Source: an uncultured Candidatus Brevefilum sp. (GTDB taxonomy: Bacteria > Chloroflexota > Anaerolineae > Anaerolineales > Anaerolineaceae). Taken from it: DNA of 64,000 bases. This document shows, in pieces, positions 1 through 64,000 of this stretch. Each line of letters starts with the position of its first letter. Within the stretch, counting starts at the first letter, position 1. The stretch spans positions 22,443 through 86,442 of the forward strand of contig CAZLEK010000001.1 in assembly GCA_964558525.1 (NCBI GenBank), read 5' to 3'. A program made the translations under genes and the position numbers. The notes below the pieces were generated by a model. It searched no databases. It was given only the letters and a program-made list of their open reading frames with translations, and was not told the DNA's origin.

Positions 1-237
1 GGGGATCTCCAGCCAGGTCTTCCCCTTCCAGGGCAGCAGGTCTTGGTCCCAATAAACCCGGTCCGCTGTTTGTTCGGTGAGGGACTGGAAAGAATCTTTT
101 GCCAATTCTGACTTAAAGGCGATTAATGCTTTCCGAATGCTGGGGGTGTAATCAAAATGAGAGAGAATCCGGTCAATGATGAGCGGTTTGCGAGATTGTA
201 TGGTCTCCTGGGCGAAAGAGCCTTCTTCAGAGGTCAT
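1..237 (-). CDS. 5' end of a DUF89/ARMT1-like protein; the gene runs off the left edge of the window
   Basis: Not in the ORF track (no stop inside the window). A reverse-strand ATG at 237..235 opens a frame that stays open for 79 codons to position 1: MTSEEGSFAQETIQSRKPLIIDRILSHFDYTPSIRKALIAFKSEL...YWDQDLLPWKGKTWLEIP. The pattern recalls DUF89 N-termini from memory only. Confidence 0.4.
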   Translation of the reverse strand, partial: MTSEEGSFAQETIQSRKPLIIDRILSHFDYTPSIRKALIAFKSELAKDSFQSLTEQTADRVYWDQDLLPWKGKTWLEIP

Positions 238-386
238 TAAGAGGGGCGGCAGGTTTGTCATTATGGGCGTACTCCAATCATTGCATTTTCAACCGGACTG
301 GACATGGAAATAGTCCACGAAGTGTTGGAATGGTTTCAATTATCAGAAGAGTTTGTCTTTGTGTTTGAATCAATCCTGGAAGCTGA

Positions 387-1400
387 TCAAGAGGCCAGAT
401 TGATGATAACCTTAACACCTTCTCGGGCTGTTGCTGTGTCAAAGGCCTTCTTGAAATCCTCCAGGGGATATTCAGCTGTGATCAATGACTCCAAATTAAT
501 CTGGCCGTTATCAACCAACCGGATCGCTTTAGGATAGGTGTTTTTCATGCGTCTTGAAAGTTTGAGCGTTAACCCCCTGCGTCGCGCCGCGGAAGCGGTA
601 AAACAGGTCTCGTCTTTCGAGGGGATCCCAATCAGGACCACTGTCCCGCCCCGCTTTGATGCTCGAATAGCGCTTTCGACGGCCGTACCATCATCGCCAG
701 CTGCTTCAAAGGCCACATCCAGTCCGCGTCCGGTGGTGAAGGCGTTAATGGTTTCAGCTTCTTCGCCGTCCGCCAGTAAGGTGTCGGTGGCGCCGCATTC
801 ACGGGCGATTTCCAGGCGGTGGCTCAAACGATCGGTCACAAAAACCCGGGAGGCGCCAGCCAGGCGGGCCATCTGAACCGTCAGCAGTCCCACGGAGCCC
901 GCGCCAAAGACTCCCACATCCATTCCCGGAAATATTGGTCCTAGACTTAGGGCGTGGATAGCGATGCCCAAGGGTTCAAGCAAGGCGGCTTCTTGGGGAG
1001 AAAAGGATTCCGGTAAGGGGTAGATCGCCTCGCGATCCCAGGCAATAAACTCCTGCAGGCCGCCGTCTGTTTCTTCCGCACCTGCAAATGCCAGGTTAAT
1101 GCATAAATTCGGGTTGCCTTCCAGGCAAAACTCACATTTCCCGCATGGTAAGGCAGGGTCTACGGCCACAAGCTGTCCTGCATGCGGGCCTTCAGCGATC
1201 CGGGCGGAAAATTCATGCCCGAGCACGAAGGGATGCGCCAGGTTTAAGCCGCCAGTGCCCCCTTCAGTGTAATAATGTACATCCGAGCCGCAAATGCCCA
1301 CGCTGGCGACTTTGAGCAGGGTTTGGTGGTCCTGCGGGGAAGGTTTGGGCATTTCTTCCAACCGCAGATCTTTAAGATCGTAAAATTTTAGTGCTTTCAT
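387..1400 (-). CDS. Zn-dependent medium-chain alcohol/sorbitol/threonine dehydrogenase family
   Basis: 337-aa ORF with GICGSDVHYY and GHE catalytic-zinc motifs, a CGKCEFCLEGNPNLC structural-zinc cluster and a GAGSVG Rossmann motif. Confidence 0.85.
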   Translation of the reverse strand: MKALKFYDLKDLRLEEMPKPSPQDHQTLLKVASVGICGSDVHYYTEGGTGGLNLAHPFVLGHEFSARIAEGPHAGQLVAVDPALPCGKCEFCLEGNPNLCINLAFAGAEETDGGLQEFIAWDREAIYPLPESFSPQEAALLEPLGIAIHALSLGPIFPGMDVGVFGAGSVGLLTVQMARLAGASRVFVTDRLSHRLEIARECGATDTLLADGEEAETINAFTTGRGLDVAFEAAGDDGTAVESAIRASKRGGTVVLIGIPSKDETCFTASAARRRGLTLKLSRRMKNTYPKAIRLVDNGQINLESLITAEYPLEDFKKAFDTATAREGVKVIINLAS

Positions 1401-1831
1401 TCCGGTAACCTTTTTTGATAAGCTAAGTTTTGTTTACTTGATCCGTTCCAGTGTAATTATATTGTATCTTGAGCGCATGGTGATCAGTTTATCCATCGGG
1501 GCAATCACAAGATCCCCACGAAAAATTATGCTTGAAATACTTTTTATCCGAAGGGTGCTCGATGGTATCTCATCCCGACTTACCGCTCTCGCCGACGTCC
1601 TCGTTGGCGAAAAAACGCCATCCATAACTGCAAATTTCTCAATTGAAAAAATATTTACGCCTTGCTTACTCATTTCCCCGCTTCGAGGGCGTTGCAGGGA
1701 GCCAATTTATTCAACACCTCTAACTCTGCGATTGCCCTGGTTTAACCATCCTTCCTCCAAATTTGACGAGCTCATCTTGACTGATCAGTTCCATAACGTT
1801 AGAATATTGGAAATCGCTTATACGAGGCTAA

Positions 1832-2056
1832 ATGAAATTATTAGATACACCTAAAAACAAAATGGTGAGGATCGTTGATTACGAAGGGGGAAAAGGTGTG
1901 GGTTTTAAATTAAGGCAGCTTGGTTTATGTCCGGGACGCAAGGTAAAGGTTTTAAGGTTTGCCCCAATGGGCGGCCCGGTGATGATTGACATCGATGGAC
2001 GATCTGTGGCCCTTGGGCGGGGGATCGCTTCTCGGGTCAGCGTTGAGGTCGTTTGA
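1832..2056 (+). CDS. feoA: Ferrous iron transport protein A
   Basis: 74-aa SH3-like FeoA pattern (VRIVDYEGG...KLRQLGLCPGRKVKV). Its stop overlaps the feoB start. Confidence 0.85.
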   Translation: MKLLDTPKNKMVRIVDYEGGKGVGFKLRQLGLCPGRKVKVLRFAPMGGPVMIDIDGRSVALGRGIASRVSVEVV

Positions 2057-3969
2057 TGCGAATTGCCTTAATTGGACAACCGAATTGTGGAAAAAGCACC
2101 CTGTTCAACCAGGTTGCGGGGTACAAGGCTGAAACTGGAAATTTTTCAGGGACATCAGTCACTTATACAGAGAGCCAGGTGCGCTTATTGGGCACGGTTG
2201 TCGATGTCGTGGATTTGCCGGGCACGTATTCCCTGGCGGGCACCAATCCGGCGGAAAGGGAAGTGATCAAGTACCTGACCTCGAAGGCTGTGGATGTCGT
2301 GGTCAATGTTGTTGACGCGTCACACCTATCCCATGGCCTGTCCATGACGGTTGAGTTGCTTGAGCTGGGAGTCCCGATGGTAATTGCGCTCAATATGATG
2401 GATGAGGCCGACCGGCTGGGCATCCGAATTGATGTGGAAGCGCTGGAAAGGCGGTTTAATGCGCCTGTGATTCCCATGATCGCCTCAAAAGGTCGCGGGA
2501 TCCAACGATTGTTTGTAAGCGCATTCCAGGTGGGGCAAAATAACCAGACGGCAAACCAGCCGAGTTACAGTTCAGACCTTGAACGCGCTCTTGATATTCT
2601 GATAGATGACTTAAAGGGTGTTGAGAGCTACCTCAATCCGCGGGCACTGGCGATCAAACTTCTGGAGGGCGATCAGGAAGTTTCGGATTCAGCCACTGCT
2701 CAAAAACCAGACTTGAACGCTGATTTAAAGTCCATCAAGGAACTATTATTTCACCAAAGGGGCCAGTCATCTGAATGGGTTATTAACGGGGAACGTGTGG
2801 CCCTGGCTGACCAAATTGCGGACACGGTCATCAAGCAAGGAACGCGCAAGATCACCTTTCGTGATAAGCTGGATGACATTCTCCTCCATCCTGTATGGGG
2901 ATATGTTGGGCTGGTGTTGATCCTGTATTTATTCTTTCAAGCCGTTTACAGCCTGGGGGGATTAATTGAAGCGCCTTTGATGAGCGCGTTCGAAGCCCTT
3001 GAGACCTGGCTGGTTTCTTTGTTTGGGGCCAGTGAAGGCTTTTTCCAACAGGTTATTGTGGGGCTGATCCAGGGCATTTCTGGCGGCGTTGCGATTGTAC
3101 TGCCTTATCTTGTGCCTTTCCTGATTGGTTTGGGAATTCTTGAAGATATTGGCTATTTACCCCGGGTTGCCTTTTTAATGGACGCCTTGATGCATAAACT
3201 AGGGCTGCACGGAAAATCGATTGTTCCTTTTATCCTCGGATTTGGCTGTAATGTACCGGCCATTATGTCCACGCGGATTCTTGAGGATAAACGCGAGCGG
3301 TTCATTTCAGCTGCTTTATCCACGCTGGTTCCCTGTGCAGCGCGGCTGGCAGTGGTATTTGGCCTGGTTGCCTTTTACCTGGGGCCTGGGCTGGCTTTGG
3401 GGATTTACCTGTTCAATTTGTTTGTGATTGCGCTAACCGCCCGTATCCTATCAAAGATAGTGCCAGACACGTCTCCCGGGCTGATCCTGGAGATGCCTGT
3501 TTACAGGGTGCCTACCGCCCGAACAGTATTCAATAAAGCCTGGTGGCGGATCCGGGAATTCGTTGTGGAGGCATGGCCGCTGCTGATTGCCGGAAGCGTC
3601 ATTCTCTCGATTCTGAATTTTGTCAACGCAGCCTATTATTTGAACATTCTTGTCCGTCCGCTTTCGTGGGTTTTGGGCCTTCCCCACGAAGTGGGTGTCC
3701 CGTTGATTTTTGGTGTACTGCGTAAAGAATTATCACTGGTGATGTTGGGTCAAGCCCTTGGGAGCATGGATTTTGAACAGGTGTTATCTCCTGTTCAAAT
3801 GATCACCTATGCAGTGTTTGTGGTCTTTTATGTGCCCTGCCTGGCCACCATGATCGTCATCCGAAAGGAAATGGGCCGGCGGGCAATGTGGTCTATCGTT
3901 GGTATGACCACGATCATTGCAACCCTGGCTGGCTTGTTGGTCCGCGGAATTTCTGAGATCTTTTTTTAA
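2056..3969 (+). CDS. feoB: Ferrous iron transporter B
   Basis: N-terminal G domain (GQPNCGKST, DLPG, NMMD) followed by a long polytopic membrane domain. The ATG at 2056 overlaps the feoA TGA; the ORF track starts at a TTG at 2053. Confidence 0.95.
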   Translation: MRIALIGQPNCGKSTLFNQVAGYKAETGNFSGTSVTYTESQVRLLGTVVDVVDLPGTYSLAGTNPAEREVIKYLTSKAVDVVVNVVDASHLSHGLSMTVELLELGVPMVIALNMMDEADRLGIRIDVEALERRFNAPVIPMIASKGRGIQRLFVSAFQVGQNNQTANQPSYSSDLERALDILIDDLKGVESYLNPRALAIKLLEGDQEVSDSATAQKPDLNADLKSIKELLFHQRGQSSEWVINGERVALADQIADTVIKQGTRKITFRDKLDDILLHPVWGYVGLVLILYLFFQAVYSLGGLIEAPLMSAFEALETWLVSLFGASEGFFQQVIVGLIQGISGGVAIVLPYLVPFLIGLGILEDIGYLPRVAFLMDALMHKLGLHGKSIVPFILGFGCNVPAIMSTRILEDKRERFISAALSTLVPCAARLAVVFGLVAFYLGPGLALGIYLFNLFVIALTARILSKIVPDTSPGLILEMPVYRVPTARTVFNKAWWRIREFVVEAWPLLIAGSVILSILNFVNAAYYLNILVRPLSWVLGLPHEVGVPLIFGVLRKELSLVMLGQALGSMDFEQVLSPVQMITYAVFVVFYVPCLATMIVIRKEMGRRAMWSIVGMTTIIATLAGLLVRGISEIFF

Positions 3970-3977
3970 AGGCACAC

Positions 3978-4565
3978 ATGTCTGGTTTCGATCATTTCAA
4001 TCTTTTAGGCCCGGTTTACGATTTGGTTTTTGGCCGCAGGACAGATCATGACATGGTGGACTTTGCAAAAGTCGAACCAGGGCATAAACTTCTGGATGTG
4101 GGCGGCGGGACTGGACGAGTCGCCGTTTTATTCGACAAATTTCCTGAGGATGTTTTGATCGTTGATGCTGCGATGGGGATGTTGAAGCAAGCACAGGAGA
4201 AGGAGCTCCAAACGGTGAATGGAAGTTCGGAGCATTTGCCGCTGAGCGCAGGAACATTTGACCGTGTGATCATGGTCGACGCGCTGCACCACGTCAAGGA
4301 TCAGGTGGAAACACTCAATGAAACCTGGCGGGTATTGGCGCCGGGTGGTCGATTGGTGATTGAGGAGCCGGATATCCGCAATTTTTGGGTAAAACTGATT
4401 GCCCTGGGAGAGAAAATTGCCCTGATGCGCAGCCGATTTCTGCCGGTTGAAAGAATATTGGAAATTTGCCAATTTGATGATCGGGAATCGATTCAATTAA
4501 CCAGAAAGAACGGCATTGCCTGGATTATAATAACCAAGGAAAAACTAAACCATCGAGAGGAGTAA
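3978..4565 (+). CDS. Class I SAM-dependent methyltransferase
   Basis: LLDVGGGTGR motif I and a DALHH motif; 195 aa. Confidence 0.8.
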   Translation: MSGFDHFNLLGPVYDLVFGRRTDHDMVDFAKVEPGHKLLDVGGGTGRVAVLFDKFPEDVLIVDAAMGMLKQAQEKELQTVNGSSEHLPLSAGTFDRVIMVDALHHVKDQVETLNETWRVLAPGGRLVIEEPDIRNFWVKLIALGEKIALMRSRFLPVERILEICQFDDRESIQLTRKNGIAWIIITKEKLNHREE

Positions 4566-4897
4566 TGCAAATGTCAGATATTGATGTGCGTCAGACGATG
4601 CTGGATATTCCCAGTCACTTCAACGCCGAAAAAGCGAAGGGTGTTTCTGGGGTTGTTCAATGCATGTTTTCAGGCGACCAGGCTTCAGATTGGGTGATTA
4701 AAATTGAAGATCAGACTTGTCAGGTTGAAGAGGGTCAGGCTACAAATCCAGACCTGACCCTGAAAGCCGATGCAGAGGTTGGTGTTAAGGTCCTCACTGG
4801 AGAAACGGACCCGATGCGGGCCTATATGCTGGGGAAGGTTAAGGTGTTTGGCGATCTTTCCTTAGGCATGAAGCTGACTAACTTCTTCGATCTATAA
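4565..4897 (+). CDS. SCP2 sterol-binding-domain protein
   Basis: 110 aa with an SCP2-like C-terminus (PMRAYMLGKVKVFGDLSLGMKL). Its start overlaps the methyltransferase stop. Confidence 0.7.
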   Translation: MQMSDIDVRQTMLDIPSHFNAEKAKGVSGVVQCMFSGDQASDWVIKIEDQTCQVEEGQATNPDLTLKADAEVGVKVLTGETDPMRAYMLGKVKVFGDLSLGMKLTNFFDL

Positions 4898-4931
4898 TCC
4901 TTTATCAGAAGATCGTAAAACGATAACGATT

Positions 4932-4967
4932 GGGGCCGCGAGTAATCACGGCCCCGCTTTTGGTTTT
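4932..4967 (+). terminator. Rho-independent terminator between convergent genes
   Basis: GGGGCCG (4932..4938) pairs with CGGCCCC (4949..4955) and is followed by GCTTTTGGTTTT. Confidence 0.55.
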
Positions 4968-4971
4968 AGGG

Positions 4972-5319
4972 TCAGTAAAGACCCCAATCATCCCCTAATC
5001 CTTCTTCCATCATGGTTGGGTCCCAGGTTTCCCGGCCGTAATTAATTTTAGTGGGCATGTCGAGGACGGATTCTGCTTTTTTACGAGTGCTTTCCATGAT
5101 CGAAGGGCCGTAGGGGCAAAAGGGTGTGGTCAGTATCATGGTGACCACGGCGTGATCGTCTTCAATGGCAATGTTGCGAACCAGGCCTAACTGGATGATG
5201 TTCAGGCCTAATTCTGGGTCGATTATTTCTGCCAAACCCTCTTCAAGGGCTGGAACAAGGTCTGGATGGGAGTTCTCCACATCCCAAACGGGGATATTTA
5301 ATGGTCTTTCATCATTCAT
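4972..5319 (-). CDS. DUF59 (MIP18/SufT-like) Fe-S assembly protein
   Basis: IIDPELGLNIIQLGLV and TTPFCPYG motifs; 115 aa. Confidence 0.8.
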   Translation of the reverse strand: MNDERPLNIPVWDVENSHPDLVPALEEGLAEIIDPELGLNIIQLGLVRNIAIEDDHAVVTMILTTPFCPYGPSIMESTRKKAESVLDMPTKINYGRETWDPTMMEEGLGDDWGLY

Positions 5320-5322
5320 AAC

Positions 5323-5946
5323 TTATGGTTTTCCTGACGATGTTTGAATTTCGTAGATGCATTGATCCTCTCCCTGGAAGATGCAGGAGATGATCTCGAC
5401 GGATTGGCCGACATAGGCAGTGATCAGGGCCTGGTTGAGATGGCATAACTCGGGATGGTGCAGTCCGAGTTGATAGTAAGGGCATGAAAATGAGGTTACC
5501 TGGTACGCGCCGTTGTTGTTCTCCCATTCGGTAATAAACCCTTCTTCTGCCAAAATTTCTTGCAGGGCCGCCAAGCGTTCCTCAAAGGACAGATCGGAAG
5601 ACTCAATTTGGTAGTCCTTTGCAATCTCTTTCCCAATCTCCTCGAGGAAGCCTGCCAATTCTTCTTTAGACAGCATTCTTTCCAATTTCGCCAAAATGCG
5701 GTTGGTTAACCTGAGATAATTTGTGGGGAATTGTTCAGCGCCCTTGTCTGTCAGCGAATAGATGAGCCGGGGCCGACCAACGCCATGCCGCTCCTCTGTG
5801 GCGAAAATCAACTCTTCGGCTTCCAGTGTTGAGAGATGGTGCCGAATGGAAATGCCATTGATCCCAACTGCCTCAGAGAGTTCCTTGATCGTTGATCCAG
5901 GACAGGTTAGAAGGGTCTTCATGATTTTCTTACGGGTGCTATTCAT
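5323..5946 (-). CDS. Winged-helix (ArsR-like) regulator with a C-terminal four-Cys domain; SufR-like
   Basis: N-terminal HTH (STIKELSEAVGINGISIRHHLSTLE). C-terminal Cys spacing is C-x12-C-x19-C-x7-C. Sits directly upstream of the DUF59 gene. Confidence 0.6.
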   Translation of the reverse strand: MNSTRKKIMKTLLTCPGSTIKELSEAVGINGISIRHHLSTLEAEELIFATEERHGVGRPRLIYSLTDKGAEQFPTNYLRLTNRILAKLERMLSKEELAGFLEEIGKEIAKDYQIESSDLSFEERLAALQEILAEEGFITEWENNNGAYQVTSFSCPYYQLGLHHPELCHLNQALITAYVGQSVEIISCIFQGEDQCIYEIQTSSGKP

Positions 5947-6115
5947 ACTTGGCCATAATTCGATAAAAGTTATCCGATTTTATGGGTGATTTTAGCACGC
6001 CGGGTTTTGTTTTGTCAATATTTTTAACAATTATCAAAATAATTTTGGGCAGAAACGTTAAATAAATAGAGGCTGTTTCTTGATTCAGAATACAACCTCT
6101 ATCAAGGATAGTCTT

Positions 6116-6751
6116 TTATTGATTAAAATTTTTAGCGAAATTCATGATGGTTTGGGCCACCAATGCCCCAGATTGGGAACGGTGTGCGGACTGGCCCATG
6201 GGGCTGGCAGCCATCAAGGCGTCCATGATGGCTTCGGAATTGGTGTCGCCTTCTTGTTTGGATTGATAAAAAGCCAGGCCTGCCCGTAACAATTCATCGA
6301 CGCCAATTTGCTGGTTTGAGTCCTCGTTTGAGCTTTTTCCTGTTAAGCCTGACAACAGCGACCCCAGCAGCCCCGCATTGTTTTGCTCTGGCTGAGGGGG
6401 AGTTGCTGATTGGTCGACATTCATGATTCCTTTAACCAAATCGCTAATGGTTTCAGGGCTCAGATCTTTCCCTTTTAGATTGCTGGCAGCATTTGATAAG
6501 CCTTTAGCATAAAGTGCTGCTGAACCGCTCTCTGCTTGTTGTTCGACCAGTTTGCTGGCATATGCTAACTGATCGGATGCTGGCTGGTTTGATTTTTGCG
6601 ACACTGCGTTCTGGACCAGCTCAAAGATCTGGACCATATGGTCACCATGATTATGGTTGTAAGTATCGGCTGCGTTCAGATCATCTTTCTTTTGTGCCAA
6701 CTGCTGCGTGACGGTTTGAAAGATAGCATTCAAGTCGATATTTTGGGCCAT
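6116..6751 (-). CDS. Hypothetical protein, co-transcribed with the LysM gene
   Basis: 211-aa ORF whose ATG (6751) lies 1 nt after the upstream LysM gene's stop codon (6753..6755). Has a NHNHGDH motif and a Gly/Ser/Leu-rich linker. No family recognised. Confidence 0.6.
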   Translation of the reverse strand: MAQNIDLNAIFQTVTQQLAQKKDDLNAADTYNHNHGDHMVQIFELVQNAVSQKSNQPASDQLAYASKLVEQQAESGSAALYAKGLSNAASNLKGKDLSPETISDLVKGIMNVDQSATPPQPEQNNAGLLGSLLSGLTGKSSNEDSNQQIGVDELLRAGLAFYQSKQEGDTNSEAIMDALMAASPMGQSAHRSQSGALVAQTIMNFAKNFNQ

Positions 6752-6752
6752 C

Positions 6753-7295
6753 TTAGTCCTTTAAGTCTGCTGGAAGTTCAGGGATCTCAAGTTTCATCCC
6801 CGTGCGTACGTTCTTTTCGTCGCCTTTGAGAACTTCTTTATTGTGCTCAAGCAGGAATTTCCAGTAGGGCGGCGTGGCGTGATGATAGTACTTGAGAGCC
6901 ACATGGCTCAGTGTTTCACCTGCAGCAACGGTATGGGTTGTGATCAATTCAGGCTTTTGGGATTCTTCGATACGCTGTTGGCGTTCATCGAGCATCTCCT
7001 GGCGTTCTTTGGCCAATCGTTCGCGATCTTTGGCCATCATGGCTTCTAGTTTTTCTTCTAAATCCTTAATTCGTTTTTCCGCTTCAGCTGCTTCTTTTTC
7101 GGCTTCGACTTTTCCTTTGCTGGTTTGGACGTTTTTGTCCATCACTGATTTGATTGCTTCTTTCGCAGCATCGGCTTCCTGCTTTGCTTTTTCCAATTCT
7201 TCCTGGAGGTTTTTTAACTCTTCTTTTTCATCCCGGCTTGAGATTGCATCCACCGCCTTGCCAAAAATGCCTTTTTTCTTATCCTTGTCAGCCAT
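6753..7295 (-). CDS. Coiled-coil protein with a C-terminal LysM domain
   Basis: K/E-rich N-terminal two thirds and a C-terminal LysM-like block (TVAAGETLSHVALKYY...TGMKLEIPELP). Paralog of 8559..8819. Confidence 0.8.
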   Translation of the reverse strand: MADKDKKKGIFGKAVDAISSRDEKEELKNLQEELEKAKQEADAAKEAIKSVMDKNVQTSKGKVEAEKEAAEAEKRIKDLEEKLEAMMAKDRERLAKERQEMLDERQQRIEESQKPELITTHTVAAGETLSHVALKYYHHATPPYWKFLLEHNKEVLKGDEKNVRTGMKLEIPELPADLKD

Positions 7296-7627
7296 TTTTA
7301 CGTCCTTTCATAATTATTAGGTTGAATATGTTAATTATAACATTAATTCGATTGCCGATTTGGTGGTATACAAGCCAGAGGGTCAACAGAGCCTGGATTA
7401 ATGGGTAGGGCAGGCGTATGTGAATAATTCTGATCCAACAACCAGCATATCCTCCTTAAGTAACTCAGGAAAAGCGGAAAGGAGGGGTCAACCGGAGTCA
7501 GGTTATGTGCTGGAAAGCAGCCTAGGGGAAAGAGTCATCTGCAATCCCTAACCAGGAATAGCCAGAAGCAAGTAGGTAAAAGTTTCGTTTTGTTCGGTCA
7601 GGCCCTTCTCCGTTTTTCTCTGGGGGT

Positions 7628-7657
7628 TCCGCTTCACCTCTGCACCCTCCGCTTCAC
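7628..7657. repeat. 10-nt direct repeat TCCGCTTCAC x2 with 20-nt period
   Basis: Exact copies at 7628..7637 and 7648..7657, inside the ORF-free spacer. Confidence 0.6.
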
Positions 7658-8130
7658 TTCAGGTTTATGAAAGACCGGTGAGAACGAAAAAAAATAGCAA
7701 TGGATAATTGTAAAAACCTTTGGAGACCTTTCGGTTAAACAGACTCATCGCTCGGTCTCCTGACCGAGCGAGAACTCCGCCGGATATACTTGTTTCTTGT
7801 CCAAGCATTTAATTGGCAAAGAACAAAATTAAATTCGCTTGAATTTCCTATTAGAAATAATGGGTTCTTTCTCTACTGGCCGGCCTTCATTTCCTGAGGC
7901 GCGGATTATTAATATTAAACCGGGCAAATAACGGGGAAAGGCGGAAGTCGGGAAAGCGTGCATCCTGATGGAAAAGGGCAGAAACCGGTTGAGGGGAAGG
8001 GCTGATCAATGATCAGAAGAAATTGTGCGTCAGGTTAATTATGGGCGGCGATTGACCTGCGGAGAGTTGCTGGCCTTGGAAGAATTGCTGGTACAATCAA
8101 CATACTGACATCTAGACAAGGGAGTTGAAA

Positions 8131-8301
8131 ATGCGGTTGAGCCCACCCAAAAAAATCGTTTGGTATCTGTCTGTGATTTTAGGGATCATTGGCCTGGTTT
8201 TCTCGATCATTGATGTCGCTGTTATCAGCCCGCTCAGCGTTTGGATCCTGGGCGTTGGTTGGTTGTTGTTGGTCTTAGGGACGGCCTTGACAGGTTTCTA
8301 A
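8131..8301 (+). CDS. 56-aa two-helix membrane protein (absent from the ORF track)
   Basis: ATG at 8131 preceded by GGAG (8121..8124), TAA at 8299..8301. Translation: MRLSPPKKIVWYLSVILGIIGLVFSIIDVAVISPLSVWILGVGWLLLVLGTALTGF. A paralog lies at 8965..9135. Confidence 0.65.
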   Translation: MRLSPPKKIVWYLSVILGIIGLVFSIIDVAVISPLSVWILGVGWLLLVLGTALTGF

Positions 8302-8558
8302 TAGCCTGAAGAGTTTTCGAAGTCTGAAGTAATTTTTTTAAGAATCCCATAACGGCAGATCATACTGGGGTAACAGATCTGCTGTTGAGGTTTTAATTAA
8401 TCAGCTTAGCAGACACAGCAATGATCGCACATTCAGTCTGTTTGGTTTTGTGTGATGATTAATGTCGAGATCAATCACCGTCAGATTCAGTTGTTAATCA
8501 AATCATTACCATCGGTGGTTTTTGAGGTCACCGGCTGGTTTTGAGGGCCCAGAAATGG

Positions 8559-8819
8559 TTAATCCTTCAGGTCCTCGGGCAGTTCGGGAATCTCTAACGT
8601 CAGGCCTGTTCGGAGGTTCTTTTCATCTCCTTTGAGCGCGCTTTGATTATATTTGAGGATATGTTCCCAGTAGGGCGGCGTGGCATGTTTGTAATACTTG
8701 AGCGCGATATCGCTCAAGGTCTGACCGCTTTCGACCTTATGTTTGGCAATGATCTTAAGGGGACCGCCGCCCATCATCTGCCGGTTCCTTTTTTGAAGCG
8801 CATCATTCTCTTTTTTCAT
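8559..8819 (-). CDS. Small LysM-domain protein (86 aa)
   Basis: Paralog of the C-terminus of 6753..7295 (41 of the last 60 residues identical by hand alignment). The internal ATG at 8819 has an upstream GAAAGGAAA. The track's longer 8559..9089 form would overlap the conserved small ORF on the other strand. Confidence 0.7.
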   Translation of the reverse strand: MKKENDALQKRNRQMMGGGPLKIIAKHKVESGQTLSDIALKYYKHATPPYWEHILKYNQSALKGDEKNLRTGLTLEIPELPEDLKD

Positions 8820-8964
8820 CGCGTTTCCTTTCTGGTTTTGAGATTGGATGAGTTCATTATAACTGAAATATGGCTTTGATAGATCGTATTGATGTCGAAG
8901 GATTTGGCTTAGCCGTTCCAATTGAGATACAGTAAGGATAGAAAATCCATAACGAAAGGGCGCG

Positions 8965-9135
8965 ATGCGGTTAACACCTCCAAAACAAATTGTTTTCTTG
9001 CTTTCATTGATCCTGGGCATCCTGGGACTTCTTGGTTTTTTCATAGAGATCTCATTTGTTTCAACACATCGATTTTGGTTTGTGGTCATCGCATGGGGGC
9101 TGCTGGTTCTGGGTGGATTGTTTGATAATTTTTAA
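8965..9135 (+). CDS. 56-aa two-helix membrane protein, paralog of 8131..8301
   Basis: ATG at 8965, TAA at 9133..9135. Translation: MRLTPPKQIVFLLSLILGILGLLGFFIEISFVSTHRFWFVVIAWGLLVLGGLFDNF. 26 of 56 positions are identical to the first copy, with the same length. Confidence 0.65.
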   Translation: MRLTPPKQIVFLLSLILGILGLLGFFIEISFVSTHRFWFVVIAWGLLVLGGLFDNF

Positions 9136-9222
9136 ATGGCATCGACTTCAACAGTTTTTATCAGGGCGTCAAATTCTCCCCTTTGACAGTGATAAGAATT
9201 TTTTTAAAGTTTATGTTAAATA

Positions 9223-9251
9223 TTGACAGTGAAAAATACGCATGCTATAAT
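9223..9251 (+). promoter_or_regulatory. Consensus sigma-70-type promoter upstream of sufC
   Basis: TTGACA (9223..9228), an exact 17-nt spacer, then TATAAT (9246..9251), about 70 nt before the sufC ATG. Confidence 0.6.
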
Positions 9252-9320
9252 TCTTCTGCTCTAGAGAAATAAGATAAATAAGATAAAATAGGATTAAAAT
9301 ATCCGAATGAAGGAGATTGG

Positions 9321-10097
9321 ATGCCGGAACTAACCATTAAAAATCTGTATGTTTCCATCGAAGATACGCCAATCATAAAAGGGTTGAATTTGACCATGCA
9401 TAAGGGTGAAGTGCACGCCATCATGGGCCCCAATGGCACCGGCAAGTCGACCCTTGCTTATGCTGTGATGGGGCATCCTAGTTATGAGATCACCGACGGT
9501 GACATTCTTCTTGATGGGAACAGCATTCTCGATATGGCGCCCGATGAACGCTCCAGGGAAGGCGTTTTCCTCGCTTTTCAATATCCTGTCTCCATTCCTG
9601 GTGTGACCGTCGCCAACTTTCTGCGTACAGCGCTAAATGCCCGCCGGCGGGCGGCTGATCCGCCTAAAGAGGATATTTCCGTGCTTGAATTTCGGAAATT
9701 GCTGAAATCGAAGATGGACCTTCTGGAAATGGAATACGCGTTTGGCGGACGTTATTTGAACGAAGGTTTCTCCGGGGGTGAGAAAAAACGCACCGAAGTC
9801 CTCCAGATGGCTGTTTTGGAACCGTCCTATGCTATCCTGGATGAAACGGATTCCGGCCTGGACATTGACGCGATCCGGATTGTCTCTGAAGGCGTCAACT
9901 CGCTTAAAGGCCCGGGAATGGGCGTGATGGTGATCACACACTACCAGCGCATTTTAAACTATATCAGGCCAGATTTTGTGCACGTGATGTTTGACGGCCG
10001 GATCGTTGAATCAGGCGGGGAAGAGCTCTCCTTGCAGCTGGAGGAGCAGGGTTACGATTGGGTGCGCGAGAAATATGGCCAGGAAGAAACAGCCTGA
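9321..10097 (+). CDS. sufC: Fe-S cluster assembly ATPase SufC
   Basis: GPNGTGKST Walker [13 protein letters not shown] signature and [10 protein letters not shown] Walker B; AAGGAG RBS. Confidence 0.95.
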
Positions 10098-10124
10098 GTT
10101 TACCAGTGAATTTGGAGGTCTTCT

Positions 10125-11537
10125 ATGGGTAAAAACCCGAAGACTGAATTTTTAGAAGAATTTGGCGAATACCAATTTGGTTTCAGCGATCCAGATACTT
10201 TCGTGTTTAAAAGCCGCAAAGGTCTGGATGAAACAGTTGTCCATCAGATCTCCCAAATGAAGGGAGAACCGGAATGGATGCTGGCGTTTCGGCTGAAAGC
10301 CCTGAAGCATTTTCAGGATCGGCCGATGCCCACCTGGGGAGCGGATTTAAGCGACCTGGACCTGGATGATATTTTCTATTACGTCAAACCCACTGAGAAG
10401 GAAGGCCGCACCTGGGAAGAGATCCCGGACACGATCAAGAATACCTTTGATAAACTGGGCATCCCAGAAGCGGAACAGAAGTACCTGTCTGGTGTGGGAG
10501 CGCAGTATGAATCGGAGATGATCTATCACAGCGTCAATGAAGAACTCAAGAGCAAAGGTGTAATCTTCTTGTCGATTGAGGAAGGCCTGCGGCAGCATCC
10601 CGAGATATTCCGAGAATACTTCTCAACGGTCATCCCCATCCAGGATAATAAGTTTGCCGCCCTGAACAGCGCAGTCTGGTCCGGTGGTTCCTTTGTGTAT
10701 ATCCCGCCGGGTGTGAAGGTTGATTTGCCCTTGCAGGCCTATTTTCGCTTGAACTCAGCCAATATTGGCCAGTTTGAGCGTTCATTAATTATTGCCGATG
10801 AAGGCGCCCAGGTACACTATGTGGAAGGTTGTACTGCGCCGACTTATTCAACCAACTCCTTCCACAGCGGCGTGATAGAAATTGTTGTCAAGAAGAACGC
10901 CCGGGTCCGCTATACAACGATCCAGAACTGGTCAAGCAATGTCTACAACCTTGTGACCCAACGCGCCAAAGTTTATGAGAACGGGACCATGGAATGGGTG
11001 GACGCCAATCTGGGGTCAAAGACCACCATGAAATATCCCTCTTGTTATTTGCTGGAGCCAGGCGCTCACGGTGAGATCCTTTCGGTAGCCTTTGCAGGTC
11101 CCAACCAACATCAGGATGCCGGCGGAAAAGCGATCCATTTTGCGCCAAATACCAGCAGCAAGATCACATCGAAATCAATCAGCCGGGGCAATGGTCGTTC
11201 TTCATACCGCGGGCTGCTTAAGATTCACCCCAAGGCGGAAGGATCAAAATCAAACGTGGTATGTGACGCGCTCCTCCTGGACCCTGAATCACGGTCAGAC
11301 ACCTACCCGTATATCGAGGTAGATGCCCAAGATGTGACTTTGGGCCACGAGGCAACCGTCTCAAAAGTGGGCGAGGAGCAGCTATTTTACCTGATGAGCC
11401 GCGGGCTGAGTGAGGAAGAGGCCACCACGATGGTTGTCTCTGGCTTCATTGAACCCCTGGTCAAAGAACTACCAATGGAATATGCTGTTGAAATGAACCG
11501 ATTGATCCAATTACAGATGATCGGTTCCGTTGGATAA
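10125..11537 (+). CDS. sufB: Fe-S cluster assembly scaffold SufB
   Basis: 470 aa with typical SufB blocks ([42 protein letters not shown]). Confidence 0.95.
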
Positions 11538-12903
11538 TCAGAAAGAAGAACATCAAACGATGACGAATGCGCCAAAGATTATCACCCGGAAAAAATCAAG
11601 CCGTGTCCGGCAAAGGCCCGAAGATTTTAAGTTCACCCACGAGCAGCTGCCGAAACTTGACGGAGAACTACGAGCTTACCACGAAAAAGCCTGGGAAGCA
11701 TATTCTAGGCTTCCCTTTCCAACATTAAAAGACGAACCTTGGCGCAGGACGGATATTCGCGGTTTAAACTCCGAGAACTTTTCATTGGCGAATGGCCAAT
11801 TCAAGCATCAACCGCCCGAACGGTTTCTGGATCCGATCGTCACTGGTGAGCGGCGAGCGGGTCAAATTGTGTCTGGCGCGGTAGAAGCTCAGTCGCGATT
11901 GGAAAGCGCGTTGGCTGAACAAGGTGTCATTTTTTTGGATTTTGCATCCGCTGAAAGAGAGCATCCTGAAGTACTCAAAGAATTCTTGGGGAAAATCGTA
12001 AAACCAAACGAGGATAAATTCACAGCTCTTGCCGCTGCGCTGGCCCAGGACGGCGTGTTTCTATTTGTGCCGAAGAACGTAAAAATCGACCAACCCCTAC
12101 ACAGTTTATTCTGGGGCGTTGGTGAGAATGCGGCCTATTTCAACCATATTTTAGTCTGGTTGGAAGAGGGCGCTGAAGCCACTTTTGTACATGAGTCAGC
12201 TTCACCACCGTCTGAGAAGGAAGGGCAGATTTTTCATAATGGGATTGTTGAGCTGCACGTTGGCCGGAATGCCCGGTTGAACTTTGTGGAACTTCAGTCA
12301 TGGGGAACAAATGTTTGGTCCTTCACCCGTGAACGCGCCCATGTGATGGGTGACGGCAGCCTGGAATGGATTTTCGGCGCGATGGGCACCCACCTGACCA
12401 AGAATTTTTCTGATATTGACCTGATGGAACCCGGCGCAATGGGGCGGATGTCAGGGTTTTATTTCACCAGCGGTGACCAACACCTGGACCATGATACCCA
12501 GCAGAATCATATGGCTGAGAATACGACCAGTGATTTGCTGTATAAAGGGGCATTGAAAGACCAAAGCCGTTCTGTCTGGCAGGGGATGATATATGTAGCC
12601 CCCGGGGCGATCGGCACAGATGGTTACCAGGCCAATCGCAATCTGGTGCTCAGTAAAAACGCTCGGGCGGACTCAATCCCCGGGTTGGAGATCCTGGCGG
12701 ATGACGTCCGCTGCACCCATGGCGCGACGGTGGGTAAGATCGATGAAGACCAGCTTTTTTATCTTTTCAGCCGAGGTATTCCGCAAAAGGAGGCAGAAAA
12801 GCTGATTGTGATGGGATTCTTTGACCCAATCATGGCCCGGATTCCATTTGAAGGCGTTCAAATCCGCTTCCAGGATGCGATTCGCGAGAAAATGTCTGAA
12901 TAG
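11530..12903 (+). CDS. sufD: Fe-S cluster assembly protein SufD
   Basis: SufB/D fold blocks ([23 protein letters not shown]). The start is uncertain: TTG at 11530 or ATG at 11560. Confidence 0.9.
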
Positions 12904-13022
12904 ATACTAAATCCAGAAAATTTTTATAAAAGACTAATAGAAAATGGCGCTCAAATCTGCTAAAATAGTTAAGTTGAGCTGTGTGAAAAAATGATGACGA
13001 AATGATTGTTTCAGGAGGATTA

Positions 13023-13316
13023 ATGGCTAGATCACCATTTATGAGGCCACCCGAAGAAGATACGACTTATCAGGTGGGCGATCAAGTTGAGGTGTATTGC
13101 GACCACGAGAAGAACGGTGATCGTATTCGCGATTGGGTGCGGGGTATTGTGGTGCAGGTGGATGAAAAAATGGTTGCCGTACAGTTTCGAACCAATGTAT
13201 ACCTGACGGATGGCTGGATGGTCCCGGACCATATTCTTTGGTTTCCTTTTGATTCAAAGCTTCTCCGCCAGGCAAAAAAGGATTCGACCCGCCCGACGGG
13301 TTATCAAACCACATAA
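13023..13316 (+). CDS. Small hypothetical protein, possibly SH3/Tudor-like
   Basis: AGGAGGA (13013..13019) precedes the ATG at 13023. Contains YQVGDQVEVYCD...WVRGIVVQVDEKMVAVQF. No family assignment possible. Confidence 0.5.
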   Translation: MARSPFMRPPEEDTTYQVGDQVEVYCDHEKNGDRIRDWVRGIVVQVDEKMVAVQFRTNVYLTDGWMVPDHILWFPFDSKLLRQAKKDSTRPTGYQTT

Positions 13317-13343
13317 GGGGACAAAAAAACGGATCAATCATCA

Positions 13344-13373
13344 AATGGCGGGCCGTAGTTTGCCCGCCATTTT
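13344..13373 (+). terminator. Hairpin / weak terminator between the small ORF and the Rieske gene
   Basis: Perfect 10-bp stem: AATGGCGGGC (13344..13353) pairs with GCCCGCCATT (13362..13371), followed by a short T run. Confidence 0.45.
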
Positions 13374-13390
13374 CTACAAAAGGTGGTCGT

Positions 13391-13711
13391 GTGTCAGAGA
13401 TTGTTTATTATCCTGTTTGTCATGCGGATGAGTTGCCGCCAGGAGAACGGTTATTTATCACCATCGGCGATTTACCCGTCGTCATCTTTAATATCGCTGG
13501 AGAGTCCTATGCGATTGAAGACCTCTGCACCCATGATGACGGTCCCCTGGGTGAAGGGGAGATTGAAGATCATGAGATCATTTGTCCCCGACATGGGGCC
13601 AGGTTTGATATCCGCACTGGCGAGGTGCTGGCCTTGCCCGCCGTAAAGGGTGTGGCCTCTTTTCCGGTCAGGGTCAAGGATGGCATGGTTGAAATTGGCG
13701 TGGAAACCTAA
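13391..13711 (+). CDS. Rieske [2Fe-2S] ferredoxin-type protein
   Basis: CTHDDGPL...CPRHGARF Rieske motifs; GTG start preceded by AAAGGTGG. Confidence 0.85.
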   Translation: MSEIVYYPVCHADELPPGERLFITIGDLPVVIFNIAGESYAIEDLCTHDDGPLGEGEIEDHEIICPRHGARFDIRTGEVLALPAVKGVASFPVRVKDGMVEIGVET

Positions 13712-13748
13712 CAGTTATCGTGGTTAGGGGCGGGAGTATTGATCATGC

Positions 13749-13785
13749 AAAAAGGCTGTCCATATTTACCCAGGACAGCCTTTTT
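13749..13785. terminator. Bidirectional rho-independent terminator
   Basis: 13-bp stem: AAAAAGGCTGTCC (13749..13761) pairs with GGACAGCCTTTTT (13773..13785). An A-run and a T-run flank it, between convergent genes. Confidence 0.65.
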
Positions 13786-13789
13786 GCGT

Positions 13790-14446
13790 TTAATAAACCT
13801 TGTCGCCAAACTGGCCCACGATCCTGAGGATGTCAAAACCCTCGGCAAATGGCCTTTCGGCCAGAGCGCCGTGCCGGATGGCAGTGGCGTGGATGATGTC
13901 CTCATCAAAATAATACTTATCAGCGTAGGTCTGGTAAGCCTTTAATGCCTGGATCTTCTTGCGGACTGCTTCTTCGGATACTTCCACCAGGAAGTGCGGG
14001 AAGAAGCCATAACTCGAGCGTAATACATCAAACCCCAAAACCGTCGTCCCTCGGAAGGCGCGCAGGGCTTCTTCGGTGATGGTTTTATGATCCTGGTGAA
14101 TGTCTTGAGCGGTGTGTACAAAGACAACTTCGGGGTGATATTTTCGCTTGAGTCCAATCATCACTTCCAGGATGTCCTGTCGGGCCGCTTGAAAACGCCG
14201 GGTTGTGAAATCATGCAGGATGGCATTTTCTGGTTTAACGCCAAGGATCGCCATGGATTGGCCGTGTTCTGCAACCAGGTGCTGCAAGTCAGGGTTTTTT
14301 TGATTGTCCGACAGGGTCACGCAGACCACATTGGTCTGATCAACGATGTCGGCAATCAATGCGCCGCAGCCCAGTTCGATATCATCTGGATGGGCGCCGA
14401 TGAAACAAACTGTTTCACCGAAAAAGGTCATATTATGGTTCATCAA
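13790..14446 (-). CDS. PIG-L/LmbE family deacetylase
   Basis: GAHPDDIELGCG motif and a HQDH motif; 218 aa. Confidence 0.85.
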   Translation of the reverse strand: MMNHNMTFFGETVCFIGAHPDDIELGCGALIADIVDQTNVVCVTLSDNQKNPDLQHLVAEHGQSMAILGVKPENAILHDFTTRRFQAARQDILEVMIGLKRKYHPEVVFVHTAQDIHQDHKTITEEALRAFRGTTVLGFDVLRSSYGFFPHFLVEVSEEAVRKKIQALKAYQTYADKYYFDEDIIHATAIRHGALAERPFAEGFDILRIVGQFGDKVY

Positions 14447-14453
14447 AGGGTCC

Positions 14454-15260
14454 CTACTTTGTCGCCAGGATGCCGCCCACGACCTTGGTCATCACCAGTT
14501 GGCCGTCACGTTCAAACCATTCCTGGGCAACTGATGCGATTTTACCCATGATATTTTCGAAATCTTCTTTGGTCTGGAAAAATGTGTTCCAAAGCAGGCG
14601 GTCTTCTGAAAGAGAAGCCCGAGTGTAAGCCAAAAAGGGCTCCACGGTGGGGAAGGTAAGTGGGTTTTCGAACACATGCAGTTCGACAGCAGAGAACTGT
14701 TCTTTAACGGTATCCAGGATTTCAGAGGCATACCTGGAGCTGCCAGGCATTGGGGGGATCTGCTTACCGGTCGCTTCTTCAATGATCTCATAGAACATTT
14801 GCTTGTTTTCGGGCATGGGGCCGGTGCTGAAAAGGCGGCCGCCGGGTTTGAGAACCCGATGCATTTCTTTGATCGTAAAGGGGATGTCCTCTGCGTAATA
14901 GATGGCGAAACAGCACGAGACGAGATCATAAGTGTCGGCCTTGTAGGGGAACGTCTTGTTGAAATCCAATTCTTCGAAACAAACCCGCTCGCCTAGTTTT
15001 TTATTTTCTTCTTTAGCTTTGTTGAGCAGAGATTCGGAGACGTCTCCGCCGGTGATATCTGCTTTGCCGCTGAGGTGGGCAAGGAAAGAAAAACATTGTT
15101 TGCCGGCGCCGCAGCCAACATCCAGGATTTTCATCCCCTGTTCAAGGGGCAGCACTTTCAGCATCCATTTATCAATATCGCGCGCGCCGTAGGCGTCGTG
15201 GATGTTGATGCGGGTCAACAGGTCACTGGTCGTTTCTTGGTAATTAATTTTCATGGTCAT
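14454..15260 (-). CDS. Class I SAM-dependent methyltransferase
   Basis: ILDVGCGAGK motif I. I place the start at MTMKINYQ (15260); the track's longer form would overlap hypE. Confidence 0.8.
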   Translation of the reverse strand: MTMKINYQETTSDLLTRINIHDAYGARDIDKWMLKVLPLEQGMKILDVGCGAGKQCFSFLAHLSGKADITGGDVSESLLNKAKEENKKLGERVCFEELDFNKTFPYKADTYDLVSCCFAIYYAEDIPFTIKEMHRVLKPGGRLFSTGPMPENKQMFYEIIEEATGKQIPPMPGSSRYASEILDTVKEQFSAVELHVFENPLTFPTVEPFLAYTRASLSEDRLLWNTFFQTKEDFENIMGKIASVAQEWFERDGQLVMTKVVGGILATK

Positions 15261-15324
15261 CCTTTTTATCTCTGGTTTTGTTGTTGATAAGTATAGTTGG
15301 GAATTTGTGGGTTGGTCAAGCTGC

Positions 15325-16401
15325 TCAGCAAATCCTGGGCAGGAGCTCCCCGGAGAGCATGTCCAGCATGCGGGTGGAACCAAAGGCGGTTTGAAGCAGC
15401 ACCTGTCCGGGATTTTGAGCATAAACCGTGCCAATTCGCATAGCCATAGAGCCGTAGGGTGAATTTCGCATGCTCTCCAGCGCCTTGTCGGCGGCTTGCT
15501 CAGGCAGGATCACGATCAGCTTACCCTCATTAGCCAGGTAAAGGGGATCGAAGCCCAGCATCTCACAGGCGGTGCGCACTTCCCTTTGGATCGGGATGGC
15601 TTCTTCTTCTAACCGGATGCTAACCTGACTCTGGCAGGCAATCTCTTTCAAGGTGGTTGCCAAACCGCCGCGGGTGGGATCACGCAGGACGTGCACCTGG
15701 GGGATTTCACCCAACAAGGCCTCAATCATTCCATTTAAGGGGGCGACATCGGATGTGATGTTGGATTCAAAACCAAGCTCACCGCGCGCCTGTAATACGG
15801 CTATGCCGTGATCACCTAAGGTGCCAGAGACCAAGACAGCGTCACCCGGCCGAGCGAACTGACCGCCAATTTGCCTACCATCGGGGATGAGGCCTACCCC
15901 GGCTGTATTAATGAATAATCCATCCGCGCTGCCTTTTTCAACCACTTTTGTATCCCCGGCGACGATGTGCACTTGCGCCTCCCGGCAGGCCTCTGCCATG
16001 GAATGAATCACCTTCTCAAGGGTTTCCATGGGGAAGCCTTCTTCGATGATAAAACCAGCTGTCAGGAATTGCGGCTGGGCGCCGAGCATGGCCACGTCAT
16101 TGACCGTCCCGCATACAGCCAGGCGGCCGATATCCCCGCCGGGATAAAACAAGGGAGAGACCACATGGGAGTCCGTGGATATGGCGATTTTCCCGTTCGT
16201 TTGGGTCAGTTTCACTCGGGCGGCGTCGTTGCCCTCAGCAAGATATGGATTGCCTAGCTGGCGCTGGAAGACATTCTGGATCAGGTCACGGGTCATCTGC
16301 CCACCGCTGCCGTGGCCGATCACCACGGTTGCCGTGTGTCGGTGGGGAATGGGGCACATGGGTCCTTGCATCTGGATGGGTTCGGGATTTTGATCGCTCA
16401 T
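15325..16401 (-). CDS. hypE: Hydrogenase maturation protein HypE
   Basis: AIR-synthase-like fold ending in the typical PRIC C-terminus. The ATG at 16401 overlaps the hypD stop (ATGA). Confidence 0.93.
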
Positions 16402-17513
16402 TGACCTTCTTCTCTGGCAAAGCGGTAATAGGCTGCGCAGGCTCCCTCTGAGGACACCATGGGCGCCCCGAGAGGGGATTGGGGCGTACAGAGGGTGCCA
16501 AAAGCCGGGCATTGATTAGGTTTCTTTAGCCCTTGCAGGACCTGCCCGGCAATGCAGATCTTTGATTCTTTGGTTTGGATCTCAGCGGTCTCAAACCGAT
16601 GGACGGCATCAAATGGCGCAAAAGCGGATCGGAGGCCAAAACCGCTCTGGGGGATCGTGCCAATCCCGCGCCAGTTACGGTCTACGGGTTTGAAGACTTT
16701 TTGGATTAGTTTTTGGGCAGCCTGATTGCCTTCAAAACTGACTGCGCGGGGATAAGCGTTCTCAACGCTCACCCGACCTGCTTCAAGGAGCTTAACCGTT
16801 TCCAGGATGCCATTCACCAGGTCTAATGGCTCAAAGCCCGTCACGACAATCGGTGTTTGGTACTGCTCTGCAATCGGGGGGTATTCCCAATAGCCCATGA
16901 CCGCGCAGACATGTCCGGCCGCCAGGAAGCCCTGAATGCGGTTTTCTGGGCTGGAAAGGATAGCGTGCATGGCTGGCGGAACCAGCACGTTGGCTGGCAG
17001 AATGGTGAAATTTGTTAGATCCAGCTTCTGAGCCTGGAGAACCGCCATGGCGTTGGCCGGGGCTGTGGTCTCAAAGCCGATGGCAAAGAATACAACTTGT
17101 TGGTCGGGATGTTCCTGGGCGACTTTGACGGCATCCATCGGAGAATAAACCACCCGTACATCTCCACCGTCAGCGCGTACAGAGAATAGATCTGCCTGCG
17201 ACCCGGGTACGCGCAGCATGTCGCCAAAGGAGGTGAAGATCACCCCAGGCTGCCGGGCGATCCACAGGGCTTGATCGATCAATTCCAGGGCAGTCACACA
17301 GACCGGGCAGCCTGGACCATGGACCAGTTCGATTTCGTCGGGCAGGAGCTGGTCGAGGCCAAACTGCATGATCGCGTGGGTTTGGCCCCCACAGATCTCC
17401 ATCAGGGTCCAGGTTTGGGTCACCCTTTCCCGGATCTCATGGATGACCGCTTTAACCAGGCGTGCATCCCGGTAACCAGCGAGAAAATCGGGCGCGTTTT
17501 GAGAGGGCATCAA
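16398..17513 (-). CDS. hypD: Hydrogenase maturation protein HypD
   Basis: 371 aa with [14 protein letters not shown] and GFETT motifs. Confidence 0.95.
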
Positions 17514-17515
17514 AC

Positions 17516-17761
17516 TCAGCTCTCACTTTCATCAGCCAGGTCTGACATCTCCTGCAAAATCTCGAGGGTTTCCCGGGCTTCCTCTTCGCTGAGCAAATTC
17601 AGGGCGAAACCTGCATGGACGATTGTCCAATCTCCGGGTTTGGCCTCCGGGATCACCTCAATACAGGCCTCCCGGCTGACGCCGCCGAAATCAATTTTTG
17701 CCATTTTGGTGCCGTGATCTTCATAAATGGAGAGTATTTTGCCTGGAATTCCAAGGCACAT
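17516..17761 (-). CDS. hypC: Hydrogenase maturation chaperone HypC
   Basis: 81 aa with an MCLGIPG N-terminus. Confidence 0.9.
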
Positions 17762-17764
17762 GGT

Positions 17765-20059
17765 TTACTCCTTATCGTTTAGATACTGGTAAGCGGCAAT
17801 CAGCGCCTGCCCAAGGGCCACACAACCATCATTGGGTGGTGTTTGGCGGTGGATCAGGGGTTGAAGGCCGTGAGCGTTCATCAACAGGAGCGTCTTTTCA
17901 AGCAAGAGCTGGTTCTGCCAGACGCCGCCAGAAAGGACGAAGCTGTTAATGCTTGCTTTCTTTTGAATGTCCAGAGCAATCTCCAGGGACATTTGTGCAA
18001 TGGTGTTGTGGAACTTGCCCGCCACTGTGGACGCCTGAGCGCCGCCTTTCAGGTCTGCCAGGAGCGCATCCAGCAGCGGATGGAGATCGATGACTTTGCC
18101 ATCCAACTGCCATGGATAATACCCCATGACTTCAGGGTCAGCCAATGCTTCCAATTCAATGGCTGCCTGCGCCTCATAGGAAATGGACTGCCGGATGTCC
18201 AACAGTGCAGAGACGGCGTCGAACAGGCGGCCCATGCTCGAGGTTGTGGGGGTGTTAAGCCCACTTTCAAGCTGTGTCTTCAGCGCTTTGATTTCATCAC
18301 CGGATAGAAATCGGACGGACGCCAGGTTTTCCTCCCAGGGGAAGCCGTATGCCCAGAGGGTGCTCAAGGCCATGCGAGCTGGCTTGCGGATGGACACATC
18401 ACCACCTGGCAGCGGCACAGGCTTAAGGTGGGCACGGCGTTCAAACGCCAGGCAATTCCCCACTAACACTTCGCCGCCCCAAATTGTGCCATCCTCCCCA
18501 TAGCCGGTACCGTCAAAGATCAACCCGGCCGTGGTTTGCAGCGGCGGAACGCCATTTTCGACCATCCCGGCGGCGAGATGCGCGTGGTGGTGCTGCACTG
18601 GGTAGCGCGGCAGGTCTTCATCCATCGCCCGCTCAAGGGCGTAATGGGTGGTGGTGTAATCCGGGTGCAGATCATAAGCGATGGCCTGGGGCTGGATCCG
18701 GAATAAAAATTCAAAATGCGCGACCGATTCCCGGTAGTCCTGGTAGGTTTCCCAGTGGTCCATTTCGCCAATGTGGTGGCTTAGGAAGGCATAGCGGTCT
18801 CGCGTCAGGCAGAAAGTATTCTTCATTTGCGGCCCCACCGCCAGGATTTGGGGAAGTTGATCGGAAAGCCGGATCGGGTTTGGGGCATAACCACGCGCCC
18901 GTCGGAGAGGATATGGCTGGCCGTTGATCAATGTGTAGACAGAGTCATCGATCCGGCGGTGGATTGGCCGGTCATGCAGCAAAAAGCCGTCTGCAACCTC
19001 CGCCAGTTGTTCGCGGGCGGCTGGATTTTCATGCAGGATAGGGGTTTCAGAGCGGTTGCCGCTGGTCATCACGAGAACCTTGGGAAAGCCCTTCTCAGGT
19101 TCAAGAAGGAGGAGGTGCAAGGGTGTGTACGGCAGCATAAAACCCAATCGAGATTGGCCAGGGGCGACCTCCTCAGCCAGGCTGGTTGAGGACTGCTTGG
19201 GGAGCAAGACGATCGGCGCTTGAGGGCCTGAAAGCAGGGTTTCCGCTTCCGTTGATATCTGTGCGAATTCGCGGATTTGCTTAAGACCAAAGGCCATTAA
19301 GGCGAAGGGTTTAGCGGGGCGGTCCTTGCGCGCTCGCAAGCGAGCCACGGCTTCCGGGTTGGCCGCATCACAGGCCAGGTGGAAGCCTCCCAGGCCCTTC
19401 ACTGCCAGGATCTTACCTTCCGCTAGAAATTGGCGCGCCAGGGTGATGGCCTCAGACTGATCCGCCGTGACTTGTCCAGGTTCAACCTCAAACCAGACCT
19501 GGGGCCCACAAGCCGGGCAGGCGACCGGTTGGGCGTGAAAGCGGCGGTCAGCGGGGTTTTCATATTCCTCTAGACAGTCCGCACACATTATAAAACCGGC
19601 CATGCTCGTTTTAGGACGGTCGTAAGGAATATCCTTGATGATGGAGAAGCGGGGGCCGCAATTCGTGCAGTTGATGAATGGATAGCGGTATCGGCGGTCT
19701 TGCGGATCGAATAATTCTTGCTGGCATTGTGCGCAGATGGCCACATCAGGAGAGATGGGAATGAAATCCGAACTGCGGTCCTTGCTTTTAATGATGGTGA
19801 AATCAGTAAAGGCTTGCAGATCTATTTCATGCGAATCGATTAAATCAATCTGGGCCAGGGGCGGCGCATCCAGGGGGATAGCATCCACAAAGGCCTGAAG
19901 ATCTGATTGGTTTCCGGTGACCTCAATATCCACACCGCTGGCGGAGTTCCGCACCCAACCCTTCAATCCGTATTGTTGGGCCAGGTTGTAGATAAAGGGC
20001 CGAAAACCAACCCCCTGGACGATGCCATTGATATGAATATGAAGGCTGGATGGGGACAT
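17765..20059 (-). CDS. hypF: Carbamoyltransferase HypF
   Basis: Acylphosphatase domain (GIVQGVGFRPF), two CxxC...CxxC zinc fingers, and YrdC plus Kae1-like domains; 764 aa. Confidence 0.95.
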   Translation of the reverse strand: MSPSSLHIHINGIVQGVGFRPFIYNLAQQYGLKGWVRNSASGVDIEVTGNQSDLQAFVDAIPLDAPPLAQIDLIDSHEIDLQAFTDFTIIKSKDRSSDFIPISPDVAICAQCQQELFDPQDRRYRYPFINCTNCGPRFSIIKDIPYDRPKTSMAGFIMCADCLEEYENPADRRFHAQPVACPACGPQVWFEVEPGQVTADQSEAITLARQFLAEGKILAVKGLGGFHLACDAANPEAVARLRARKDRPAKPFALMAFGLKQIREFAQISTEAETLLSGPQAPIVLLPKQSSTSLAEEVAPGQSRLGFMLPYTPLHLLLLEPEKGFPKVLVMTSGNRSETPILHENPAAREQLAEVADGFLLHDRPIHRRIDDSVYTLINGQPYPLRRARGYAPNPIRLSDQLPQILAVGPQMKNTFCLTRDRYAFLSHHIGEMDHWETYQDYRESVAHFEFLFRIQPQAIAYDLHPDYTTTHYALERAMDEDLPRYPVQHHHAHLAAGMVENGVPPLQTTAGLIFDGTGYGEDGTIWGGEVLVGNCLAFERRAHLKPVPLPGGDVSIRKPARMALSTLWAYGFPWEENLASVRFLSGDEIKALKTQLESGLNTPTTSSMGRLFDAVSALLDIRQSISYEAQAAIELEALADPEVMGYYPWQLDGKVIDLHPLLDALLADLKGGAQASTVAGKFHNTIAQMSLEIALDIQKKASINSFVLSGGVWQNQLLLEKTLLLMNAHGLQPLIHRQTPPNDGCVALGQALIAAYQYLNDKE

Positions 20060-20070
20060 CGGGATAATTT

Positions 20071-20736
20071 CTACCTGCCTGGCAGTTTAGAGCGCAACCA
20101 CTGGAGCCAGTTCTCCAGACCTTCACCGGTTTTACAGGACAGCGCGAAGGTTTGCAGCCCGGGGTTGAGCATTTCCACCCCTTTTTTGAAGTAATCCATA
20201 TCAAAATCAAGATAGGGCAGGAGATCGATTTTATTGATAATCAGAACATCCAGTCCGCGGTAGATATTGGGATACTTGTAGGGCTTATCGTCGCCTTCCG
20301 GCACGCTGGAGATGACGATACTGCTGTGCGTTCCCAAGTTAAAAGCAGCCGGGCAGATTAGATTGCCAACATTTTCGACGATCAGCAGATCCAGTTCATC
20401 CAATGGTAGCTGGGCCAATGCGCTTTCTATCATTAAAGAATCAAGATGACACTGCCCGCCGGTATTCACCTGGACGGCGGGCATTCCCGCCGCAGAAATT
20501 TTGTCTGAGTCGATGGTCACCGGCGCGGTATCACCCTCAATGACGCCAATTTGGACGTTTTCATCCAGCAAGGCATGGATGGTTGCCAGAATAAAGCTGG
20601 TTTTACCTGCCCCTGGCGATGCCATCAGGTTGATCGCATAGGTGTTGGATTTGTCGATCCGCCGGCGATTTTCATCTGCCAGGCGGTCATTTTCACTTAG
20701 AATTTTTTCAACAATGGTTACGCGTTTTTCACTCAT
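20071..20736 (-). CDS. hypB: Hydrogenase nickel-insertion GTPase HypB
   Basis: SPGAGKTS P-loop and an NKIDL motif. A short form with no His-rich or CxxCGC N-terminus. Confidence 0.93.
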   Translation of the reverse strand: MSEKRVTIVEKILSENDRLADENRRRIDKSNTYAINLMASPGAGKTSFILATIHALLDENVQIGVIEGDTAPVTIDSDKISAAGMPAVQVNTGGQCHLDSLMIESALAQLPLDELDLLIVENVGNLICPAAFNLGTHSSIVISSVPEGDDKPYKYPNIYRGLDVLIINKIDLLPYLDFDMDYFKKGVEMLNPGLQTFALSCKTGEGLENWLQWLRSKLPGR

Positions 20737-21083
20737 GATTCCCTTTGTATTTCGATGCTGTCCAGATTAAATTCATCGCCGGAAAGAACTTTTATCCTGG
20801 CGCTGCCGCAGTTTGGGCAGGGTTGAAGCTCATCCTCTAGTGCATATTCACACTGGCACTCGAGGCAGATCAGTTTGGCCGGGACCCGTTTGAAATGCAG
20901 TTTGGCATCCTCACAGAGGGTGTCCTTACTGATCATTTCCCAGTAAAACTGAACGGAGTCATCCACGATGCTGGACAGGCGGCCAATTTCAAGGTAAATA
21001 TCGGTGACTTTCGTCGCCTGGGCTTTTTCAGCATGCTTACAAGCGATCTCAAGCACGCTTTCGGTTACTGAAAGTTCATGCAT
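20733..21083 (-). CDS. hypA: Hydrogenase nickel-insertion protein HypA
   Basis: MHE N-terminus and CLECQ...CPNCGS zinc site. Its stop overlaps the hypB start. Confidence 0.9.
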   Translation of the reverse strand: MHELSVTESVLEIACKHAEKAQATKVTDIYLEIGRLSSIVDDSVQFYWEMISKDTLCEDAKLHFKRVPAKLICLECQCEYALEDELQPCPNCGSARIKVLSGDEFNLDSIEIQRES

Positions 21084-21128
21084 TACCTTATTATAAACCT
21101 TTTAGGATAATAATTATAGTATTTGGGG

Positions 21129-21605
21129 TCAATCGCTCTGGCAGGACAGGATGCCGAGGAGATGCAGGCGATGGTTCAACATGCGAGAAGCCACAATGTT
21201 TGCCAGCCTACGCATTATGATGAAACCCAGGTTGCAATCCAACTCACAGACGGCCATCAGCCTGTCAGCCGGAAAAGTGAGCAGGTTGGCGCGCTCCAAA
21301 ACACGGGCGGTGCTGGTTTTTTGCCTTACCACGGGAGTCAGGCTGGACCAACCGATGACATCCAAAGATTCAGCTGTCAGGATCGGCAGTGAGCCATGCC
21401 CCGGGACGTAGCTTTCAAGACACACCCGTCCTTCCAGGATGATATACAGGAAGGGATGCTGTTCGCCTTCTGAAAAAATGACGTCGCCTCTTTCGTAGGT
21501 GCGAATTTCCGCGATCTTGGTTAAACGCTGAAGGCTGTCTGGGGCCAGTTCCAAGAACCAGGGAATGGTCTTTATTGTGGATGTCAAATCAGCCTGATTA
21601 AGCAT
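21129..21605 (-). CDS. Stand-alone cyclic-nucleotide-binding-domain protein
   Basis: 158 aa with a cNMP-binding beta-barrel pattern (GDVIFSEGEQHPFLYIILEGRV...). No HTH or other output domain follows. Confidence 0.8.
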   Translation of the reverse strand: MLNQADLTSTIKTIPWFLELAPDSLQRLTKIAEIRTYERGDVIFSEGEQHPFLYIILEGRVCLESYVPGHGSLPILTAESLDVIGWSSLTPVVRQKTSTARVLERANLLTFPADRLMAVCELDCNLGFIIMRRLANIVASRMLNHRLHLLGILSCQSD

Positions 21606-21717
21606 TCTTTACCTCAGAGGGATTTTCCCTAAATTATCTGCTTACATAATTTACTTGCGGAATAGATTTTTTGAAATTGCCAGATGTCATTTACCCAATG
21701 TGATAACCCTCATTGAC

Positions 21718-22215
21718 TTAATCCCTGTCGGCAACCCACTTCCAAATCCGCTGGGTCGCTTTTTCTGCCAGGGCAGCCGTTTTGGGGCTGAGTTCACGCT
21801 CAAACTCAAAGTGGAAACCCCGCACGGAAACGAGGATCGCTTCTGGTATTCGGTCATAGATCGCGCCAGCAATGGAGAGAACTGTTCTGGGGGACATATG
21901 GTGCGTCAGCGGAGATTTCTCGTATTCTGGCGAGAGCTCAACCCAGGCGATCTCTTCCGGGATATCAGATGTATGCGCGTCTACGAAGCACACCCGATTG
22001 TAATGAGAGATGTCTTCTGCCAATTCCGGGTAGATCTGGAGGATGAACATCAGGTCAACGGTATCGCTTTCAACCTCGATGGCGGCGCCGGGGTCTTCCG
22101 GTATGCTGGCGCCGACCTTTTCAGCCAGGGCTTTAAGGATGTGCCAGCCCACGCCATCATCCTGGCGGTCAGCATTGCCATATCCGATCACAAGCGTATC
22201 TGCTTTCATAACCAA
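21718..22215 (-). CDS. hoxW: NiFe hydrogenase maturation endopeptidase (HoxW/HycI family)
   Basis: VIGYGNADRQDDGVGWH motif. Lies directly downstream of hoxH. Confidence 0.85.
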   Translation of the reverse strand: MVMKADTLVIGYGNADRQDDGVGWHILKALAEKVGASIPEDPGAAIEVESDTVDLMFILQIYPELAEDISHYNRVCFVDAHTSDIPEEIAWVELSPEYEKSPLTHHMSPRTVLSIAGAIYDRIPEAILVSVRGFHFEFERELSPKTAALAEKATQRIWKWVADRD

Positions 22216-22280
22216 TTCCCCTAAGTCAAGGTGGTGAACCCCTCCTGATGAAATGAAAAAGGAGGGGTTGTTGTTTGGGT

Positions 22281-23708
22281 CTAATCCCGTTGGAGGGTCT
22301 GAAGCACTTTGCCTTCAGGGTCCAATACATCGATTTGGATTGGCATTTGGCCAATCGCATGTGTGGAACAGGAGAGGCAGGGGTCGTAGGCGCGAATGGC
22401 GGCCTCCACCCGGTTGAGCATGCCCTCTTGAACCTGAGGTCCTTTGACGTAGGTTTTCGCAACGGAATCCACCGCTTCGCTCATCGCCCAGTTGTTGTGG
22501 CCGGTGGAGACGATCAGATTGACCCGCTCGAGCTGGCCGCTGGGTTTGGCTTTGTAATGGTGGAACAAAGTGCCGCGCGGCGCTTCGATCACGCCTACGC
22601 CCTCGCCTTTGAAGTTAAATTTCTTATTGAGGATGTCCTTGCTCAAAATATCCGGATCTTCCAGGAGTTCGCGGGTCCGTTCAACAGCAAAGAGGGTTTC
22701 GATCAGGCGGGCATAATGGTAGTACAGGGTTTGCGGGACGGGTTTGCCGCCATTGATCTGCCGGTAAACCTCGAACTCTTTTTGCGCCAGGGGCGTATCG
22801 ATTTTGTCAATCGCATTCAAACGTCCCAGGGGGCCCACCCTGTAGACGCCTTCCGGCCAGCCCATCTTTTTGTAATATGGGAATTTGAGATAGGACCAAT
22901 CTTCGACATGCTCAGATACTATCTCCAGGTAGTCTTGAGCGTCAAAACACTCAAGCTGCTTCCCGTCTTTGTCGACGAGCCGAATGTTGCCTTCGTAAAG
23001 CTCCAACCCATTTTCAGGCGTCACCAGGCCAAAATAGCCTGTGTCAAAGACAGCGAATTTTTCGACATCTTCAATATTGGCATCGGCCCAATCTTTGATC
23101 AGTTGGATCCCGATCAAAGTGGTTTCCTGGGCTTTTTCGAGGCCAGCGCGCATATGATCACGTTTTTCTTCAGTCAGGGCCCGATTGACCCCGCCAGGTA
23201 CGGCGAAGTTCGGGTGGATCCTTCGGCCGCCCACCTGGTAAATGATGTCCTGCCCGAATTTTCGCAGTTGTACGGCTCGTACGGTCAGGTCCGGGTCAGC
23301 GCCGATCAAACCCACGACATTGCGAGTAGCTGGTTCGGCATCAAAGCCCAAGATCAAATCAGGTCCGGCGAGTTCGAAGAAATGCATGCCGTGGCTCTGG
23401 ATGATCTGTCCCATGTGCATGAGTTCACGCAGCAGGGAGGCTGGACGAGGCGGTTCCACACCCATGACGATATCGCCAGCTTTGGCGGCGGCAAGGTGAT
23501 GGCTTACCGGGCAGATCCCACAAATGCGAGGTGTGATCTGCGGCATTTCAAACACCATGCGCCCTTCACAGAATTTTTCGAAGCCTCGGAATTCGTTGAC
23601 ATGGAAATAAGCATGGTCAACAGCGCCGTCATCATTCATATGGATGGTGACCTTGGCGTGACCTTCAATTCGGGTCACTGGTTCAATGGTTATTTTTTCA
23701 GTTGCCAT
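22281..23708 (-). CDS. hoxH: NiFe hydrogenase large subunit, bidirectional group-3d-like
   Basis: [10 protein letters not shown] (N-terminal ligands) and [10 protein letters not shown] (C-terminal ligands) plus a tail of about 25 aa for endopeptidase cleavage. The ATG at 23708 is preceded by AGGAGA. Confidence 0.95.
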
Positions 23709-23718
23709 AAGTTTTCTC

Positions 23719-24261
23719 CTAGTGCCAGTGCAGTTTTTCATCTTTAATGTCTGGGATGCGGCCCTGGGCCAGCTCCGTCAGCGCATAAAAGATCACATCT
23801 GCATCGGGGGGACAACCGGGGATGTGCAGGTCTACTTTCACAACCTCTTGGACTGCACGCACCCGGGTCATAACTGCTAATTCAGGCGATGAGGGAATTT
23901 TGCCTTCTTGGTCATTGCTCTCCGCCTCAATATAGGCTCGTTTAAGGGCAGCATCCACGCCCACGAAGTTGCGCATGGCAGGAACGCCGCCGAAAACCGC
24001 GCAGTCTCCCAGGGCAACCAGGAATTTGCTGCGTGCGCGCATCTTTTTGGCGACCTCCTCGTTATAGGTATTGTTGATCCCACCTTCGAGGATTCCGACG
24101 TCCACGCCATCCTCATCCGGTTCTTTCAGGTCAGTGATGGGGGTCGATCGCAAATCCACCAGTTCCACAACCTGCAAGATACGTTCATCAATATCCAGGA
24201 TGGACATATGGCAGCCAGCGCAACCACACAACCAATCCGTTGCTACTTTAGGTTTTGACAT
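23719..24261 (-). CDS. hoxY: NiFe hydrogenase small subunit (HoxY type)
   Basis: 180 aa with WLCGCAGCHMS proximal-cluster motif and GCPP. Confidence 0.9.
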   Translation of the reverse strand: MSKPKVATDWLCGCAGCHMSILDIDERILQVVELVDLRSTPITDLKEPDEDGVDVGILEGGINNTYNEEVAKKMRARSKFLVALGDCAVFGGVPAMRNFVGVDAALKRAYIEAESNDQEGKIPSSPELAVMTRVRAVQEVVKVDLHIPGCPPDADVIFYALTELAQGRIPDIKDEKLHWH

Positions 24262-24306
24262 TTAAGCTTCCTTTCAACTCATCAACCAGTATTTTACCGG
24301 GATTTG

Positions 24307-26202
24307 TCATGCTTCCTGTAATGCCACAGTGGGGGTGCGGGCCTTCAGGCTGGCTTCCCAATCTGTTTCAGGTTCAAGCGAGAGCGTTTCTGCGATTCTT
24401 TGCAGGGCTTCTTGGGAAGAAAGGACGCCCTCTGGGGATTCCAGGGCCTGCACAGCCCTCTGTAAGCGCCCATCAAGGCTCAAATAGGTCCCAGATTGCT
24501 CCGCCCACATGGCGACGGGGAGGACGACATCGGCATTGCCGGTCAGCTGCGAGCCGTAGGCGGCCTGAGCCACCACAAAGGGGACTTCTTCTAAGGTCTT
24601 TGTCAGCTTCTGAGAGGGCTCTTCATCTCCCAGCAGAACAAACGCCGATTGGATCCCGTCGGTTTTAATGGCTGCTTCCAACTCAAGCTGGGCTGCAGCC
24701 ATGCTGTTGGCATCGCCTTTGACCCCAATCAGAGCGGCATCCAAGACCTCCGCCAGCTTGAGCAGGGTTTGAAGCGCGGCTTTATCGGCATTCTCGGCAA
24801 AAGACGCGCCGTAAATGATGCAGGGTTTTTCTGCATTCTGCAGCGCCTCCGCTGCCTTGTTCAAGGCCTCGTCATCCGAACCTTTTTCCACTGCCTTCAG
24901 CAGTTCAGCCAGGAATTGTGATTCATCGCCGGGTTTGAGGGTCAATGAGTCTGTGGCGTTTTCAACCAGCTGGTTTTTTTCGCCGCCAGCAACGATCAGC
25001 CGGGTGCCTTCCAGGAGCTGGCGTTTGATGAAGAAACCAGCCACCTGGTGTTCGTTGACCAGGTCGAGTTCAAGCGACAGCACGGCGTCCGTGTGCTTGA
25101 GCGCATTCAGGCTGGATTCGAAGGGTTTGCCCAGCTCATCAGCCAGAGCGGATAAGGCGGCCGTCGGTTTGCCCTCTTCCAGGCTGGTGACCAGTCCGGC
25201 TTTGAGACCATCGGCGAAGATGGCTTTGAACAGGGCCAAATCCTCCACAGGCAGGCGGGTGGACGCCATTGCAGCCAGGCCTTCGCCGTTACCAAGACCG
25301 TCTGCAACCGCCTGGAGGGCTTCTTCCCAGGTGGCAGCTTTGAGGCTGCCGTTTTTCCGCACCAGAGGCGTTAATAAACGAGAGCGGTCGTCTTCCAGGG
25401 GCAGGAAGCGGCCTTTGTCACACAGCAGGCCGTGGTTGGGTTCTGCATCCCATTCACCTTCGATGCGGATCAGGCGGTTGTCCCGGGTGAGGACATCGCG
25501 CTGGCAGCCGACCGAGCATTCCACGCAGACACCTACATGGTGGTCGACTTCGGTCTCTTTGCCCTGGTAGGCGCTCTGGCGGTCGATCAAGGCGCCGGTG
25601 GGACAGATCTGCACACAGGTGCCGCAGGAGATGCAGGTGCTCTCTCCCAGGGGCACGTTGTAATCCGCCACCAACAGGCTGTCTGCACCGCGCTCTTCAA
25701 AGCCGAGGGTGTAATTGCCCACCAGCTCCCCACAGGCGCGAACGCAGCGGCGGCAGAGGATGCAGCGGTTGTTGTCCAGTACGATGAAGGGGTGCGAGGC
25801 GTCGACTTCAAAGGGCTGCCAGTTCGGCTGGAGATCCCAATGGGTCATGTCTTCATCATAGGCCCGGTTTTGAAGTTCACAGTCGCCATCGCTGACCGGG
25901 CAGTACATGCAGAAATGGTTGCGTTCACTAAAGATCAGGGTCAACACGAATTTACGGGCGTTTACGATCTTTTCGGTATTGGTTTTGACCACCATACCGT
26001 CAGTGGCTGGGAGTGTGCAGGAGGGCTGCAGTGTGCGGGCGCCCTCGACTTCCACCATGCACAGCCGGCAGCCGCCGTATGGGGTCAGTTGAGGATGGTG
26101 GCACAGGGTGGGGACGTACAGACCAGCCGCTTCTGCAGCCTCCAATACGGTGGTTCCTTCCTGCACCTCAATCGTTTTATCGTCAATTGTGAGTTTTATC
26201 AT
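24307..26202 (-). CDS. hoxU: NuoG-like Fe-S subunit in the HoxU position
   Basis: Domain order: [2Fe-2S] (CHHP...CRLC...C), His/Cys cluster (HFCMYCPVSDGDC), two CxxCxxCxxxCP motifs, a molybdopterin-oxidoreductase-type 4Fe-4S motif (CVECSVGC...C), then about 330 aa that are nearly Cys-free. The start is at 26202 (GGAG upstream) or 26217. Confidence 0.85.
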   Translation of the reverse strand: MIKLTIDDKTIEVQEGTTVLEAAEAAGLYVPTLCHHPQLTPYGGCRLCMVEVEGARTLQPSCTLPATDGMVVKTNTEKIVNARKFVLTLIFSERNHFCMYCPVSDGDCELQNRAYDEDMTHWDLQPNWQPFEVDASHPFIVLDNNRCILCRRCVRACGELVGNYTLGFEERGADSLLVADYNVPLGESTCISCGTCVQICPTGALIDRQSAYQGKETEVDHHVGVCVECSVGCQRDVLTRDNRLIRIEGEWDAEPNHGLLCDKGRFLPLEDDRSRLLTPLVRKNGSLKAATWEEALQAVADGLGNGEGLAAMASTRLPVEDLALFKAIFADGLKAGLVTSLEEGKPTAALSALADELGKPFESSLNALKHTDAVLSLELDLVNEHQVAGFFIKRQLLEGTRLIVAGGEKNQLVENATDSLTLKPGDESQFLAELLKAVEKGSDDEALNKAAEALQNAEKPCIIYGASFAENADKAALQTLLKLAEVLDAALIGVKGDANSMAAAQLELEAAIKTDGIQSAFVLLGDEEPSQKLTKTLEEVPFVVAQAAYGSQLTGNADVVLPVAMWAEQSGTYLSLDGRLQRAVQALESPEGVLSSQEALQRIAETLSLEPETDWEASLKARTPTVALQEA

Positions 26203-26227
26203 GTTCTGATACTCCATTAATTGTTTT

Positions 26228-27874
26228 TCAGTCGATCTGATGTGCCCGGCGTCCGCTCATGGGGCAGACGCCTGCGGGACAAACTTTGAGTTTGATATGG
26301 GCTTCAACTTCCGCCCGGAAATGGTCTAAGATGTCGTTGAGGGGTGAGCCGGCTGTTTGGCCTAGTCCGCAGTTGGAGAGCTGGATCAGCTGCTCGCTCA
26401 TCATCTGCATGTCCTCCAAATCTTGCAGGGTTCCAACACCCTCTGCAATGTTCGAAAGGATCTCAAAGGCGCGCTTATTTCCGATCCGGCAGGGGTTGCA
26501 CTTGCCGCAGCTTTCCTGGCGGAAGAAGTTCAGCAGCACTTTCGCTAGGTCCACCACACAGGTTTCCTGATTGGCGATCAGCAGCGCACCGGAGCCCAGG
26601 GAAACCCCCGCCTTGCTGAAGGAGTCAAAATCCATGGGTGTATCCTGCAGGCTGGCTGGAATGATGGAACCGCTTGATCCACCGGTCTGGGCAAGTTTGA
26701 AGCTGGACCCATTCTTCATCCCTTTGGCGTAAATTGAGATGACCTCCCGCAGGGTGATTCCCATGGGAACCTCGATCAAACCGGTCACATTGACATTGCC
26801 CAAGATGGTATAAACCTTGGTGCCCGGGCTGGAAGGGGTACCGATGGCTTTATACCAGTCGGCCCCATTCCGGATGATGGCCGGAATATTTGCCAGGGTT
26901 TCCACGTTGTTGACCAGGGTGGGTTTGGCCCACAGGCCAGCTGTGGTGGGATAGGGTGGACGGGGACGGGGTTCGCCCCGATTGCCCTCAATCGATTCGA
27001 TCAAGGCCGTTTCTTCACCGCAGATATAGGCCCCCGCGCCGGCATGGATATGCAGGTCGAAGGAAAAGTCCGTCCCGAAAATCTCTTCACCCAGCAGGCC
27101 GTATTCTCGAGCTTGTCGGATGGCTTTCTTCATGCGGGTGATGGCCAACCCATATTCACCGCGAATGTAAACAAAGCCTTCATCGGCGCCAACGGCATAG
27201 GCGGCGATCATCATTGCTTCAATGATGGCATGCGGGTCGCCCTCGAGGACCAGGCGATCTTTAAAAGTACCCGGTTCGCTTTCATCGGCATTGCAGATCA
27301 CATATTTTTTGTCGCCCTTAGCGCCGGAGACAAACTGCCATTTCAAACCGGTGGGGAAACCTGCGCCGCCGCGTCCCCGCAGGCCTGACTTTTTAATCTC
27401 GTCGATGACCGCTTCGGAGGTCATCTCTTTAAGGACTGTTCCAAGCGCCTCGTAGCCTTCTTTGATGATGTACTCATCAATGTTCTCCGGGTCAATCAGG
27501 CCGACGTTTTTTAGAACGATGCGGTTTTCCGCCGGCAGGCTGCCCTTGCGGGAAGTCAACCAGGCGATCCGGCCAGACAGGTCGTAGGGGGAAATTTGCT
27601 TTTCCTCAACCACACGACCTTTGTAGAGGTGTTCTTCCACAATTTCCGAAACATCCTCAGGGGTTACCCGGCCGTAAATGACGGCATCGGGGTAGACCAG
27701 CACGAGGGGATTATGGCCGAGCTTATCGATGTCATTGGCCATCGAAAGCGAAATTTCTTCTTCCAGGCCGTAGGCCTGAATTTGCCTTTGGAGCTGGTTA
27801 AAAACCTCCAGCGCGCCCTGTTCCAGGCTGTCAGGATCGCTTGATACCAGTACCATTGATCGTGTTGCTTTCAT
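26228..27874 (-). CDS. hoxF: NuoF-like NAD(P)H/FMN diaphorase subunit
   Basis: GLRGRGGAGFPTGLKW FMN/NADH motifs and ESCGKCNPCR...CGLG N3 cluster. No C-terminal ferredoxin tail. Confidence 0.9.
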   Translation of the reverse strand: MKATRSMVLVSSDPDSLEQGALEVFNQLQRQIQAYGLEEEISLSMANDIDKLGHNPLVLVYPDAVIYGRVTPEDVSEIVEEHLYKGRVVEEKQISPYDLSGRIAWLTSRKGSLPAENRIVLKNVGLIDPENIDEYIIKEGYEALGTVLKEMTSEAVIDEIKKSGLRGRGGAGFPTGLKWQFVSGAKGDKKYVICNADESEPGTFKDRLVLEGDPHAIIEAMMIAAYAVGADEGFVYIRGEYGLAITRMKKAIRQAREYGLLGEEIFGTDFSFDLHIHAGAGAYICGEETALIESIEGNRGEPRPRPPYPTTAGLWAKPTLVNNVETLANIPAIIRNGADWYKAIGTPSSPGTKVYTILGNVNVTGLIEVPMGITLREVISIYAKGMKNGSSFKLAQTGGSSGSIIPASLQDTPMDFDSFSKAGVSLGSGALLIANQETCVVDLAKVLLNFFRQESCGKCNPCRIGNKRAFEILSNIAEGVGTLQDLEDMQMMSEQLIQLSNCGLGQTAGSPLNDILDHFRAEVEAHIKLKVCPAGVCPMSGRRAHQID

Positions 27875-27883
27875 CAGGCTCTC

Positions 27884-28363
27884 CTATTTGTAATTGCTGA
27901 GGATATCCGGCACCTGGTCAGGTGTCACGTTCCCGTAGATATCATTGTCAATGATCATGACCGGGCCGACGCCGCATACCCCCAGGCAGCTGACGGTTAG
28001 TAAGGTCCATTGATCGTCTTCGCTGGTTTCGCCCTTATCCAATCCCAATTCCTGCTGTAGTTTTTGCCAAACCAGGCGTCCCCCGGCGACATGGCAGGGC
28101 GCGCTCTCACAGAACTGGATCACATGGCGTCCACGCGGTTCCGTGGAAAGCATTCGATAGAAGGTCGCCACGGAATAGATCTGGCTGGTGGGGACCTGCA
28201 TCTGCTCGCTTAATTCCTGGATGGCTTCATCGGAGATGTAGCCCAGGGCGCTGTTAATCTCGTGAAGAATGGGGATGAGTTCTGCTTTCTCACGTCCCTG
28301 TTCTTCGACAAGATCCCGCACGAGCTGACGGGCATCCTGTCCTTCCTTGACTGCAACTGACAT
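27884..28363 (-). CDS. hoxE: NuoE-like [2Fe-2S] diaphorase subunit
   Basis: CESAPCHVAG...CLGVCGVGP motifs; 159 aa; GAGGAGGA RBS. Confidence 0.88.
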   Translation of the reverse strand: MSVAVKEGQDARQLVRDLVEEQGREKAELIPILHEINSALGYISDEAIQELSEQMQVPTSQIYSVATFYRMLSTEPRGRHVIQFCESAPCHVAGGRLVWQKLQQELGLDKGETSEDDQWTLLTVSCLGVCGVGPVMIIDNDIYGNVTPDQVPDILSNYK

Positions 28364-28399
28364 AACCTTCCTCCTCTGTGTTGATTCCTTGGCGAATTT

Positions 28400-30184
28400 T
28401 CAGACAATCTCAATGGCATCATAGGGACAGAGCTGTTCACAGATGCCGCATTTAATACAAATGTCAGGGTCAATCACATGCGTCTGGCGGCGCTCACCGG
28501 AGATGGCGTCCACGGGGCAGTTCCTGGCGCAGAGTGTGCAGCCCGTGCACGGCCCGTCTTGGATTTCAAAGCGGATCAGCGCTTTGCAGACCTTAGCCGG
28601 GCAGCGCTTCTCAAAAATATGGGCTTCATATTCGTCCAGGAAATGCTCCAGGGTGCTCTTGACCGGGTTGGGAGCGCCTTTCCCCAAACCACATAGACTG
28701 TTTTCGTTGATCTGATCGCAAAGCATCCGCAGGGTGTCAATATCTTCCGGGACCCCTTTGCCTTCGCAGATGCGGGTCAGGATCTCCAGGATGCGGCGGG
28801 TGCCTACCCGGCAGGGGGTGCATTTTCCGCAGCTTTCATCCTGGGTGAACTCCATGAAAAACCGGGCGATGTCGACCATGCAGGTGTCTTCGTCCATGAC
28901 AACCAGACCGCCGGAGCCGAGGATCGAGCCGGCTTCCGCCAGGGCTTCGTAATCCATTGGGAGGTCCAGGTAAGCTTCCGGCAGGCATCCCCCCATGGGA
29001 CCGCCGGTTTGGACAGCCTTGAACCGCTTGTCTTCTTTAATGCCGCCGCCGACATCATAGATGATCTCTCTCAGGGAGATCCCAAAAGGGACCTCGATCA
29101 GGCCGGTGTTCTTGACGTCGCCAGCCATGGAAAAAGTTTTGGTGCCGGTGCTTTTTTGATAGCCCAGGCTGGCAAACCATTCGGCGCCCTTCAGGATAAC
29201 CTGCGGGACAATGGCATAAGTCTCCACGTTGTTGATATTGGAGGGTTGGTCCCATAGGCCTTTCTGCGCCGGGAAGGGCGGACGAGGGCGAGGTTCGCCG
29301 CGCTGACCCTCAATGGAGGCCATCAGCGCAGTCTCTTCGCCGCAGACGAAAGCCCCCGCACCCATGCGCACTTCAAGATCAAATGAGAAGCCGGAACCGA
29401 GGATGTCCTCGCCCAGGAGGCCAAAGCTGCGGGCCTGTTCGATGGCGGTCTTCATCGTGCGGACGGCAATCGGGTATTCCGCCCGACAGTAGATGTACCC
29501 CTGGTGGGCGCCAGCGGCATAGGCCCCAATGATCATGCCTTCGATCACGGCATGGGGGTCGCCTTCCAGTACCCGGCGGTTGGCAAAGGCGCCTGGGTCG
29601 CCCTCATCGGCATTGCAGATCATGAATTTTTGATCGCCTTCGGCAGTGCGGATAAAACGCCACTTCAGGCCAGTGGGAAAACCTGCGCCGCCTCGGCCGC
29701 GCAGGCCGGAATCCAATACTTCCTGGATGGTCTCTTCCGGGGTCATTTCAGTCAGGGCTTTGCCCAGAGCCAGGTAGCCATCCCGTGCGATGTATTCCTC
29801 AATATTAAAGGGATCGATTTCCCCGATATTCTTTAAGACGATCCGGACTTCTTTGGCCTGCGGTGCGGACAATTCTTCATCAACCACCGCTCTGGCCTCC
29901 TGGATGTATTGTTCCGCGACACGTCCTTTGAGGAAATGCTCTTCCACCAGGAAGGGAACATCATCTACCGATAAATTGGTGTAGTGAACCGCTTCAGGGT
30001 AGACCATCAGGTCCGGACCCATGACGTCAGGATCCCCGATGCGGGAGGTTTCCAGCACCTGAATCTCATCAACCAGGCCTTGTTTGACCAGCTCATCCTG
30101 AAGCGCGTCAATCAGATCGTAGGCGCCTTTTTGGACGCAGACGGGATCGACGGATACGAGGACATGTGAACGAAAATAAGCCAT
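28400..30184 (-). CDS. NuoF-like flavoprotein with a C-terminal 2x[4Fe-4S] domain (HndC/HydB type)
   Basis: Paralog of hoxF (shared GLRGRGGAGFPTGLKW, GEPRPRPP and ESCGKCTPCR blocks) with an added tail: CTGCTLCARNCP...CIKCGICEQLCP. Confidence 0.9.
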   Translation of the reverse strand: MAYFRSHVLVSVDPVCVQKGAYDLIDALQDELVKQGLVDEIQVLETSRIGDPDVMGPDLMVYPEAVHYTNLSVDDVPFLVEEHFLKGRVAEQYIQEARAVVDEELSAPQAKEVRIVLKNIGEIDPFNIEEYIARDGYLALGKALTEMTPEETIQEVLDSGLRGRGGAGFPTGLKWRFIRTAEGDQKFMICNADEGDPGAFANRRVLEGDPHAVIEGMIIGAYAAGAHQGYIYCRAEYPIAVRTMKTAIEQARSFGLLGEDILGSGFSFDLEVRMGAGAFVCGEETALMASIEGQRGEPRPRPPFPAQKGLWDQPSNINNVETYAIVPQVILKGAEWFASLGYQKSTGTKTFSMAGDVKNTGLIEVPFGISLREIIYDVGGGIKEDKRFKAVQTGGPMGGCLPEAYLDLPMDYEALAEAGSILGSGGLVVMDEDTCMVDIARFFMEFTQDESCGKCTPCRVGTRRILEILTRICEGKGVPEDIDTLRMLCDQINENSLCGLGKGAPNPVKSTLEHFLDEYEAHIFEKRCPAKVCKALIRFEIQDGPCTGCTLCARNCPVDAISGERRQTHVIDPDICIKCGICEQLCPYDAIEIV

Positions 30185-30219
30185 TGATACCTTCCAGAAT
30201 TTATTAGATTCTGTGTGTT

Positions 30220-30588
30220 TTATCCTTCAATCTGATAGTCTTTGACGATCTCACCTTCGAGAACGTGTTCTTTAATCACGCGACGGGCCATGTCGGGGTT
30301 GACTTTCCCATAGGTGACTTTTTCCTCACCGGGCTTCACAACTTGCACGATCGGCTCATATGAATCCAGGCCAATATTGCCCGTCTGTCGGACGATGATA
30401 TCGCTCAGGTTCTCGTGTTCGATCAAATCCAGGATCGCTTTGAGGGTTTCACGCGCCCCTGCCGCGATGCCGACGGTGCCCATGCCCACAATGACCTCTG
30501 TCTTTCCCGAGGTTTCTTTAAGCTGCTGTTTTTTGAGGGCTTCATCGCGAATTTTTTTGAGGTCGTCTAAAGATTTTACGTTTGCCAT
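30220..30588 (-). CDS. HndB-like thioredoxin-fold protein lacking all cluster cysteines
   Basis: 122 aa with the GMGTVGIAAGA and TGNIGLDSYEP pattern of thioredoxin-like [2Fe-2S] ferredoxins, but no Cys in the whole protein. Confidence 0.7.
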   Translation of the reverse strand: MANVKSLDDLKKIRDEALKKQQLKETSGKTEVIVGMGTVGIAAGARETLKAILDLIEHENLSDIIVRQTGNIGLDSYEPIVQVVKPGEEKVTYGKVNPDMARRVIKEHVLEGEIVKDYQIEG

Positions 30589-30605
30589 GTTTCACTCCTG
30601 TAGGT

Positions 30606-31178
30606 TTATTGTCCTGTTGCTTGTTTCGATTCAGCATCCTCGCGGACAGTATGGATGCCGGTTTCGATATCCTGGCGAATGAATTTCATCACCGCGGGTT
30701 CGGAAAGGGGCAGCCCCATCAGGGTTTCCTTGATCGGTTCGTCGTCGAACACAAAACGCTGCTGGTCTACCCGGTATTCGAAGATCCAATGCACTTCTGG
30801 CGAGCCAATGATCAGCGTTAACAATGTGCCCGTCAGATCACCCAGGGGCATGCGGTCAATGTGGCTGTGTTTGAAGGTCGCCTCGACCGTGGTCCCCTGA
30901 CCAGGTTTGGATTGAATTGTAAAGGTCCCTTCACAGGCCTCCGCGGCTGCTTTGAAAAACGGGATGCCGAGGCCCACTTTGCGGGTCGTGCGGGAGGTCA
31001 CAAAGGGATCGGTGATCCTCGTCAGAGTCTCAGCGTTCATCCCTTGGCCGTTATCCTCAATGCGGATCCTGAGCAAATCCTCTGTCAAGTTCTCTTCCAC
31101 CAGGATCCTGATTTGATCAGCGCCTGCTGAAATGCTGTTTTCAGCGATATCAAGGATATGCAGGGCCAGTTCACGCAA
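30606..31178 (-). CDS. GHKL (HATPase_c) ATP-binding-domain protein without a phosphoacceptor domain
   Basis: HILDIAENSISAG (N box), EDNGQGM (G1) and GLGIPF (G2); 190 aa. Confidence 0.75.
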   Translation of the reverse strand: MRELALHILDIAENSISAGADQIRILVEENLTEDLLRIRIEDNGQGMNAETLTRITDPFVTSRTTRKVGLGIPFFKAAAEACEGTFTIQSKPGQGTTVEATFKHSHIDRMPLGDLTGTLLTLIIGSPEVHWIFEYRVDQQRFVFDDEPIKETLMGLPLSEPAVMKFIRQDIETGIHTVREDAESKQATGQ

Positions 31179-31179
31179 G

Positions 31180-31695
31180 TCAGGATTCCTGAGATTTGAG
31201 ATCCTGGATGGTCTTTGGGAAGCGGTTGGCTTTCACGCGGCCCTGGACCTCATCATCGACAACAATCACCGGCGCCTGGCTGCATGCGCCTACGCATCGG
31301 CAGAGCTCCAGGGTGATCAATCCGTCTTCGGTGGTCTCTCCTGGCTCAATGCCGAGGATCTGTTTGGCTTTCTCAACAATCTGGTCAATGCCGGCCACAT
31401 AGCAGGCTGTGCCCACGCAGAACTTGATGGTATGCTGGCCGCGTGGGGTGGTGGTGAAGAAGGAATAAAACGACACCACGCCGTGTATACGGCTGATCGG
31501 TTCACCCAAGCCTTCGGCGACATACACCTGCATCTCTGATGAGATGTAACCGATGGCGTCTTGAATGCCGTTGAGCACCACCATCGTGGCGCCGGGTAGA
31601 TCCTTGTTCTCATCAAGGATGCGGTCTACAAGGGCCCTTTTTGTTGGGTCCAGCAGGGCCTCGTCGGTGAATGTTTTTTCTAGTGTTTTCTGCAT
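31180..31695 (-). CDS. NuoE-like [2Fe-2S] subunit (HndA/HydC type)
   Basis: CVGTACYVAG...CRCVGACSQAP motifs; 171 aa. Confidence 0.88.
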   Translation of the reverse strand: MQKTLEKTFTDEALLDPTKRALVDRILDENKDLPGATMVVLNGIQDAIGYISSEMQVYVAEGLGEPISRIHGVVSFYSFFTTTPRGQHTIKFCVGTACYVAGIDQIVEKAKQILGIEPGETTEDGLITLELCRCVGACSQAPVIVVDDEVQGRVKANRFPKTIQDLKSQES

Positions 31696-31830
31696 CTAAT
31701 GTCATTCTCCAGGTATCGCTTGAGGTTAACAGGCGCGGTGGACTGCGATTGTGAAATTAACCACAAATGAGTTTAATCCGGCTTGATGATCTGGTCAATA
31801 CACAAATGTCATATAGAACGTGGAGAATCG

Positions 31831-32631
31831 TCAATTACGATTTTTAAGCTCAAAATCGCGCTCGTTTTCCCCCTTGAACGCCATTTTTATCTCTGCAATG
31901 GTGGGTTTTTCGATCCAAAAGCGATTGGCACCTAAAAAATCCTCCAGATAATGCACATCACCGCTCTGGATGAGCGGGAAGCTGCCTAATTGGGGGTATT
32001 TTTCAACCGCATCTTCACGAGAGATATGCCGTGAGATCTCAAGCGCGATAGGGTGCGGTTCCGGCGGTACGAAACCCAAACGGTAGATCAGTCCAAAGGC
32101 CTGTCGGTCCACATGAGCCGGGATGAAGAGCCCCCCCAGGTCGGTGACGGTCTGGTAGGCGTCTTCATAGCTCAAGCGCGTGGAATTGATCAACAAGATT
32201 TCCTTTCGGCGGATAAATTCTCCGGTCTCATCAACAATAAATTGTTCTCCAAAATAATCTATCTTATTGGGAATATCAGGCAGGGTTTTGTCAACGATCG
32301 CCTGGAGGGCCTGGATCTGCTCCAGGCGATCAAATAGACACAAGCTGTGAATTTCCTCTTCGGTTTGCAGTTCCATACCGGGCAGCACAACCAGGCTGCT
32401 GCCTTCGGCTGCCTTCATCACTGCTTGAATGTTCTCGCTGGCGTTGTGGTCGGTGATGGCGATCAGGTTGATGCCCCGTGCGATGGCATTTTGTACGATG
32501 AGCGGAGGGATCATCTCCACGCCCGCACAGGGTGAAAGGACAGTGTGCACATGGAGTTCTGCCTGAAAAGTTTTCAAGATTGGTTTTCTTTGCGTCTCTA
32601 GTCTTGTGAAGCCCTTAAACCAAGCTCCCAA
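31831..32631 (-). CDS. PHP-domain metal-dependent phosphoesterase
   Basis: ELHVHT and ITDHN motifs. The start is uncertain because the track start overlaps the upstream gene by 34 nt. Confidence 0.8.
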   Translation of the reverse strand: MGAWFKGFTRLETQRKPILKTFQAELHVHTVLSPCAGVEMIPPLIVQNAIARGINLIAITDHNASENIQAVMKAAEGSSLVVLPGMELQTEEEIHSLCLFDRLEQIQALQAIVDKTLPDIPNKIDYFGEQFIVDETGEFIRRKEILLINSTRLSYEDAYQTVTDLGGLFIPAHVDRQAFGLIYRLGFVPPEPHPIALEISRHISREDAVEKYPQLGSFPLIQSGDVHYLEDFLGANRFWIEKPTIAEIKMAFKGENERDFELKNRN

Positions 32632-32948
32632 AGCCTGCCAACGGTTTCGAAGTTGTCCGCAGGTGTGGAGAGGATCGTCACGCCCTTTTGTTCCGCCTGG
32701 GTGAGGGTCTCTGGATCGGGTTGGGCGTCTTCGGTGATGATGATGGCAGACAAATCCAGCAGGGCAGCCACAGCCACAATGTTGCTGTGCGCCATGAGGG
32801 TGATCCAGAGGCCTTCCGGGCTGGCCCCAGTCATGACGCAGCTCAGCAGGTCGGAGCAGTAGCCGCTTTTGACCTGCACAGCCGACAAGTCTGTACCCTG
32901 GGTGAGAATTTCTAGGCCAAGTTGATCGATAATTTCCTGGAGGTTCAT
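32598..32948 (-). CDS. DRTGG-domain protein
   Basis: 116 aa with CSDLLSCVMTGA...LWITLMAHSNIVAVA, typical of stand-alone DRTGG proteins. Confidence 0.72.
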   Translation of the reverse strand: MNLQEIIDQLGLEILTQGTDLSAVQVKSGYCSDLLSCVMTGASPEGLWITLMAHSNIVAVAALLDLSAIIITEDAQPDPETLTQAEQKGVTILSTPADNFETVGRLWELGLRASQD

Positions 32949-32978
32949 AAGCGCTTTCTTAAATTTCTATTACGGAGG

Positions 32979-33950
32979 TTAGGCAACAGTCTGGGGGTTG
33001 TTGTCGGTGTCATTAAGGTACATGATCATATACAAATTGGTGCCGCGTTCCTGGGAAGAGATCAGACGCATTTCGTCCACGCAGCGCTTGATATTGACCA
33101 AACCCATCCCAGCGCCAAAGCCCATCTCGCGTACCTCGTTGGTAGCGGTGGAGTAGCCGGGCTTCATGGCCAGTTCGACATCCTCAATGCCAGGTCCGTT
33201 ATCATAGGCTTCCATGGTAATCTTGTGGGGTTCGATCTCCACCCGCAGGGTGCCGCCTTGATCGGTATGGATGATCAGGTTCATCTCCGCTTCGTAAACA
33301 GCGATCCCGCAGCGCCGGGCGAGTTGGGGCGCCGCGCCCAGACGTAACAGGGCGCGTTTGATATTGCTGGAGGCGTTGCCCCCGTGAATAAAATCGCCTT
33401 TTTGGATGTCATAGCGCAAGATCAGGCTGGTCCGATCGGAGACGATGTCTTCAAAGAGGTGGCTGGCACGGTAGCGGATCAATTCTTCAGCGTGATAATC
33501 TCGCTGCAGGGCAATTAACAGGCCGTTGGAGATGTCGCCTTTGGTAATGATCCCGGCCAGGGAGCCATTTGTATTTAAAACCGGCAAACGTCCGTACTTC
33601 GTTCGGTTAAAAGTCTTGAGGGCTTCCACCACCGGGTCAGACTTTCGCACCGTGGCCAGGTCGGTGCTCATATAATCTCGAACCTGAGCGGAAAGGTTCT
33701 TCTCACGCAGGGCTCGGATCAGGTCTTCAATGCTCAGGATGCCGATCAATTCATCATTTTGAAGCACCGGGGCGCCAGAAAAACGCTCCTTTTGGAAAAT
33801 GTCCAGGGCGGTTTCCATCTGCATGTCTGGGGAGAGGGAATACACCTCTTCCGTCATCACCTCATGGATGCGCAGTTCATAGGCCAGCTCTTCGGCTCGG
33901 GTGACCGTTTCGGCGCTTTTATCGGAAATGGTGGGGGTTTTGGAGGCCAT
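32979..33950 (-). CDS. CBS-pair plus SpoIIAB/RsbW-like GHKL serine kinase domain protein
   Basis: Two CBS repeats in the N-terminal half. The C-terminal half has EAEMNLIIH, DNGPGI and GFGAGMGL boxes. Confidence 0.8.
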   Translation of the reverse strand: MASKTPTISDKSAETVTRAEELAYELRIHEVMTEEVYSLSPDMQMETALDIFQKERFSGAPVLQNDELIGILSIEDLIRALREKNLSAQVRDYMSTDLATVRKSDPVVEALKTFNRTKYGRLPVLNTNGSLAGIITKGDISNGLLIALQRDYHAEELIRYRASHLFEDIVSDRTSLILRYDIQKGDFIHGGNASSNIKRALLRLGAAPQLARRCGIAVYEAEMNLIIHTDQGGTLRVEIEPHKITMEAYDNGPGIEDVELAMKPGYSTATNEVREMGFGAGMGLVNIKRCVDEMRLISSQERGTNLYMIMYLNDTDNNPQTVA

Positions 33951-33966
33951 GGGTTAAACGGTTTCC

Positions 33967-34359
33967 TCAGGCACAGTCGTCTTGGGTTTGGGTTTCCAGG
34001 CTTGGCAGGCCGGCCTGAAATAGGATGCCGCAGGCGTCATACAGGCCGTGGGTCGTGGTGACCAGGGGGATGTCCTCCTGGTTGGCCAGATCGATGGTTT
34101 CCTGGGCGGGGTTCTTGCCGCGGATGAAGATGATGGCGTGAATATCGGCAATCAGGGCGGTCCGTACGACCTGGGGGTTGCACAGCCCGGTCAGCAGGAT
34201 CGATTCCGGTTTGATTGAGGAGAGCACATCACTCATCAGGTCTGCGCCCATCGCCCCGGCGATCTCTCTGCCGTCTACAGCCTGATCTGTCAGCACTTTT
34301 CCGTTAATGAGTTGAATGATTTTGCTTAATTTCATCTTTTCCTTCTTTAATTTGATCAC
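33967..34359 (-). CDS. DRTGG-domain protein
   Basis: 130 aa with GADLMSDVL...ILLTGLCNPQVVRTA. An alternative start lies at 34335. Confidence 0.72.
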   Translation of the reverse strand: MIKLKKEKMKLSKIIQLINGKVLTDQAVDGREIAGAMGADLMSDVLSSIKPESILLTGLCNPQVVRTALIADIHAIIFIRGKNPAQETIDLANQEDIPLVTTTHGLYDACGILFQAGLPSLETQTQDDCA

Positions 34360-34669
34360 GTTTCATTTGCACCAATTTTATCCTATCATCGCCCATTACT
34401 TTACCATATGCTGAAGGTTTACAGAATATTGATGGTACAGGCTTGATCCATTTTGAGATTTGCGTCCTTGGCCGCCCCATCCGTACCACGGGGGTGGGAA
34501 GGAATTTTTTTAACTGTGCTTCAAGCTTTTGGTATTTCGGAAGGGTATCCGAAGGCTTTAGTTTTCAATGTTTGGTTAAATCAATCCGTTGAATTGTTGA
34601 TGAGCCTTCTCAACAGACAGGGTAAAATGGTAGGGTGAATCAAAACCTAAAGAAAAATTTGAGGATTTT

Positions 34670-35947
34670 ATGGCAGAAATTGTGCGCAGTGTCAAAGGAA
34701 CCCGGGATTTTTACCCTGAGAATATGGCCGTCCGGCGCTGGATGTTTGACCTCATCCGGGAGGTGTCGACACGCTTTGGCTACCAGGAATACGATGGGCC
34801 CTGTCTGGAATTTCTGGAGCTGTATGCCGCCAAGTCTGGCGAAGAGCTGGTTCAGGAGCAGTCCTTCGTGTTCGATTCCCCGGGGGATGACCGGCTGGCC
34901 CTGCGCCCTGAGCTGACCCCGACCCTGGCCCGGATGGTGGCCCAGCAGCAGTATGCGATCCCCTTCCCGATGCGCTGGTGGTCAATTGGGCCTTTTTGGC
35001 GCTATGAAAACCCCCAGCGCGGGCGCACCCGGGAGTTTTACCAGTGGAACATCGACCTGGTGGGGACGGAAAGCGTTGCTGGGGATGCGGAAATGGTGGC
35101 GATTGCTGCCTCCTTCTTTAAAGAAACCGGACTTTCACCTGATCAGGTGCGGATTTACGTTAACAACCGGCGCTTGATGGACGAAGCCTTCTCGACCCTG
35201 AAGATCCCAAAGAGCTTGCGCCCGAAGGTGTTCCGCATTGTAGACAAGCTCGATAAGCTCTCGGAAAAAGCGTGGCGCGCCTTCGCGCTAGATGCCGGCC
35301 TGTCAGAAATCCAGGTCGACGGCCTGCTAAAGCTGCTCAACAACGCTGCTTTGTGGCAGGATTCGAAGGAATTGGTGGCCTTCTTTGAGCTGATTGAGGC
35401 TTTTGGAGTGAGAGAGTACGTTGAATACAACCCCAAGGTGATCCGCGGGCTGGATTATTACACAGGGACGGTCTTTGAAGCCTTTGAGTTGGGCGGCCAG
35501 TCCCGGGCGATCCTGGGCGGCGGACGCTATGACAACCTGGTTTCAGATGTGGGCGGGATGCGCCTGCCGGGCGTCGGCTTTGCCATGGGGGATGTGGTGA
35601 TTGAGCTGGTGCTGCGGGATGCCGGGGTGATCCCTGAGCGGCTGGGGAACCAACCGCAAGTGATCGTGACTGTCTTTGACGATGAGAGCCTTCCAGCCTC
35701 TTTGGCGGCCGCCAGGGAGCTTCGGGAGGCCGGTTTCCGGGTGATAGTCTATCCCGAAGCGGATAAACTGGGCAAGCAGTTCAAATTCGCCGACCGGCTG
35801 GACGTGCCCGTGGCAGTGATTTTGGGGCCGGATGAGCTGCAGGGGGGCAGGGCGGCGGTTAAGAACCTCAAGACGCGCGAGCAGGAGACGGTTGACCGGG
35901 AGAGCCTCACCGGCCAGATCGAAAAATTCTTGCCTTCGACCCCTTGA
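34670..35947 (+). CDS. hisS: Histidine--tRNA ligase
   Basis: Class II motifs (GTRDFYPE, LRPELT, GGGRYDNL) and an anticodon-binding C-terminus; 425 aa. Confidence 0.95.
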   Translation: MAEIVRSVKGTRDFYPENMAVRRWMFDLIREVSTRFGYQEYDGPCLEFLELYAAKSGEELVQEQSFVFDSPGDDRLALRPELTPTLARMVAQQQYAIPFPMRWWSIGPFWRYENPQRGRTREFYQWNIDLVGTESVAGDAEMVAIAASFFKETGLSPDQVRIYVNNRRLMDEAFSTLKIPKSLRPKVFRIVDKLDKLSEKAWRAFALDAGLSEIQVDGLLKLLNNAALWQDSKELVAFFELIEAFGVREYVEYNPKVIRGLDYYTGTVFEAFELGGQSRAILGGGRYDNLVSDVGGMRLPGVGFAMGDVVIELVLRDAGVIPERLGNQPQVIVTVFDDESLPASLAAARELREAGFRVIVYPEADKLGKQFKFADRLDVPVAVILGPDELQGGRAAVKNLKTREQETVDRESLTGQIEKFLPSTP

Positions 35948-35974
35948 TGTGATAAAATCAGGGTCTAAAATTAT

Positions 35975-36051
35975 GGTGCCTGTAGCTCAATGGTTAGAGC
36001 GCCTCACTGTGGATGAGGAGGTTGAGGGTTCGACCCCCTTCAGGCACCCCA
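35975..36051 (+). tRNA. tRNA-His (anticodon GTG) with encoded G-1 and CCA
   Basis: Hand-folded cloverleaf: G-1, acceptor GTGCCTG/CAGGCAC, D arm GCTC/GAGC, anticodon arm CCTCA-CTGTGGA-TGAGG, T arm GAGGG-TTCGACC-CCCTT, discriminator C, CCA; 77 nt. Confidence 0.92.
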
Positions 36052-36063
36052 GAGAAGCATCGG

Positions 36064-36087
36064 AAAAAAGCCCGCCAGGGCTTTTTT
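36064..36087 (+). terminator. Rho-independent terminator after tRNA-His
   Basis: AAAAAAGCCC GCCA GGGCTTTTTT. Confidence 0.8.
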
Positions 36088-36522
36088 GATTCGCAGAGTT
36101 ACGTTTAGTCTTCGTTGGAAAAGATAAAGTCATATTTCTGACCATCTTGTGTGAAAAAAATGTGATAATTGCCTTGCCTCAGTTTATGCCCCATTTCAAG
36201 CATCTATGCGCCGGAGAATGATTAGTTTTTGCAGAATAAAGCTAAAAGCACCATGATCAGGATCGAATAAATTGAGCGCATGCGTACGAACCTATAAAGC
36301 AAGAAAATGGTATCAGAGGGGAAATATTCTATCCCCTAGGGGGGCTTCCTACAGGAATATTAGTTTGCTAAACTCGATAAGGTAGAGTTTGGTTGGTAAA
36401 TTGTCCGGAAGTTTAATCAACCGAAACAACAGTACCCTATGATGAGAGCCCTAGCTTTTATATGCTGCATTCCCCACACCAGGTAGGGTTATTCATCCAG
36501 AGTTTCAAAAGCAGGAAACAAT

Positions 36523-37356
36523 ATGGACATTGTTGGCGCATCAGGTCTGTTTTATTCCTATGAATTCGAAGATAGCCACAACCGTGCAATTGATGGAATT
36601 TCTTTGAGGATCCGTCAAGGGGAATTCATTGCCATTTTAGGTCAAAACGGCTGTGGAAAAACCACCTTTGTTAAACATCTTAATGTTTTGCTCCCGGTTC
36701 AGGGTGGTGAACTCACTGTCGCAGGGCTTGACGCGAGGAGCAGAGTCAATACCTGGAAAATTCGGAAAAAATGCGGGATGGTTTTTCAGGACCCCAATAA
36801 TCAATTTGTTTCCTCGATTGTTGATGAGGATATTGCTTTTGGATTGGAGAACTTTAATACGCCAGCCAATGAAATACCTGGAAAAGTAAAAAAGGCCCTT
36901 CACCTTGTTGGTTTGGCAGGGTACGAAAAGCGTTCGCCGCATATGCTTTCTGGCGGTCAAAAGCAGCGGGTTGCAATTGCTGGGGTCTTGGCAGTTGACC
37001 CGGATATCATCATATTTGATGAGGCGACAGCCATGCTTGATCCTGAGGGCCGGGAAGATGTGATTTCGACGATTCGGAAGCTGCATGATGAAGAAAAAAA
37101 GACGATCATCATGATCACCCATTATATCGAGGAAGCTGTTTGTGCCGACCGAGTTATTTTGTTTTGTGAGGGGAAGCTGCTGGCTGATGGATCTCCGCGG
37201 AACATCCTGACTAATCCGGAATTGCTCAGTAGAACCAAACTAACGCCACCACAGGCCGTGCGCGCCTATTTTGACTTGAAGGAAGCCGGCGTGGCGATTC
37301 AAACGCCTACCCTGACAAATGAGGAGCTTGTTGAGGCTTTATGTCAATTGAAATAG
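36523..37356 (+). CDS. ecfA1: ECF transporter ATPase component 1
   Basis: GQNGCGKTT Walker A, LSGGQKQR signature and IIFDEATAMLD Walker B. Confidence 0.9.
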   Translation: MDIVGASGLFYSYEFEDSHNRAIDGISLRIRQGEFIAILGQNGCGKTTFVKHLNVLLPVQGGELTVAGLDARSRVNTWKIRKKCGMVFQDPNNQFVSSIVDEDIAFGLENFNTPANEIPGKVKKALHLVGLAGYEKRSPHMLSGGQKQRVAIAGVLAVDPDIIIFDEATAMLDPEGREDVISTIRKLHDEEKKTIIMITHYIEEAVCADRVILFCEGKLLADGSPRNILTNPELLSRTKLTPPQAVRAYFDLKEAGVAIQTPTLTNEELVEALCQLK

Positions 37357-38198
37357 ACGAAGTTTCTTTTACATATTCTCCTGGGACTGTTTTTAAGATG
37401 TCTGCTCTCAAGGACATTAACGCGACTATCGATGATGGAGAATACGTTGGTGTCATGGGGAAAACGGGCTGCGGTAAGTCCACCCTCATTCAACTGCTGG
37501 TTGGGTTGATGCAACCCTCTTCCGGGCATATACGGATAGATGACGAGGATATCAACGCCCGGGACTACAATCGGGAGGAATTGCGGCGCAAGGTTGGGAT
37601 CGTCTTTCAATATCCAGAGGTCCAGTTATTTGAGACAACGGTTGAAAAGGACGTTGCTTTTGGATTGAAGCATTCAAAATTATCAAATTCCACAATTGCT
37701 GAAAACGTCCGCTGGGCGATTGATAAGGTTGGCCTTGACTTTGAAAAGGTTCGTGCGTTATCGCCCTTCAGCCTTTCAGGTGGTGAAAAAAGAAGGGTCG
37801 CCATAGCCGGTATTCTGGCTGCGAAACCTAAAACGCTGATCTTGGATGAGCCTATTGCTGGGCTTGATCCTGTGGGCAGGGATGACTTCATTGGGCTGAC
37901 GAAAGAACTCCATTCTGCCGGGGTCACCATTATTATGGTCTCCCATAATGCGGATGCTTTGACGGAATTTGCGGAGCGAGTGATTGTCTTGGAATCTGGC
38001 AGGATCATCCTGGACAGCCCAATAAAGGAGGCGTTTAGAGATGTTGATTTCCTCCGGGAAAAAGGGATTGGTATCAGTCAGGCAAGAGAAATTTCCTACC
38101 TGTTAAAGGCTCAGGGATTTCCAGTTCCGCAGGATATCAATCGTTATGATGAATTGCTGCCTTACCTCATTGCTATTGGGAAAGGAGAAAGTAAGTGA
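37341..38198 (+). CDS. ecfA2: ECF transporter ATPase component 2
   Basis: GKTGCGKST, LSGGEKRR and LILDEPIAGLD motifs. Overlaps ecfA1 by 16 nt. Confidence 0.9.
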   Translation: MSIEIDEVSFTYSPGTVFKMSALKDINATIDDGEYVGVMGKTGCGKSTLIQLLVGLMQPSSGHIRIDDEDINARDYNREELRRKVGIVFQYPEVQLFETTVEKDVAFGLKHSKLSNSTIAENVRWAIDKVGLDFEKVRALSPFSLSGGEKRRVAIAGILAAKPKTLILDEPIAGLDPVGRDDFIGLTKELHSAGVTIIMVSHNADALTEFAERVIVLESGRIILDSPIKEAFRDVDFLREKGIGISQAREISYLLKAQGFPVPQDINRYDELLPYLIAIGKGESK

Positions 38199-38986
38199 AT
38201 GGCCTTCCCACAGGGTTGTACCAGCCCGGGGAATCGCTTATTCACCGGCTGGACTGCCGGACAAAGCTATTGGCTTTGTTCATCATCATCGCCTCGGTGT
38301 TATTGGTCGATTCCCTGATCGGATACGGCATCATGATTGCATTTACAGGGGGGGTGATTTGGTTGTCTGGCATTTCTTTGCGCACAGCTCTCAACTCTGT
38401 TAATAAGCTATATTGGTTCTTCATTTTAATCCTTTTGATGAACACCTTTTTTTACAATCCTGAGAACGCCTGGGTTTCTGTATGGATTTTTAATCCTTCG
38501 CCTTCGGGTTTGATGCAGGGGATTGACGTCGTTATGCGCGTATTTCTTGTTCTTGTGATCAGCAATGTATTAACCAGCGCGACTTCTCCTATGGAGATCA
38601 CTAAGGCTCTTGAAAGTTTGCTTTCTCCTTTAAGATTGATTGGCATTCCAACAGAGCAAATCGCCATGATCCTGTCGATTGCAATTCAGTTTATCCCAAC
38701 GATATCCAAAGAGACTGATATGATTCGCAAAGCACAGACGGCGAGAGGTGCAAGGTTTGACAGCCCAAAAATCACTGAGAAGGCCGTAGCTGTTATCCCG
38801 CTGGTCATCCCGATCTTTTTTGCTGCTTTTAAACGCGCCGACGAACTCTCTTTGGCAATGGAGGCCAGAGGTTATCAGACAGCTTCAGGAAGAACAAAGA
38901 AGGTTTTCAGCGCTCTAGAGATTCGGGATTACAGCGCTTTGGCGATAGTGATTGTGCTGTTTGTAGTCCAGGCTGTGCTGAAATGA
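38195..38986 (+). CDS. ecfT: ECF transporter transmembrane (T) component
   Basis: Polytopic 263 aa with the AxxARG coupling motif (AQTARGARF...AMEARGY). Its GTG start overlaps the ecfA2 stop. Confidence 0.9.
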   Translation: MNGLPTGLYQPGESLIHRLDCRTKLLALFIIIASVLLVDSLIGYGIMIAFTGGVIWLSGISLRTALNSVNKLYWFFILILLMNTFFYNPENAWVSVWIFNPSPSGLMQGIDVVMRVFLVLVISNVLTSATSPMEITKALESLLSPLRLIGIPTEQIAMILSIAIQFIPTISKETDMIRKAQTARGARFDSPKITEKAVAVIPLVIPIFFAAFKRADELSLAMEARGYQTASGRTKKVFSALEIRDYSALAIVIVLFVVQAVLK

Positions 38987-39062
38987 TGAATGATGAAATC
39001 CGCCAAACCAGGTGTGTATAGCAAGATCCTAATCAACTATTCTTTTTAAGGAGACCCCAATC

Positions 39063-39614
39063 ATGAAACAAATGTCCGTAGTAAAGAAATCTATCATTAC
39101 TGCTGTGTGTATTGCACTGTGTGTTGTTTTGCCACAGGCATTTCATGCCATTCCAAATGCAGGTCCTGTTTACTTGCCAATGCATATCCCGGTTCTTCTC
39201 TGCGGGTTAATCTGCGGTTGGTCGTTTGGTCTGCTTTGCGGCCTGGCTGGGCCAGCATTGTCGACTCTGTTTACCGGTATGCCGCCAGTGGCTATTCTTC
39301 CAGGTATGCTGGTAGAATTGGCCGTGTTTGGCGGTATGAGTGGTTTGATGATGCAGATTATCCGCACAAAAAAAGTCTATGTAGACCTGTTGTTGAGCTT
39401 GGTCATTGCCATGTTAAGCGGGCGGATCGTTGCTGGTATTGCGAAAGCGCTGATCTTTTCCCGGGGTAACTACACATTAAGCGCTTGGGCAACCAGCTCT
39501 TTTATCACCAGTCTGCCGGGCATCATCATCCAGATCGTGCTGATTCCCTCGATTCTTTTTGCCCTAATGAGGGCTAGATTGATTCCCATGCGACATCCAA
39601 AATCCCAAAGTTGA
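39063..39614 (+). CDS. ECF transporter substrate-capture (S) component, substrate unknown
   Basis: 183 aa and about six TM segments, with LPMHIPVLLCG and FTGMPP motifs seen in S components. AAGGAG RBS. Confidence 0.7.
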   Translation: MKQMSVVKKSIITAVCIALCVVLPQAFHAIPNAGPVYLPMHIPVLLCGLICGWSFGLLCGLAGPALSTLFTGMPPVAILPGMLVELAVFGGMSGLMMQIIRTKKVYVDLLLSLVIAMLSGRIVAGIAKALIFSRGNYTLSAWATSSFITSLPGIIIQIVLIPSILFALMRARLIPMRHPKSQS

Positions 39615-39638
39615 CACGGTTTCTAGTTTTGCCTTGAA

Positions 39639-39678
39639 TTGAATGACGAATGGCTGGGAACATTCATTCGTCATTCAA
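39639..39678 (+). terminator. Strong hairpin closing the ECF operon (no canonical U tract)
   Basis: Perfect 14-bp stem: TTGAATGACGAATG (39639..39652) pairs with CATTCGTCATTCAA (39665..39678). Confidence 0.5.
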
Positions 39679-39716
39679 TAAAGAAAGTTGGATTTTTTTG
39701 ATAATGAAGATGTGCC

Positions 39717-40334
39717 ATGAATAAACACAACATAATCGATTTTTTTGATGGCTTTGCGTCTCAATGGGATGCAGACATGGAGCGGGACGAGGAGGTAATT
39801 ACTACCATTCTTGATAACGCGGGCATACAGGCCGATCGAGTGGTGCTGGACGTCGCTTGCGGGACGGGCGTTCTCGTTCCGGATTATCTAGCGCGGGGTG
39901 TCGCTTCGCTAACCTGTGTGGACATTTCTCCAAAAATGATCGCTCATGCTAAAAAGAAGTTTTCACAACTTAAAAATGCCCATTTTATTTGCGGTGATGT
40001 TGCTGAAGTTCATTTTAACTGTCTTTTTGACCGAATTGTTGTCTACAACGCTTTTCCGCATTTTTTCGAGCCTGAAAACCTGATTGAGAAGCTTGCTGGC
40101 GATCTAAAGCCTGGCGGTCGCTTGACTATTGCCCATGGGATGAGCCGTGACAAAATTAACAACCATCACGCAGGAACTGCGCGTGAGGTGTCTGTTGAAT
40201 TAATGCATGAAGATGAGCTTGAAAAGCTCTTTGAGCCGTATTTCACTGTGACAGCCAAGATTTCAAATCAAAGAATGTACCAGGTTGTTGGTATGAAAAA
40301 TAAAAAGGCTATAACCAGGGGTCCATGCTTCTAA
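39717..40334 (+). CDS. Class I SAM-dependent methyltransferase
   Basis: VLDVACGTGV motif I; 205 aa. Confidence 0.8.
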   Translation: MNKHNIIDFFDGFASQWDADMERDEEVITTILDNAGIQADRVVLDVACGTGVLVPDYLARGVASLTCVDISPKMIAHAKKKFSQLKNAHFICGDVAEVHFNCLFDRIVVYNAFPHFFEPENLIEKLAGDLKPGGRLTIAHGMSRDKINNHHAGTAREVSVELMHEDELEKLFEPYFTVTAKISNQRMYQVVGMKNKKAITRGPCF

Positions 40335-40685
40335 TTATTTTAGAAACCTGTCAATCGCATTATTCAGATCTTTAATGGTCTTGTCGTCCCCCTCTTTTAC
40401 TGCTTCAACAATACAATGCCTGATGTGGTTTTTTAGGACAAGATTGCCAGTATTGTTGATAGCCGCCCGGACTGCGGCTAGCTGAACCAGAATCTGGCTG
40501 CAATCTACATCGTTGTCAATCATTCGTTTTATGGCCTCAATATGGCCGACAGCTTTTGAAAGGCGATTAGTGACTGCCTTCTTTTCAGCATGGCTGTGAA
40601 TATATTTATGGTGATCATGTTTGTGCGTGTGGACAGAATTCCCTTGGTCGTGATTATTAACTGAATTATTAATTTCTGGACACAT
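40335..40685 (-). CDS. CsoR/RcnR/InrS-family metal-sensing repressor with a His-rich N-terminal tail
   Basis: DUF156 core (RLSKAVGHIEAIKRMI...DCSQILVQLAAV...NHIRHCI), giving the x-C-H-C ligand pattern. Eight His lie in residues 12-32. Confidence 0.85.
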   Translation of the reverse strand: MCPEINNSVNNHDQGNSVHTHKHDHHKYIHSHAEKKAVTNRLSKAVGHIEAIKRMIDNDVDCSQILVQLAAVRAAINNTGNLVLKNHIRHCIVEAVKEGDDKTIKDLNNAIDRFLK

Positions 40686-41173
40686 TTAATGACTTCTCCA
40701 TAAGTATGAGGTAGTTTATGAATCATCCAGGTTTTAGGCCAATTATGTGTATCTTACCATAAAGGCTTGTAGGTTTTTCTTTTTTCGGGAAAGCCCAGGG
40801 GTCAGGGTGTAAGGTTAGCATTTATGATCATTCTATAATGTGCGGGTTATTCTGTATTGTAAAGCCATAACCGTCTCAGGTGGTGCAAAAGGTTTCCAGG
40901 TGAAAAACTAATGAACGATGACTAAATCGGACGGGGAGGGCATGGGGCTGACAATGGGGCGTTAACACGCGACTAACAGGCTGCGGTTTTGGGGAATTCC
41001 AGTGCTTGATTTTGAGTGCGTGAGTATTGCGGATTATAAATATCTGAAAAGGGAAGTGTAATTTCCAGGATACGGTCTGTTCCGTGAGACATCAGATTTA
41101 TGACAGCATTTGAAGGGTGGGATTTTTGCTATAATCAAAACATCGCTTTCATTGAGTTTGATTTAGGAATGCC

Positions 41174-42391
41174 ATGCTCCCATCACACCGGACCCTGCCG
41201 CTGCCCTACCACCTATTTGACCTGGCCGGACGCCAGGCTGAGGGGCTTGGCCTGCCTTTGGGGGACTTGCATCTCGATATGTTAATCAAAGACGCAAAGA
41301 AGCAGACTGGGCTGGATGATTTCGGGGATGCCTATTTCAAGGCGGGGTTGGAAAAATTAATCGATTCCCTTACCGAAGACGCCCACTTGCGGTTTTACGG
41401 CCGGTTGGTGATGCGCTTGATGCTGACCAACTATCTTTCTCAGCGGTTGCTTTTCGTGGATGCTCAAAAGAATAACCCAGAACAGTTTAAGCTTCTCAAA
41501 CGGTCTCCCATCGTGGTCACCGGGCTGCATCGCTCGGGGACGACCTTCCTGCACCGGCTGCTGGCCCTGGATCCGGCCAATGCCGGCGTGCCCTTTTGGC
41601 GCCTGTACCGGCCATTTCAGGTCCCAGGCAACCCTGACCTGCGGAAGAGCAAAGCCTGGGCGGAATTGAGCCTTCTCAAGCCGATTTTCCCCGGGATCAA
41701 GTTTAAGCACTCTATCCGCCCTTTTGTCCCGGAGGAGTCCTGCTGGATGCTGGGTCTGACTTTTCACTCGATGGTCTACTGGATCCTGGCGCCCGTCTAT
41801 GGCTACCTGGAGTGGCTGTGGGCGCAGAACATGGACCAAGCCTACCGAGAATACACGCTGCTGCTTCAGGCGCTGCAAGCCGGCGCGCCTGGGCAGCGGC
41901 TGGCCCTCAAGGCGCCAGACCACATGCCCCACCTGGACCAGCTGCTGGCGTCTGTCCCTGAGGCCAGGATCGTTCAGCTGCATCGCGATCCGGCCACCTG
42001 TGCATTGAGCCTGAGCAGTCTGTTCTATTCCACCCAGATTGCCTTGAGTGAGAGGGTGAACCCCCGGCGGATTGCGGAGGTCAATCTGGCGATGATGGCT
42101 GGATTTATCGAAACTAATAAAAAGGCGCGTCAGGATCCAGCGGTGGACCGACAGGTGCTGGATTTGGAATATGAAGGCCTGGTTCGTGCTCCCTATAGAG
42201 CAATCCAGACCATTTATGATCATTTTGGGCTGGTTTTTTCTGACATGTACGCTGTCAAGTTGGCGCGATTCCTCAAGGAAATGAACAGACAGCCTCAAAA
42301 TGCCCACCATTATGCCTCTGAACACTTTGGCCTTAAGGAAGCTTTGGTCAGGTCTTATTTTGAAAATAATGCAGGGGTGCCAATTTCTTAA
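41174..42391 (+). CDS. Sulfotransferase family protein
   Basis: PAPS-binding 5'-PSB loop (TGLHRSGTTFLHRLL); 405 aa; the start is uncertain. Confidence 0.72.
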   Translation: MLPSHRTLPLPYHLFDLAGRQAEGLGLPLGDLHLDMLIKDAKKQTGLDDFGDAYFKAGLEKLIDSLTEDAHLRFYGRLVMRLMLTNYLSQRLLFVDAQKNNPEQFKLLKRSPIVVTGLHRSGTTFLHRLLALDPANAGVPFWRLYRPFQVPGNPDLRKSKAWAELSLLKPIFPGIKFKHSIRPFVPEESCWMLGLTFHSMVYWILAPVYGYLEWLWAQNMDQAYREYTLLLQALQAGAPGQRLALKAPDHMPHLDQLLASVPEARIVQLHRDPATCALSLSSLFYSTQIALSERVNPRRIAEVNLAMMAGFIETNKKARQDPAVDRQVLDLEYEGLVRAPYRAIQTIYDHFGLVFSDMYAVKLARFLKEMNRQPQNAHHYASEHFGLKEALVRSYFENNAGVPIS

Positions 42392-42547
42392 CCCGAGACC
42401 CATGTCGGTGCGATGTTAAAAATTCGGTAAAACGCTGGGTGCATCTATTGCACTTTTCACTCGGGATATTTATAATGGGATTAATCTCAGATTCATATTT
42501 ATCAACCTTTGGTACCGTCGGTATCCACTATCATTGGAGGAAAACCT

Positions 42548-43549
42548 ATGCAAGCGCAACGGATCGTTCCCTGGATTGTCCTTGTTACGCTGATCCTGTC
42601 AGCTCTGGCCTGCTCGCTGACCGACTCTGGCACACAAACCCCACCTGAAGACGTTTCTATTGATTTCCTGGACGAAGGGGCGGCCGAGGTTGAACAGGTT
42701 GCGCCTACCTGGACCCTGATCCCGACTTTCACCGCGGTCGTGGAGGCGATGCCGACCGCGACCCAGCAGGAAGCCGCCCAGGCGCCCACCCCCACGGAAG
42801 AACAGGCGCCAACAGAAGAACAGGCGCCCCCCGAGCCCACCCAGAGCGGCCCGATGGTCGACACCAATCCCCTGGATGGGGCCGCGGCGGTTTACGTTCC
42901 GGCGGGAGAATTCATCATGGGCAGCGATGATCCTGCTGCCAACCAGGATGAACGGCCCGCACACTGGGTATATCTGGATGCATATTGGATCTACCAGACG
43001 ACGGTCACCAACCGGCAGTACCGGCAGTGCATTAACGATGGTGTTTGTGCGGGATCTATCAATCGCTACCCAGAGAATAATCTGCCCGCGGTCAATGTAA
43101 CCTGGTTTGATGCCCAAGATTACTGCGAGTGGGCGGGCGGCAGCCTACCCACCGAGGCACAGTGGGAAAAAGCAGCGCGTGGGCCAGACGGGTGGCTGTT
43201 CCCCTGGGGGGACACGATGCCGACTTGTGAGCTGGCGAATTATGTGAATTGTTACGGGAGCAAGGAAATTGAAGCTGGTGAGTTGATCTTTGGCGCCAGC
43301 CCCTACGGAGCGCTGCAGATGGTGGGCAATGTGTGGGAATGGGTCTGGGATTGGTACGATCCTGATTATTATTGGGTCTCGCCAGAGTCGAACCCAGGCG
43401 GTCCTGCAATGGTGGAAGAAGAGTTTCGTGTGCAGCGCGGCGGCTCGTTTGAGAGCAAACCCAACGAGTTATATGCTTCAATCCGCAGCCGGAGCGGGCC
43501 TGAAAAGTCAGATTACCGCAAGGGGTTCCGCTGTGCAATCAGTGAGTAA
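42548..43549 (+). CDS. Formylglycine-generating-enzyme (SUMF1/EgtB/PvdO) fold lipoprotein
   Basis: GGAGG RBS before the ATG at 42548. Has a signal peptide with lipobox LSALAC, a Pro/Thr/Glu-rich linker, then FGE blocks (WEWVWDWYDPDYY, RVQRGGSF). Confidence 0.85.
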   Translation: MQAQRIVPWIVLVTLILSALACSLTDSGTQTPPEDVSIDFLDEGAAEVEQVAPTWTLIPTFTAVVEAMPTATQQEAAQAPTPTEEQAPTEEQAPPEPTQSGPMVDTNPLDGAAAVYVPAGEFIMGSDDPAANQDERPAHWVYLDAYWIYQTTVTNRQYRQCINDGVCAGSINRYPENNLPAVNVTWFDAQDYCEWAGGSLPTEAQWEKAARGPDGWLFPWGDTMPTCELANYVNCYGSKEIEAGELIFGASPYGALQMVGNVWEWVWDWYDPDYYWVSPESNPGGPAMVEEEFRVQRGGSFESKPNELYASIRSRSGPEKSDYRKGFRCAISE

Positions 43550-43687
43550 CAGCGTTGAGCAGAACGTGATGATTTGGATCAGGATTCAATACCATCCCGT
43601 GTCAGGTTCATGTGCTCATCCTGAAGGAGTGGGTTGAGGTGAGGGCCTTTAAATCAACAGCAGCTCGTTGGCATCACATTTTTCTGA

Positions 43688-44809
43688 TCACTCCAGCCAA
43701 AGGCGCAGCATCCCTCGGGCCAGGGCTCGCTCGTGGAAACGGCCGCGTGGGTTGATGCCCTCCAACCCTCCGGTTTTGGCCAGCTGACGCAGCAGCGGCG
43801 AAAGCTGGTTGCCGTAACGCAGCATGCAGGCTCGGGGGTGGATCCCGGGCCAGGAATAGCAAGAGACCGCCCAACGGCGATGAATGGTGTTCACCTGAGG
43901 CGGCAGGTGGTCCCAGGCAGGATCGTCTGGAGAAAAAATGTATTGGTCGAGGTTCCCCTGCGGGATGCCTTCAATCCCTTTAACCTCATAGGGACGGCTG
44001 TGGAAATCGTAGGGGTCTACGGATAAGTCGAGTAGAACAGCATTTTCTGGCATCAGCTCCAGGAATGTGTTGGGAATGATGATTTGGGAAGGATTTTGCC
44101 GCTGGGTGGCATCCACCAGGAGATGGGTGGTCTCCAGCAGAGCTTTGAGTTGATCCATGTGAGGCGTGAGATCGTGATCAATCACCCGCACAATATTACC
44201 GGGCACCATTTGGGCGGCATATTCTGCCCATCGATCCCGATCGCCGTAGCGGATGGCTGCCTGAACGGCAACCGAGCCCACACCACCTGAGCCCATGATG
44301 GTTACCTTGAGCGGTTTGCGGTTGGGGTCAGCTAGCCCGGGGTCCGGCCAGATCGCTTGAAGGACCCTAAAGGCAATTTCACAGCCATTCCAGGCCACTG
44401 CGCTCAGGTTCTCGACCAGGCGCTGTCCGTTGTCATCCGTGATTGAATCCAGTGAAATAGCCTCCAGGCCGCGGGATTTCAAGTATTCCCTGCGTTTGGG
44501 ACGGGTGGGGAAGTGGCACATGGAGATCAGGCAGCTGCCCGCGGGCATTCTTTCTAACAGATCCTGGGGTGGGAAGCGCAGGACCAAAACGAAATTCTGG
44601 CTGTAAACCTCCCCAACATCTCCAAAACGAATGTTTTCTGAATGGATATAGGACTCCGGAACCATCCCCAAGGCTTCCCCATAGCCTTCTTCGAGAATCA
44701 CCTGGCTGAAGGTGCGGCTCATTTTGGAGACAAACGCAGGCAGAAATGCCCGGATCTCCCCTGCTTCAGCATGAATTTTTCCCAAACCCAAGGTCAATTT
44801 TTCAGCCAT
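43688..44809 (-). CDS. Alanine dehydrogenase/PNT-like NAD(P)-binding oxidoreductase; exact function unclear
   Basis: 373 aa with a central Rossmann motif (TIMGSGGVGSVAVQAA). The family call is from overall pattern only. Confidence 0.45.
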   Translation of the reverse strand: MAEKLTLGLGKIHAEAGEIRAFLPAFVSKMSRTFSQVILEEGYGEALGMVPESYIHSENIRFGDVGEVYSQNFVLVLRFPPQDLLERMPAGSCLISMCHFPTRPKRREYLKSRGLEAISLDSITDDNGQRLVENLSAVAWNGCEIAFRVLQAIWPDPGLADPNRKPLKVTIMGSGGVGSVAVQAAIRYGDRDRWAEYAAQMVPGNIVRVIDHDLTPHMDQLKALLETTHLLVDATQRQNPSQIIIPNTFLELMPENAVLLDLSVDPYDFHSRPYEVKGIEGIPQGNLDQYIFSPDDPAWDHLPPQVNTIHRRWAVSCYSWPGIHPRACMLRYGNQLSPLLRQLAKTGGLEGINPRGRFHERALARGMLRLWLE

Positions 44810-44920
44810 GGAACCTCTCGACTAGCTTCTATTCAGCCTTCGTTTGTTATGTTAATAAAGATACAGCATAATTAAACCAGAATCAAAATTAATGAACAAC
44901 AAAAATATGAGGGTAGGACC

Positions 44921-46972
44921 ATGACAGAAGAGGAAAACTTAGCTGAAAGCCATCATGCCAACCAAAGTGGAAAAGATCAGGGTCATGAAACGAACGGGCA
45001 TGGGGGCCACCTGGAAATGTTTCGAAGGAAATTCTGGATCTCGACCCTGTTGAGTATCCCCGTCCTCGTGTTGAGTGAGACGATCCAGGGCTGGTTGGGT
45101 TATTCGATCCCGGATTTTCCGCTTTCTGGATGGATCGTCCCGGTTTTCTCTCTAATTGTTTTCCTTGTTGGCGGTTTGCTGTTTTTCCAGATGGCCTGGG
45201 GAGAATTAAAAGACCGCCAACCAGGCATGATGACGCTGATCTCCATGGCGTTGGCGGTAGCCTTTCTCTACAGCACCGCCTCGACGATCTTTACCCTGGA
45301 GAGCACCTTTTATTGGGAGTTGGTGACTTTGATCGATGTGATGCTCCTGGGGCATTGGATCGAAATGCGCTCGATCCGGCAGGCATCCGGCGCACTGCAA
45401 GAACTCTCGAAATTACTGCCTGATTCGGCCAATCTGGTCACAAACGATGGAGAAATTGAGCAAGTCAAAGTGTCCGAGCTGGAGGAGGGCGATTTGATGC
45501 TGGTTCGCCCGGGGGAGAGCGCACCGGCAGATGGTGAGGTTGTTGAGGGACATTCGACTATGGATGAATCGATGATTACCGGGGAATCGAAACCCGTCAG
45601 CAAGGAACCTGGCGATCAGGTGATCAGCGGAACGATCAATGGCGACGGCAGCCTGCGGGTGCAAGTGGCGGCAGTGGGGGAGGATACCACCCTGGCTGGG
45701 ATCATGCGCCTGGTTGAGGAGGCCCAGCAGTCCAAATCGCAAACCCAAATCCTGGCGGATAAGGCTGCTGGATGGCTTTTCTACATTGCGCTGGGAGTGG
45801 CGGTGGTGACGGCGATCGTTTGGCTGATCGCGATCGGTTGGGAGATCACAATTTTAAACCGTGTCACCTCAGTTTTGGTGATCGCCTGTCCGCACGCTTT
45901 GGGTTTGGCGATTCCGCTGGTGGTGGCGATTTCAACATCCATCGGGGCATCGAATGGGATCCTGGTGCGGGACCGTGCGGCCCTGGAAGCCTCACGAAAG
46001 CTGGATACCTTCGTCTTTGATAAAACCGGCACCCTGACCCAGGGTGAATTTGGGTTGGTGGGTGTGTTCTCGGTAGAGATAGTGGATGACAACCGCGCCC
46101 TAGGTCTGGCAGCAGCTCTGGAGAAAGATTCAGAACACCCGATCGCCAAGGCGATCCGCACCAGTGCAGAAGGAAAAGGTCTTGATATCCCGGATGCCAA
46201 AGACTTTGAGGCCGTCAAGGGCAGGGGCATAAAAGCCAGGATTGAAGGCGAGTGGTATCATGTGGGCAGCGCTCAGTTGTTGGAGGAATTGGACCTGGAA
46301 ATGCCTGAGGATGTCCAGGGGTTTTATGAAGAAGCCAGCCAGAAAGGCCAGACGATCGTGTTTCTCGCCAGAAATGAGGGCGTTTTGGGCGCCTTTGCGC
46401 TGGCAGACCAGATCCGCGCCGTTAGTTATGAGACCATCGAGCGCCTGCACCATAAGGGGTACGAAGTGGCCATGCTAACCGGGGATAGCGAAGCTGTTGC
46501 CAAGACGGTTGCGGAAGAGTTGGGCATTGATCTCTATTTTGCGGAAGTGCTGCCCGAAAACAAAGATCAGCAGATCCAAATCCTGCAGGATGAGGGCAAG
46601 AAGGTCGCTATGGTGGGGGATGGGGTCAATGACGCCCCAGCGTTGACCCGGGCGGATGTGGGTATTGCCATTGGCAGCGGCACGGATGTGGCGATTGAAT
46701 CCGCCGGCATCATCCTGGTGGAGAATGACCCCAGCGACATCTTGAGCATTATTAAGCTAAGTGAAGCCACCTACCAGAAGATGGTGCAGAACCTGATCTG
46801 GGCGACAGGATACAACGTGATTGCTCTGCCGCTGGCTGCGGGCGTCCTGGCGCCGATTGGGTTTGTGCTGCCGCCGGCAATTGGCGCCTTGATCATGTCG
46901 CTCAGCACGGTGATCGTGGCGATTAATGCCCAGTTCCTCAATCGGGTTCGGGAGGAAATTTCCTCCGTTTGA
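44921..46972 (+). CDS. P1B-type heavy-metal ATPase, CopB-like (CPH motif)
   Basis: His-rich N-terminus with no CxxC domain, TM motif CPH (IACPHALGLAIP), DKTGTLT and GDGVNDAP. Confidence 0.9.
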   Translation: MTEEENLAESHHANQSGKDQGHETNGHGGHLEMFRRKFWISTLLSIPVLVLSETIQGWLGYSIPDFPLSGWIVPVFSLIVFLVGGLLFFQMAWGELKDRQPGMMTLISMALAVAFLYSTASTIFTLESTFYWELVTLIDVMLLGHWIEMRSIRQASGALQELSKLLPDSANLVTNDGEIEQVKVSELEEGDLMLVRPGESAPADGEVVEGHSTMDESMITGESKPVSKEPGDQVISGTINGDGSLRVQVAAVGEDTTLAGIMRLVEEAQQSKSQTQILADKAAGWLFYIALGVAVVTAIVWLIAIGWEITILNRVTSVLVIACPHALGLAIPLVVAISTSIGASNGILVRDRAALEASRKLDTFVFDKTGTLTQGEFGLVGVFSVEIVDDNRALGLAAALEKDSEHPIAKAIRTSAEGKGLDIPDAKDFEAVKGRGIKARIEGEWYHVGSAQLLEELDLEMPEDVQGFYEEASQKGQTIVFLARNEGVLGAFALADQIRAVSYETIERLHHKGYEVAMLTGDSEAVAKTVAEELGIDLYFAEVLPENKDQQIQILQDEGKKVAMVGDGVNDAPALTRADVGIAIGSGTDVAIESAGIILVENDPSDILSIIKLSEATYQKMVQNLIWATGYNVIALPLAAGVLAPIGFVLPPAIGALIMSLSTVIVAINAQFLNRVREEISSV

Positions 46973-47072
46973 TTGTTCAGGGCACCCATTTATTGTGATT
47001 TCGTATAGACATGAAATATTAGGCAATCTTTTGGATTAAAAACTGACCGAGACCAGCAGCCCAATTTCAGCA

Positions 47073-47101
47073 TTGACCCGTCATGGCCTTTATGGCATAA
47101 T
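47073..47101 (+). promoter_or_regulatory. Putative promoter of the ileS leader
   Basis: TTGACC (47073..47078), a 17-nt spacer, then CATAAT (47096..47101). Confidence 0.5.
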
Positions 47102-47107
47102 GGTAGC

Positions 47108-47398
47108 GTAAGAAATTGGCAAGATTTGGCCTTGATGGAAACGAGTAAGCGGTCTGCTGGTTGGCAGCGACCCCGGGACGGGTGAGAGCCGGGGAACCAT
47201 GTCCGTTGAAAATCCTTCCGGAGCTGCGACCTGAACCTCCCCAGTGGAAAAATAGGGAAGCCAGAGTCATTCTCTGTTATCAACATGCGGTTATGTCTCT
47301 CTGTGGCGCAGCCGGCTGAGGAGCTCATACTTCGTGTGAGAACCAGGGTGGTACCGCGGGTCATTGACTCGTCCCTGATTGGGACGAGTTTTGTGTTT
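47108..47398 (+). promoter_or_regulatory. T-box riboswitch leader with a candidate Ile (AUC) specifier
   Basis: Canonical T-box sequence AGGGTGGTACCGCG at 47345..47358, whose UGGU bulge matches an ACCA tRNA end. Terminator hairpin at 47366..47390 plus TTTGTGTTT. Specifier-loop candidate has AGTA on the 5' side and GAA-A-ATC (47212..47214) on the 3' side. Confidence 0.85.
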
Positions 47399-47425
47399 AA
47401 TTATTTTAAATTTTTTGGAGGCTCA

Positions 47426-50400
47426 ATGTTCGAACCAGTATCATCACGTTTGAATATCACTTTGCTTGAGAGCGAAATCCAGAGGTTCTGGGAAAAGCAT
47501 GATATTTTTCACCAATCGTTGGAAAGTCGGGAGGGGGGCCCCGAGTACGTCTTCTATGAGGGACCGCCGACAGCCAACGGCAAACCGGGCGTGCATCATG
47601 TATTGGCGCGGGTCTTTAAGGACATGTTCCCCCGTTATAAATGCATGAACGGTTATCATGTCCTGCGGCGGGGCGGCTGGGATACCCACGGTCTGCCCGT
47701 TGAAATCGAAGTTGAAAAGCAGCTTGGGTTTATGAATAAGCAGGAAATCGAAGACTTCGGCATTGCCAAATTTAATGAGCTTTGCCGGGATTCCGTATTC
47801 ACCTATATCCGAGAATTTGAGAAGCTCACCGACCGGATCGGTTATTGGGTTGATATGGAAAATGCCTATATCACTTATAAAAATGACTATATTGAATCTG
47901 TTTGGTGGCAGCTCAAGCAAATTTGGGATCGGGGGCTGCTTTACCAGGGCTTCAAGGTTGTGCCCTACTGCCCACGCTGTGGAACGCCGCTCTCCGACCA
48001 CGAGGTCGCCCAGGGGTACGCTCAGGTTTCAGATCCCTCTTTGTTTGTGCGCATGCCTCTGGTGGATGAGGAAAATACCTCGCTGCTGGTTTGGACGACG
48101 ACCCCCTGGACGCTTCCAGGCAATGTGGCCGTTGCCGCACATCCGGAAATTGATTATGTGAAGGTGTCTTTGGGAGAGGGTGCTGAGCAGGAGTTCTTGA
48201 TCCTGGCGAAGCCGTTGTTAGAAAAAGTCTTCGGCGATCAGCCTTATGATGTCGTGAAGACTTTCAAGGGAAAGCAGTTGAAGGGCAGGCACTACCATCC
48301 GTTGTTCACCTTCTTGCCGGTAGAAAAAGATGCCCATTATGTTGTGCTGGCTGATTTTGTCACCACGGAAGACGGCTCAGGGTTGGTGCACCTGGCCCCG
48401 GCCTTTGGTGCAGATGATATGCAGATGTCCATCGAAAATGATCTGCCCATTTTAATGACCGTAAATGAGAGCGGTCGATTTACCAGTGATGTCACGCCCT
48501 GGTCCGGGATGTGGGTGAAGGATGCTGACCCACTCATCGTCAAAGACCTGGATCAGCGCGGCTTGATGTTTAAAGTGGCGACATACGAACATACCTATCC
48601 CTTCTGCTGGCGCTGCAATACGCCTTTGCTGTACTACGCCCGTCCGACCTGGTATATCCGCACCAGTACATTAAAGGATCGCCTGGTGGCTTTGAATGAA
48701 GATATCAACTGGTACCCGGAATACATCAAAAACGGCCGGTTTGGCAACTGGTTGGAAAACAATGTAGATTGGGCTCTTGGACGTGAACGCTATTGGGGGA
48801 CGCCGCTCCCGGTTTGGGAGTGTGAGAGCTGTCATAACCAGGTTTGTGTTGGCTCGATAGAGGAACTCAGTGAGCTTGCGGGCCGCGACCTGAGCGATCT
48901 TGATCTGCATCGCCCCTATGTGGATAATGTACACCTGGTATGCCCGGAATGCACCGGCCGGATGAACCGTGTGGTGGAGTTGATTGATGTCTGGTTTGAT
49001 TCGGGCGCTATGCCGGTGAGCCAGTGGCATTACCCATTTGAGAACCAGGAGACCTTTGAGCAGCAGTTCCCGGCGGATTTCATCTGTGAAGCGGTGGATC
49101 AAACACGGGGTTGGTTTTACACTTTGCATGCCATCAGCACATTGGTGTTTGACTCCCAGAGCTTTAATAATGTGATCTGCCTGGGGCTGATCCTGGATAA
49201 GGAAGGCCAAAAGATGTCCAAATCCCGCGGGAACGTGGTTGAACCCTGGGATGTGATCGAAGAGCACGGTGCGGATGCCTTGCGCTGGTACTTATTCACC
49301 GCCAGCCCGCCTGGCCAGGAGCGGCGCTTCTCAGAGGAGCTGGTAGGTGAGGTTGTGCGCAACTTCACTTTGACCCTCTGGAATACCTACTCATTCTTTG
49401 TTACTTATGCCAACCTGGATGAATGGCAGCCAGAGAGAGACCAAGAGCCCAAATACAGTGATTTGGACCGCTGGCTGCTGTCCTCATTGAACACTCTGGT
49501 GCGAGACGTGACGCACGCTTTTGAAAATTATGACGTCCTGGGCGCAACCCGCCCGATCGAGAAATTTGTGGACCAACTTTCGAACTGGTACCTGCGCCGA
49601 TCCCGACGCCGCTACTGGAAAACAGAATCAGATTCGGATAAATCCGCCGCTTATGCGACTTTATACCAGGCCTTAAAGACGCTCGCTTTCCTGCTGGCGC
49701 CCACTATGCCCTTTATGGCTGAAGAACTGTACCAAAACCTGGTTCGCAAGGTGTCTCCGGACGCGCCGGCTTCTGTCCACCTGGCGATGTGGCCGAAATA
49801 TGATCCTGAAAAGATCGATGAAAAGCTCAACCGGGAAATGACGACCGTTATGAAGCTGGCTTCCTTGGGACATGCTGCCCGGAATTCTGAAAACCTAAAA
49901 GTCCGGCAGCCCTTGGCGGAAGCGGCTTTTGTGGTCGGCAATCTGGAGGAGCAGAGCGTGGTTTCCGATTACGCAGAGCTCCTCAAGGATGAGTTGAACG
50001 TCAAAGAAGTGAGTTTGTTGGGAAGCGCCAGCGAAGCGGTGGCATTCAGCCTGAACCCCCTGCCGAAACAGCTTGGACAGCGGTTCCAGTCCTTATTCCC
50101 CAAGGTACGTGAAGCCCTCCTGGAACTGCCTGCCGATCGCTCCGCAAGGAAACTGCTGGATGGAGAGACCCTCTCGATCACGGTGGAAGGCGAAACTTAT
50201 GAGATTGGTCCCGAAGAAGTTGAGGTGCGCGCCGAATCAAAAGAGGGCTATGCTGTCGCCTCGGAAAGCGCTTACCTGGCCGCGCTGGTGACGGAAATGA
50301 CGCCGGCTTTGGTAAAAGAAGGGCTTGTCCGAGAATTTGTTAGGCGGGTACAATCACTGCGTAAGGATGCTGACCTTGACATCTCTGACAGGATCCATCT

Positions 50401-50572
50401 GTACTTCACAGCTTCAGAAGGCCTGGCGGCGGCCATTGTGGCTTTTCCAGATTACATCAAAGAAGAAACCCTGGCCGTCAGCCTTAATCCTGGGGAAAAC
50501 CCTGAGGGGCTGCCTTTCTTGCAGGATGAGTTTGACGAGGAAACGGTCCGGATTAGCATCGTAAAAGCCTAA
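47426..50572 (+). CDS. ileS: Isoleucine--tRNA ligase
   Basis: PTANGKPGVHH (HIGH region), KMSKSRGN (KMSKS) and editing domain. GGAGG RBS before the ATG at 47426. The track's 47285 start runs through the T-box leader. Confidence 0.95.
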   Translation: MFEPVSSRLNITLLESEIQRFWEKHDIFHQSLESREGGPEYVFYEGPPTANGKPGVHHVLARVFKDMFPRYKCMNGYHVLRRGGWDTHGLPVEIEVEKQLGFMNKQEIEDFGIAKFNELCRDSVFTYIREFEKLTDRIGYWVDMENAYITYKNDYIESVWWQLKQIWDRGLLYQGFKVVPYCPRCGTPLSDHEVAQGYAQVSDPSLFVRMPLVDEENTSLLVWTTTPWTLPGNVAVAAHPEIDYVKVSLGEGAEQEFLILAKPLLEKVFGDQPYDVVKTFKGKQLKGRHYHPLFTFLPVEKDAHYVVLADFVTTEDGSGLVHLAPAFGADDMQMSIENDLPILMTVNESGRFTSDVTPWSGMWVKDADPLIVKDLDQRGLMFKVATYEHTYPFCWRCNTPLLYYARPTWYIRTSTLKDRLVALNEDINWYPEYIKNGRFGNWLENNVDWALGRERYWGTPLPVWECESCHNQVCVGSIEELSELAGRDLSDLDLHRPYVDNVHLVCPECTGRMNRVVELIDVWFDSGAMPVSQWHYPFENQETFEQQFPADFICEAVDQTRGWFYTLHAISTLVFDSQSFNNVICLGLILDKEGQKMSKSRGNVVEPWDVIEEHGADALRWYLFTASPPGQERRFSEELVGEVVRNFTLTLWNTYSFFVTYANLDEWQPERDQEPKYSDLDRWLLSSLNTLVRDVTHAFENYDVLGATRPIEKFVDQLSNWYLRRSRRRYWKTESDSDKSAAYATLYQALKTLAFLLAPTMPFMAEELYQNLVRKVSPDAPASVHLAMWPKYDPEKIDEKLNREMTTVMKLASLGHAARNSENLKVRQPLAEAAFVVGNLEEQSVVSDYAELLKDELNVKEVSLLGSASEAVAFSLNPLPKQLGQRFQSLFPKVREALLELPADRSARKLLDGETLSITVEGETYEIGPEEVEVRAESKEGYAVASESAYLAALVTEMTPALVKEGLVREFVRRVQSLRKDADLDISDRIHLYFTASEGLAAAIVAFPDYIKEETLAVSLNPGENPEGLPFLQDEFDEETVRISIVKA

Positions 50573-50589
50573 CAAACCGGGAGCCTTGA

Positions 50590-51129
50590 TTGAAGAAAAT
50601 AATAAAACAATATTGGTTATTGATCCTCATCGCAGGCGGCATATTAGTCCTAGACCAGGTGACAAAGGCGATCGTACGCGCCAACATCCCCTTCGGCGGG
50701 CGATGGATGCCATTGGATTGGTTAGCGCCGTATTTTCGCTTTGTCCATTGGGAGAACACTGGCGCGGCCTTTGGCTTGTTTCAGCAGGGCGGCGTAGTAT
50801 TTGCCATCCTGGCGGTTGCCGTTTCTGTTTTTATCGTATCTTACTACCCCCAGGTGCCTGAGGACGCAACCTTGATGCGGATTTCCCTGGCAATGCAGCT
50901 GGGCGGTGCGCTGGGAAACTTTATTGATCGGATAGTTTTTGGACCGGTCACGGATTTTATCTCAGTTTTGGGGTTTCCTGTATTCAACATTGCCGATTCT
51001 GCCATTACTGTGGGAGTGGGTCTGTTGATCCTTGGCTTGTGGCTGAGCGAACAACATGAGAACCTGGATGAGGAAGCAGAGAAGCAAAGTGGACGGGAAG
51101 ATAATCCCGCTCCAGAAGAGCTGGTATGA
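50590..51129 (+). CDS. lspA: Lipoprotein signal peptidase II
   Basis: 179 aa with NTGAAFG and FNIADSAI motifs; TTG start. Confidence 0.9.
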   Translation: MKKIIKQYWLLILIAGGILVLDQVTKAIVRANIPFGGRWMPLDWLAPYFRFVHWENTGAAFGLFQQGGVVFAILAVAVSVFIVSYYPQVPEDATLMRISLAMQLGGALGNFIDRIVFGPVTDFISVLGFPVFNIADSAITVGVGLLILGLWLSEQHENLDEEAEKQSGREDNPAPEELV

Positions 51130-52055
51130 GCCCCATCAGAAAGCAATTTGAGGTTGATACCACTTCCTTTGACCGGATTGATAAATTTCTTACCGATCGC
51201 CTGCCGGAAATCACCCGTTCGCAAATTAAAAGCTTGATTGAATCTGGAAAGGTCATCCTTGATGGGGAGATTGTGGGAAAAGCCGGGGCCAAACTTAAAC
51301 CCGGGCAAATGGTCGAGATCCAAATCCCTGATGGAGACCAGGATGGTTTGATCCCGGAAAGAATGCCCTTGGATATCCTTTATGAAGATGAGCAGGTCAT
51401 CGTCTTGAACAAACCAGCGGGGATGGTGGTTCATCCTGGGGCTGGCAACCCGACCGGGACGCTGGTCAATGCTTTACTGGCCCATTTCCCCCCCATACGA
51501 TGGGTGGGCGAGGAGGATCGCCCCGGAGTGGTTCATCGACTGGACAAGGACACATCAGGGGTTCTCATCTTTGCAAAAACCAACAAAGCTTATCAATGGC
51601 TTGTGGGGCAATTTAAATCCCGTGATCTTGAGAAAACCTATCTTGCGCTGGTGGATGGCCACCCGCCCACACCAACTGGAAGGATTGATGCGCCGATCAT
51701 CCGAGATACCCGAAACCGTACCCAAATGGCTGTCGGTCTGCGTGGCCAGGGTCAACCTGCGGTCACTGAATACTTTGAACGGCAGCGGTTTGAAGCCCAC
51801 AGTTTCCTGGAAGTTCACCCGATCACCGGGCGAACACACCAGATCCGCGTGCATTTAAACTACATTGGCGTACCGGTGGTCGGTGATACGGTGTATGGAC
51901 GCCGCCGCCAGAGCATTGAGATGGACCGGAATTTCCTGCATGCAAAATCATTGGGTGTGAAACTGCCTGGGGAGCGTGTCTTGCGGAAATTCACCGCGCC
52001 GCTGCCGGAAGACCTGCAGGCGATTTTGGATGCGTTAAACACCAAGGAGAGGTAA
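51126..52055 (+). CDS. rluD: RluA-family 23S rRNA pseudouridine synthase (RluD-like)
   Basis: S4 domain plus [15 protein letters not shown] catalytic motif. ATGA overlap with lspA. Confidence 0.88.
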
Positions 52056-52059
52056 AGAA

Positions 52060-53106
52060 ATGAAATGGATTGACCTTCGTTCTGACACAGTTACCTTGCC
52101 AACCGAGAAGATGCGCCAGGCGATGGCTGAGGCTGAACTGGGTGATGATGTTTACGGCGAAGATCCAACGGTTAACCGACTCCAGGAATTGGCAGCAGAG
52201 CGATTGGGGAAAGAAGCGGCGCTATTCGTCCCTTCGGGAACGATGGGTAACCTGGCGGCTGTTTTGGCCCATTGCGGCCGCGGCGACGAAGTTATCATGG
52301 GCGATTGCGCCCACACCTTTCTTTATGAGGCTGGCGGCATTTCGGCCTTAGGTGGGATCCACCCTCACACGATTCCCAATCAGTCGGACGGCACCCTAAA
52401 ATTGGCGGATATTAAAGGCGCGATCCGGGCCAAAAATGAACATTTTCCGATTTCTAAGCTGCTGATCCTCGAGAACACGCATAACCGCTGCGGCGGCGTG
52501 AGCATCTCCCGGGATTTCATGCTTGCCGCCGCTGAGCTGGCGCATCAGGCTGGCCTTTCCGTGCACCTGGATGGCGCCAGGATATTCAATGCTGCTGTGG
52601 ATCAAGGGCGGCCCGTCGCGGAAATGGTGGAGATGGTGGAGAGCGTGACTTTTTGCCTGAGCAAGGGTTTGTGCGCGCCGGTTGGTTCAGTTTTATGCGG
52701 CTCAAGAGATTTTATCGATAAGGCCCATCGTATTCGCAAACAGCTGGGCGGCGGGATGCGCCAGGCAGGGGTGCTGGCGGCTGCCGGGGTGGTTGCTCTT
52801 GAAGAAATGGTGGATCGATTGGCGGAAGACCATGCCCATGCAAAAGCGCTGGCGGAAGGCCTATCCAGAATTCCAGGCATTGGTTTGGATAAAGGCTCGC
52901 CAAATACCAATATGGTGTATATTGCTCTGGACCCTGAAATGGGAACGGACGCAAAGCTGTTTTCAGAGCGGCTTCAGGAACAAGGGATCCTGGCTGGCAT
53001 CACCGGTCCCAGACATTTCAGGTTGGTGTGCCACTATTGGATCCGGGAGAAAGATATCTCAAAGATCGTTCAGGCCTTTCTGAACGTTATGGCGATAAAT
53101 TCCTGA
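52060..53106 (+). CDS. ltaE: Low-specificity L-threonine aldolase
   Basis: [17 protein letters not shown] and a PLP-lysine region (FCLSKGL); 348 aa. Confidence 0.85.
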
Positions 53107-53222
53107 TCTGGCAGGGCTTTCACCGAGGGGGATGATTATACAATTCGAAACAGAATGCAAATCCATTGTTAATATTGATAGTGGATAATTAATGCGATCA
53201 TTCGCTATTTCTTGGAGAATAC

Positions 53223-54590
53223 ATGCTTGTTGTCCTGTCTGATCTGCATTTTTCTGAGGCGCAATCAACCCAAATTGGTGAGCACCGCTTTAACCGGAAT
53301 TTGCCCCCTGAGGCCTATCAGGCTTATTTTTCTGAGATCAACCAATTCGCCAAAGCTAATCAAGTAGAGAAAATTGACCTGGTCCTGGCTGGCGATACGC
53401 TGGAGATTTCCAGGTCTGGCATCTGGCTGGAAAGCGAGCACCGTCCATACATAAATAATCAGGCCGTAAAGCCAGGGTCTGAGCTAGAAGCAGTCATCCT
53501 TAAAATTCTGGACACCATCGCACAGGAGGAGAAGGTCAGAGAAACCTTGGCGATCTTTAGAAACCTTCGCAGCCTATTTGAGATGGATGTTCAGCTGCAT
53601 CTGATCCTGGGGAATCATGACCGCCTTGCCAATGCAACATCGGAAACCCGGAGAAGGGTCAGGGGGATGTTCGGCCTTGCTGACAGTTCTGACCGCATTG
53701 AAAATTTCCATGTATTTACAGATGATGCTGGGAACCCGTTTTGCCTGGTAAGGCATGGGCACGAATACGATCCAACTAATTTCTCAATCAACGTTCGGAA
53801 AATGGACACCATCCCAACCACATTCCCAGAAGAAGCCTACGACAGGGCGGTTCTGGGCGATATCACCACCAGTGAATTTGGGGCTGCCCTTTCACAATTA
53901 TTTCTGCTGGACCAGGGAGAGGAGAATATCCTGAATAGCAGGAAGCGGATGGCCCTGTATCAGCGATTGATGGAGTTTGATGATGTGCGTCCGACGACAG
54001 CCTGGCTGTCATATCTTTTTTCGACACCTGGTGTAAAGAAAAGAAAGACCTGGAAGCTGATCGAACCAGCCCTCACACATGTGATCAATACCCTCGCTTT
54101 CCACAAACGCTTCCACAACACGCTGAAACAATCCAATGCCCTGAGTCCCTTGGTAAGGGTCTTGTTGATGGGGATCCTGCGCTCTGGTCTATTTAAAAGG
54201 GGCATTTCTTACTGGTTGATGAAACAGATCATGAAATTTGTATCCAAGAACATTAATGTTCAATCTCAAGTTAAGTGGGCTAAGCGTGAGGAGTTGATCC
54301 AGGATAAAGATTCAACCTGTAAGTGCGTGGTGAGTGGACATACGCACTTCGCTGAAGTATCATTGATAACTGCGAAAAAGCAAAATGAACAGTATTATAT
54401 CAATACCGGCACCTGGCGCAATGTGATCCCCGCCACGCGCAAATTCAAGCATTTTGGTCGCTTGAAGGCCTTGACCAAAGTGATCCTGTTTTACCCGAAG
54501 GAAAAGAATGAGCTATCCAATGACCGGGATTGGGCCTTTCAGTATTTGAGCGGTGTGAGTTATGGAGAACATCGCCACCTGCAAAATTAA
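53223..54590 (+). CDS. Calcineurin-like metallophosphoesterase
   Basis: LSDLHF, AGDTLE, GNHD, HGHEYD and SGHTH motifs in canonical order; 455 aa. Confidence 0.72.
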   Translation: MLVVLSDLHFSEAQSTQIGEHRFNRNLPPEAYQAYFSEINQFAKANQVEKIDLVLAGDTLEISRSGIWLESEHRPYINNQAVKPGSELEAVILKILDTIAQEEKVRETLAIFRNLRSLFEMDVQLHLILGNHDRLANATSETRRRVRGMFGLADSSDRIENFHVFTDDAGNPFCLVRHGHEYDPTNFSINVRKMDTIPTTFPEEAYDRAVLGDITTSEFGAALSQLFLLDQGEENILNSRKRMALYQRLMEFDDVRPTTAWLSYLFSTPGVKKRKTWKLIEPALTHVINTLAFHKRFHNTLKQSNALSPLVRVLLMGILRSGLFKRGISYWLMKQIMKFVSKNINVQSQVKWAKREELIQDKDSTCKCVVSGHTHFAEVSLITAKKQNEQYYINTGTWRNVIPATRKFKHFGRLKALTKVILFYPKEKNELSNDRDWAFQYLSGVSYGEHRHLQN

Positions 54591-54595
54591 CTGCT

Positions 54596-55222
54596 ATGAC
54601 TTCGATCCGCGCCTTTATCAAACAATTATTAAAATCTGAAGACACGATCACCATTGTTTCAGGCTTACCCCGGTCTGGCACCTCGATGATGATGTCTGCA
54701 CTGCAAGCAGGGGGTCTGCCTATTTTGACCGATCATCAGCGCCAGGCGGATCCAAACAACCCAAAAGGGTATTTTGAGTATGAACCGGTTAAGAAGCTGG
54801 CGAAAGGCCAAACTCGATGGCTGCTTTCAGCGCATGGTAAGGCAGTTAAGGTCATTTCAGCGCTGCTGAGCTTTCTGCCGGATGATTTTCACTATAAGGT
54901 GATCTTCATGGATCGGGATATTGATGAAATCCTGGCTTCTCAAAAGCGCATGCTGGAAAGATCTGAGATCGAAGAAGAAAAACCCCTTTCTGACGCAAAG
55001 TTGCGCCAGGAATATCTGGATCACCTTTCATCAATAAAAACCTGGCTTGATTCCCAGGACTGGCTAACCGTACTGACAATCAGTTATCATCAGGTTTTAT
55101 GTGAGCCTCAGGCAACCTTCCAAAAGGTGGACGCGTTTTTGGACAAGAATCTGGATGTTCATGCAATGACTCGGGTGGTGGATCCAAGCTTGTACCGGGA
55201 GCAGAATAAACGATCAATTTAA
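54596..55222 (+). CDS. Small sulfotransferase-like P-loop protein
   Basis: SGLPRSGTSMM PAPS-type loop. ATG at 54596, 5 nt after the upstream stop. Confidence 0.6.
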   Translation: MTSIRAFIKQLLKSEDTITIVSGLPRSGTSMMMSALQAGGLPILTDHQRQADPNNPKGYFEYEPVKKLAKGQTRWLLSAHGKAVKVISALLSFLPDDFHYKVIFMDRDIDEILASQKRMLERSEIEEEKPLSDAKLRQEYLDHLSSIKTWLDSQDWLTVLTISYHQVLCEPQATFQKVDAFLDKNLDVHAMTRVVDPSLYREQNKRSI

Positions 55223-55229
55223 GGATTTT

Positions 55230-56795
55230 ATGAGTAAAAAACCCGACAAAAATGTAATTATGGTGGTGCTCGACACCCACCGTTTTGACCGAATGGGGTC
55301 TTATGGTTACGATCGGCCCACCACACCCAATCTTGACAGTCTTGCTTCAGAAAGTTTGTTTTTTGAACGGGCCATTGCTCCCGGTCAGTGGACGATCCCC
55401 TCGCACGCTTCTTTATTCAGCGGGGAAGTTCCAGCAGTACATGGCACGCTTCAGGCGGATGATGCTCTTCCGAAGGAATTTAAGACCCTGGCGGCACGGC
55501 TAACAGCCACAGGTGTCCGGACCACTGGATTTTGCAACAATCCACTGGTGGGCATCATTCAGAATGGTTTCAAGCGTGGATTTGATCAATTCTATAATTA
55601 CTGCGGTGTAGTGCCCTCCACTCCGCAAAAAGAAATCGACGATCTTTGGAGACCTTTCCGAAAATTATGGTCCAAATACACCCAAATCTTGCGGCGTCTT
55701 TCCTACCCCATCCAAAATGCATTTGCCTCACCCAACGATTTCTTTTTTGCAGCGTTAAGGCCTCTGTTTGTCCCGATGTGGACCCGGGCAGCGAATTTTA
55801 AAGGAATGACGGAACGCTCGATCCGGGATACATCGTCTTTTGCGAGGAAAATGAGCCAGGAACGCTCCGGCGACAATTTTGTATTCTTAAACCTGATGGA
55901 AACGCATATGCCTTATGCGCCCCCTGAGGCTTTTATTAAGCGGTTTGCCCCGTATTTTTATGAGACTCCTGAAGCCGGGCAGTTCATGCGTGCGTTTAAT
56001 CGCAAAGCGATGCAATGGTTGATCCCGCTGGCCGAGCCGTTGGGTGATCTTGAATCTGCTACCTTATCGGATCTTTACGACGCTGAGGTTGCTTATCAGG
56101 ATCATCTACTGTCTCAACTCATTGAAGCGCTCGACACACCCTACCATCGCGAGCATTCCCTGGTGATATTTTTGGCGGACCACGGTGAAATGTTAGGAGA
56201 GCACGGTTTTATGGGGCATGGCTTTGGCGTCTACGAACCCTTGATCCATGTGCCCTTGTTTATGCGTTTCCCTGAGCTTTCCCAGTCCATGCGGATCCCA
56301 CAGCGTGTTTCAATCACGCAGCTGTTCCACACGGTGTTAGACTATTATGGCTTTGAATCTGCTTCAATGCCCTACGCCGATGCCGTGGATGTTGGCTGCC
56401 AGAGCCTCCTGCGCTTCAAAAACAGAAAGGGCTGTTCGCAAAACCCCGTCATAGCTGAGGCCTATGCGCCCGAAAACGCTATCCGGATCATGCGCAATAA
56501 TAAGCCCGGTTTGATCGAGCAGCACCATGCGGATTATCCCCGCCGCGCAGTTTACCAGCAAGATGAAAAATTAATCGCTGTTGAAGGATTATCAAATCGC
56601 CTGTATAATCTGGCTGGAGATCCTAACGAACTGCACCCCTACCAAGACTCTGCGCGTTTGGACGGGCTGTTAGCAGAATTGGAAGATTACCTCGATCTGG
56701 CAGCAGCCAGGCGGCGTGGTGCATCCAATCGAAAAATTTCGCTGAAAGATGAACTTGTCCAACAGCGATTGCGAGATTTAGGTTACATTGAATAA
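55230..56795 (+). CDS. Sulfatase-fold (alkaline phosphatase superfamily) hydrolase/transferase with a Thr in the nucleophile position
   Basis: VVLDTHRFD, TTPNLDSLA and LADHGE blocks. The nucleophile segment reads WTIPSHASLFSG instead of C/S-x-P-x-R. Confidence 0.8.
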   Translation: MSKKPDKNVIMVVLDTHRFDRMGSYGYDRPTTPNLDSLASESLFFERAIAPGQWTIPSHASLFSGEVPAVHGTLQADDALPKEFKTLAARLTATGVRTTGFCNNPLVGIIQNGFKRGFDQFYNYCGVVPSTPQKEIDDLWRPFRKLWSKYTQILRRLSYPIQNAFASPNDFFFAALRPLFVPMWTRAANFKGMTERSIRDTSSFARKMSQERSGDNFVFLNLMETHMPYAPPEAFIKRFAPYFYETPEAGQFMRAFNRKAMQWLIPLAEPLGDLESATLSDLYDAEVAYQDHLLSQLIEALDTPYHREHSLVIFLADHGEMLGEHGFMGHGFGVYEPLIHVPLFMRFPELSQSMRIPQRVSITQLFHTVLDYYGFESASMPYADAVDVGCQSLLRFKNRKGCSQNPVIAEAYAPENAIRIMRNNKPGLIEQHHADYPRRAVYQQDEKLIAVEGLSNRLYNLAGDPNELHPYQDSARLDGLLAELEDYLDLAAARRRGASNRKISLKDELVQQRLRDLGYIE

Positions 56796-56820
56796 TTGTT
56801 TTTAGAAGGAGTAATTTCGT

Positions 56821-57765
56821 ATGATTGATCCTGTGATTTTCACCATTGAGATTGGGAATTTTACTTTTTCTTTATACTGGTACGGCGTCCTGGTGATGCT
56901 GGGAGTGGCTGCAGCAACCTGGCTGTCCGCAGTGGAGTTCAAGCGTAGAGGCCAGGATCCAGACTATATCTGGGACAGCTTGTTGTGGATTCTGCCGGCG
57001 GGTATTGTCGGCGCACGATTATGGTACGTGCTCAATACCACTCTGGGTGGAAACATGCGCTATATCACCAATCCGATTGCCATTTTTCAGCTGCGTCAGG
57101 GTGGTTTACATTATTTCGGCGCCATCCTGTTTGGCGCCATTGCCTTCTATTTTTATGCAAAGAAGATGGGCCTGGATATCTGGCTGGCCCTGGACGCGGT
57201 GGCCCCTGGCCTGTTGATCGGCCAGGCGATCGCCCGTCCGGCGAATTTCATCAACCAGGAGCTCTATGGACCGCCAACGGAACTCCCCTGGGGCATCCAG
57301 ATTGATGCTGCCAATCGGATTCCGCCCTGGAATAATATGGCCCTTTTTCCCCCGGATACCCGCTTTCATCCGGCCTTTGCTTATGAGATCCTGTGGAATG
57401 TATTTGCAGCCGGCATCCTGCTGGTTTTGGCGCGGAAATTTAAGGATCGCATGAAACCCGGTGTGGTGTTTGGCGCCTGGTTGATTTTGGCGGGAGTGGG
57501 GCGCAACATCATCGAGTTCTTCCGCCCTGATCAGCCGACTTTTCCGGGCACGGGATTTAGCTATTCCCGGTTTGTCGCGCTTATCATGATTCTTGTTGGT
57601 GTGATCATGGTTTTAATCAAATATAAAGTTTTAAAGATTGGGTTTATACCCGCAGGCCGCGAGGAATATAAAATCGCCCCGCCATTGGAAGCTCGCCTGG
57701 AAGATAAGAAGACCAAAGGTGGAAAGCAGGCGGGGCCTTCAGGAAAGGAAGAATCCGAAGAATAA
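56821..57765 (+). CDS. lgt: Prolipoprotein diacylglyceryl transferase
   Basis: Polytopic 314 aa with typical Lgt blocks (YWYGVLVMLG, GARLWYV, GQAIARPANFINQELYG). Confidence 0.92.
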   Translation: MIDPVIFTIEIGNFTFSLYWYGVLVMLGVAAATWLSAVEFKRRGQDPDYIWDSLLWILPAGIVGARLWYVLNTTLGGNMRYITNPIAIFQLRQGGLHYFGAILFGAIAFYFYAKKMGLDIWLALDAVAPGLLIGQAIARPANFINQELYGPPTELPWGIQIDAANRIPPWNNMALFPPDTRFHPAFAYEILWNVFAAGILLVLARKFKDRMKPGVVFGAWLILAGVGRNIIEFFRPDQPTFPGTGFSYSRFVALIMILVGVIMVLIKYKVLKIGFIPAGREEYKIAPPLEARLEDKKTKGGKQAGPSGKEESEE

Positions 57766-57817
57766 ACTCTTAATCCCAGGCTTTATTCGGATGTATTTCC
57801 ACACATATCTATACCAT

Positions 57818-57845
57818 AGCTACGCCACCGTGAGGGGGCGTAGCT
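57818..57845. terminator. Hairpin between convergent lgt and the phosphatase gene
   Basis: 9-bp stem: AGCTACGCC (57818..57826) pairs with GGCGTAGCT (57837..57845). No clear U tract. Confidence 0.4.
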
Positions 57846-57999
57846 GCATAAATTGTAAAAGACACTTATTTAATCAATCCTTTTTTCACAAAGGCAGACA
57901 CAAAAGGTCCTCGATCCCAAGAGGGATGTTTTCCAGGGCGCTCAGTGGATTAGCTTCGGTGTAAGCTCATTATTAAACCATTGGCGCGGAAAAATTTCC

Positions 58000-58464
58000 T
58001 CAATTCTCAGGAAGCATCTCTTTAAGATATGCGTAAAAGGCTTTCACGCCTTTCTCAATCAGTACAAAAGCCTGGGGGAAAGTGTCCGTGGGGTAGGGAT
58101 CGGGAATATCTTTGACTTCCGCGCCCTTAACGAAATCCATTAGCAACTGTACATTTTCCCCGCCGCCGAGTTCATCAGCCACCCTTTGGGACATGGCGAT
58201 CAGGTAATCTGCCGCCTCAATGTCTTGAAGTGTGATCAGTTGGGCGCGTTTCTCGGGGTCCAGCAAGTAGTTGTGCTGGTTAAGCAGTCGCTGCGTACGA
58301 TGATCTGGGCGCAATCCCAGATCCCAAGCCCTGGTCCCGGCGGAGGATATGTCCAACTGGTGTAGATGTCCGCCGCGGCGTGCCAGCGTTTTCAGGATAG
58401 CCTCCGCCATGGGGGAGCGGCAGTAATTCCCCAGGCAGACAAACACAATCTTAACCCTGTTCAT
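58000..58464 (-). CDS. Low-molecular-weight protein-tyrosine phosphatase
   Basis: VCLGNYCRSPMAE (C-x5-R-S) and a DP motif. The start is probably MNRVKIVF at 58464, overlapping the GH20 stop. Confidence 0.85.
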   Translation of the reverse strand: MNRVKIVFVCLGNYCRSPMAEAILKTLARRGGHLHQLDISSAGTRAWDLGLRPDHRTQRLLNQHNYLLDPEKRAQLITLQDIEAADYLIAMSQRVADELGGGENVQLLMDFVKGAEVKDIPDPYPTDTFPQAFVLIEKGVKAFYAYLKEMLPEN

Positions 58465-60319
58465 TGGCAGCTTTGTATTCATTGAGCAGCAGGTCAAAAC
58501 CGGTCAGGCTGTCAATAAGTCCGCCGGGCCGGTTCCTCGCCAGCCAGACCGATTGGAATTCAGCCATTAAACTACCCACTTCGTGTAGCGGTTGCTGGAT
58601 ATCAGGTTTATCCGCGGCGCCATAGATCAAAAGCGCCCGCCGGCAGGCGTGGGCCATCAATTTGATGGTCAACTCAAGCTCATTCTTAAGCAGCAGGGCA
58701 TCCTTGCGTTGGATCCGGTGTTGATTAAGCAGCTTGAGGTGCGACTTTAGGCGGGAAAGGCTGTCATGGATCGGTCTCAGATCTACAATTGCATACCTGT
58801 GTAAAACCTTAGAGGATTCTTGCAAAAGCCAAAACAGGGGAGAACTGTTTGGCAGACGCAGGCCCCAACGCTGGTATTCCTCTCCAATGTCCAACAACGT
58901 CTTGCCAACATTTCCGGATGAGTCCTGAAAAATTATTTCATTCAGGATCGATTCAAGCTTGAGTGAACCATTGGCCTCAAGACACCAGCTGAAAGCTGCG
59001 CCGGCAGCCAAACCAGGGTAACTGATCGGGAGCTGCTGCCAGTGCCCGTTGTCGCCCCAGTCCGTGTTGAGGTAGCCAATAGCGCCATTTTCGAGCCCAG
59101 CCTGAGCGGCTGACCTACAGTTTGCGAGCATGTTAGATACCCGACCCCCCAGGCTGTTCCAGGAAGATGTGCCTGGGCAGACGTAGAATGGGATGCCGGA
59201 TTTGTGGAATTGTCTGGTTGTCGTACTAAAGGGGTGATCACCTTCATAACCCCAATCCAGGGCGGTCACATTCTTCGGCAATTGCGGGATCAGTTCCGGG
59301 TGTTCCAGGATGATGTCCCCCCAAAACTGCATCTGGAAGCCGCGCTGGCTCAGGTGCCAGTGCAGGGCCAAGAGGTAGTCCAGGTAGACCTGGCCTTTGC
59401 CTTGTTTCTTTACGGCAGTTCTTGATACGCCCTGACCGATGTCGAAGGCTTCGTCGCAGCCGACATTAATCTGTCGGCTTGAAAAATTAGGCAGAAGTTG
59501 GTCGTAAAGACCGGTGATGAATTCAAGGGTCTCCGGAAGGACCGGCGCCAGGCTGAAGGGTTTTTCCTGAATGTGGCCCCAGGGGGTTTGCACTGGTTTG
59601 GTCGTCTCCGCTAGGCGCCGGTAGTTGGGGTGCATGAGCCAGCGCGTCATATGGCCCAGGGAGTTCTGGTTTGGAACCAGCTCAATGAACCGCTCAGCGC
59701 AGTGATGGTCCAACTTCAAGATATCTTCTGGGGTCAGGGGCGAAGCATTCTGCCAGACCACCTCATGGCCCTGGTAGGCAAAGGTGTGCTCCATGTAAAG
59801 CTGGAGCTGGTTGACCTTCCAGGAAGACAGTTCGTCGGCCAGCATGAACAATGTTTCCAGCTTGTAAACCTTGTCGCGGCTTATGTCGAGCATCACGCCG
59901 CGCGCCTCATAATCGGGCCAATCCTGGATCTCCAGGCAGGGGAGTTGATTGGCCTGGGTTTGGCGGATCAGCTGCTGCAGGGTTTGGATGCCGTAAAACA
60001 GGCCCTGGGGTGTCTTTCCAAGGATTTTAATCCCTTCGGGATCAATCAGGAGTTGATACCCTTGCAGATGCATTTCTACATCTGGATCCACAACCAGCAA
60101 GATCCCGTTCAGTTTTTTATTTTGGGATCCGCCGGCTGTGATTTGCCATTGGTTCCCCCACTGATTTTCAAGCGTCTCAGCCAGTTGTTCAGCGGTGAAA
60201 AGCAGTGACTGAGGCGCCGCTGCCTTGATTTGGATAGAGGATTTCTCAGATGGAAAATAATCACCATTATCGGTCCTCAGCTTCCTCGGATGGGGAAGCA
60301 AGGTGAAATCCACGTTCAT
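58451..60319 (-). CDS. Glycoside hydrolase family 20-like beta-N-acetylhexosaminidase
   Basis: RGVMLDISRD and NVGCDEAFDIG (D-E catalytic pair) motifs; 622 aa. Confidence 0.78.
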   Translation of the reverse strand: MNVDFTLLPHPRKLRTDNGDYFPSEKSSIQIKAAAPQSLLFTAEQLAETLENQWGNQWQITAGGSQNKKLNGILLVVDPDVEMHLQGYQLLIDPEGIKILGKTPQGLFYGIQTLQQLIRQTQANQLPCLEIQDWPDYEARGVMLDISRDKVYKLETLFMLADELSSWKVNQLQLYMEHTFAYQGHEVVWQNASPLTPEDILKLDHHCAERFIELVPNQNSLGHMTRWLMHPNYRRLAETTKPVQTPWGHIQEKPFSLAPVLPETLEFITGLYDQLLPNFSSRQINVGCDEAFDIGQGVSRTAVKKQGKGQVYLDYLLALHWHLSQRGFQMQFWGDIILEHPELIPQLPKNVTALDWGYEGDHPFSTTTRQFHKSGIPFYVCPGTSSWNSLGGRVSNMLANCRSAAQAGLENGAIGYLNTDWGDNGHWQQLPISYPGLAAGAAFSWCLEANGSLKLESILNEIIFQDSSGNVGKTLLDIGEEYQRWGLRLPNSSPLFWLLQESSKVLHRYAIVDLRPIHDSLSRLKSHLKLLNQHRIQRKDALLLKNELELTIKLMAHACRRALLIYGAADKPDIQQPLHEVGSLMAEFQSVWLARNRPGGLIDSLTGFDLLLNEYKAANEQG

Positions 60320-61173
60320 TGGTCACCTGTCCTTAGGCGATCCAATCGCCTGGTAACATCATTGGCAAAAGATTGGATGGCGCCTGCGATATAGCGGTCG
60401 ACCGCCATGCTGGAATGATTAACCAGCGGAGTCAGGTCCATGGCATACACCAGCCTTGTTGATCCATCCGTTGCGTGGGATTGGTAGTAAGTAGCATTGG
60501 CCAGGCGTCGGCCCATTGTGGCCAGGTCATAGCGCTTGCCGCCAGCGATTTGGGATTCAAAAACGCTGATCAGAGCTTCTTGCAGATCGACATGTCGAGA
60601 AACGTCGAAGACGATCTTCTTCTCATCCGGCAGCCAGTCCAACCCGCGCCACACCTCGCAGCCGTAGAGTTTAAGCCCTTCAATCGGCGGGTCGAGACCC
60701 CTCAGGGCCTCTATCACAGACAATGCAACAGCTACATGGGTATCGTGTTTGTCCGCCAGGTTGTGGGTATAAACCACTGTTGGGTTTGCTTCTTTCAGGA
60801 TCAATTTAAGGTCCTTGACGACATTCTTCCGGGCAGGGGTTTTCGTGGTCTTACTGGAGACATTCAGCAGGATCTGGGCGAGATACTTCCCAAGGGTGGC
60901 GGCCTTTTTTTGTTCTCCGACCCGGATCTCCCAAAGATCGTCATCAGACATGCCTGCATAAGGTCCAGAGCGCGGCGCACCCCGGCCGTCCGTGACCGTG
61001 ACTCCAGTGAAGTGTTTTTCAGGGTTATCATAAGCTTCAAGAATCCCATGGATGGCAAAGATTTCGAGATCATCTTGATGGGCGCCGATCCCAAGATGGG
61101 TGGTATTGCACAGCTTTGTTGCATGATTATCTGGAAAGAATATTTCAGCTTCAGGATTAGAAAAAGCAAGCAT
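60316..61173 (-). CDS. PIG-L/LmbE family deacetylase
   Basis: GAHQDDLEIFA motif and HDTH. GGAGG RBS. ATGA overlap with the GH20 gene. Confidence 0.8.
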   Translation of the reverse strand: MLAFSNPEAEIFFPDNHATKLCNTTHLGIGAHQDDLEIFAIHGILEAYDNPEKHFTGVTVTDGRGAPRSGPYAGMSDDDLWEIRVGEQKKAATLGKYLAQILLNVSSKTTKTPARKNVVKDLKLILKEANPTVVYTHNLADKHDTHVAVALSVIEALRGLDPPIEGLKLYGCEVWRGLDWLPDEKKIVFDVSRHVDLQEALISVFESQIAGGKRYDLATMGRRLANATYYQSHATDGSTRLVYAMDLTPLVNHSSMAVDRYIAGAIQSFANDVTRRLDRLRTGDQ

Positions 61174-61325
61174 GTTTACCTCCGGTCATTTATTTTATCT
61201 TTAAATCTTACTGCCGGCAGTCGCTAGAAGATCCTGAAAATATTATAATTACGGTCTAAGGCCAAAAGATGCTCGTTCTCGATCAAATATATCCCTGGAA
61301 AAATTATTTATTCGCTCTATTTCCC

Positions 61326-61529
61326 TTCTGGAGTGAGAGCCCTGCCTGGAGCCCAGCGGGACACCTTCAGGTGCAGAGCACGAAGGGCGTGAGGGTTAGC
61401 CAGACGGATTGGACACGCATCTGAAAATGAAAGGCGCCTAAAAATAGGCGACAATTGCTAGACGTTCATTTGAGTAGATTTACCCCGTTGATATCTTAAT
61501 TCAGTCGACCTGAAGGTCTCACTCCGGAA
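61326..61529. repeat. Nested long-range inverted repeats enclosing about 135 nt
   Basis: Helix A: 61326..61338 pairs with 61517..61529 (13 bp including one G-U). Helix B: 61363..61372 pairs with 61508..61517 (10 bp). Paired by hand. Confidence 0.55.
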
Positions 61530-61814
61530 TGCGATGGTAGATTTGATTAACCTATCAAGCATGGCTTCAAGAAATTCACTTCTGGATAAATCTATGTATC
61601 CATCACCTGGCAGGTTATATTTTGTGTTCTGAAAATCCCCTGCATACCCACAAAAATAATGAAAAATGGGGAAAGTGAGAAAGTCAGGTGAATTTCACAT
61701 CATGACAGGTCAATAGATCCCTGTCCTGGCCGATTGTGTGTAGATAGTGCCCTGAAATGCGCGGTTATGACGGTAATGATGCTAAAAAATTTGATTAATA
61801 GGAAGCTCAGGTAA

Positions 61815-61855
61815 TTAAAAAGGAAAATTGAAACGGCGCTGCACGCAACGCCGTT
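61815..61855 (-). terminator. Rho-independent terminator of the second hydrogenase operon
   Basis: AACGGCG (61832..61838) pairs with CGCCGTT (61849..61855). On the minus strand it is followed by TCAATTTTCCTTTTT. Confidence 0.65.
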
Positions 61856-61918
61856 CTGGAATCAATCTCTGATTAACCGGTGACTTCATGAACTGCCCCC
61901 GTCTTGATACAATAGGCG

Positions 61919-62896
61919 CTAGTCTTTATCCTTTGTCAAATCAGGCAGGATGTGCCCTTGCAGGGCGAGAATCAGATCCCGGCGTTTGAGGGCGCGCTTG
62001 CGGTCAATCTCTACAGCGCTGGCTTTGTCGTCCGCCAGTTTGCGCAGGGCTTCGATCCAGGCTGCGCTCTTGACCGGCGTATGACGAACACGCCAGCGTT
62101 CGACTTTGATCGCCAGATCATCCTCATTGGTCAATTTTTGATAGGACCGGGTCAGGGTCATTCCCTGGGATTCAAAGGTGAATTCCACATCATCAAACTC
62201 AGGCTTGATCGGGCAGGCGTGCATGCAGGCGCCGCACTTGATGCAGAAATAGTCTGCCAGCACCAGCTCACCGTCATCGTTAACATGCAGGGCGCGGGTG
62301 GGACAAACATCCGCGCAGGCTGTACAGCCCTCCACGCAGCGCTCGCGATGAAGCTCCACGCTGCCCTGCCAGGCCTGGGTCACCTTGAAAGCGCCATCCG
62401 ACGCCACCTCGCATTGGCGGCAGCGGATGCAATCTTCGTATCGGATTGCCATGGTGTCCTTTTCATCGTCGTAACTGATGACATTCGTCGGGCAGTTGTC
62501 CATGACAAAATCCTTCAAGGAGAAATCAAATGCCTCCTTCTCAAAACTGATGTGCCCACGCACTTCTGGGAATGCATCGTATTCTAAAACAGGATTTTCG
62601 GGTTTGCCGTTGATCTGCATCTCAATGGCATGCACCGGGCAGATCTCTACACAAATGCCGCACATTACACAGGCATCCGGGTCCACATCCACCGAAGGGG
62701 GCGTGGCCATCCGGCCATCCACAATTTCCCCATCGATATGGGTCAAAGCTTCCTTGGGGCAGGCTGTCGGCCCCATCTGGCAGCCCACGCAGCGCGCCAG
62801 GTCCCAGGTCATCAGGTAATGGCGGGTGACCATTGGACGTTCAAGGGTCATTTGGGTTTCGCTTCGGTTTTTAAGGGTTTTTGCACGATCGCTCAT
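61919..62896 (-). CDS. Polyferredoxin (multiple [4Fe-4S] motifs), MvhB-like in position
   Basis: Several CxxCxxCxxxCP-type motifs (CVMCGICVEICP, CVEGCTACADVCP, CIKCGACMHACP and others). AGGAGG RBS, 9 nt after the large-subunit stop. Confidence 0.85.
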   Translation of the reverse strand: MSDRAKTLKNRSETQMTLERPMVTRHYLMTWDLARCVGCQMGPTACPKEALTHIDGEIVDGRMATPPSVDVDPDACVMCGICVEICPVHAIEMQINGKPENPVLEYDAFPEVRGHISFEKEAFDFSLKDFVMDNCPTNVISYDDEKDTMAIRYEDCIRCRQCEVASDGAFKVTQAWQGSVELHRERCVEGCTACADVCPTRALHVNDDGELVLADYFCIKCGACMHACPIKPEFDDVEFTFESQGMTLTRSYQKLTNEDDLAIKVERWRVRHTPVKSAAWIEALRKLADDKASAVEIDRKRALKRRDLILALQGHILPDLTKDKD

Positions 62897-62905
62897 GGTG
62901 ACCTC

Positions 62906-64000
62906 CTAATCCCTTTGAATCTCTTCGATGAGTCTGCGCTGATGGTCAAAGAGCTTAATCTGGAGCGGCGTCTCACCGGGTTGGGCATGTGTGGCGCATC
63001 CCATGCAGGGATCGTAGGCTCGGAAAGCCATCTCAATTTTGTTGAGGGCGGTATCCGTGACCGGTTCCCCAGCTTTGATCAGATCTTTGGCAGCTTTCAC
63101 GATGGACATGTCGATCGCGGCATAATTATTGGTGGTCCCAACGATCAGGTTGACCGCCTGCACGAGGCCGCGTTGATCGGTTTTGTAGTGGTGGGTCAGG
63201 GTGCCGCGGGGGGCTTCAACAATGGCGATGCCCTCGGTTGGGATCTCTGTGGGAATGGTGTGTACTTTAGGATCGGTGATGGACTCGTCCGAAGCCAGTT
63301 CTGCAGCCCGTTCCGCTGCGTAGAGCAGTTCAATCAGGCGCGCCCAGTGTGTGGCCAGGGTGGAGTGCACCGGCTTTCCGCCCAGCGTAGCGAAGAACTT
63401 CTCATACATGGCCTGGGCTTCAGGCGTTGTCATACCATCAGCTGTATTCAAACGGGAGAGTGGTGAAGCCCGGTAGACGCCGCTTTCGGGGCCGTCCACA
63501 AAACCCTTCCAACCAATGTCTTTGAGGTAGGGAAATTTCAGATATGTCCAGGGCTCAATATGTTCAGAGATCACGTCAAGGTATTCTTCGGGGCTGTATT
63601 TGACAAATTCTTCCCCGTCGGGGCCGACCACCCGGACCTGGCCGTCATAGAAATTAATTAGGTTGTTTTCGTCCACCAGGCCCATGTAGTAGGTTTCGTG
63701 GGCGAAAGCGTCACTGGTGATCATGTCAACATATTCTTTGTTGCCAAGAACAATTTCATCAAACAGCTGCAGTGATTCTTTAGCAAAGGCAACCGAACGT
63801 TCTGCCCGTTCCAGGATCGCCAGGCGGTCTTCTTCGGTGATCGGTTTGCTGACGCCGCCAATAATTGCGCTGACGGAATGGATGTAGCGTCCGCCGATGA
63901 TCGCTGCAATCTCGTGGTTGTCCTTTAGCATCTGCATGACCTTGCCGCCGATCTCTTTACCAACCTTGCGGACCACGCCCAGGATGTTGCGTTCGGATTT
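62906..64000 (-). CDS. Second NiFe hydrogenase large subunit, C-terminal part (5' end outside the window)
   Basis: C-terminal ligand motif DPCMGCATHA plus a tail of about 26 aa. The frame is open to the window edge; the track ORF begins at an internal Met. Confidence 0.9.
   Translation of the reverse strand, partial: KSERNILGVVRKVGKEIGGKVMQMLKDNHEIAAIIGGRYIHSVSAIIGGVSKPITEEDRLAILERAERSVAFAKESLQLFDEIVLGNKEYVDMITSDAFAHETYYMGLVDENNLINFYDGQVRVVGPDGEEFVKYSPEEYLDVISEHIEPWTYLKFPYLKDIGWKGFVDGPESGVYRASPLSRLNTADGMTTPEAQAMYEKFFATLGGKPVHSTLATHWARLIELLYAAERAAELASDESITDPKVHTIPTEIPTEGIAIVEAPRGTLTHHYKTDQRGLVQAVNLIVGTTNNYAAIDMSIVKAAKDLIKAGEPVTDTALNKIEMAFRAYDPCMGCATHAQPGETPLQIKLFDHQRRLIEEIQRD

Follow-up and report, generated by a model that had tools for sequence, protein, structure and literature searches.

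A NiFe-HydABCSL-type hydrogenase operon from an uncultured Candidatus Brevefilum species with a second, lineage-specific NuoE/NuoF module

Gene content and layout of the operon

The window, a stretch of 64,000 nucleotides from an uncultured Candidatus Brevefilum sp. (Chloroflexota; Anaerolineae), carries a run of ten minus-strand genes encoding, in order, a NuoE-like protein, a GHKL ATPase, an HndB-like protein, a NuoF-like protein, a second NuoE-like and NuoF-like pair, a NuoG-like protein, the NiFe small and large subunits and a maturation protease (Table 1). Domains were assigned to the operon genes with Pfam and NCBIfam. The HydA reading frame runs from 26217 to 24307 (636 aa), but the likely start at 26202 gives 631 aa, as in homologues; that of HydL runs from 23741 to 22281, with a likely start at 23708 that gives 475 aa. 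Of 62 Anaerolineae loci, 56 have this layout, among them those of the cultured Pelolinea and Levilinea, so the gene order is not due to chance. The order of the upstream putative regulatory genes is also kept in L001, L002 and most other Anaerolineae loci, and the downstream order of cNMP-binding and hyp genes recurs in relatives.

Table 1. Features of the hydrogenase locus, with positions in the window
Feature	Position	Strand	Basis
HydC1, NuoE-like [2Fe-2S] subunit, 171 aa	31180..31695	-	Pfam 2Fe-2S_thioredx
HisK-like GHKL ATPase, 190 aa	30606..31178	-	Pfam HATPase_c only
HydD, HndB-like thioredoxin-fold protein, 122 aa	30220..30588	-	weak NCBIfam 2Fe-2S ferredoxin match
HydB1, bifurcating-type NuoF-like flavoprotein, 594 aa	28400..30184	-	full-length 7T2R_B match
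Junction of the two flavin modules, 36 nt, GGAGG ribosome-binding site	28364..28399	-	read from sequence
NuoE2, second NuoE-like [2Fe-2S] subunit, 159 aa	27884..28363	-	Pfam 2Fe-2S_thioredx
NuoF2, non-bifurcating-type NuoF-like flavoprotein, 548 aa	26228..27874	-	Pfam, signature residues, tree
HydA, NuoG-like iron-sulfur subunit, 631 aa	24307..26202	-	Pfam, 7T2R_A match
HydS, NiFe small subunit, 180 aa	23719..24261	-	Pfam Oxidored_q6, 7T2R_E match
HydL, NiFe large subunit, 475 aa	22281..23708	-	7T2R_D match, motifs
HydP, hydrogenase maturation endopeptidase, 165 aa	21718..22215	-	NCBIfam TIGR00072
Candidate operon promoter upstream of hydC1, TTGACC-17-TAAACT	31770..31798	-	consensus scan
Putative regulatory genes upstream: DRTGG, CBS+HATPase, DRTGG, PHP-domain	31831..34359	-	Pfam
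Downstream cNMP-binding protein and NiFe maturation genes hypA, hypB, hypF, (hypC), hypD, hypE	15325..21605	-	Pfam

The gene order and gap sizes given in a first-pass annotation of this DNA were reproduced. The gap between HydB1 and NuoE2 is exactly 36 nt (32-38 nt in L001 and L002), and the remaining gaps are 1, 17, 35, 9, 10-25, 45, about 10 and 65 nt. That annotation regarded a promoter or terminator between the two modules as evidence against a single unit, and a consensus scan detected no promoter-like or terminator-like site in the 36-nt gap. Since this short gap has a ribosome-binding site and no terminator, and the GC and GC3 of the inserted NuoE2/NuoF2 pair are in line with those of the adjoining genes, it is plausible that all ten genes form a single transcription unit with two NuoE/NuoF pairs and one NiFe dimer, as had been proposed. 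Promoter-like matches in the scan were no more numerous than the shuffled expectation, and the candidate upstream of hydC1 is weak evidence.

A catalytic core related to the Acetomicrobium enzyme

The best solved match of HydA, HydS and HydL is in each case the electron-bifurcating NiFe-HydABCSL enzyme of Acetomicrobium mobile (NiFe-Bfu, Bfu type 3; PDB 7T2R/7T30; Feng et al. 2022, Schut et al. 2022). The first-pass annotation had pointed to an Acetomicrobium enzyme, and this is the closest characterised system. HydA has 7T2R_A as its best PDB sequence match, aligns over its full length with Synergistota HydA at 32-34% identity and contains the Cys/His motifs for clusters A1-A5. Its C-terminal domain has a molybdopterin fold without the pterin-binding domain, a Pfam architecture identical to that of Acetomicrobium HydA, and a fold search gave a tie between complex I NuoG and 7T2R_A/7T30_A. 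HydS matches 7T2R_E best over its full length and has the cysteine pattern of a single proximal [4Fe-4S] cluster. HydL scored 577 bits against 7T2R_D, compared with 421 for MvhA and 404 for HoxH (5XF9_D), and it has two motifs, one of 11 residues and DPCLSCSTH, as well as a cleavable C-terminal extension. HydP is found in the equivalent position at every related locus.

The genes in front of this core also follow the Acetomicrobium plan. The backbone hydC-hisK-hydD-hydB-hydA-hydS-hydL-hydP is shared with the A. mobile operon and has the same layout in Acetomicrobium hydrogeniformans, to which HydL is 54%, HydB1 60% and HydA, over its full length, 32% identical. HydC1 has 7Q4V_C (HydC of an FeFe HydABC) and 7T2R_C as its best PDB matches and keeps the four C1 cysteines in 57 orthologues. 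The HisK-like ATPase, whose counterpart lies outside the holoenzyme (Feng et al. 2022), is 51% identical to the gene in the same position in A. hydrogeniformans. HydD contains no Cys, is 39-48% identical to Synergistota HydD and is kept even where the locus has lost HydB1. HydB1 has 7T2R_B as its best solved match, over its full length (818 bits; 777 for 7Q4V_B). All five A. mobile subunits are thus best or near-best solved matches and the gene order fits that of Feng et al. (2022) and the loci of three relatives, so there is good support for identifying the locus as the NiFe-HydABCSL operon in its Anaerolineae (Chloroflexota) form. Earlier reports of the family were limited to Synergistetes (6 members) and Halorhabdus. 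What sets the locus apart from the known system is the second, lineage-specific module, NuoE2/NuoF2, placed between hydB and hydA.

The first-pass annotation had instead read the locus as an Hnd/HydABC flavin module followed by a complete HoxEFUYH enzyme of group 3d, which might have replaced an ancestral FeFe gene. This now appears very improbable. The gene order fits superficially, the common plan of a NuoE/NuoF-like diaphorase, iron-sulfur connector and NiFe dimer is shared with cyanobacterial HoxEFUYH and Hydrogenophilus HoxFUYH (PDB 5XF9), and HoxF likewise has no C-terminal ferredoxin domain. Additionally, the NCBIfam HoxU model gives a match below threshold to the first 220 residues of HydA, and the precomputed Pfam family PF27537 'HoxH' matches HydL of relatives. 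However, PF27537 also matches Acetomicrobium HydL and is therefore not Hox-defining. The supposed HoxU is a HydA/BfuA-type protein whose 631 aa include a NuoG-like C-terminal domain, whereas HoxU has about 240 aa, and both NuoE-like proteins fall short of the HoxE equivalog cut-off. A group 3d identity is contradicted by the 7T2R matches of HydL, HydS and HydA, the full-length HydA alignment and the loci of relatives.

The front-half gene set is identical to that of FeFe HydABC/Hnd operons (Thermotoga maritima, Thermoanaerobacter kivui, Solidesulfovibrio fructosivorans), but here the NuoG-like HydA follows the flavin genes and would feed a NiFe dimer. No H-cluster domain was found among the window ORFs scanned (a subset of all ORFs), which agrees with the earlier observation that an FeFe subunit is missing. 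Replacement of an FeFe gene is argued against by Synergistota and a Desulfovibrionaceae genome, where HydB is directly followed by NuoG-like HydA, HydS and HydL with no FeFe gene. Nor is the Hnd/HydABC-like module an addition: HydC-HisK-HydD-HydB with a 2x[4Fe-4S] tail is the normal front half of the Synergistota operon (Feng et al. 2022), and the extra pair is the one that had been called HoxEF.

Two flavin modules of different types

HydB1 and NuoF2 are paralogues with 50% identity over 540 aa and common sequence blocks, and two CxxCxxCxxxCP motifs form a ferredoxin-like tail in HydB1 only. The paralogy, the shared blocks and the tail are as described in the earlier annotation. A difference in nucleotide specificity, which had been raised there, finds no evidence, for the acidic residue of the NADE[G/S][D/E]PG motif is kept in both copies. 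We take this residue to be the specificity-determining Glu of NuoF. The two NuoE-like proteins are 35% identical.

By its residues HydB1 is of the bifurcating type. Between an N-terminal Trx-like domain and a C-terminal 2x[4Fe-4S] domain (B3/B4) it has the FMN/NAD core, cluster B1 and the Zn/B2 site. Its signatures are PGAFA, GAGAF and GGPMG, with B1 as CCCC, B2 as CCHCC and eight cysteines in the C-terminal domain. All 54 orthologues have the eight cysteines, GAGAF, PGAF[M/A] and GGP[M/A]G. In the Acetomicrobium type the corresponding motifs are PGAFM and GGPSG, and there the N-terminal B5 cysteines, lost in the lineage of the window (SCRP), are present. This loss should be tolerable, because B5 is dispensable (Li 2025, who also found B2 to be Zn).

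NuoF2, in contrast, is of the non-bifurcating type, so that the two pairs differ in kind as had been suggested. Losey et al. (2020) recognise non-bifurcating beta subunits by four features: the NADH site reads T..K rather than A..M, GAGAY supplies a Tyr, the GGPSG motif is missing and so is the C-terminal 2x[4Fe-4S] domain. All four occur in NuoF2 in 61 of 61 orthologues, each with EPGTFKD, GAGAY and GGSSG. The assignment is also supported by the tree, where the NuoF2 clade (100% bootstrap) has a sister group of non-bifurcating NuoF/HoxF-like proteins in 100/100 replicates and clusters with proteins of Syntrophomonas wolfei Hyd1ABC, Syntrophus aciditrophicus HydAB (Losey et al. 2017, 2020) and complex I Nqo1/Nqo2. 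Absence of the C-terminal domain is not proof by itself, because Synechocystis HoxEFUYH is reported to bifurcate without one (2026 preprint). However, HoxF of that enzyme has retained AFM/F/GGPSG and, at its N-terminus, a [2Fe-2S] cluster (2026 preprint), and NuoF2 has neither, which also counts against a Hox cassette. NuoF2 retains the FMN/NAD core and the B1 [4Fe-4S] cluster. NuoE2 keeps an Nqo2-like N1a/C1-type [2Fe-2S] cluster, its cysteines are conserved in 60 orthologues and its best PDB match is 7T2R_C (140 bits). The module differs from other non-bifurcating ones in that its partner is a NiFe core reached through NuoG-like HydA, not an FeFe H-cluster subunit or quinone module, that NuoF2 has an N-terminal thioredoxin-like domain without a cluster, together with the Cys3His Zn/B2 site typical of Bfu HydB, and that a bifurcating-type paralogue is encoded in the same operon.

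NuoE2 and NuoF2, with or without HydA, could in principle be the NADH-input module of the organism's membrane complex I, whose 11-subunit nuo operon would lie elsewhere; the pair would then be placed in the hydrogenase operon for co-regulation or be used by both enzymes. Both are above the NCBIfam equivalog cut-offs for NuoE and NuoF, HydA matches the NuoG model over its full length, although below cut-off, and members of the NuoF2 database clusters (>120 clusters at 84% identity or above, all 542-558 aa) are publicly annotated as NuoF. Some Chloroflexi are also known to have an 11-subunit Nuo with nuoEFG elsewhere. Against this, NuoF2 lies within the hydrogenase cluster, between hydB/hydD and hydA, at all 61 loci; HydA, a hydrogenase subunit in A. 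mobile, stays with HydS-HydL even without flavin genes; and no nuo membrane genes were found among the window ORFs scanned. We consider a complex I role highly unlikely.

With mean pairwise distances of 0.31 (HydB1) and 0.30 (NuoF2), compared with 0.28 for HydL and 0.63 for HydA, both flavin modules are strongly constrained.

One core and two possible partners

No published description of this two-module arrangement was found. The explanation we put forward, with about an even chance of being correct, is that the modules are alternative partners for one HydASL core. Of the two options raised earlier, alternative or stacked modules, the general idea survives and the former is now better supported. 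HydA, HydS and HydL form the H2-activating core and iron-sulfur wire, and the N-terminal domain of HydA would be a single docking site for either module, giving two enzyme forms from one operon. With HydB1 and HydC1, whose B3/B4 ferredoxin domain passes low-potential electrons to or from ferredoxin, the core would couple NADH and reduced ferredoxin to H2 (confurcation, also in reverse). With NuoE2F2, which has FMN, B1, the Zn site and C1 without B3/B4 or an N-terminal cluster and carries the signatures of complex I Nqo1 and S. wolfei Hyd1B, it would link NADH and H2 without ferredoxin. This second form would be thermodynamically useful only at low H2 pressure, for example with a hydrogen-consuming partner. 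The HisK-like protein, HydD and the upstream DRTGG, CBS and PHP proteins would be accessory or regulatory rather than catalytic.

In support of alternative partners, each module occurs alone in cis with HydASL. The loci of A. hydrogeniformans, Aminivibrio and Fundidesulfovibrio have one flavin module each and no second pair, with HydBC alone in Synergistota, and L043, L068 and L011 keep NuoE2F2-HydASL but have lost HydC1, HisK and HydB1. Against this, four loci have HydA-S-L without flavin genes nearby, so partners can be encoded in trans, and the loci that lost HydBC may thus still have it elsewhere in the genome. A further argument against alternative partners is that co-transcription offers no obvious switch between the two forms.

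A single larger complex, in which HydA-S-L holds both modules at once and which would have at least seven subunits and two FMN sites, is unlikely, though it has some appeal. NuoE2F2 could sit on HydA, for example, and HydB1C1 could join via the HydB/HydC contacts that build the A. mobile dimer of pentamers, where the two HydC subunits touch and HydB is part of the dimer interface. The tight spacing and wide conservation of the ten-gene unit would fit such a complex, as would the similar distance correlations of the two flavoproteins with HydL and with HydA (0.54 for HydB1 and 0.48 for NuoF2), although values so alike do not tell one model from another. The complex would put bifurcating and non-bifurcating NADH sites in one particle. 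However, an uncoupled second site on the same iron-sulfur chain would short-circuit energy coupling. In A. mobile a distance of >40 Angstrom separates the cofactors of one pentamer from those of the other, and lineages with a single module of either kind exist. The length of HydA is 631-663 aa in Anaerolineae and 662-693 aa in single-module Synergistota, so the Anaerolineae protein shows no obvious added domain that could bind a second module.

It is distinctly unlikely that NuoE2-NuoF2-HydA-HydS-HydL is the sole hydrogenase, Hox-like, NADH-linked and non-bifurcating, and that HydC1-HisK-HydD-HydB1 is merely co-transcribed, either serving another partner, such as the FdhA encoded in the adjacent Fdh-Bfu cluster of relatives, or acting as a stand-alone NADH:ferredoxin module. 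This arrangement is near that of the first-pass annotation. The NuoE2F2 pair directly adjoins hydA and is the one retained when a pair is lost within Anaerolineae, and the HydB1 clade includes, with 100% bootstrap support, the BfuB of L028 that is linked to formate dehydrogenase. However, the formate dehydrogenase clusters of relatives carry their own BfuC and BfuB, and no function is known for BfuBC pairs that lack a BfuA-type partner. HydC-HisK-HydD-HydB lies directly upstream of HydA-S-L in Synergistota, and the A. mobile enzyme, the one purified example, was obtained as ABCSL with HydA, HydB and HydC as subunits of the NiFe enzyme (Feng et al. 2022). HydB1 is also conserved as much as HydL. 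If the two modules are indeed alternative partners, one hydrogen-making core could run in two energetic modes.

Gene content and the catalytic core

The ten-gene hydrogenase operon is close-packed on the minus strand (see table), and ORF, domain and alignment checks upheld the first-pass annotation in its description of the gene order, of the 36-nt gap between the first NuoF-like gene (HydB1) and the second NuoE-like gene (NuoE2), of the paralogy of HydB1 and NuoF2, and of the ferredoxin-like tail in the upstream copy. HydB1 and NuoF2 share 50% identity across 540 residues, and the sequence blocks quoted as evidence of paralogy are common to both, while NuoE2 and HydC1 are 35% identical. The 36-nt gap contains a GGAGG ribosome-binding site. 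A promoter or terminator separating the two flavin modules was looked for by consensus scan, and no such site was found in this gap or between any other two genes of the operon. The GC and GC3 values of NuoE2-NuoF2 are like those of the neighbouring genes, so a recent transfer of this pair is unsupported.

Features of the operon, its surroundings and related loci. Positions are those of the window unless a related locus (L-number) is named; the ten operon genes were assigned with Pfam and NCBIfam.
Feature	Position	Strand	Description
Operon	21718-31695	minus	ten genes, HydC1 to HydP
HydC1		minus	NuoE-like [2Fe-2S] protein, 171 aa
HisK-like		minus	GHKL/HATPase_c domain and nothing else, 190 aa
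HydD	30220-30588	minus	small HndB-like protein, 122 aa
HydB1		minus	NuoF-like flavoprotein, 594 aa, two terminal ferredoxin-type CxxCxxCxxxCP motifs
HydB1 N-terminal domain	29900-30184	minus	B5 cysteine positions
NuoE2		minus	second NuoE-like protein, 159 aa
NuoF2		minus	second NuoF-like protein, 548 aa, without ferredoxin-type tail
HydA		minus	NuoG-like, 636-aa ORF, protein 631 aa
HydS		minus	NiFe small subunit, 180 aa
HydL		minus	NiFe large subunit
HydP		minus	maturation protease
Cyclic-nucleotide-binding-domain protein	21129-21605	minus	158 aa, between hydP and hypA
DRTGG, CBS+HATPase, DRTGG, PHP-domain genes	31831-34359	minus	upstream of hydC
FeoB, SufB/SufD and hyp genes	2053-3969, 10125-12903, 13790-21083		metal-centre supply
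Antisense ORFs	22275-23747, 24815-26220	plus	490, 251 and 262 aa, opposite hydL and hydA
Acetomicrobium region	L084:793-4005		match to the DRTGG/CBS/PHP set
Broken flavin genes	L042:3579-7540		HydB1, NuoE2 and NuoF2
BfuC-BfuB-FdhA	L028:12239-17237		downstream of hydP
BfuC-BfuB-FdhA	L065:12696-18276		downstream of hydP

The first-pass annotation had also read the core as a complete HoxEFUYH enzyme of group 3d with an extra Hnd-type module in front of it, and this reading did not survive the comparison with known structures and family models. HydL has the N- and C-terminal CxxC motifs (the latter in DPCLSCSTH), and its best PDB match is chain D, the large subunit, of the Acetomicrobium mobile NiFe-HydABCSL structure 7T2R (577 bits, residues 16-486), followed by MvhA (421) and HoxH of Hydrogenophilus (5XF9; 404). 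HydS, with cysteines at positions 14, 17, 87 and 150 for the proximal [4Fe-4S] cluster only, matches the small subunit 7T2R_E best and over its full length. In group 3d enzymes the connector HoxU is ~240 aa long and has no NuoG-like C-terminal domain, whereas HydA is 631 aa long and has such a domain. Its motifs account for one [2Fe-2S], a His-ligated [4Fe-4S], two ferredoxin-type [4Fe-4S] and a Molybdop_Fe4S4 cluster (A1-A5), with no H-cluster, and its C-terminal domain has a molybdopterin fold (Molybdop_Fe4S4 plus Molybdopterin domains). The Pfam architecture is identical to that of Acetomicrobium HydA, the best sequence match is 7T2R_A, and HydA aligns end to end with the HydA of three relatives at 32-34% identity. 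Among the NCBIfam models for Hox subunits, the one for HoxU reaches no further than residues 6-220 of HydA, with a score of 233 against a cut-off of 333, and the HoxE model scores NuoE2 at 132 and HydC1 at 152, both below the cut-off of 224. HoxF, as described in Synechocystis, carries an N-terminal [2Fe-2S] cluster and the motifs AFM, F and GGPSG; NuoF2 has no N-terminal cysteines and has TFK, Y and GGSSG in their place. Taken together, a Hox enzyme with an added Hnd module is a very improbable description of this locus. An AlphaFold2 model of HydA was confident in the C-terminal domain only, and a fold search with it placed complex I NuoG and 7T2R_A/7T30_A in a tie at the top, so that it does not discriminate between them.

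The five subunits of the purified A. mobile enzyme are encoded by Anamo_1675-1678 and 1681, with HydD, HydP and HisK as additional genes of the operon (Feng et al. 2022), and the same operon is given in the legend of Figure 1 of Schut et al. 2022. Acetomicrobium hydrogeniformans has the order HydC-HisK-HydD-HydB(597 aa)-HydA(693 aa)-HydS-HydL-HydP, an Aminivibrio genome has the same order minus HisK, and Fundidesulfovibrio butyratiphilus has HydC-HydB-HydA-HydS-HydL-HydP. HydC1-HisK-HydD-HydB1 is thus not an additional Hnd-type unit; the same layout in these relatives marks it as the normal front half of a NiFe-HydABCSL operon. Judged by sequence, the backbone of the operon belongs to the NiFe-HydABCSL family (NiFe-Bfu, Bfu type 3), with five of six testable features present, and we are highly confident in the identities assigned to its parts. 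The known operons, hydC-(hisK)-(hydD)-hydB-hydA-hydS-hydL-hydP, each have a single flavin module. The window has this identical backbone plus a second NuoE/NuoF pair between hydB and hydA, and NuoE2/NuoF2 is therefore the element that is extra to the characterised system.

Several other genes of the region were noted. HydD, which has a thioredoxin-like fold, contains no cysteine and is therefore unable to bind an iron-sulfur cluster; its His108 is invariant in 60 orthologues, and the gene is still present in loci without HydC1, HisK and HydB1. The position of the cyclic-nucleotide-binding protein is kept in most relatives and it may be a regulator. The DRTGG/CBS/PHP genes are a conserved set in Anaerolineae, and the matching Acetomicrobium region also encodes a 439-aa Fe_hyd_lg_C protein that looks like a sensory-type FeFe hydrogenase. 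Genes for metal-centre supply are abundant around the operon. The antisense ORFs were rejected as genes, being shadow ORFs of GC-rich coding sequence.

Two flavin modules of different type

HydB1 matches 7T2R_B over its full length (818 bits) and is 55-60% identical to the HydB of three relatives; against 7T2R_C, HydC1 scored 111 bits and NuoE2 140 bits. When the sequences were aligned to A. mobile HydB and its published cluster ligands were compared, the two flavoproteins differed at several sites (see table). The four cysteines of the C1 [2Fe-2S] cluster are kept by both HydC1 and NuoE2 in all orthologues.

Cluster ligands of the two flavoproteins, by alignment to A. mobile HydB.
Site	HydB1	NuoF2
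B1 cluster	CCCC	CCCC
B2 site	CCHCC	C-[A/S/T]-H-C-C
C-terminal domain (B3/B4)	all eight cysteines	absent, end ~10 residues past B2 site
N-terminal B5 cysteines	SCRP in window lineage, CCRC in other Anaerolineae	none

The HydB of A. mobile carries four cysteines as B5 ligands, and HydB1 of the window has lost this set. At these positions the window and close relatives have S-C-R-P, whereas Pelolinea and others have C-C-R-C, and the ligand loss is lineage-specific; the same lineage also switched PGAFM to PGAFA. The B5 [2Fe-2S] cluster was counted in the "invariant BfuBC core" (Schut et al. 2022). However, Li et al. 2025 found that B5 is replaceable by Zn and dispensable for bifurcation, and for this reason its absence weakens the feature and not the family membership. 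The same authors argue that the B2 site holds zinc and that B1-FMN-C1 is the smallest site capable of bifurcation, from which the low-potential electron exits via C1 to B3/B4 in the C-terminal domain of HydB. On that view HydB1/HydC1 would have all the parts needed to bifurcate, and NuoF2/NuoE2 would have a flavin site but no exit towards ferredoxin.

The motifs around the flavin also separate the two proteins. HydB1 has PGAF[M/A], GAGAF and GGP[M/A]G in 54/54 orthologues, and NuoF2 has EPGTFKD, GAGAY and GGSSG, with no C-terminal domain and no N-terminal cluster, in 61/61. The GAGA[F/Y] position separates the families cleanly, while GAxW[F/Y] is mixed in both. Losey et al. 2020 distinguished bifurcating from non-bifurcating beta subunits, the latter having T/S and K/S/A at the NADH site, a Tyr near FMN, no GGPSG and no extra iron-sulfur domains, and NuoF2 has all of these non-bifurcating characters. 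According to a 2026 preprint, HoxEFUYH of Synechocystis bifurcates despite lacking the C-terminal domain, but its HoxF keeps the N-terminal cluster and bifurcating-type motifs, neither of which is found in NuoF2. Hyd1ABC of S. wolfei, whose HydB likewise lacks B3/B4, is reported to form H2 from NADH alone when H2 is kept very low.

A neighbour-joining tree of the flavoprotein core was built from 165 sequences, of which 150 were representatives drawn from a search of 1.84 billion proteins. In it the NuoF2 orthologues make up one clade with 100% bootstrap, and its sister group consists of non-bifurcating-type sequences in 100/100 replicates. HydB1 groups with bifurcating-type proteins, including the formate-dehydrogenase-linked BfuB of the same genomes. 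The possibility that NuoF2 is a recent duplicate of HydB1 that lost its tail was rejected on this grouping and on the 50% identity. More than 120 clusters of NuoF2 at >=84% identity in the database are all 542-558 aa long, and the tail-less length is therefore conserved. An exact look-up of the NuoF2 sequence found no record, and cluster look-ups of its nearest neighbours returned generic labels only. AlphaFold2 gave an unusable model of NuoF2 (mean pLDDT 45 from a low-diversity alignment of 16 sequences). The data suggest that this locus encodes a bifurcating-type NiFe hydrogenase which also carries a complex-I-like NADH module.

Distribution and conservation in Anaerolineae

Proteins nearly identical to those of the window carry the names Brevefilum sp. 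or Anaerolineaceae. A scan for HydL in one genome per GTDB species found 529 genomes with a relative, and the best 80 of the 529 (>=72% identity) were examined. Nearly all of these 80 are labelled Anaerolineae or unclassified Chloroflexota, and they include the cultured strains Pelolinea submarina MO-CFX1 and Levilinea saccharolytica KIBI-1, both with the ten-gene cluster (loci L026 and L035). One member, L021 (JAWOHF010000167.1), is binned as "Candidatus Aminicenantes" with a HydL 85% identical to that of the window, for which misbinning is a likelier explanation than true presence in that phylum.

Layouts were counted in 62 distinct loci, those whose sequence reaches 7.9 kb or more upstream of hydL. 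HydB1 and NuoF2 are both present in the order of the window in 56 of the 62. In four others (L034, L041, L050 and L064) HydA-S-L-P has unrelated genes upstream, so the flavin genes need not be neighbours of hydA. The remaining two, L011 and L068, have HydD-NuoE2-NuoF2-HydA-S-L without HydC1, HisK or an intact HydB1, with an N-terminal remnant of HydB1 retained in L011; L043, which has a shorter flank and lies outside the 62, is a third case with NuoE2-NuoF2 only. Such loci bear on the reading in which NuoE2F2-HydASL is a stand-alone enzyme and HydB1C1 serves something else, which we consider quite unlikely. The Synergistota layout was found in no Anaerolineae locus examined. In L042, which was counted as carrying both modules, HydB1, NuoE2 and NuoF2 are each split into several frames, and this could reflect frameshift errors of sequencing or assembly, or a decaying locus.

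HydB1 and NuoF2 evolve at roughly the slow pace of the catalytic subunits, with mean pairwise distances of 0.31 for HydB1, 0.30 for NuoF2 and 0.28 for HydL, and 0.63 for HydA. A mirror-tree analysis (distance correlation, 29 genomes) recovered the expected pairs NuoE2-NuoF2 (0.71), HydS-HydL (0.60) and HydC1-HydB1 (0.59). For HydA the values were 0.54 with HydB1 and 0.48 with NuoF2, which gives no indication of which flavoprotein binds it.

Many Anaerolineae outside Brevefilum have, immediately after hydP, a third NuoE/NuoF set and a formate dehydrogenase alpha subunit (BfuC-BfuB-FdhA, an Fdh-Bfu-type cluster; L028, L065, and also L037, L044, L045, L049, L055, L056, L060, L074 and L076). An assignment of this set to an FeFe HydABC was rejected when Pfam identified the formate dehydrogenase. 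FdhA of L065 is split between ORFs of 385 and 553 aa, pointing to a possible in-frame selenocysteine TGA. The lineage of the window does not have this cluster.

Possible use of the two modules and its consequences

We think it rather probable that one NiFe core is built for two flavin modules of the same operon, one bifurcating and one non-bifurcating, either as two isoenzymes or as one particle with two FMN sites. Within this, the two modules would be alternative partners of the HydA-S-L core, a mechanism to which we give about an even chance for three reasons. Each module is found in some loci as the only one in cis with HydA-S-L: HydBC in Synergistota, from which the enzyme was purified as ABCSL, and NuoE2F2 in L043, L068 and L011. 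HydA of Anaerolineae is no larger than in relatives with a single module, and no second docking domain is apparent. Finally, the coupling would be dissipated by an uncoupled NADH site that shared its iron-sulfur wire with a bifurcating one. The last two points weigh against a single seven-subunit complex, an arrangement that the shared operon would accommodate and that we regard as unlikely. We consider it very improbable that NuoE2F2 is instead the N-module of a complex I. Genes of the nuo membrane part were found neither among the window ORFs scanned nor in a tblastn comparison of the flanks of the 80 relatives.

If the modules are alternative partners, H2 formation from NADH only would operate where H2 is kept very low, as reported for S. 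wolfei Hyd1ABC, and confurcation of NADH and ferredoxin would take over where it is not. The ratio of the isoenzymes would then set the ferredoxin spent per H2.

Anaerolineae belong to the core community of anaerobic digesters and sediments, and their isolates grow better alongside hydrogenotrophic methanogens. A central question of anaerobic energy metabolism is how fermenting and syntrophic anaerobes dispose of electrons from NADH as H2, which decides when ferredoxin must be spent to drive the reaction. The bifurcating NiFe hydrogenase has so far been known as a single purified enzyme and from a few genomes of Synergistetes and haloarchaea, and the survey of Schut et al. 2022, which excluded metagenomic data, placed NiFe-Bfu in a six-member Synergistetes sub-clade plus Halorhabdus. 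A full-text search, in which subscription journals were not covered, found no paper linking NiFe-HydABCSL to Anaerolineae or reporting a second flavin pair. What appears to be new here is that a non-bifurcating NuoE/NuoF pair has been inserted in the NiFe-HydABCSL operon and is conserved across the lineage, and the surprise would lie in the combination of a bifurcating-type NiFe hydrogenase with a complex-I-like NADH module, not in an Hnd module on a Hox enzyme. These genes are publicly annotated as NuoF, HndC and formate dehydrogenase, and metabolic reconstructions of Anaerolineae probably misread the locus.

This locus and its relatives show that the NiFe-HydABCSL type is common in Anaerolineae, where it is nearly always paired with a second flavin module of non-bifurcating type, leading to the hypothesis of one catalytic core with two coupling modes. 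The adjacent paralogues differ in exactly the disputed features and so offer a natural experiment on which parts of HydB and HydC are needed for bifurcation. If the hypothesis is true, widespread fermenters, which in the GTDB scan number at least dozens of Anaerolineae species, could shift between ferredoxin-coupled and NADH-only H2 production.

What the first reader, a model, noticed from the sequence alone, without database searches (positions are those of the whole stretch)
31831..34359. A DRTGG / CBS-GHKL kinase / DRTGG / PHP sensory cassette heads the hydrogenase supercluster
Seen: four co-directional genes with short gaps or overlaps lie immediately 5' of the flavin module. Two are stand-alone DRTGG proteins. 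One has a CBS pair fused to a SpoIIAB/RsbW-like serine-kinase ATPase domain (boxes EAEMNLIIH, DNGPGI, GFGAGMGL). One is a PHP phosphoesterase. No sigma factor, anti-anti-sigma (STAS) protein or DNA-binding protein is present. Established: CBS pairs bind adenosyl ligands, DRTGG domains are uncharacterised, and PHP domains are metal-dependent phosphoesterases. From memory, similar accessory genes flank multimeric FeFe hydrogenase operons in some Clostridia and Thermotogae, but their function is unknown. Inference: a post-translational kinase/phosphatase switch responding to energy charge may act on a hydrogenase subunit. Here it is attached to a NiFe rather than an FeFe enzyme.
Basis: partly seen in the sequence, partly recalled or inferred. 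Interest (0 to 1): 0.62.

Follow-up and report, generated by a model that had tools for sequence, protein, structure and literature searches.

The report
Energy-sensing kinase cassette beside hydrogenase
The four small genes ahead of this nickel-iron hydrogenase operon are real and belong to a widespread, never-studied signalling cassette that travels with the NADH-handling module of anaerobic redox enzymes; here it carries an adenine-nucleotide (CBS) sensor, so it probably tunes the enzyme to the cell's energy state.

Summary
On the minus strand lie DRTGG-A (34335..33967), a CBS-pair + SpoIIAB/RsbW-type GHKL kinase (33950..32979), DRTGG-B (32948..32598) and a PHP esterase (32577..31831).

The unit is really five genes. 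The orphan GHKL ATPase at 31178..30606 co-occurs with the kinase in exactly the same 17 of 401 sampled genomes of the phylum, and in other genomes it is fused to the PHP protein.

Gene order is conserved in 80 loci from more than 15 phyla. In 34 of 43 fully covered loci it adjoins NuoE/HndB/NuoF. The catalytic partner varies: NiFe, FeFe, formate dehydrogenase or Hdr-like. The cassette therefore follows the flavin module, and a NiFe partner is common.

The sensor is exchangeable: a CBS pair here, an [FeFe]-hydrogenase-like Fe-S domain or a fused DRTGG elsewhere. A promoter-like site and a Rex-like operator (31798..31749) separate the cassette from the structural genes.

Kinase and PHP catalytic residues are invariant. 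The kinase substrate, the PHP substrate and the output (post-translational or via Rex) remain inferred. DRTGG is not a STAS fold, and the PHP protein is closest to EndoQ and nucleotide esterases.

Verdict: a CBS-sensor variant of a conserved, uncharacterised regulatory system.

The parts
33967..34335 (-). DRTGG-A, a stand-alone DRTGG-fold protein of 122 aa counted from ATG 34335 (the ORF is open back to GTG 34359).
   Evidence: Pfam DRTGG at 28.9 bits. In a 31-sequence family alignment D32, S35, L38, L47 and Q55 are invariant. AlphaFold2 model pLDDT 93.6. Best fold matches are AF1212 (2ioj) and the CBS-PPase DRTGG insert; there is no STAS match.
32979..33950 (-). CBS pair (about residues 25-145) fused to a SpoIIAB/RsbW-type GHKL Ser/Thr kinase domain (about residues 195-312); 323 aa.
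   Evidence: Pfam CBS x2, HATPase_c_2 and HATPase_c. SpoIIAB is the best named kinase match. N, G1 and G2 boxes are invariant in 38 diverse homologues. Single copy in the genome.
32598..32948 (-). DRTGG-B, a second stand-alone DRTGG protein (116 aa), paralogous to DRTGG-A.
   Evidence: Pfam DRTGG at 37.9 bits. hhalign of A2 against A3 gives probability 99.8%. Y30, D33, L35, S36, W48, T50, N56 and A85 are invariant and H54 is 97% conserved.
31831..32577 (-). PHP-family metal-dependent phosphoesterase, 248 aa counted from TTG 32577.
   Evidence: Pfam PHP at 35.4 bits. Metal-ligand set H9, H11, D43-H44-N45, E69, E74, H77, H155, E180, D207 and H209, together with S15/C17, is invariant or nearly so in 38 homologues. 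Best solved relative is the PHP domain of Endonuclease Q (5zb8, E 2.5e-15).
31770..31798 (-). Sigma-70-like promoter match in the PHP-NuoE gap: TTGACC, 17 nt spacer, TAAACT.
   Evidence: Consensus scan, 9 of 12 matches. This is weak evidence on its own.
31749..31766 (.). Rex-operator-like palindrome TTGTGAAATTAACCACAA. It lies 3 nt after the -10 hexamer and 53 nt before the NuoE-like start codon.
   Evidence: The only site in the 64-kb window with 2 or fewer mismatches; 0.24 expected by chance. Equivalent sites lie 23-38 nt upstream of the NuoE gene that follows PHP in L003, L004, L006, L007 and L009, and 160 nt upstream in L020. A Rex homologue is encoded on contig C33.
30606..31178 (-). Fifth cassette member: an orphan two-domain GHKL (MutL/GHL-like) ATPase of 190 aa, the counterpart of HisK/Tte0891 in published operon maps.
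   Evidence: Pfam HATPase_c and HATPase_c_3. N14, D42, G44, G69, G71, G95, D108 and G113 are invariant. Model pLDDT 92.9; best full-length fold matches are MutL/PMS2/MLH1 N-terminal ATPases. Found in exactly the same 17 of 401 genomes as the kinase. Fused to PHP in L089 and L091.
31180..31695 (-). NuoE/HydC-like [2Fe-2S] subunit, the first gene of the flavin module that the cassette accompanies.
   Evidence: Pfam 2Fe-2S_thioredx, E 2.3e-43.
30220..30588 (-). HndB/HydD-like small protein that always travels with the NuoF-like gene.
   Evidence: Homologues sit beside NuoF in 34 of 43 full loci. HydD is not part of the purified A. mobile enzyme.
28400..30184 (-). NuoF/HydB-like FMN subunit with a C-terminal 2x[4Fe-4S] domain; the probable functional partner or target module.
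   Evidence: Pfam Complex1_51K, NADH_4Fe-4S and Fer4. Co-localised with the cassette in 34 of 43 full loci.

Best explanation
The four genes plus the orphan GHKL ATPase gene (30606-31178) form one conserved, modular signalling cassette dedicated to NuoE/NuoF-type (HydBC/Bfu-type) flavin modules.

Its invariant core has four kinds of part:
- a SpoIIAB/RsbW-type Ser/Thr kinase domain;
- two paralogous DRTGG-fold partner proteins;
- a PHP metal phosphoesterase;
- a small MutL-like GHKL ATPase.

The sensor is a plug-in. Here it is a CBS pair, so the input is most likely an adenosyl ligand, in other words the energy charge. In other lineages the same kinase core carries an [FeFe]-hydrogenase-like Fe-S domain or a fused DRTGG domain.

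Proposed working (inferred):
1. Ligand occupancy of the CBS pair sets the activity of the kinase.
2. The kinase acts on, or binds in an ATP-dependent way, the DRTGG proteins, in the manner of a partner switch.
3. The PHP enzyme, working with the GHKL ATPase, resets the state.
4. The resulting state is passed to the flavin module of the hydrogenase post-translationally. This complements NADH-dependent transcriptional control by Rex at the operator 31749-31766.

Shown: domain identities, conserved catalytic residues, conserved synteny and phyletic coupling, gene fusions and sensor swapping.

Inferred: the ligand, the kinase substrate, the PHP substrate and the output.
For: - Domains and catalytic motifs are confirmed and invariant.
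- Relatives of the kinase occur in at least 597 species genomes. The best 80 loci come from more than 15 phyla.
- Among 43 loci with at least 8 kb on both sides, DRTGG-B is present in 41, PHP in 38, DRTGG-A in 34, the GHKL ATPase in 31, and NuoE+HndB+NuoF in 34.
- In many phyla the five genes sit inside the operon, between the NuoF and NuoG-like genes (for example L038-L046 and L050).
- In 401 genomes of the phylum the kinase and the full-length GHKL ATPase occur in exactly the same 17 genomes. In 16 of these they lie 1.1-2.8 kb apart.
- Within the phylum the cassette follows one NiFe large-subunit clade: 9 of the 10 genomes with at least 61% identity carry it, and none of the 8 genomes at 54-58%.
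- Natural fusions exist: DRTGG+kinase (P0219, hhalign 98%) and PHP+HATPase_c (L089, L091).
- The same five-gene order occurs with a kinase fused to 2x[4Fe-4S], an H-domain-like region that keeps four Cys, and a C-terminal Fe-S motif.
- The CBS motifs GILSIED and GIITKGD fit the adenosyl-ribose-binding pattern (the pattern itself is from established knowledge).
- Catalytic partners vary: NiFe, FeFe, FdhA-like and HdrA-like.
- Published work notes kinases between putative sensory and bifurcating hydrogenases. It states that the signalling route of group D sensors is unknown. It also shows that HisK and HydD are not in the purified enzyme.
Against: - No experiment or transcript data exist for this organism.
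- DRTGG is not a STAS fold. Its conserved Ser-Asp lies in a family-wide motif that is also present in AF1212, so it is not specific evidence for a phosphorylation site.
- The PHP protein is closest to Endonuclease Q, RNase AM-type and pAp-type esterases, not to the known PHP protein phosphatases.
- The GHKL ATPase resembles MutL-type clamps rather than a kinase.
- The cassette occurs without any redox genes within 10 kb in eight Spirochaetota loci and in L086-L088.
- A promoter-like site and a Rex-like operator separate it from the structural genes here.
- The genome also encodes an orphan STAS protein that could be the true kinase substrate.
Confidence: 0.55

Rival explanations
1. Same cassette, but the output is transcriptional through Rex. 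A DRTGG protein or the kinase binds the NADH-sensing repressor Rex, as an anti-sigma factor binds sigma. This would modulate repression at the operator in front of the NuoE-like gene, so that energy charge (CBS) and NADH/NAD+ (Rex) are integrated at the promoter.
For: - A Rex-like operator lies directly after the promoter-like site, between PHP and NuoE. It is the only such site in the window, and it is conserved in position in six related loci.
- A Rex homologue is encoded in the genome.
- In five loci from several phyla (L052, L058, L064, L069, L079) a rex gene lies directly upstream of DRTGG-A on the same strand, with start/stop overlap in L058 and L064. L074 has a rex fragment at its contig end, about 1.3 kb upstream.
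- Earlier AI notes report Rex-DRTGG fusion proteins. This is a lead only.
Against: - Rex here is on another contig with unrelated neighbours.
- Rex adjacency is seen in only 5-6 of 80 loci.
- Cassette genes embedded between structural genes, together with the strict coupling to a GHKL ATPase, are not explained by a Rex-only output.
Confidence: 0.2
2. The set is not a signalling system. It is an ATP-dependent assembly, repair or cofactor-handling machine for the NuoE/NuoF flavin module. The MutL-like GHKL ATPase would act as a clamp or chaperone. The PHP esterase would process a nucleotide-type cofactor or inhibitor. The DRTGG and CBS domains would bind nucleotides.
For: - The GHKL ATPase fold is closest to MutL/GyrB-type clamps.
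- The PHP protein is closest to nucleotide and nucleic-acid esterases.
- The DRTGG fold resembles the UDP-binding N-terminal domains of Mur ligases and LpxD.
- The set follows the flavin module whatever the catalytic subunit.
- HisK and HydD are absent from the purified enzyme, as maturation factors would be.
Against: - The central protein is a SpoIIAB-type kinase with exchangeable sensor domains (CBS, H-cluster-like, DRTGG). That pattern is typical of signal transduction, not of maturation.
- Only 17 of 401 sampled genomes of the phylum carry the cassette, while 106 of them have related NiFe hydrogenases.
- Stand-alone copies occur far from any redox genes.
Confidence: 0.12
3. The PHP (EndoQ-like) protein and the MutL-like ATPase form an ATP-gated nuclease that acts on RNA or DNA, for example processing of the operon mRNA, with the kinase and DRTGG proteins as its regulators.
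For: - The PHP profile matches the Endonuclease Q PHP domain over its full length, E 2.5e-15.
- The ATPase matches the MutL N-terminal domain.
- The two are fused in L089 and L091, an ATPase-plus-metal-nuclease layout like that of MutL.
Against: - The protein lacks the zinc-finger and C-terminal DNA-binding parts of EndoQ: it has 248 aa against about 400, and only the PHP core aligns.
- No nucleic-acid-binding domain is found anywhere in the cassette.
- There are no hits to defence-system models.
- Conserved placement inside redox operons has no obvious link to nucleic-acid repair.
Confidence: 0.05
4. The four genes are an independent housekeeping unit that merely neighbours the hydrogenase here, co-regulated with the divergent hisS side.
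For: - A 135-nt gap with its own promoter-like site and Rex-like operator follows the cassette.
- hisS is divergently adjacent in several Anaerolineae relatives.
- There are no transcript data.
Against: - Synteny with NuoE/NuoF is conserved across more than 15 phyla. hisS adjacency is confined to close relatives.
- Phyletic coupling with the GHKL ATPase gene inside the structural operon is exact.
Confidence: 0.02

Closest known systems
Gene clusters around group D (M2e) putative sensory [FeFe]-hydrogenases (TamHydS of Thermoanaerobacter mathranii; TTE0887, Csac_1857, Cthe_0335) upstream of trimeric bifurcating HydABC
   Same: - They sit in the same position, at the head of a NuoE/HisK/HydD/NuoF-type operon. 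Kinases between sensor and enzyme are noted in the literature.
- In metagenomic loci the Fe-S/H-domain-like sensor is fused to the same kinase subfamily (48-52% identity to this kinase domain).
- That fusion lies in the same order: DRTGG / kinase / DRTGG / PHP / GHKL.
   Different: - Here the hydrogenase-like sensor is replaced by an N-terminal CBS pair, so the likely input is an adenosyl ligand rather than H2 or redox state.
- The catalytic partner is a NiFe enzyme.
- The DRTGG and PHP members are not discussed in the papers I could read.
- Whether TamHydS itself carries or neighbours this kinase subfamily was not tested here.
SpoIIAB-SpoIIAA-SpoIIE and RsbW-RsbV-RsbU/P partner-switching modules
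   Same: - A HATPase_c_2 Ser/Thr kinase with conserved N, G1 and G2 boxes.
- Small alpha/beta partner proteins encoded next to the kinase.
- A dedicated phosphoesterase in the same operon.
- At least one DRTGG gene accompanies the kinase in almost every locus.
   Different: - The partners have a DRTGG fold, not STAS.
- The esterase is PHP, not PP2C.
- There is no sigma factor.
- An extra MutL-like ATPase is present.
- The kinase carries a sensor domain.
- Phosphorylation of the partner is not shown.
Regulatory insert of CBS-pyrophosphatases (CBS-DRTGG-CBS; PDB 3l2b, 3l31)
   Same: - CBS and DRTGG modules work together there as an adenine-nucleotide sensor. That statement is from my own knowledge of the 3l2b/3l31 work, not from a tool result.
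- These are the best sequence and fold matches of both DRTGG proteins.
   Different: - Here the CBS and DRTGG modules are separate polypeptides.
- The regulated catalytic domain is a protein kinase, not a DHH pyrophosphatase.
- DRTGG proteins persist in cassette versions that have no CBS domain.
HisK / Tte0891 and HydD genes of HydABCD and NiFe-HydABCSL operons (Caldanaerobacter subterraneus, Acetomicrobium mobile)
   Same: - An orphan HATPase_c gene lies between the NuoE-like and HndB-like genes, as at 31178..30606.
- It is reported as not part of the purified enzyme and is assumed to be regulatory or maturational.
   Different: - Those papers treat it as an isolated hypothetical gene.
- Here it is shown to be the fifth member of the cassette (co-occurrence, and fusion to PHP), with a MutL-like two-domain fold.
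- Sequence identity to Tte0891 itself was not measured.
HfsABCD / HydS-linked regulation of [FeFe] hydrogenases (Thermoanaerobacterium, Ruminococcus albus)
   Same: Sensory hydrogenase-like proteins, together with a Ser phosphatase, govern hydrogenase function; a genetic phenotype is known.
   Different: - Uses a PAS-containing HydS and a serine phosphatase (HfsC).
- No DRTGG, PHP or CBS components are described there.
- Homology of HfsA to the kinase fusions seen here was not tested.
HPr kinase/phosphorylase
   Same: A metabolic Ser kinase whose N-terminal domain has the same fold as DRTGG (Pfam Hpr_kinase_N hits; Foldseek 1knx and 1ko7).
   Different: - The kinase domain is of the P-loop type, not GHKL.
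- The function of the N-terminal domain is unknown, so the resemblance is not informative about mechanism.

Membership tests
SpoIIAB/RsbW-type partner-switching module | HATPase_c_2 Ser/Thr kinase with intact N, G1 and G2 ATP-binding boxes | tested here: met
   Pfam HATPase_c_2 at 33.1 bits, above the 27.4 cut-off. E220, E222, N224, D250, G252, G254 and G277-G283 are invariant in 38 homologues. SpoIIAB is the best named match.
SpoIIAB/RsbW-type partner-switching module | STAS-domain antagonist/substrate encoded with the kinase | tested here: not met
   The adjacent small proteins are DRTGG. The Foldseek search of the pLDDT-93.6 model finds DRTGG, Mur-ligase, HPrK and LpxD N-terminal domains and no STAS. 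STAS genes exist elsewhere in the genome, on C4 and C91.
SpoIIAB/RsbW-type partner-switching module | PP2C (SpoIIE/RsbU) phosphatase | tested here: not met
   The esterase in the operon is of the PHP family.
SpoIIAB/RsbW-type partner-switching module | Sigma factor (or other defined protein) sequestered by the kinase | tested here: not met
   No sigma or DNA-binding gene occurs in the cassette here or recurrently in the 80 loci. Rex is adjacent in only 5-6 loci.
SpoIIAB/RsbW-type partner-switching module | Phosphorylation of the partner on a conserved Ser | not testable with these tools
   An invariant Ser (S35 / S36) lies at a helix N-terminus, but it is within a motif shared by DRTGG proteins outside the cassette.
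DRTGG domain (PF07085) | Profile match above the curated cut-off, and the DRTGG fold | tested here: met
   28.9 and 37.9 bits against a cut-off of 25.2. Model against AF1212 (2ioj): TM 0.75, E 1.1e-7.
CBS pair (Bateman module) binding adenosyl ligands | Two tandem CBS motifs with the ribose-binding G-h-h-[ST]-x-x-D pattern | tested here: met
   Two CBS stretches, E 1.7e-29. GILSIED and GIITKGD are present, with G70 and G133 at least 90% conserved. The ligand identity is not testable here.
PHP metal-dependent phosphoesterase (PF02811) | Profile match plus the conserved His/Asp/Glu metal ligands | tested here: met
   35.4 bits against a cut-off of 26.4. HxH, DHN, E, H, H and DxH are invariant or nearly so in 38 homologues.
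PHP-type protein phosphatases (CpsB/YwqE) | Specific sequence relationship to the known protein-tyrosine phosphatases of the PHP family | tested here: not met
   A profile search of the PDB to E 0.1 lists EndoQ, RNase AM-type and pAp-type esterases, TM0559, PolC, YcdX and HisJ, but no chain named as a CpsB/YwqE-type protein phosphatase.
Endonuclease Q | PHP domain plus a zinc finger and a C-terminal DNA-binding domain | tested here: not met
   Only the PHP core aligns (EndoQ residues 5-233). The protein here has 248 aa and no extra domains.
Five-gene DRTGG / kinase / DRTGG / PHP / GHKL cassette of HydABC/Bfu-type operons | Gene order and orthology of all five members next to NuoE/NuoF | tested here: met
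   The Fe-S-sensor version has the same order.
Group D (M2e) sensory [FeFe]-hydrogenase cluster | Presence of an H-cluster-type sensor protein | tested here: not met
   No Fe_hyd_lg_C-type gene is present in the cassette here. The kinase carries a CBS pair instead.

The most novel reading that the evidence does not exclude
The cassette is a previously undescribed kind of partner-switch-like phospho-relay. DRTGG proteins take the place of STAS proteins, a PHP esterase takes the place of PP2C, and a MutL-like ATPase serves as effector. The sensors plug in: a CBS pair for energy charge, or an H-cluster domain for H2. The cassette directly gates the NADH/FMN module of electron-bifurcating enzymes, working alongside Rex.
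Probability: 0.25. Interest if true: 0.8.

Novelty: new variant of a known kind. Interest (0 to 1): 0.6.

Why it matters
Electron-bifurcating hydrogenases and their relatives set the H2, NADH and ferredoxin balance of anaerobic communities and of biofuel strains. How they are controlled beyond Rex is not known.

The literature asks explicitly how putative sensory (group D) hydrogenases pass on their signal. The comparative data here name concrete partner proteins: a kinase, two DRTGG proteins, a PHP esterase and a MutL-like ATPase. They also show that the sensor can be swapped for a CBS pair. This implies that energy charge, and not only H2 or redox state, is fed into the same switch.

That makes the question directly testable by pull-downs, phosphosite mapping and deletions in tractable thermophiles.

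Tried and rejected
- **Transcript test of co-transcription.** Only DNA metagenome runs hold this sequence; there are no RNA runs.
- **Literature on DRTGG plus hydrogenase, PHP/CBS plus hydrogenase, and locus tags.** Nothing describes the cassette. I found only passing mentions of kinases, HisK/Tte0891 and a 'CBS domain-containing protein' in operon maps.
- **DRTGG as a STAS analogue.** Rejected at the level of fold.
- **PHP as a CpsB/YwqE-type protein phosphatase.** No specific similarity.
- **Anti-phage defence system.** No PADLOC hits for any of the five proteins.
- **Riboswitch or known RNA in the leader and gaps.** Only one sub-threshold chance hit, inside the kinase gene.
- **Terminator between PHP and NuoE.** None found by the scan.
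- **Rex-DRTGG fusion proteins** (a lead from earlier notes). A chimeric Rex+DRTGG query returned only ordinary Rex proteins, so the claim is neither confirmed nor refuted.
- **Kinase-domain tree.** The Fe-S-fused kinases form one clade, while CBS-type and DRTGG-fused forms are scattered. This suggests repeated sensor exchange. The domain is short and no support values were examined, so I treat this as a hint only.
- **Unlinked cassettes in Spirochaetota.** All ten genomes have NuoF-like genes elsewhere. This neither supports nor excludes action in trans.

Full report
**1. What is in the window**

The minus strand between 34359 and 31831 carries four co-directional ORFs. All four Pfam assignments exceed the curated cut-offs:
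- DRTGG for the 130-aa ORF.
- Two CBS domains plus HATPase_c_2/HATPase_c for the 323-aa ORF.
- DRTGG for the 116-aa ORF.
- PHP for the 266-aa ORF.

Comparison with homologues moves two starts. DRTGG-A starts at ATG 34335. PHP starts at TTG 32577. The intergenic gaps are then 16, 30 and 20 nt.

A 135-nt gap follows. After it come:
- a NuoE-like gene (31695..31180);
- an orphan HATPase_c gene (31178..30606);
- an HndB-like gene and a NuoF-like gene;
- a second NuoE/NuoF pair;
- a NuoG-like gene;
- NiFe small and large subunits, a protease and the hyp genes.

hisS is divergent at 34670. In the 3.0-Mb genome the cassette, the orphan ATPase, HndB and the NuoE/F genes occur only at this locus.

**2. 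The parts look functional**

- **Kinase.** In 38 diverse full-length homologues (30-64% identity) the GHKL N box (E220, E222, N224), G1 box (D250, G252, G254) and G2 box (G277-FGAGMGL) are invariant. The nearest named kinase is SpoIIAB.
- **CBS pair.** Both CBS motifs keep the G-h-h-[ST]-x-x-D ribose-binding pattern: GILSIED and GIITKGD. The pattern itself is from established knowledge.
- **PHP.** The protein keeps HxH, DHN, E, H, H and DxH in 38 homologues.
- **DRTGG proteins.** The two are paralogues (hhalign probability 99.8%). They share a D-L-x-S motif and a Thr at the end of the next strand.
- **DRTGG-A fold.** An AlphaFold2 model (pLDDT 93.6) is an alpha/beta domain. Its best matches are AF1212, the DRTGG insert of CBS-pyrophosphatase, and the N-terminal domains of Mur ligases, HPr kinase and LpxD. 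No STAS domain is found.
- **Conserved Ser-Asp.** It aligns with the family-wide GDRSD region of AF1212. I therefore do not count it as evidence for a phosphorylation site.

**3. The unit is five genes**

The orphan HATPase_c protein has invariant N, G1, G2 and G3 boxes and a conserved C-terminal H-x-D-x-x-P-x-G motif. Its model (pLDDT 92.9) matches MutL/PMS2/MLH1 N-terminal ATPases over both of its domains. Histidine-kinase CA domains match only its first 100 or so residues.

Three observations tie it to the cassette:
- In many loci it directly follows PHP.
- In L089 and L091 PHP and HATPase_c are one polypeptide.
- In an even sample of 401 genomes of the phylum, the kinase and the full-length ATPase occur in exactly the same 17 genomes. 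In 16 of them they lie 1.1-2.8 kb apart. One in C(401,17), about 10^-30, is the chance of an exact overlap if genomes were independent. They are not independent: the 17 genomes fall in 11 genera.

**4. Gene-neighbourhood survey**

The best 80 loci were kept. They come from Chloroflexota, Desulfobacterota, Fidelibacterota, Planctomycetota, Cloacimonadota, Bacteroidota/Ignavibacteria, Acidobacteriota, Gemmatimonadota, Nitrospirota, Atribacterota, Verrucomicrobiota, Spirochaetota, Thermotogota and others.

I searched the six-frame ORFs of these loci with the window's proteins. Among the 43 loci with at least 8 kb on each side:

| Feature present | Loci (of 43) |
|---|---|
| DRTGG-B | 41 |
| PHP | 38 |
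| DRTGG-A | 34 |
| GHKL ATPase | 31 |
| NuoE + HndB + NuoF | 34 |

- The nine loci without NuoF are one locus next to another NiFe hydrogenase (L024) and eight Spirochaetota loci.
- In three Spirochaetota loci whose neighbours were scanned (L061, L067, L075) a HAD phosphatase gene lies directly upstream of the kinase. In L067 and L075 a hexapeptide transferase gene and a DRTGG gene lie further upstream.
- All ten unlinked Spirochaetota genomes that were searched have NuoF-like genes elsewhere.
- At least one DRTGG gene accompanies the kinase almost everywhere, even where PHP is absent (L022, L029, L053-L057).

**5. The partner is the flavin module, not hydrogenase as such**

The catalytic subunit next to the cassette varies:
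- NiFe in at least 17 of the 43 loci, which is a lower bound because loci end 10 kb downstream.
- FeFe in 3 of the 43 (L058, L064, L069), and also in L035 and L079.
- An FdhA-type molybdopterin protein in L001 (a Brevefilum MAG, the closest relative found, 75% identity) and in L057.
- A 1087-aa 2Fe-2S + HdrA-like flavoprotein followed by MvhD and NiFe subunits (the L050 class).
- An amidohydrolase fusion in L025.

In the L038-L046 and L050 class the five genes sit between the NuoF and NuoG-like genes, that is, inside the operon.

Within the phylum sample, 106 of 401 genomes have a related NiFe large subunit. The cassette accompanies only one clade: 9 of the 10 genomes with at least 61% identity carry it. 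None of the eight genomes at 54-58% identity does.

**6. The sensor is exchangeable**

The closest paralogues of the kinase domain (48-52% identity) are the N-termini of 520-560-aa proteins. These proteins add 2x[4Fe-4S], a short [FeFe]-hydrogenase H-domain-like region and a C-terminal Fe-S motif. The H-domain-like region keeps Cys at the four H-cluster ligand positions (VCP, ACP, ACxxGC).

These proteins lie in the same five-gene order: DRTGG-A-like, kinase-FeS, DRTGG-B-like, PHP, HATPase_c. In L086-L088 no redox genes lie within 10 kb.

In another variant a DRTGG domain is fused directly to the kinase (P0219, hhalign 98%). It is followed by DRTGG, the PHP-HATPase fusion, NuoE, HndB-like, NuoF, NuoG-like, MvhD and NiFe subunits.

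A quick kinase-domain tree puts the Fe-S forms in one clade and scatters the CBS and DRTGG-fused forms. This is a hint only.

**7. Relation to transcriptional control**

The PHP-NuoE gap holds a promoter-like match (31798-31770). Three nucleotides further on lies TTGTGAAATTAACCACAA (31749-31766). This is the only site in the window within two mismatches of the Rex consensus; 0.24 such sites are expected by chance.

- Equivalent sites lie 23-38 nt upstream of the NuoE gene that follows PHP in five related loci, and 160 nt upstream in L020.
- In other lineages the site lies upstream of DRTGG-A.
- The genome encodes an ordinary 208-aa Rex on another contig.
- In five loci a rex gene sits directly upstream of DRTGG-A on the same strand, twice with overlapping stop and start. 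A sixth locus (L074) has a rex fragment about 1.3 kb upstream.

So in this organism the structural genes probably have their own Rex-controlled promoter. The cassette may be transcribed separately from the region it shares with hisS. No RNA data exist to test this.

**8. What is known**

- Carere et al. 2012 classify group D (M2e) [FeFe] hydrogenases (TTE0887, Csac_1857, Cthe_0335) as putative sensors, because they lie near protein kinases and upstream of bifurcating hydrogenases.
- Land et al. 2020 characterise TamHydS. They note a flanking histidine-kinase-like ATPase and state that the way the signal is transduced is an open question.
- Feng et al. 2022 and Schut et al. 2022 name HydD, HydP and HisK in the A. 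mobile NiFe-HydABCSL operon as not part of the enzyme.
- Kelly et al. 2015 carry the 'hypothetical' Tte0891 along in a synthetic operon.
- A Chloroflexi preprint lists a 'CBS domain-containing protein' in group 3d contexts.
- None of the papers I could search describes the DRTGG and PHP members, or the cassette as a unit.
- Earlier AI notes of this scan reach similar conclusions for other genomes. They are not independent evidence.

**9. Mechanism**

Best supported: this is a signal-transduction cassette with a plug-in sensor that serves NuoE/NuoF-type modules. Here the CBS pair reports an adenosyl ligand.

The kinase/DRTGG pair and the PHP/GHKL pair are each tied together by fusions and by co-occurrence.

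I favour a partner-switch-like cycle: kinase acting on DRTGG, reset by PHP with the ATPase, and a post-translational output on the flavin module.

Several points weigh against certainty:
- the DRTGG fold is not STAS;
- the PHP protein's nearest relatives are nucleases and nucleotide esterases;
- the ATPase looks like a clamp;
- an orphan STAS protein exists elsewhere in the genome.

A Rex-mediated output, a maturation or cofactor role, and a nucleic-acid role are kept as rivals.

**10. Verdict**

The finding is a CBS-sensor variant of a widespread, experimentally untouched regulatory system.

Noticed in passing
window 31749-31798: A Rex-operator-like palindrome lies directly after a sigma-70-like promoter match, in front of the NuoE-like gene. 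Its position is conserved in related Anaerolineae loci. The genome's Rex is on contig C33.
   Followed up: yes
window about 62909-64000 (minus strand, runs off the window end): A second NiFe hydrogenase large-subunit gene, 43-44% identical to the one at 22281-23741. Its small subunit lies just beyond the window (genome C1:85351-87787).
   Followed up: partly
window 21129-21605 (minus strand): A 158-aa protein consisting only of a cyclic-nucleotide-binding domain (no HTH detected) sits between the hydrogenase protease and hypA. It may be another small-ligand input to the locus.
   Followed up: no
genome contigs C4:34540-35255 and C91:5493-5804: A canonical STAS + RsbW-like kinase pair on C4, and an orphan STAS gene on C91, exist elsewhere in the genome. 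The orphan could in principle be a trans substrate of the CBS-kinase.
   Followed up: partly
L001:17810-20566 (Brevefilum MAG, closest relative found): The same cassette and the double NuoE/NuoF arrangement are followed by a 919-aa NuoG-FdhA-type molybdopterin protein where this window has the 636-aa NuoG-like gene followed by NiFe genes. No related NiFe large subunit was found in two same-genus genomes (G086, G158). Close relatives therefore appear to have swapped the catalytic module.
   Followed up: partly
L061, L067, L075 (Spirochaetota): In L061, L067 and L075 a Cof-type HAD phosphatase gene lies directly upstream of the CBS-kinase / DRTGG / PHP genes. In L067 and L075 a hexapeptide transferase gene and a DRTGG gene precede it. 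There is no GHKL ATPase and no redox genes within 10 kb.
   Followed up: partly
L025:16986-19067: A BfuA-like 2Fe-2S N-terminus is fused to an amidohydrolase domain directly after NuoE/HndB/NuoF and the cassette. This is an unusual third module for a Bfu-type enzyme.
   Followed up: no
L088-type proteins P0213, P0215, P0221: A kinase is fused to a short [FeFe]-hydrogenase-like domain that keeps Cys at all four H-cluster ligand positions and has a C-terminal PF04060 Fe-S motif. This would be a sensor hydrogenase physically joined to its kinase.
   Followed up: partly
phylum sample: Several NiFe large-subunit genes in other Chloroflexota genomes are read through 1-2 in-frame TGA codons (for example G088, G151, G326). 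This is compatible with selenocysteine-containing NiFeSe enzymes.
   Followed up: no
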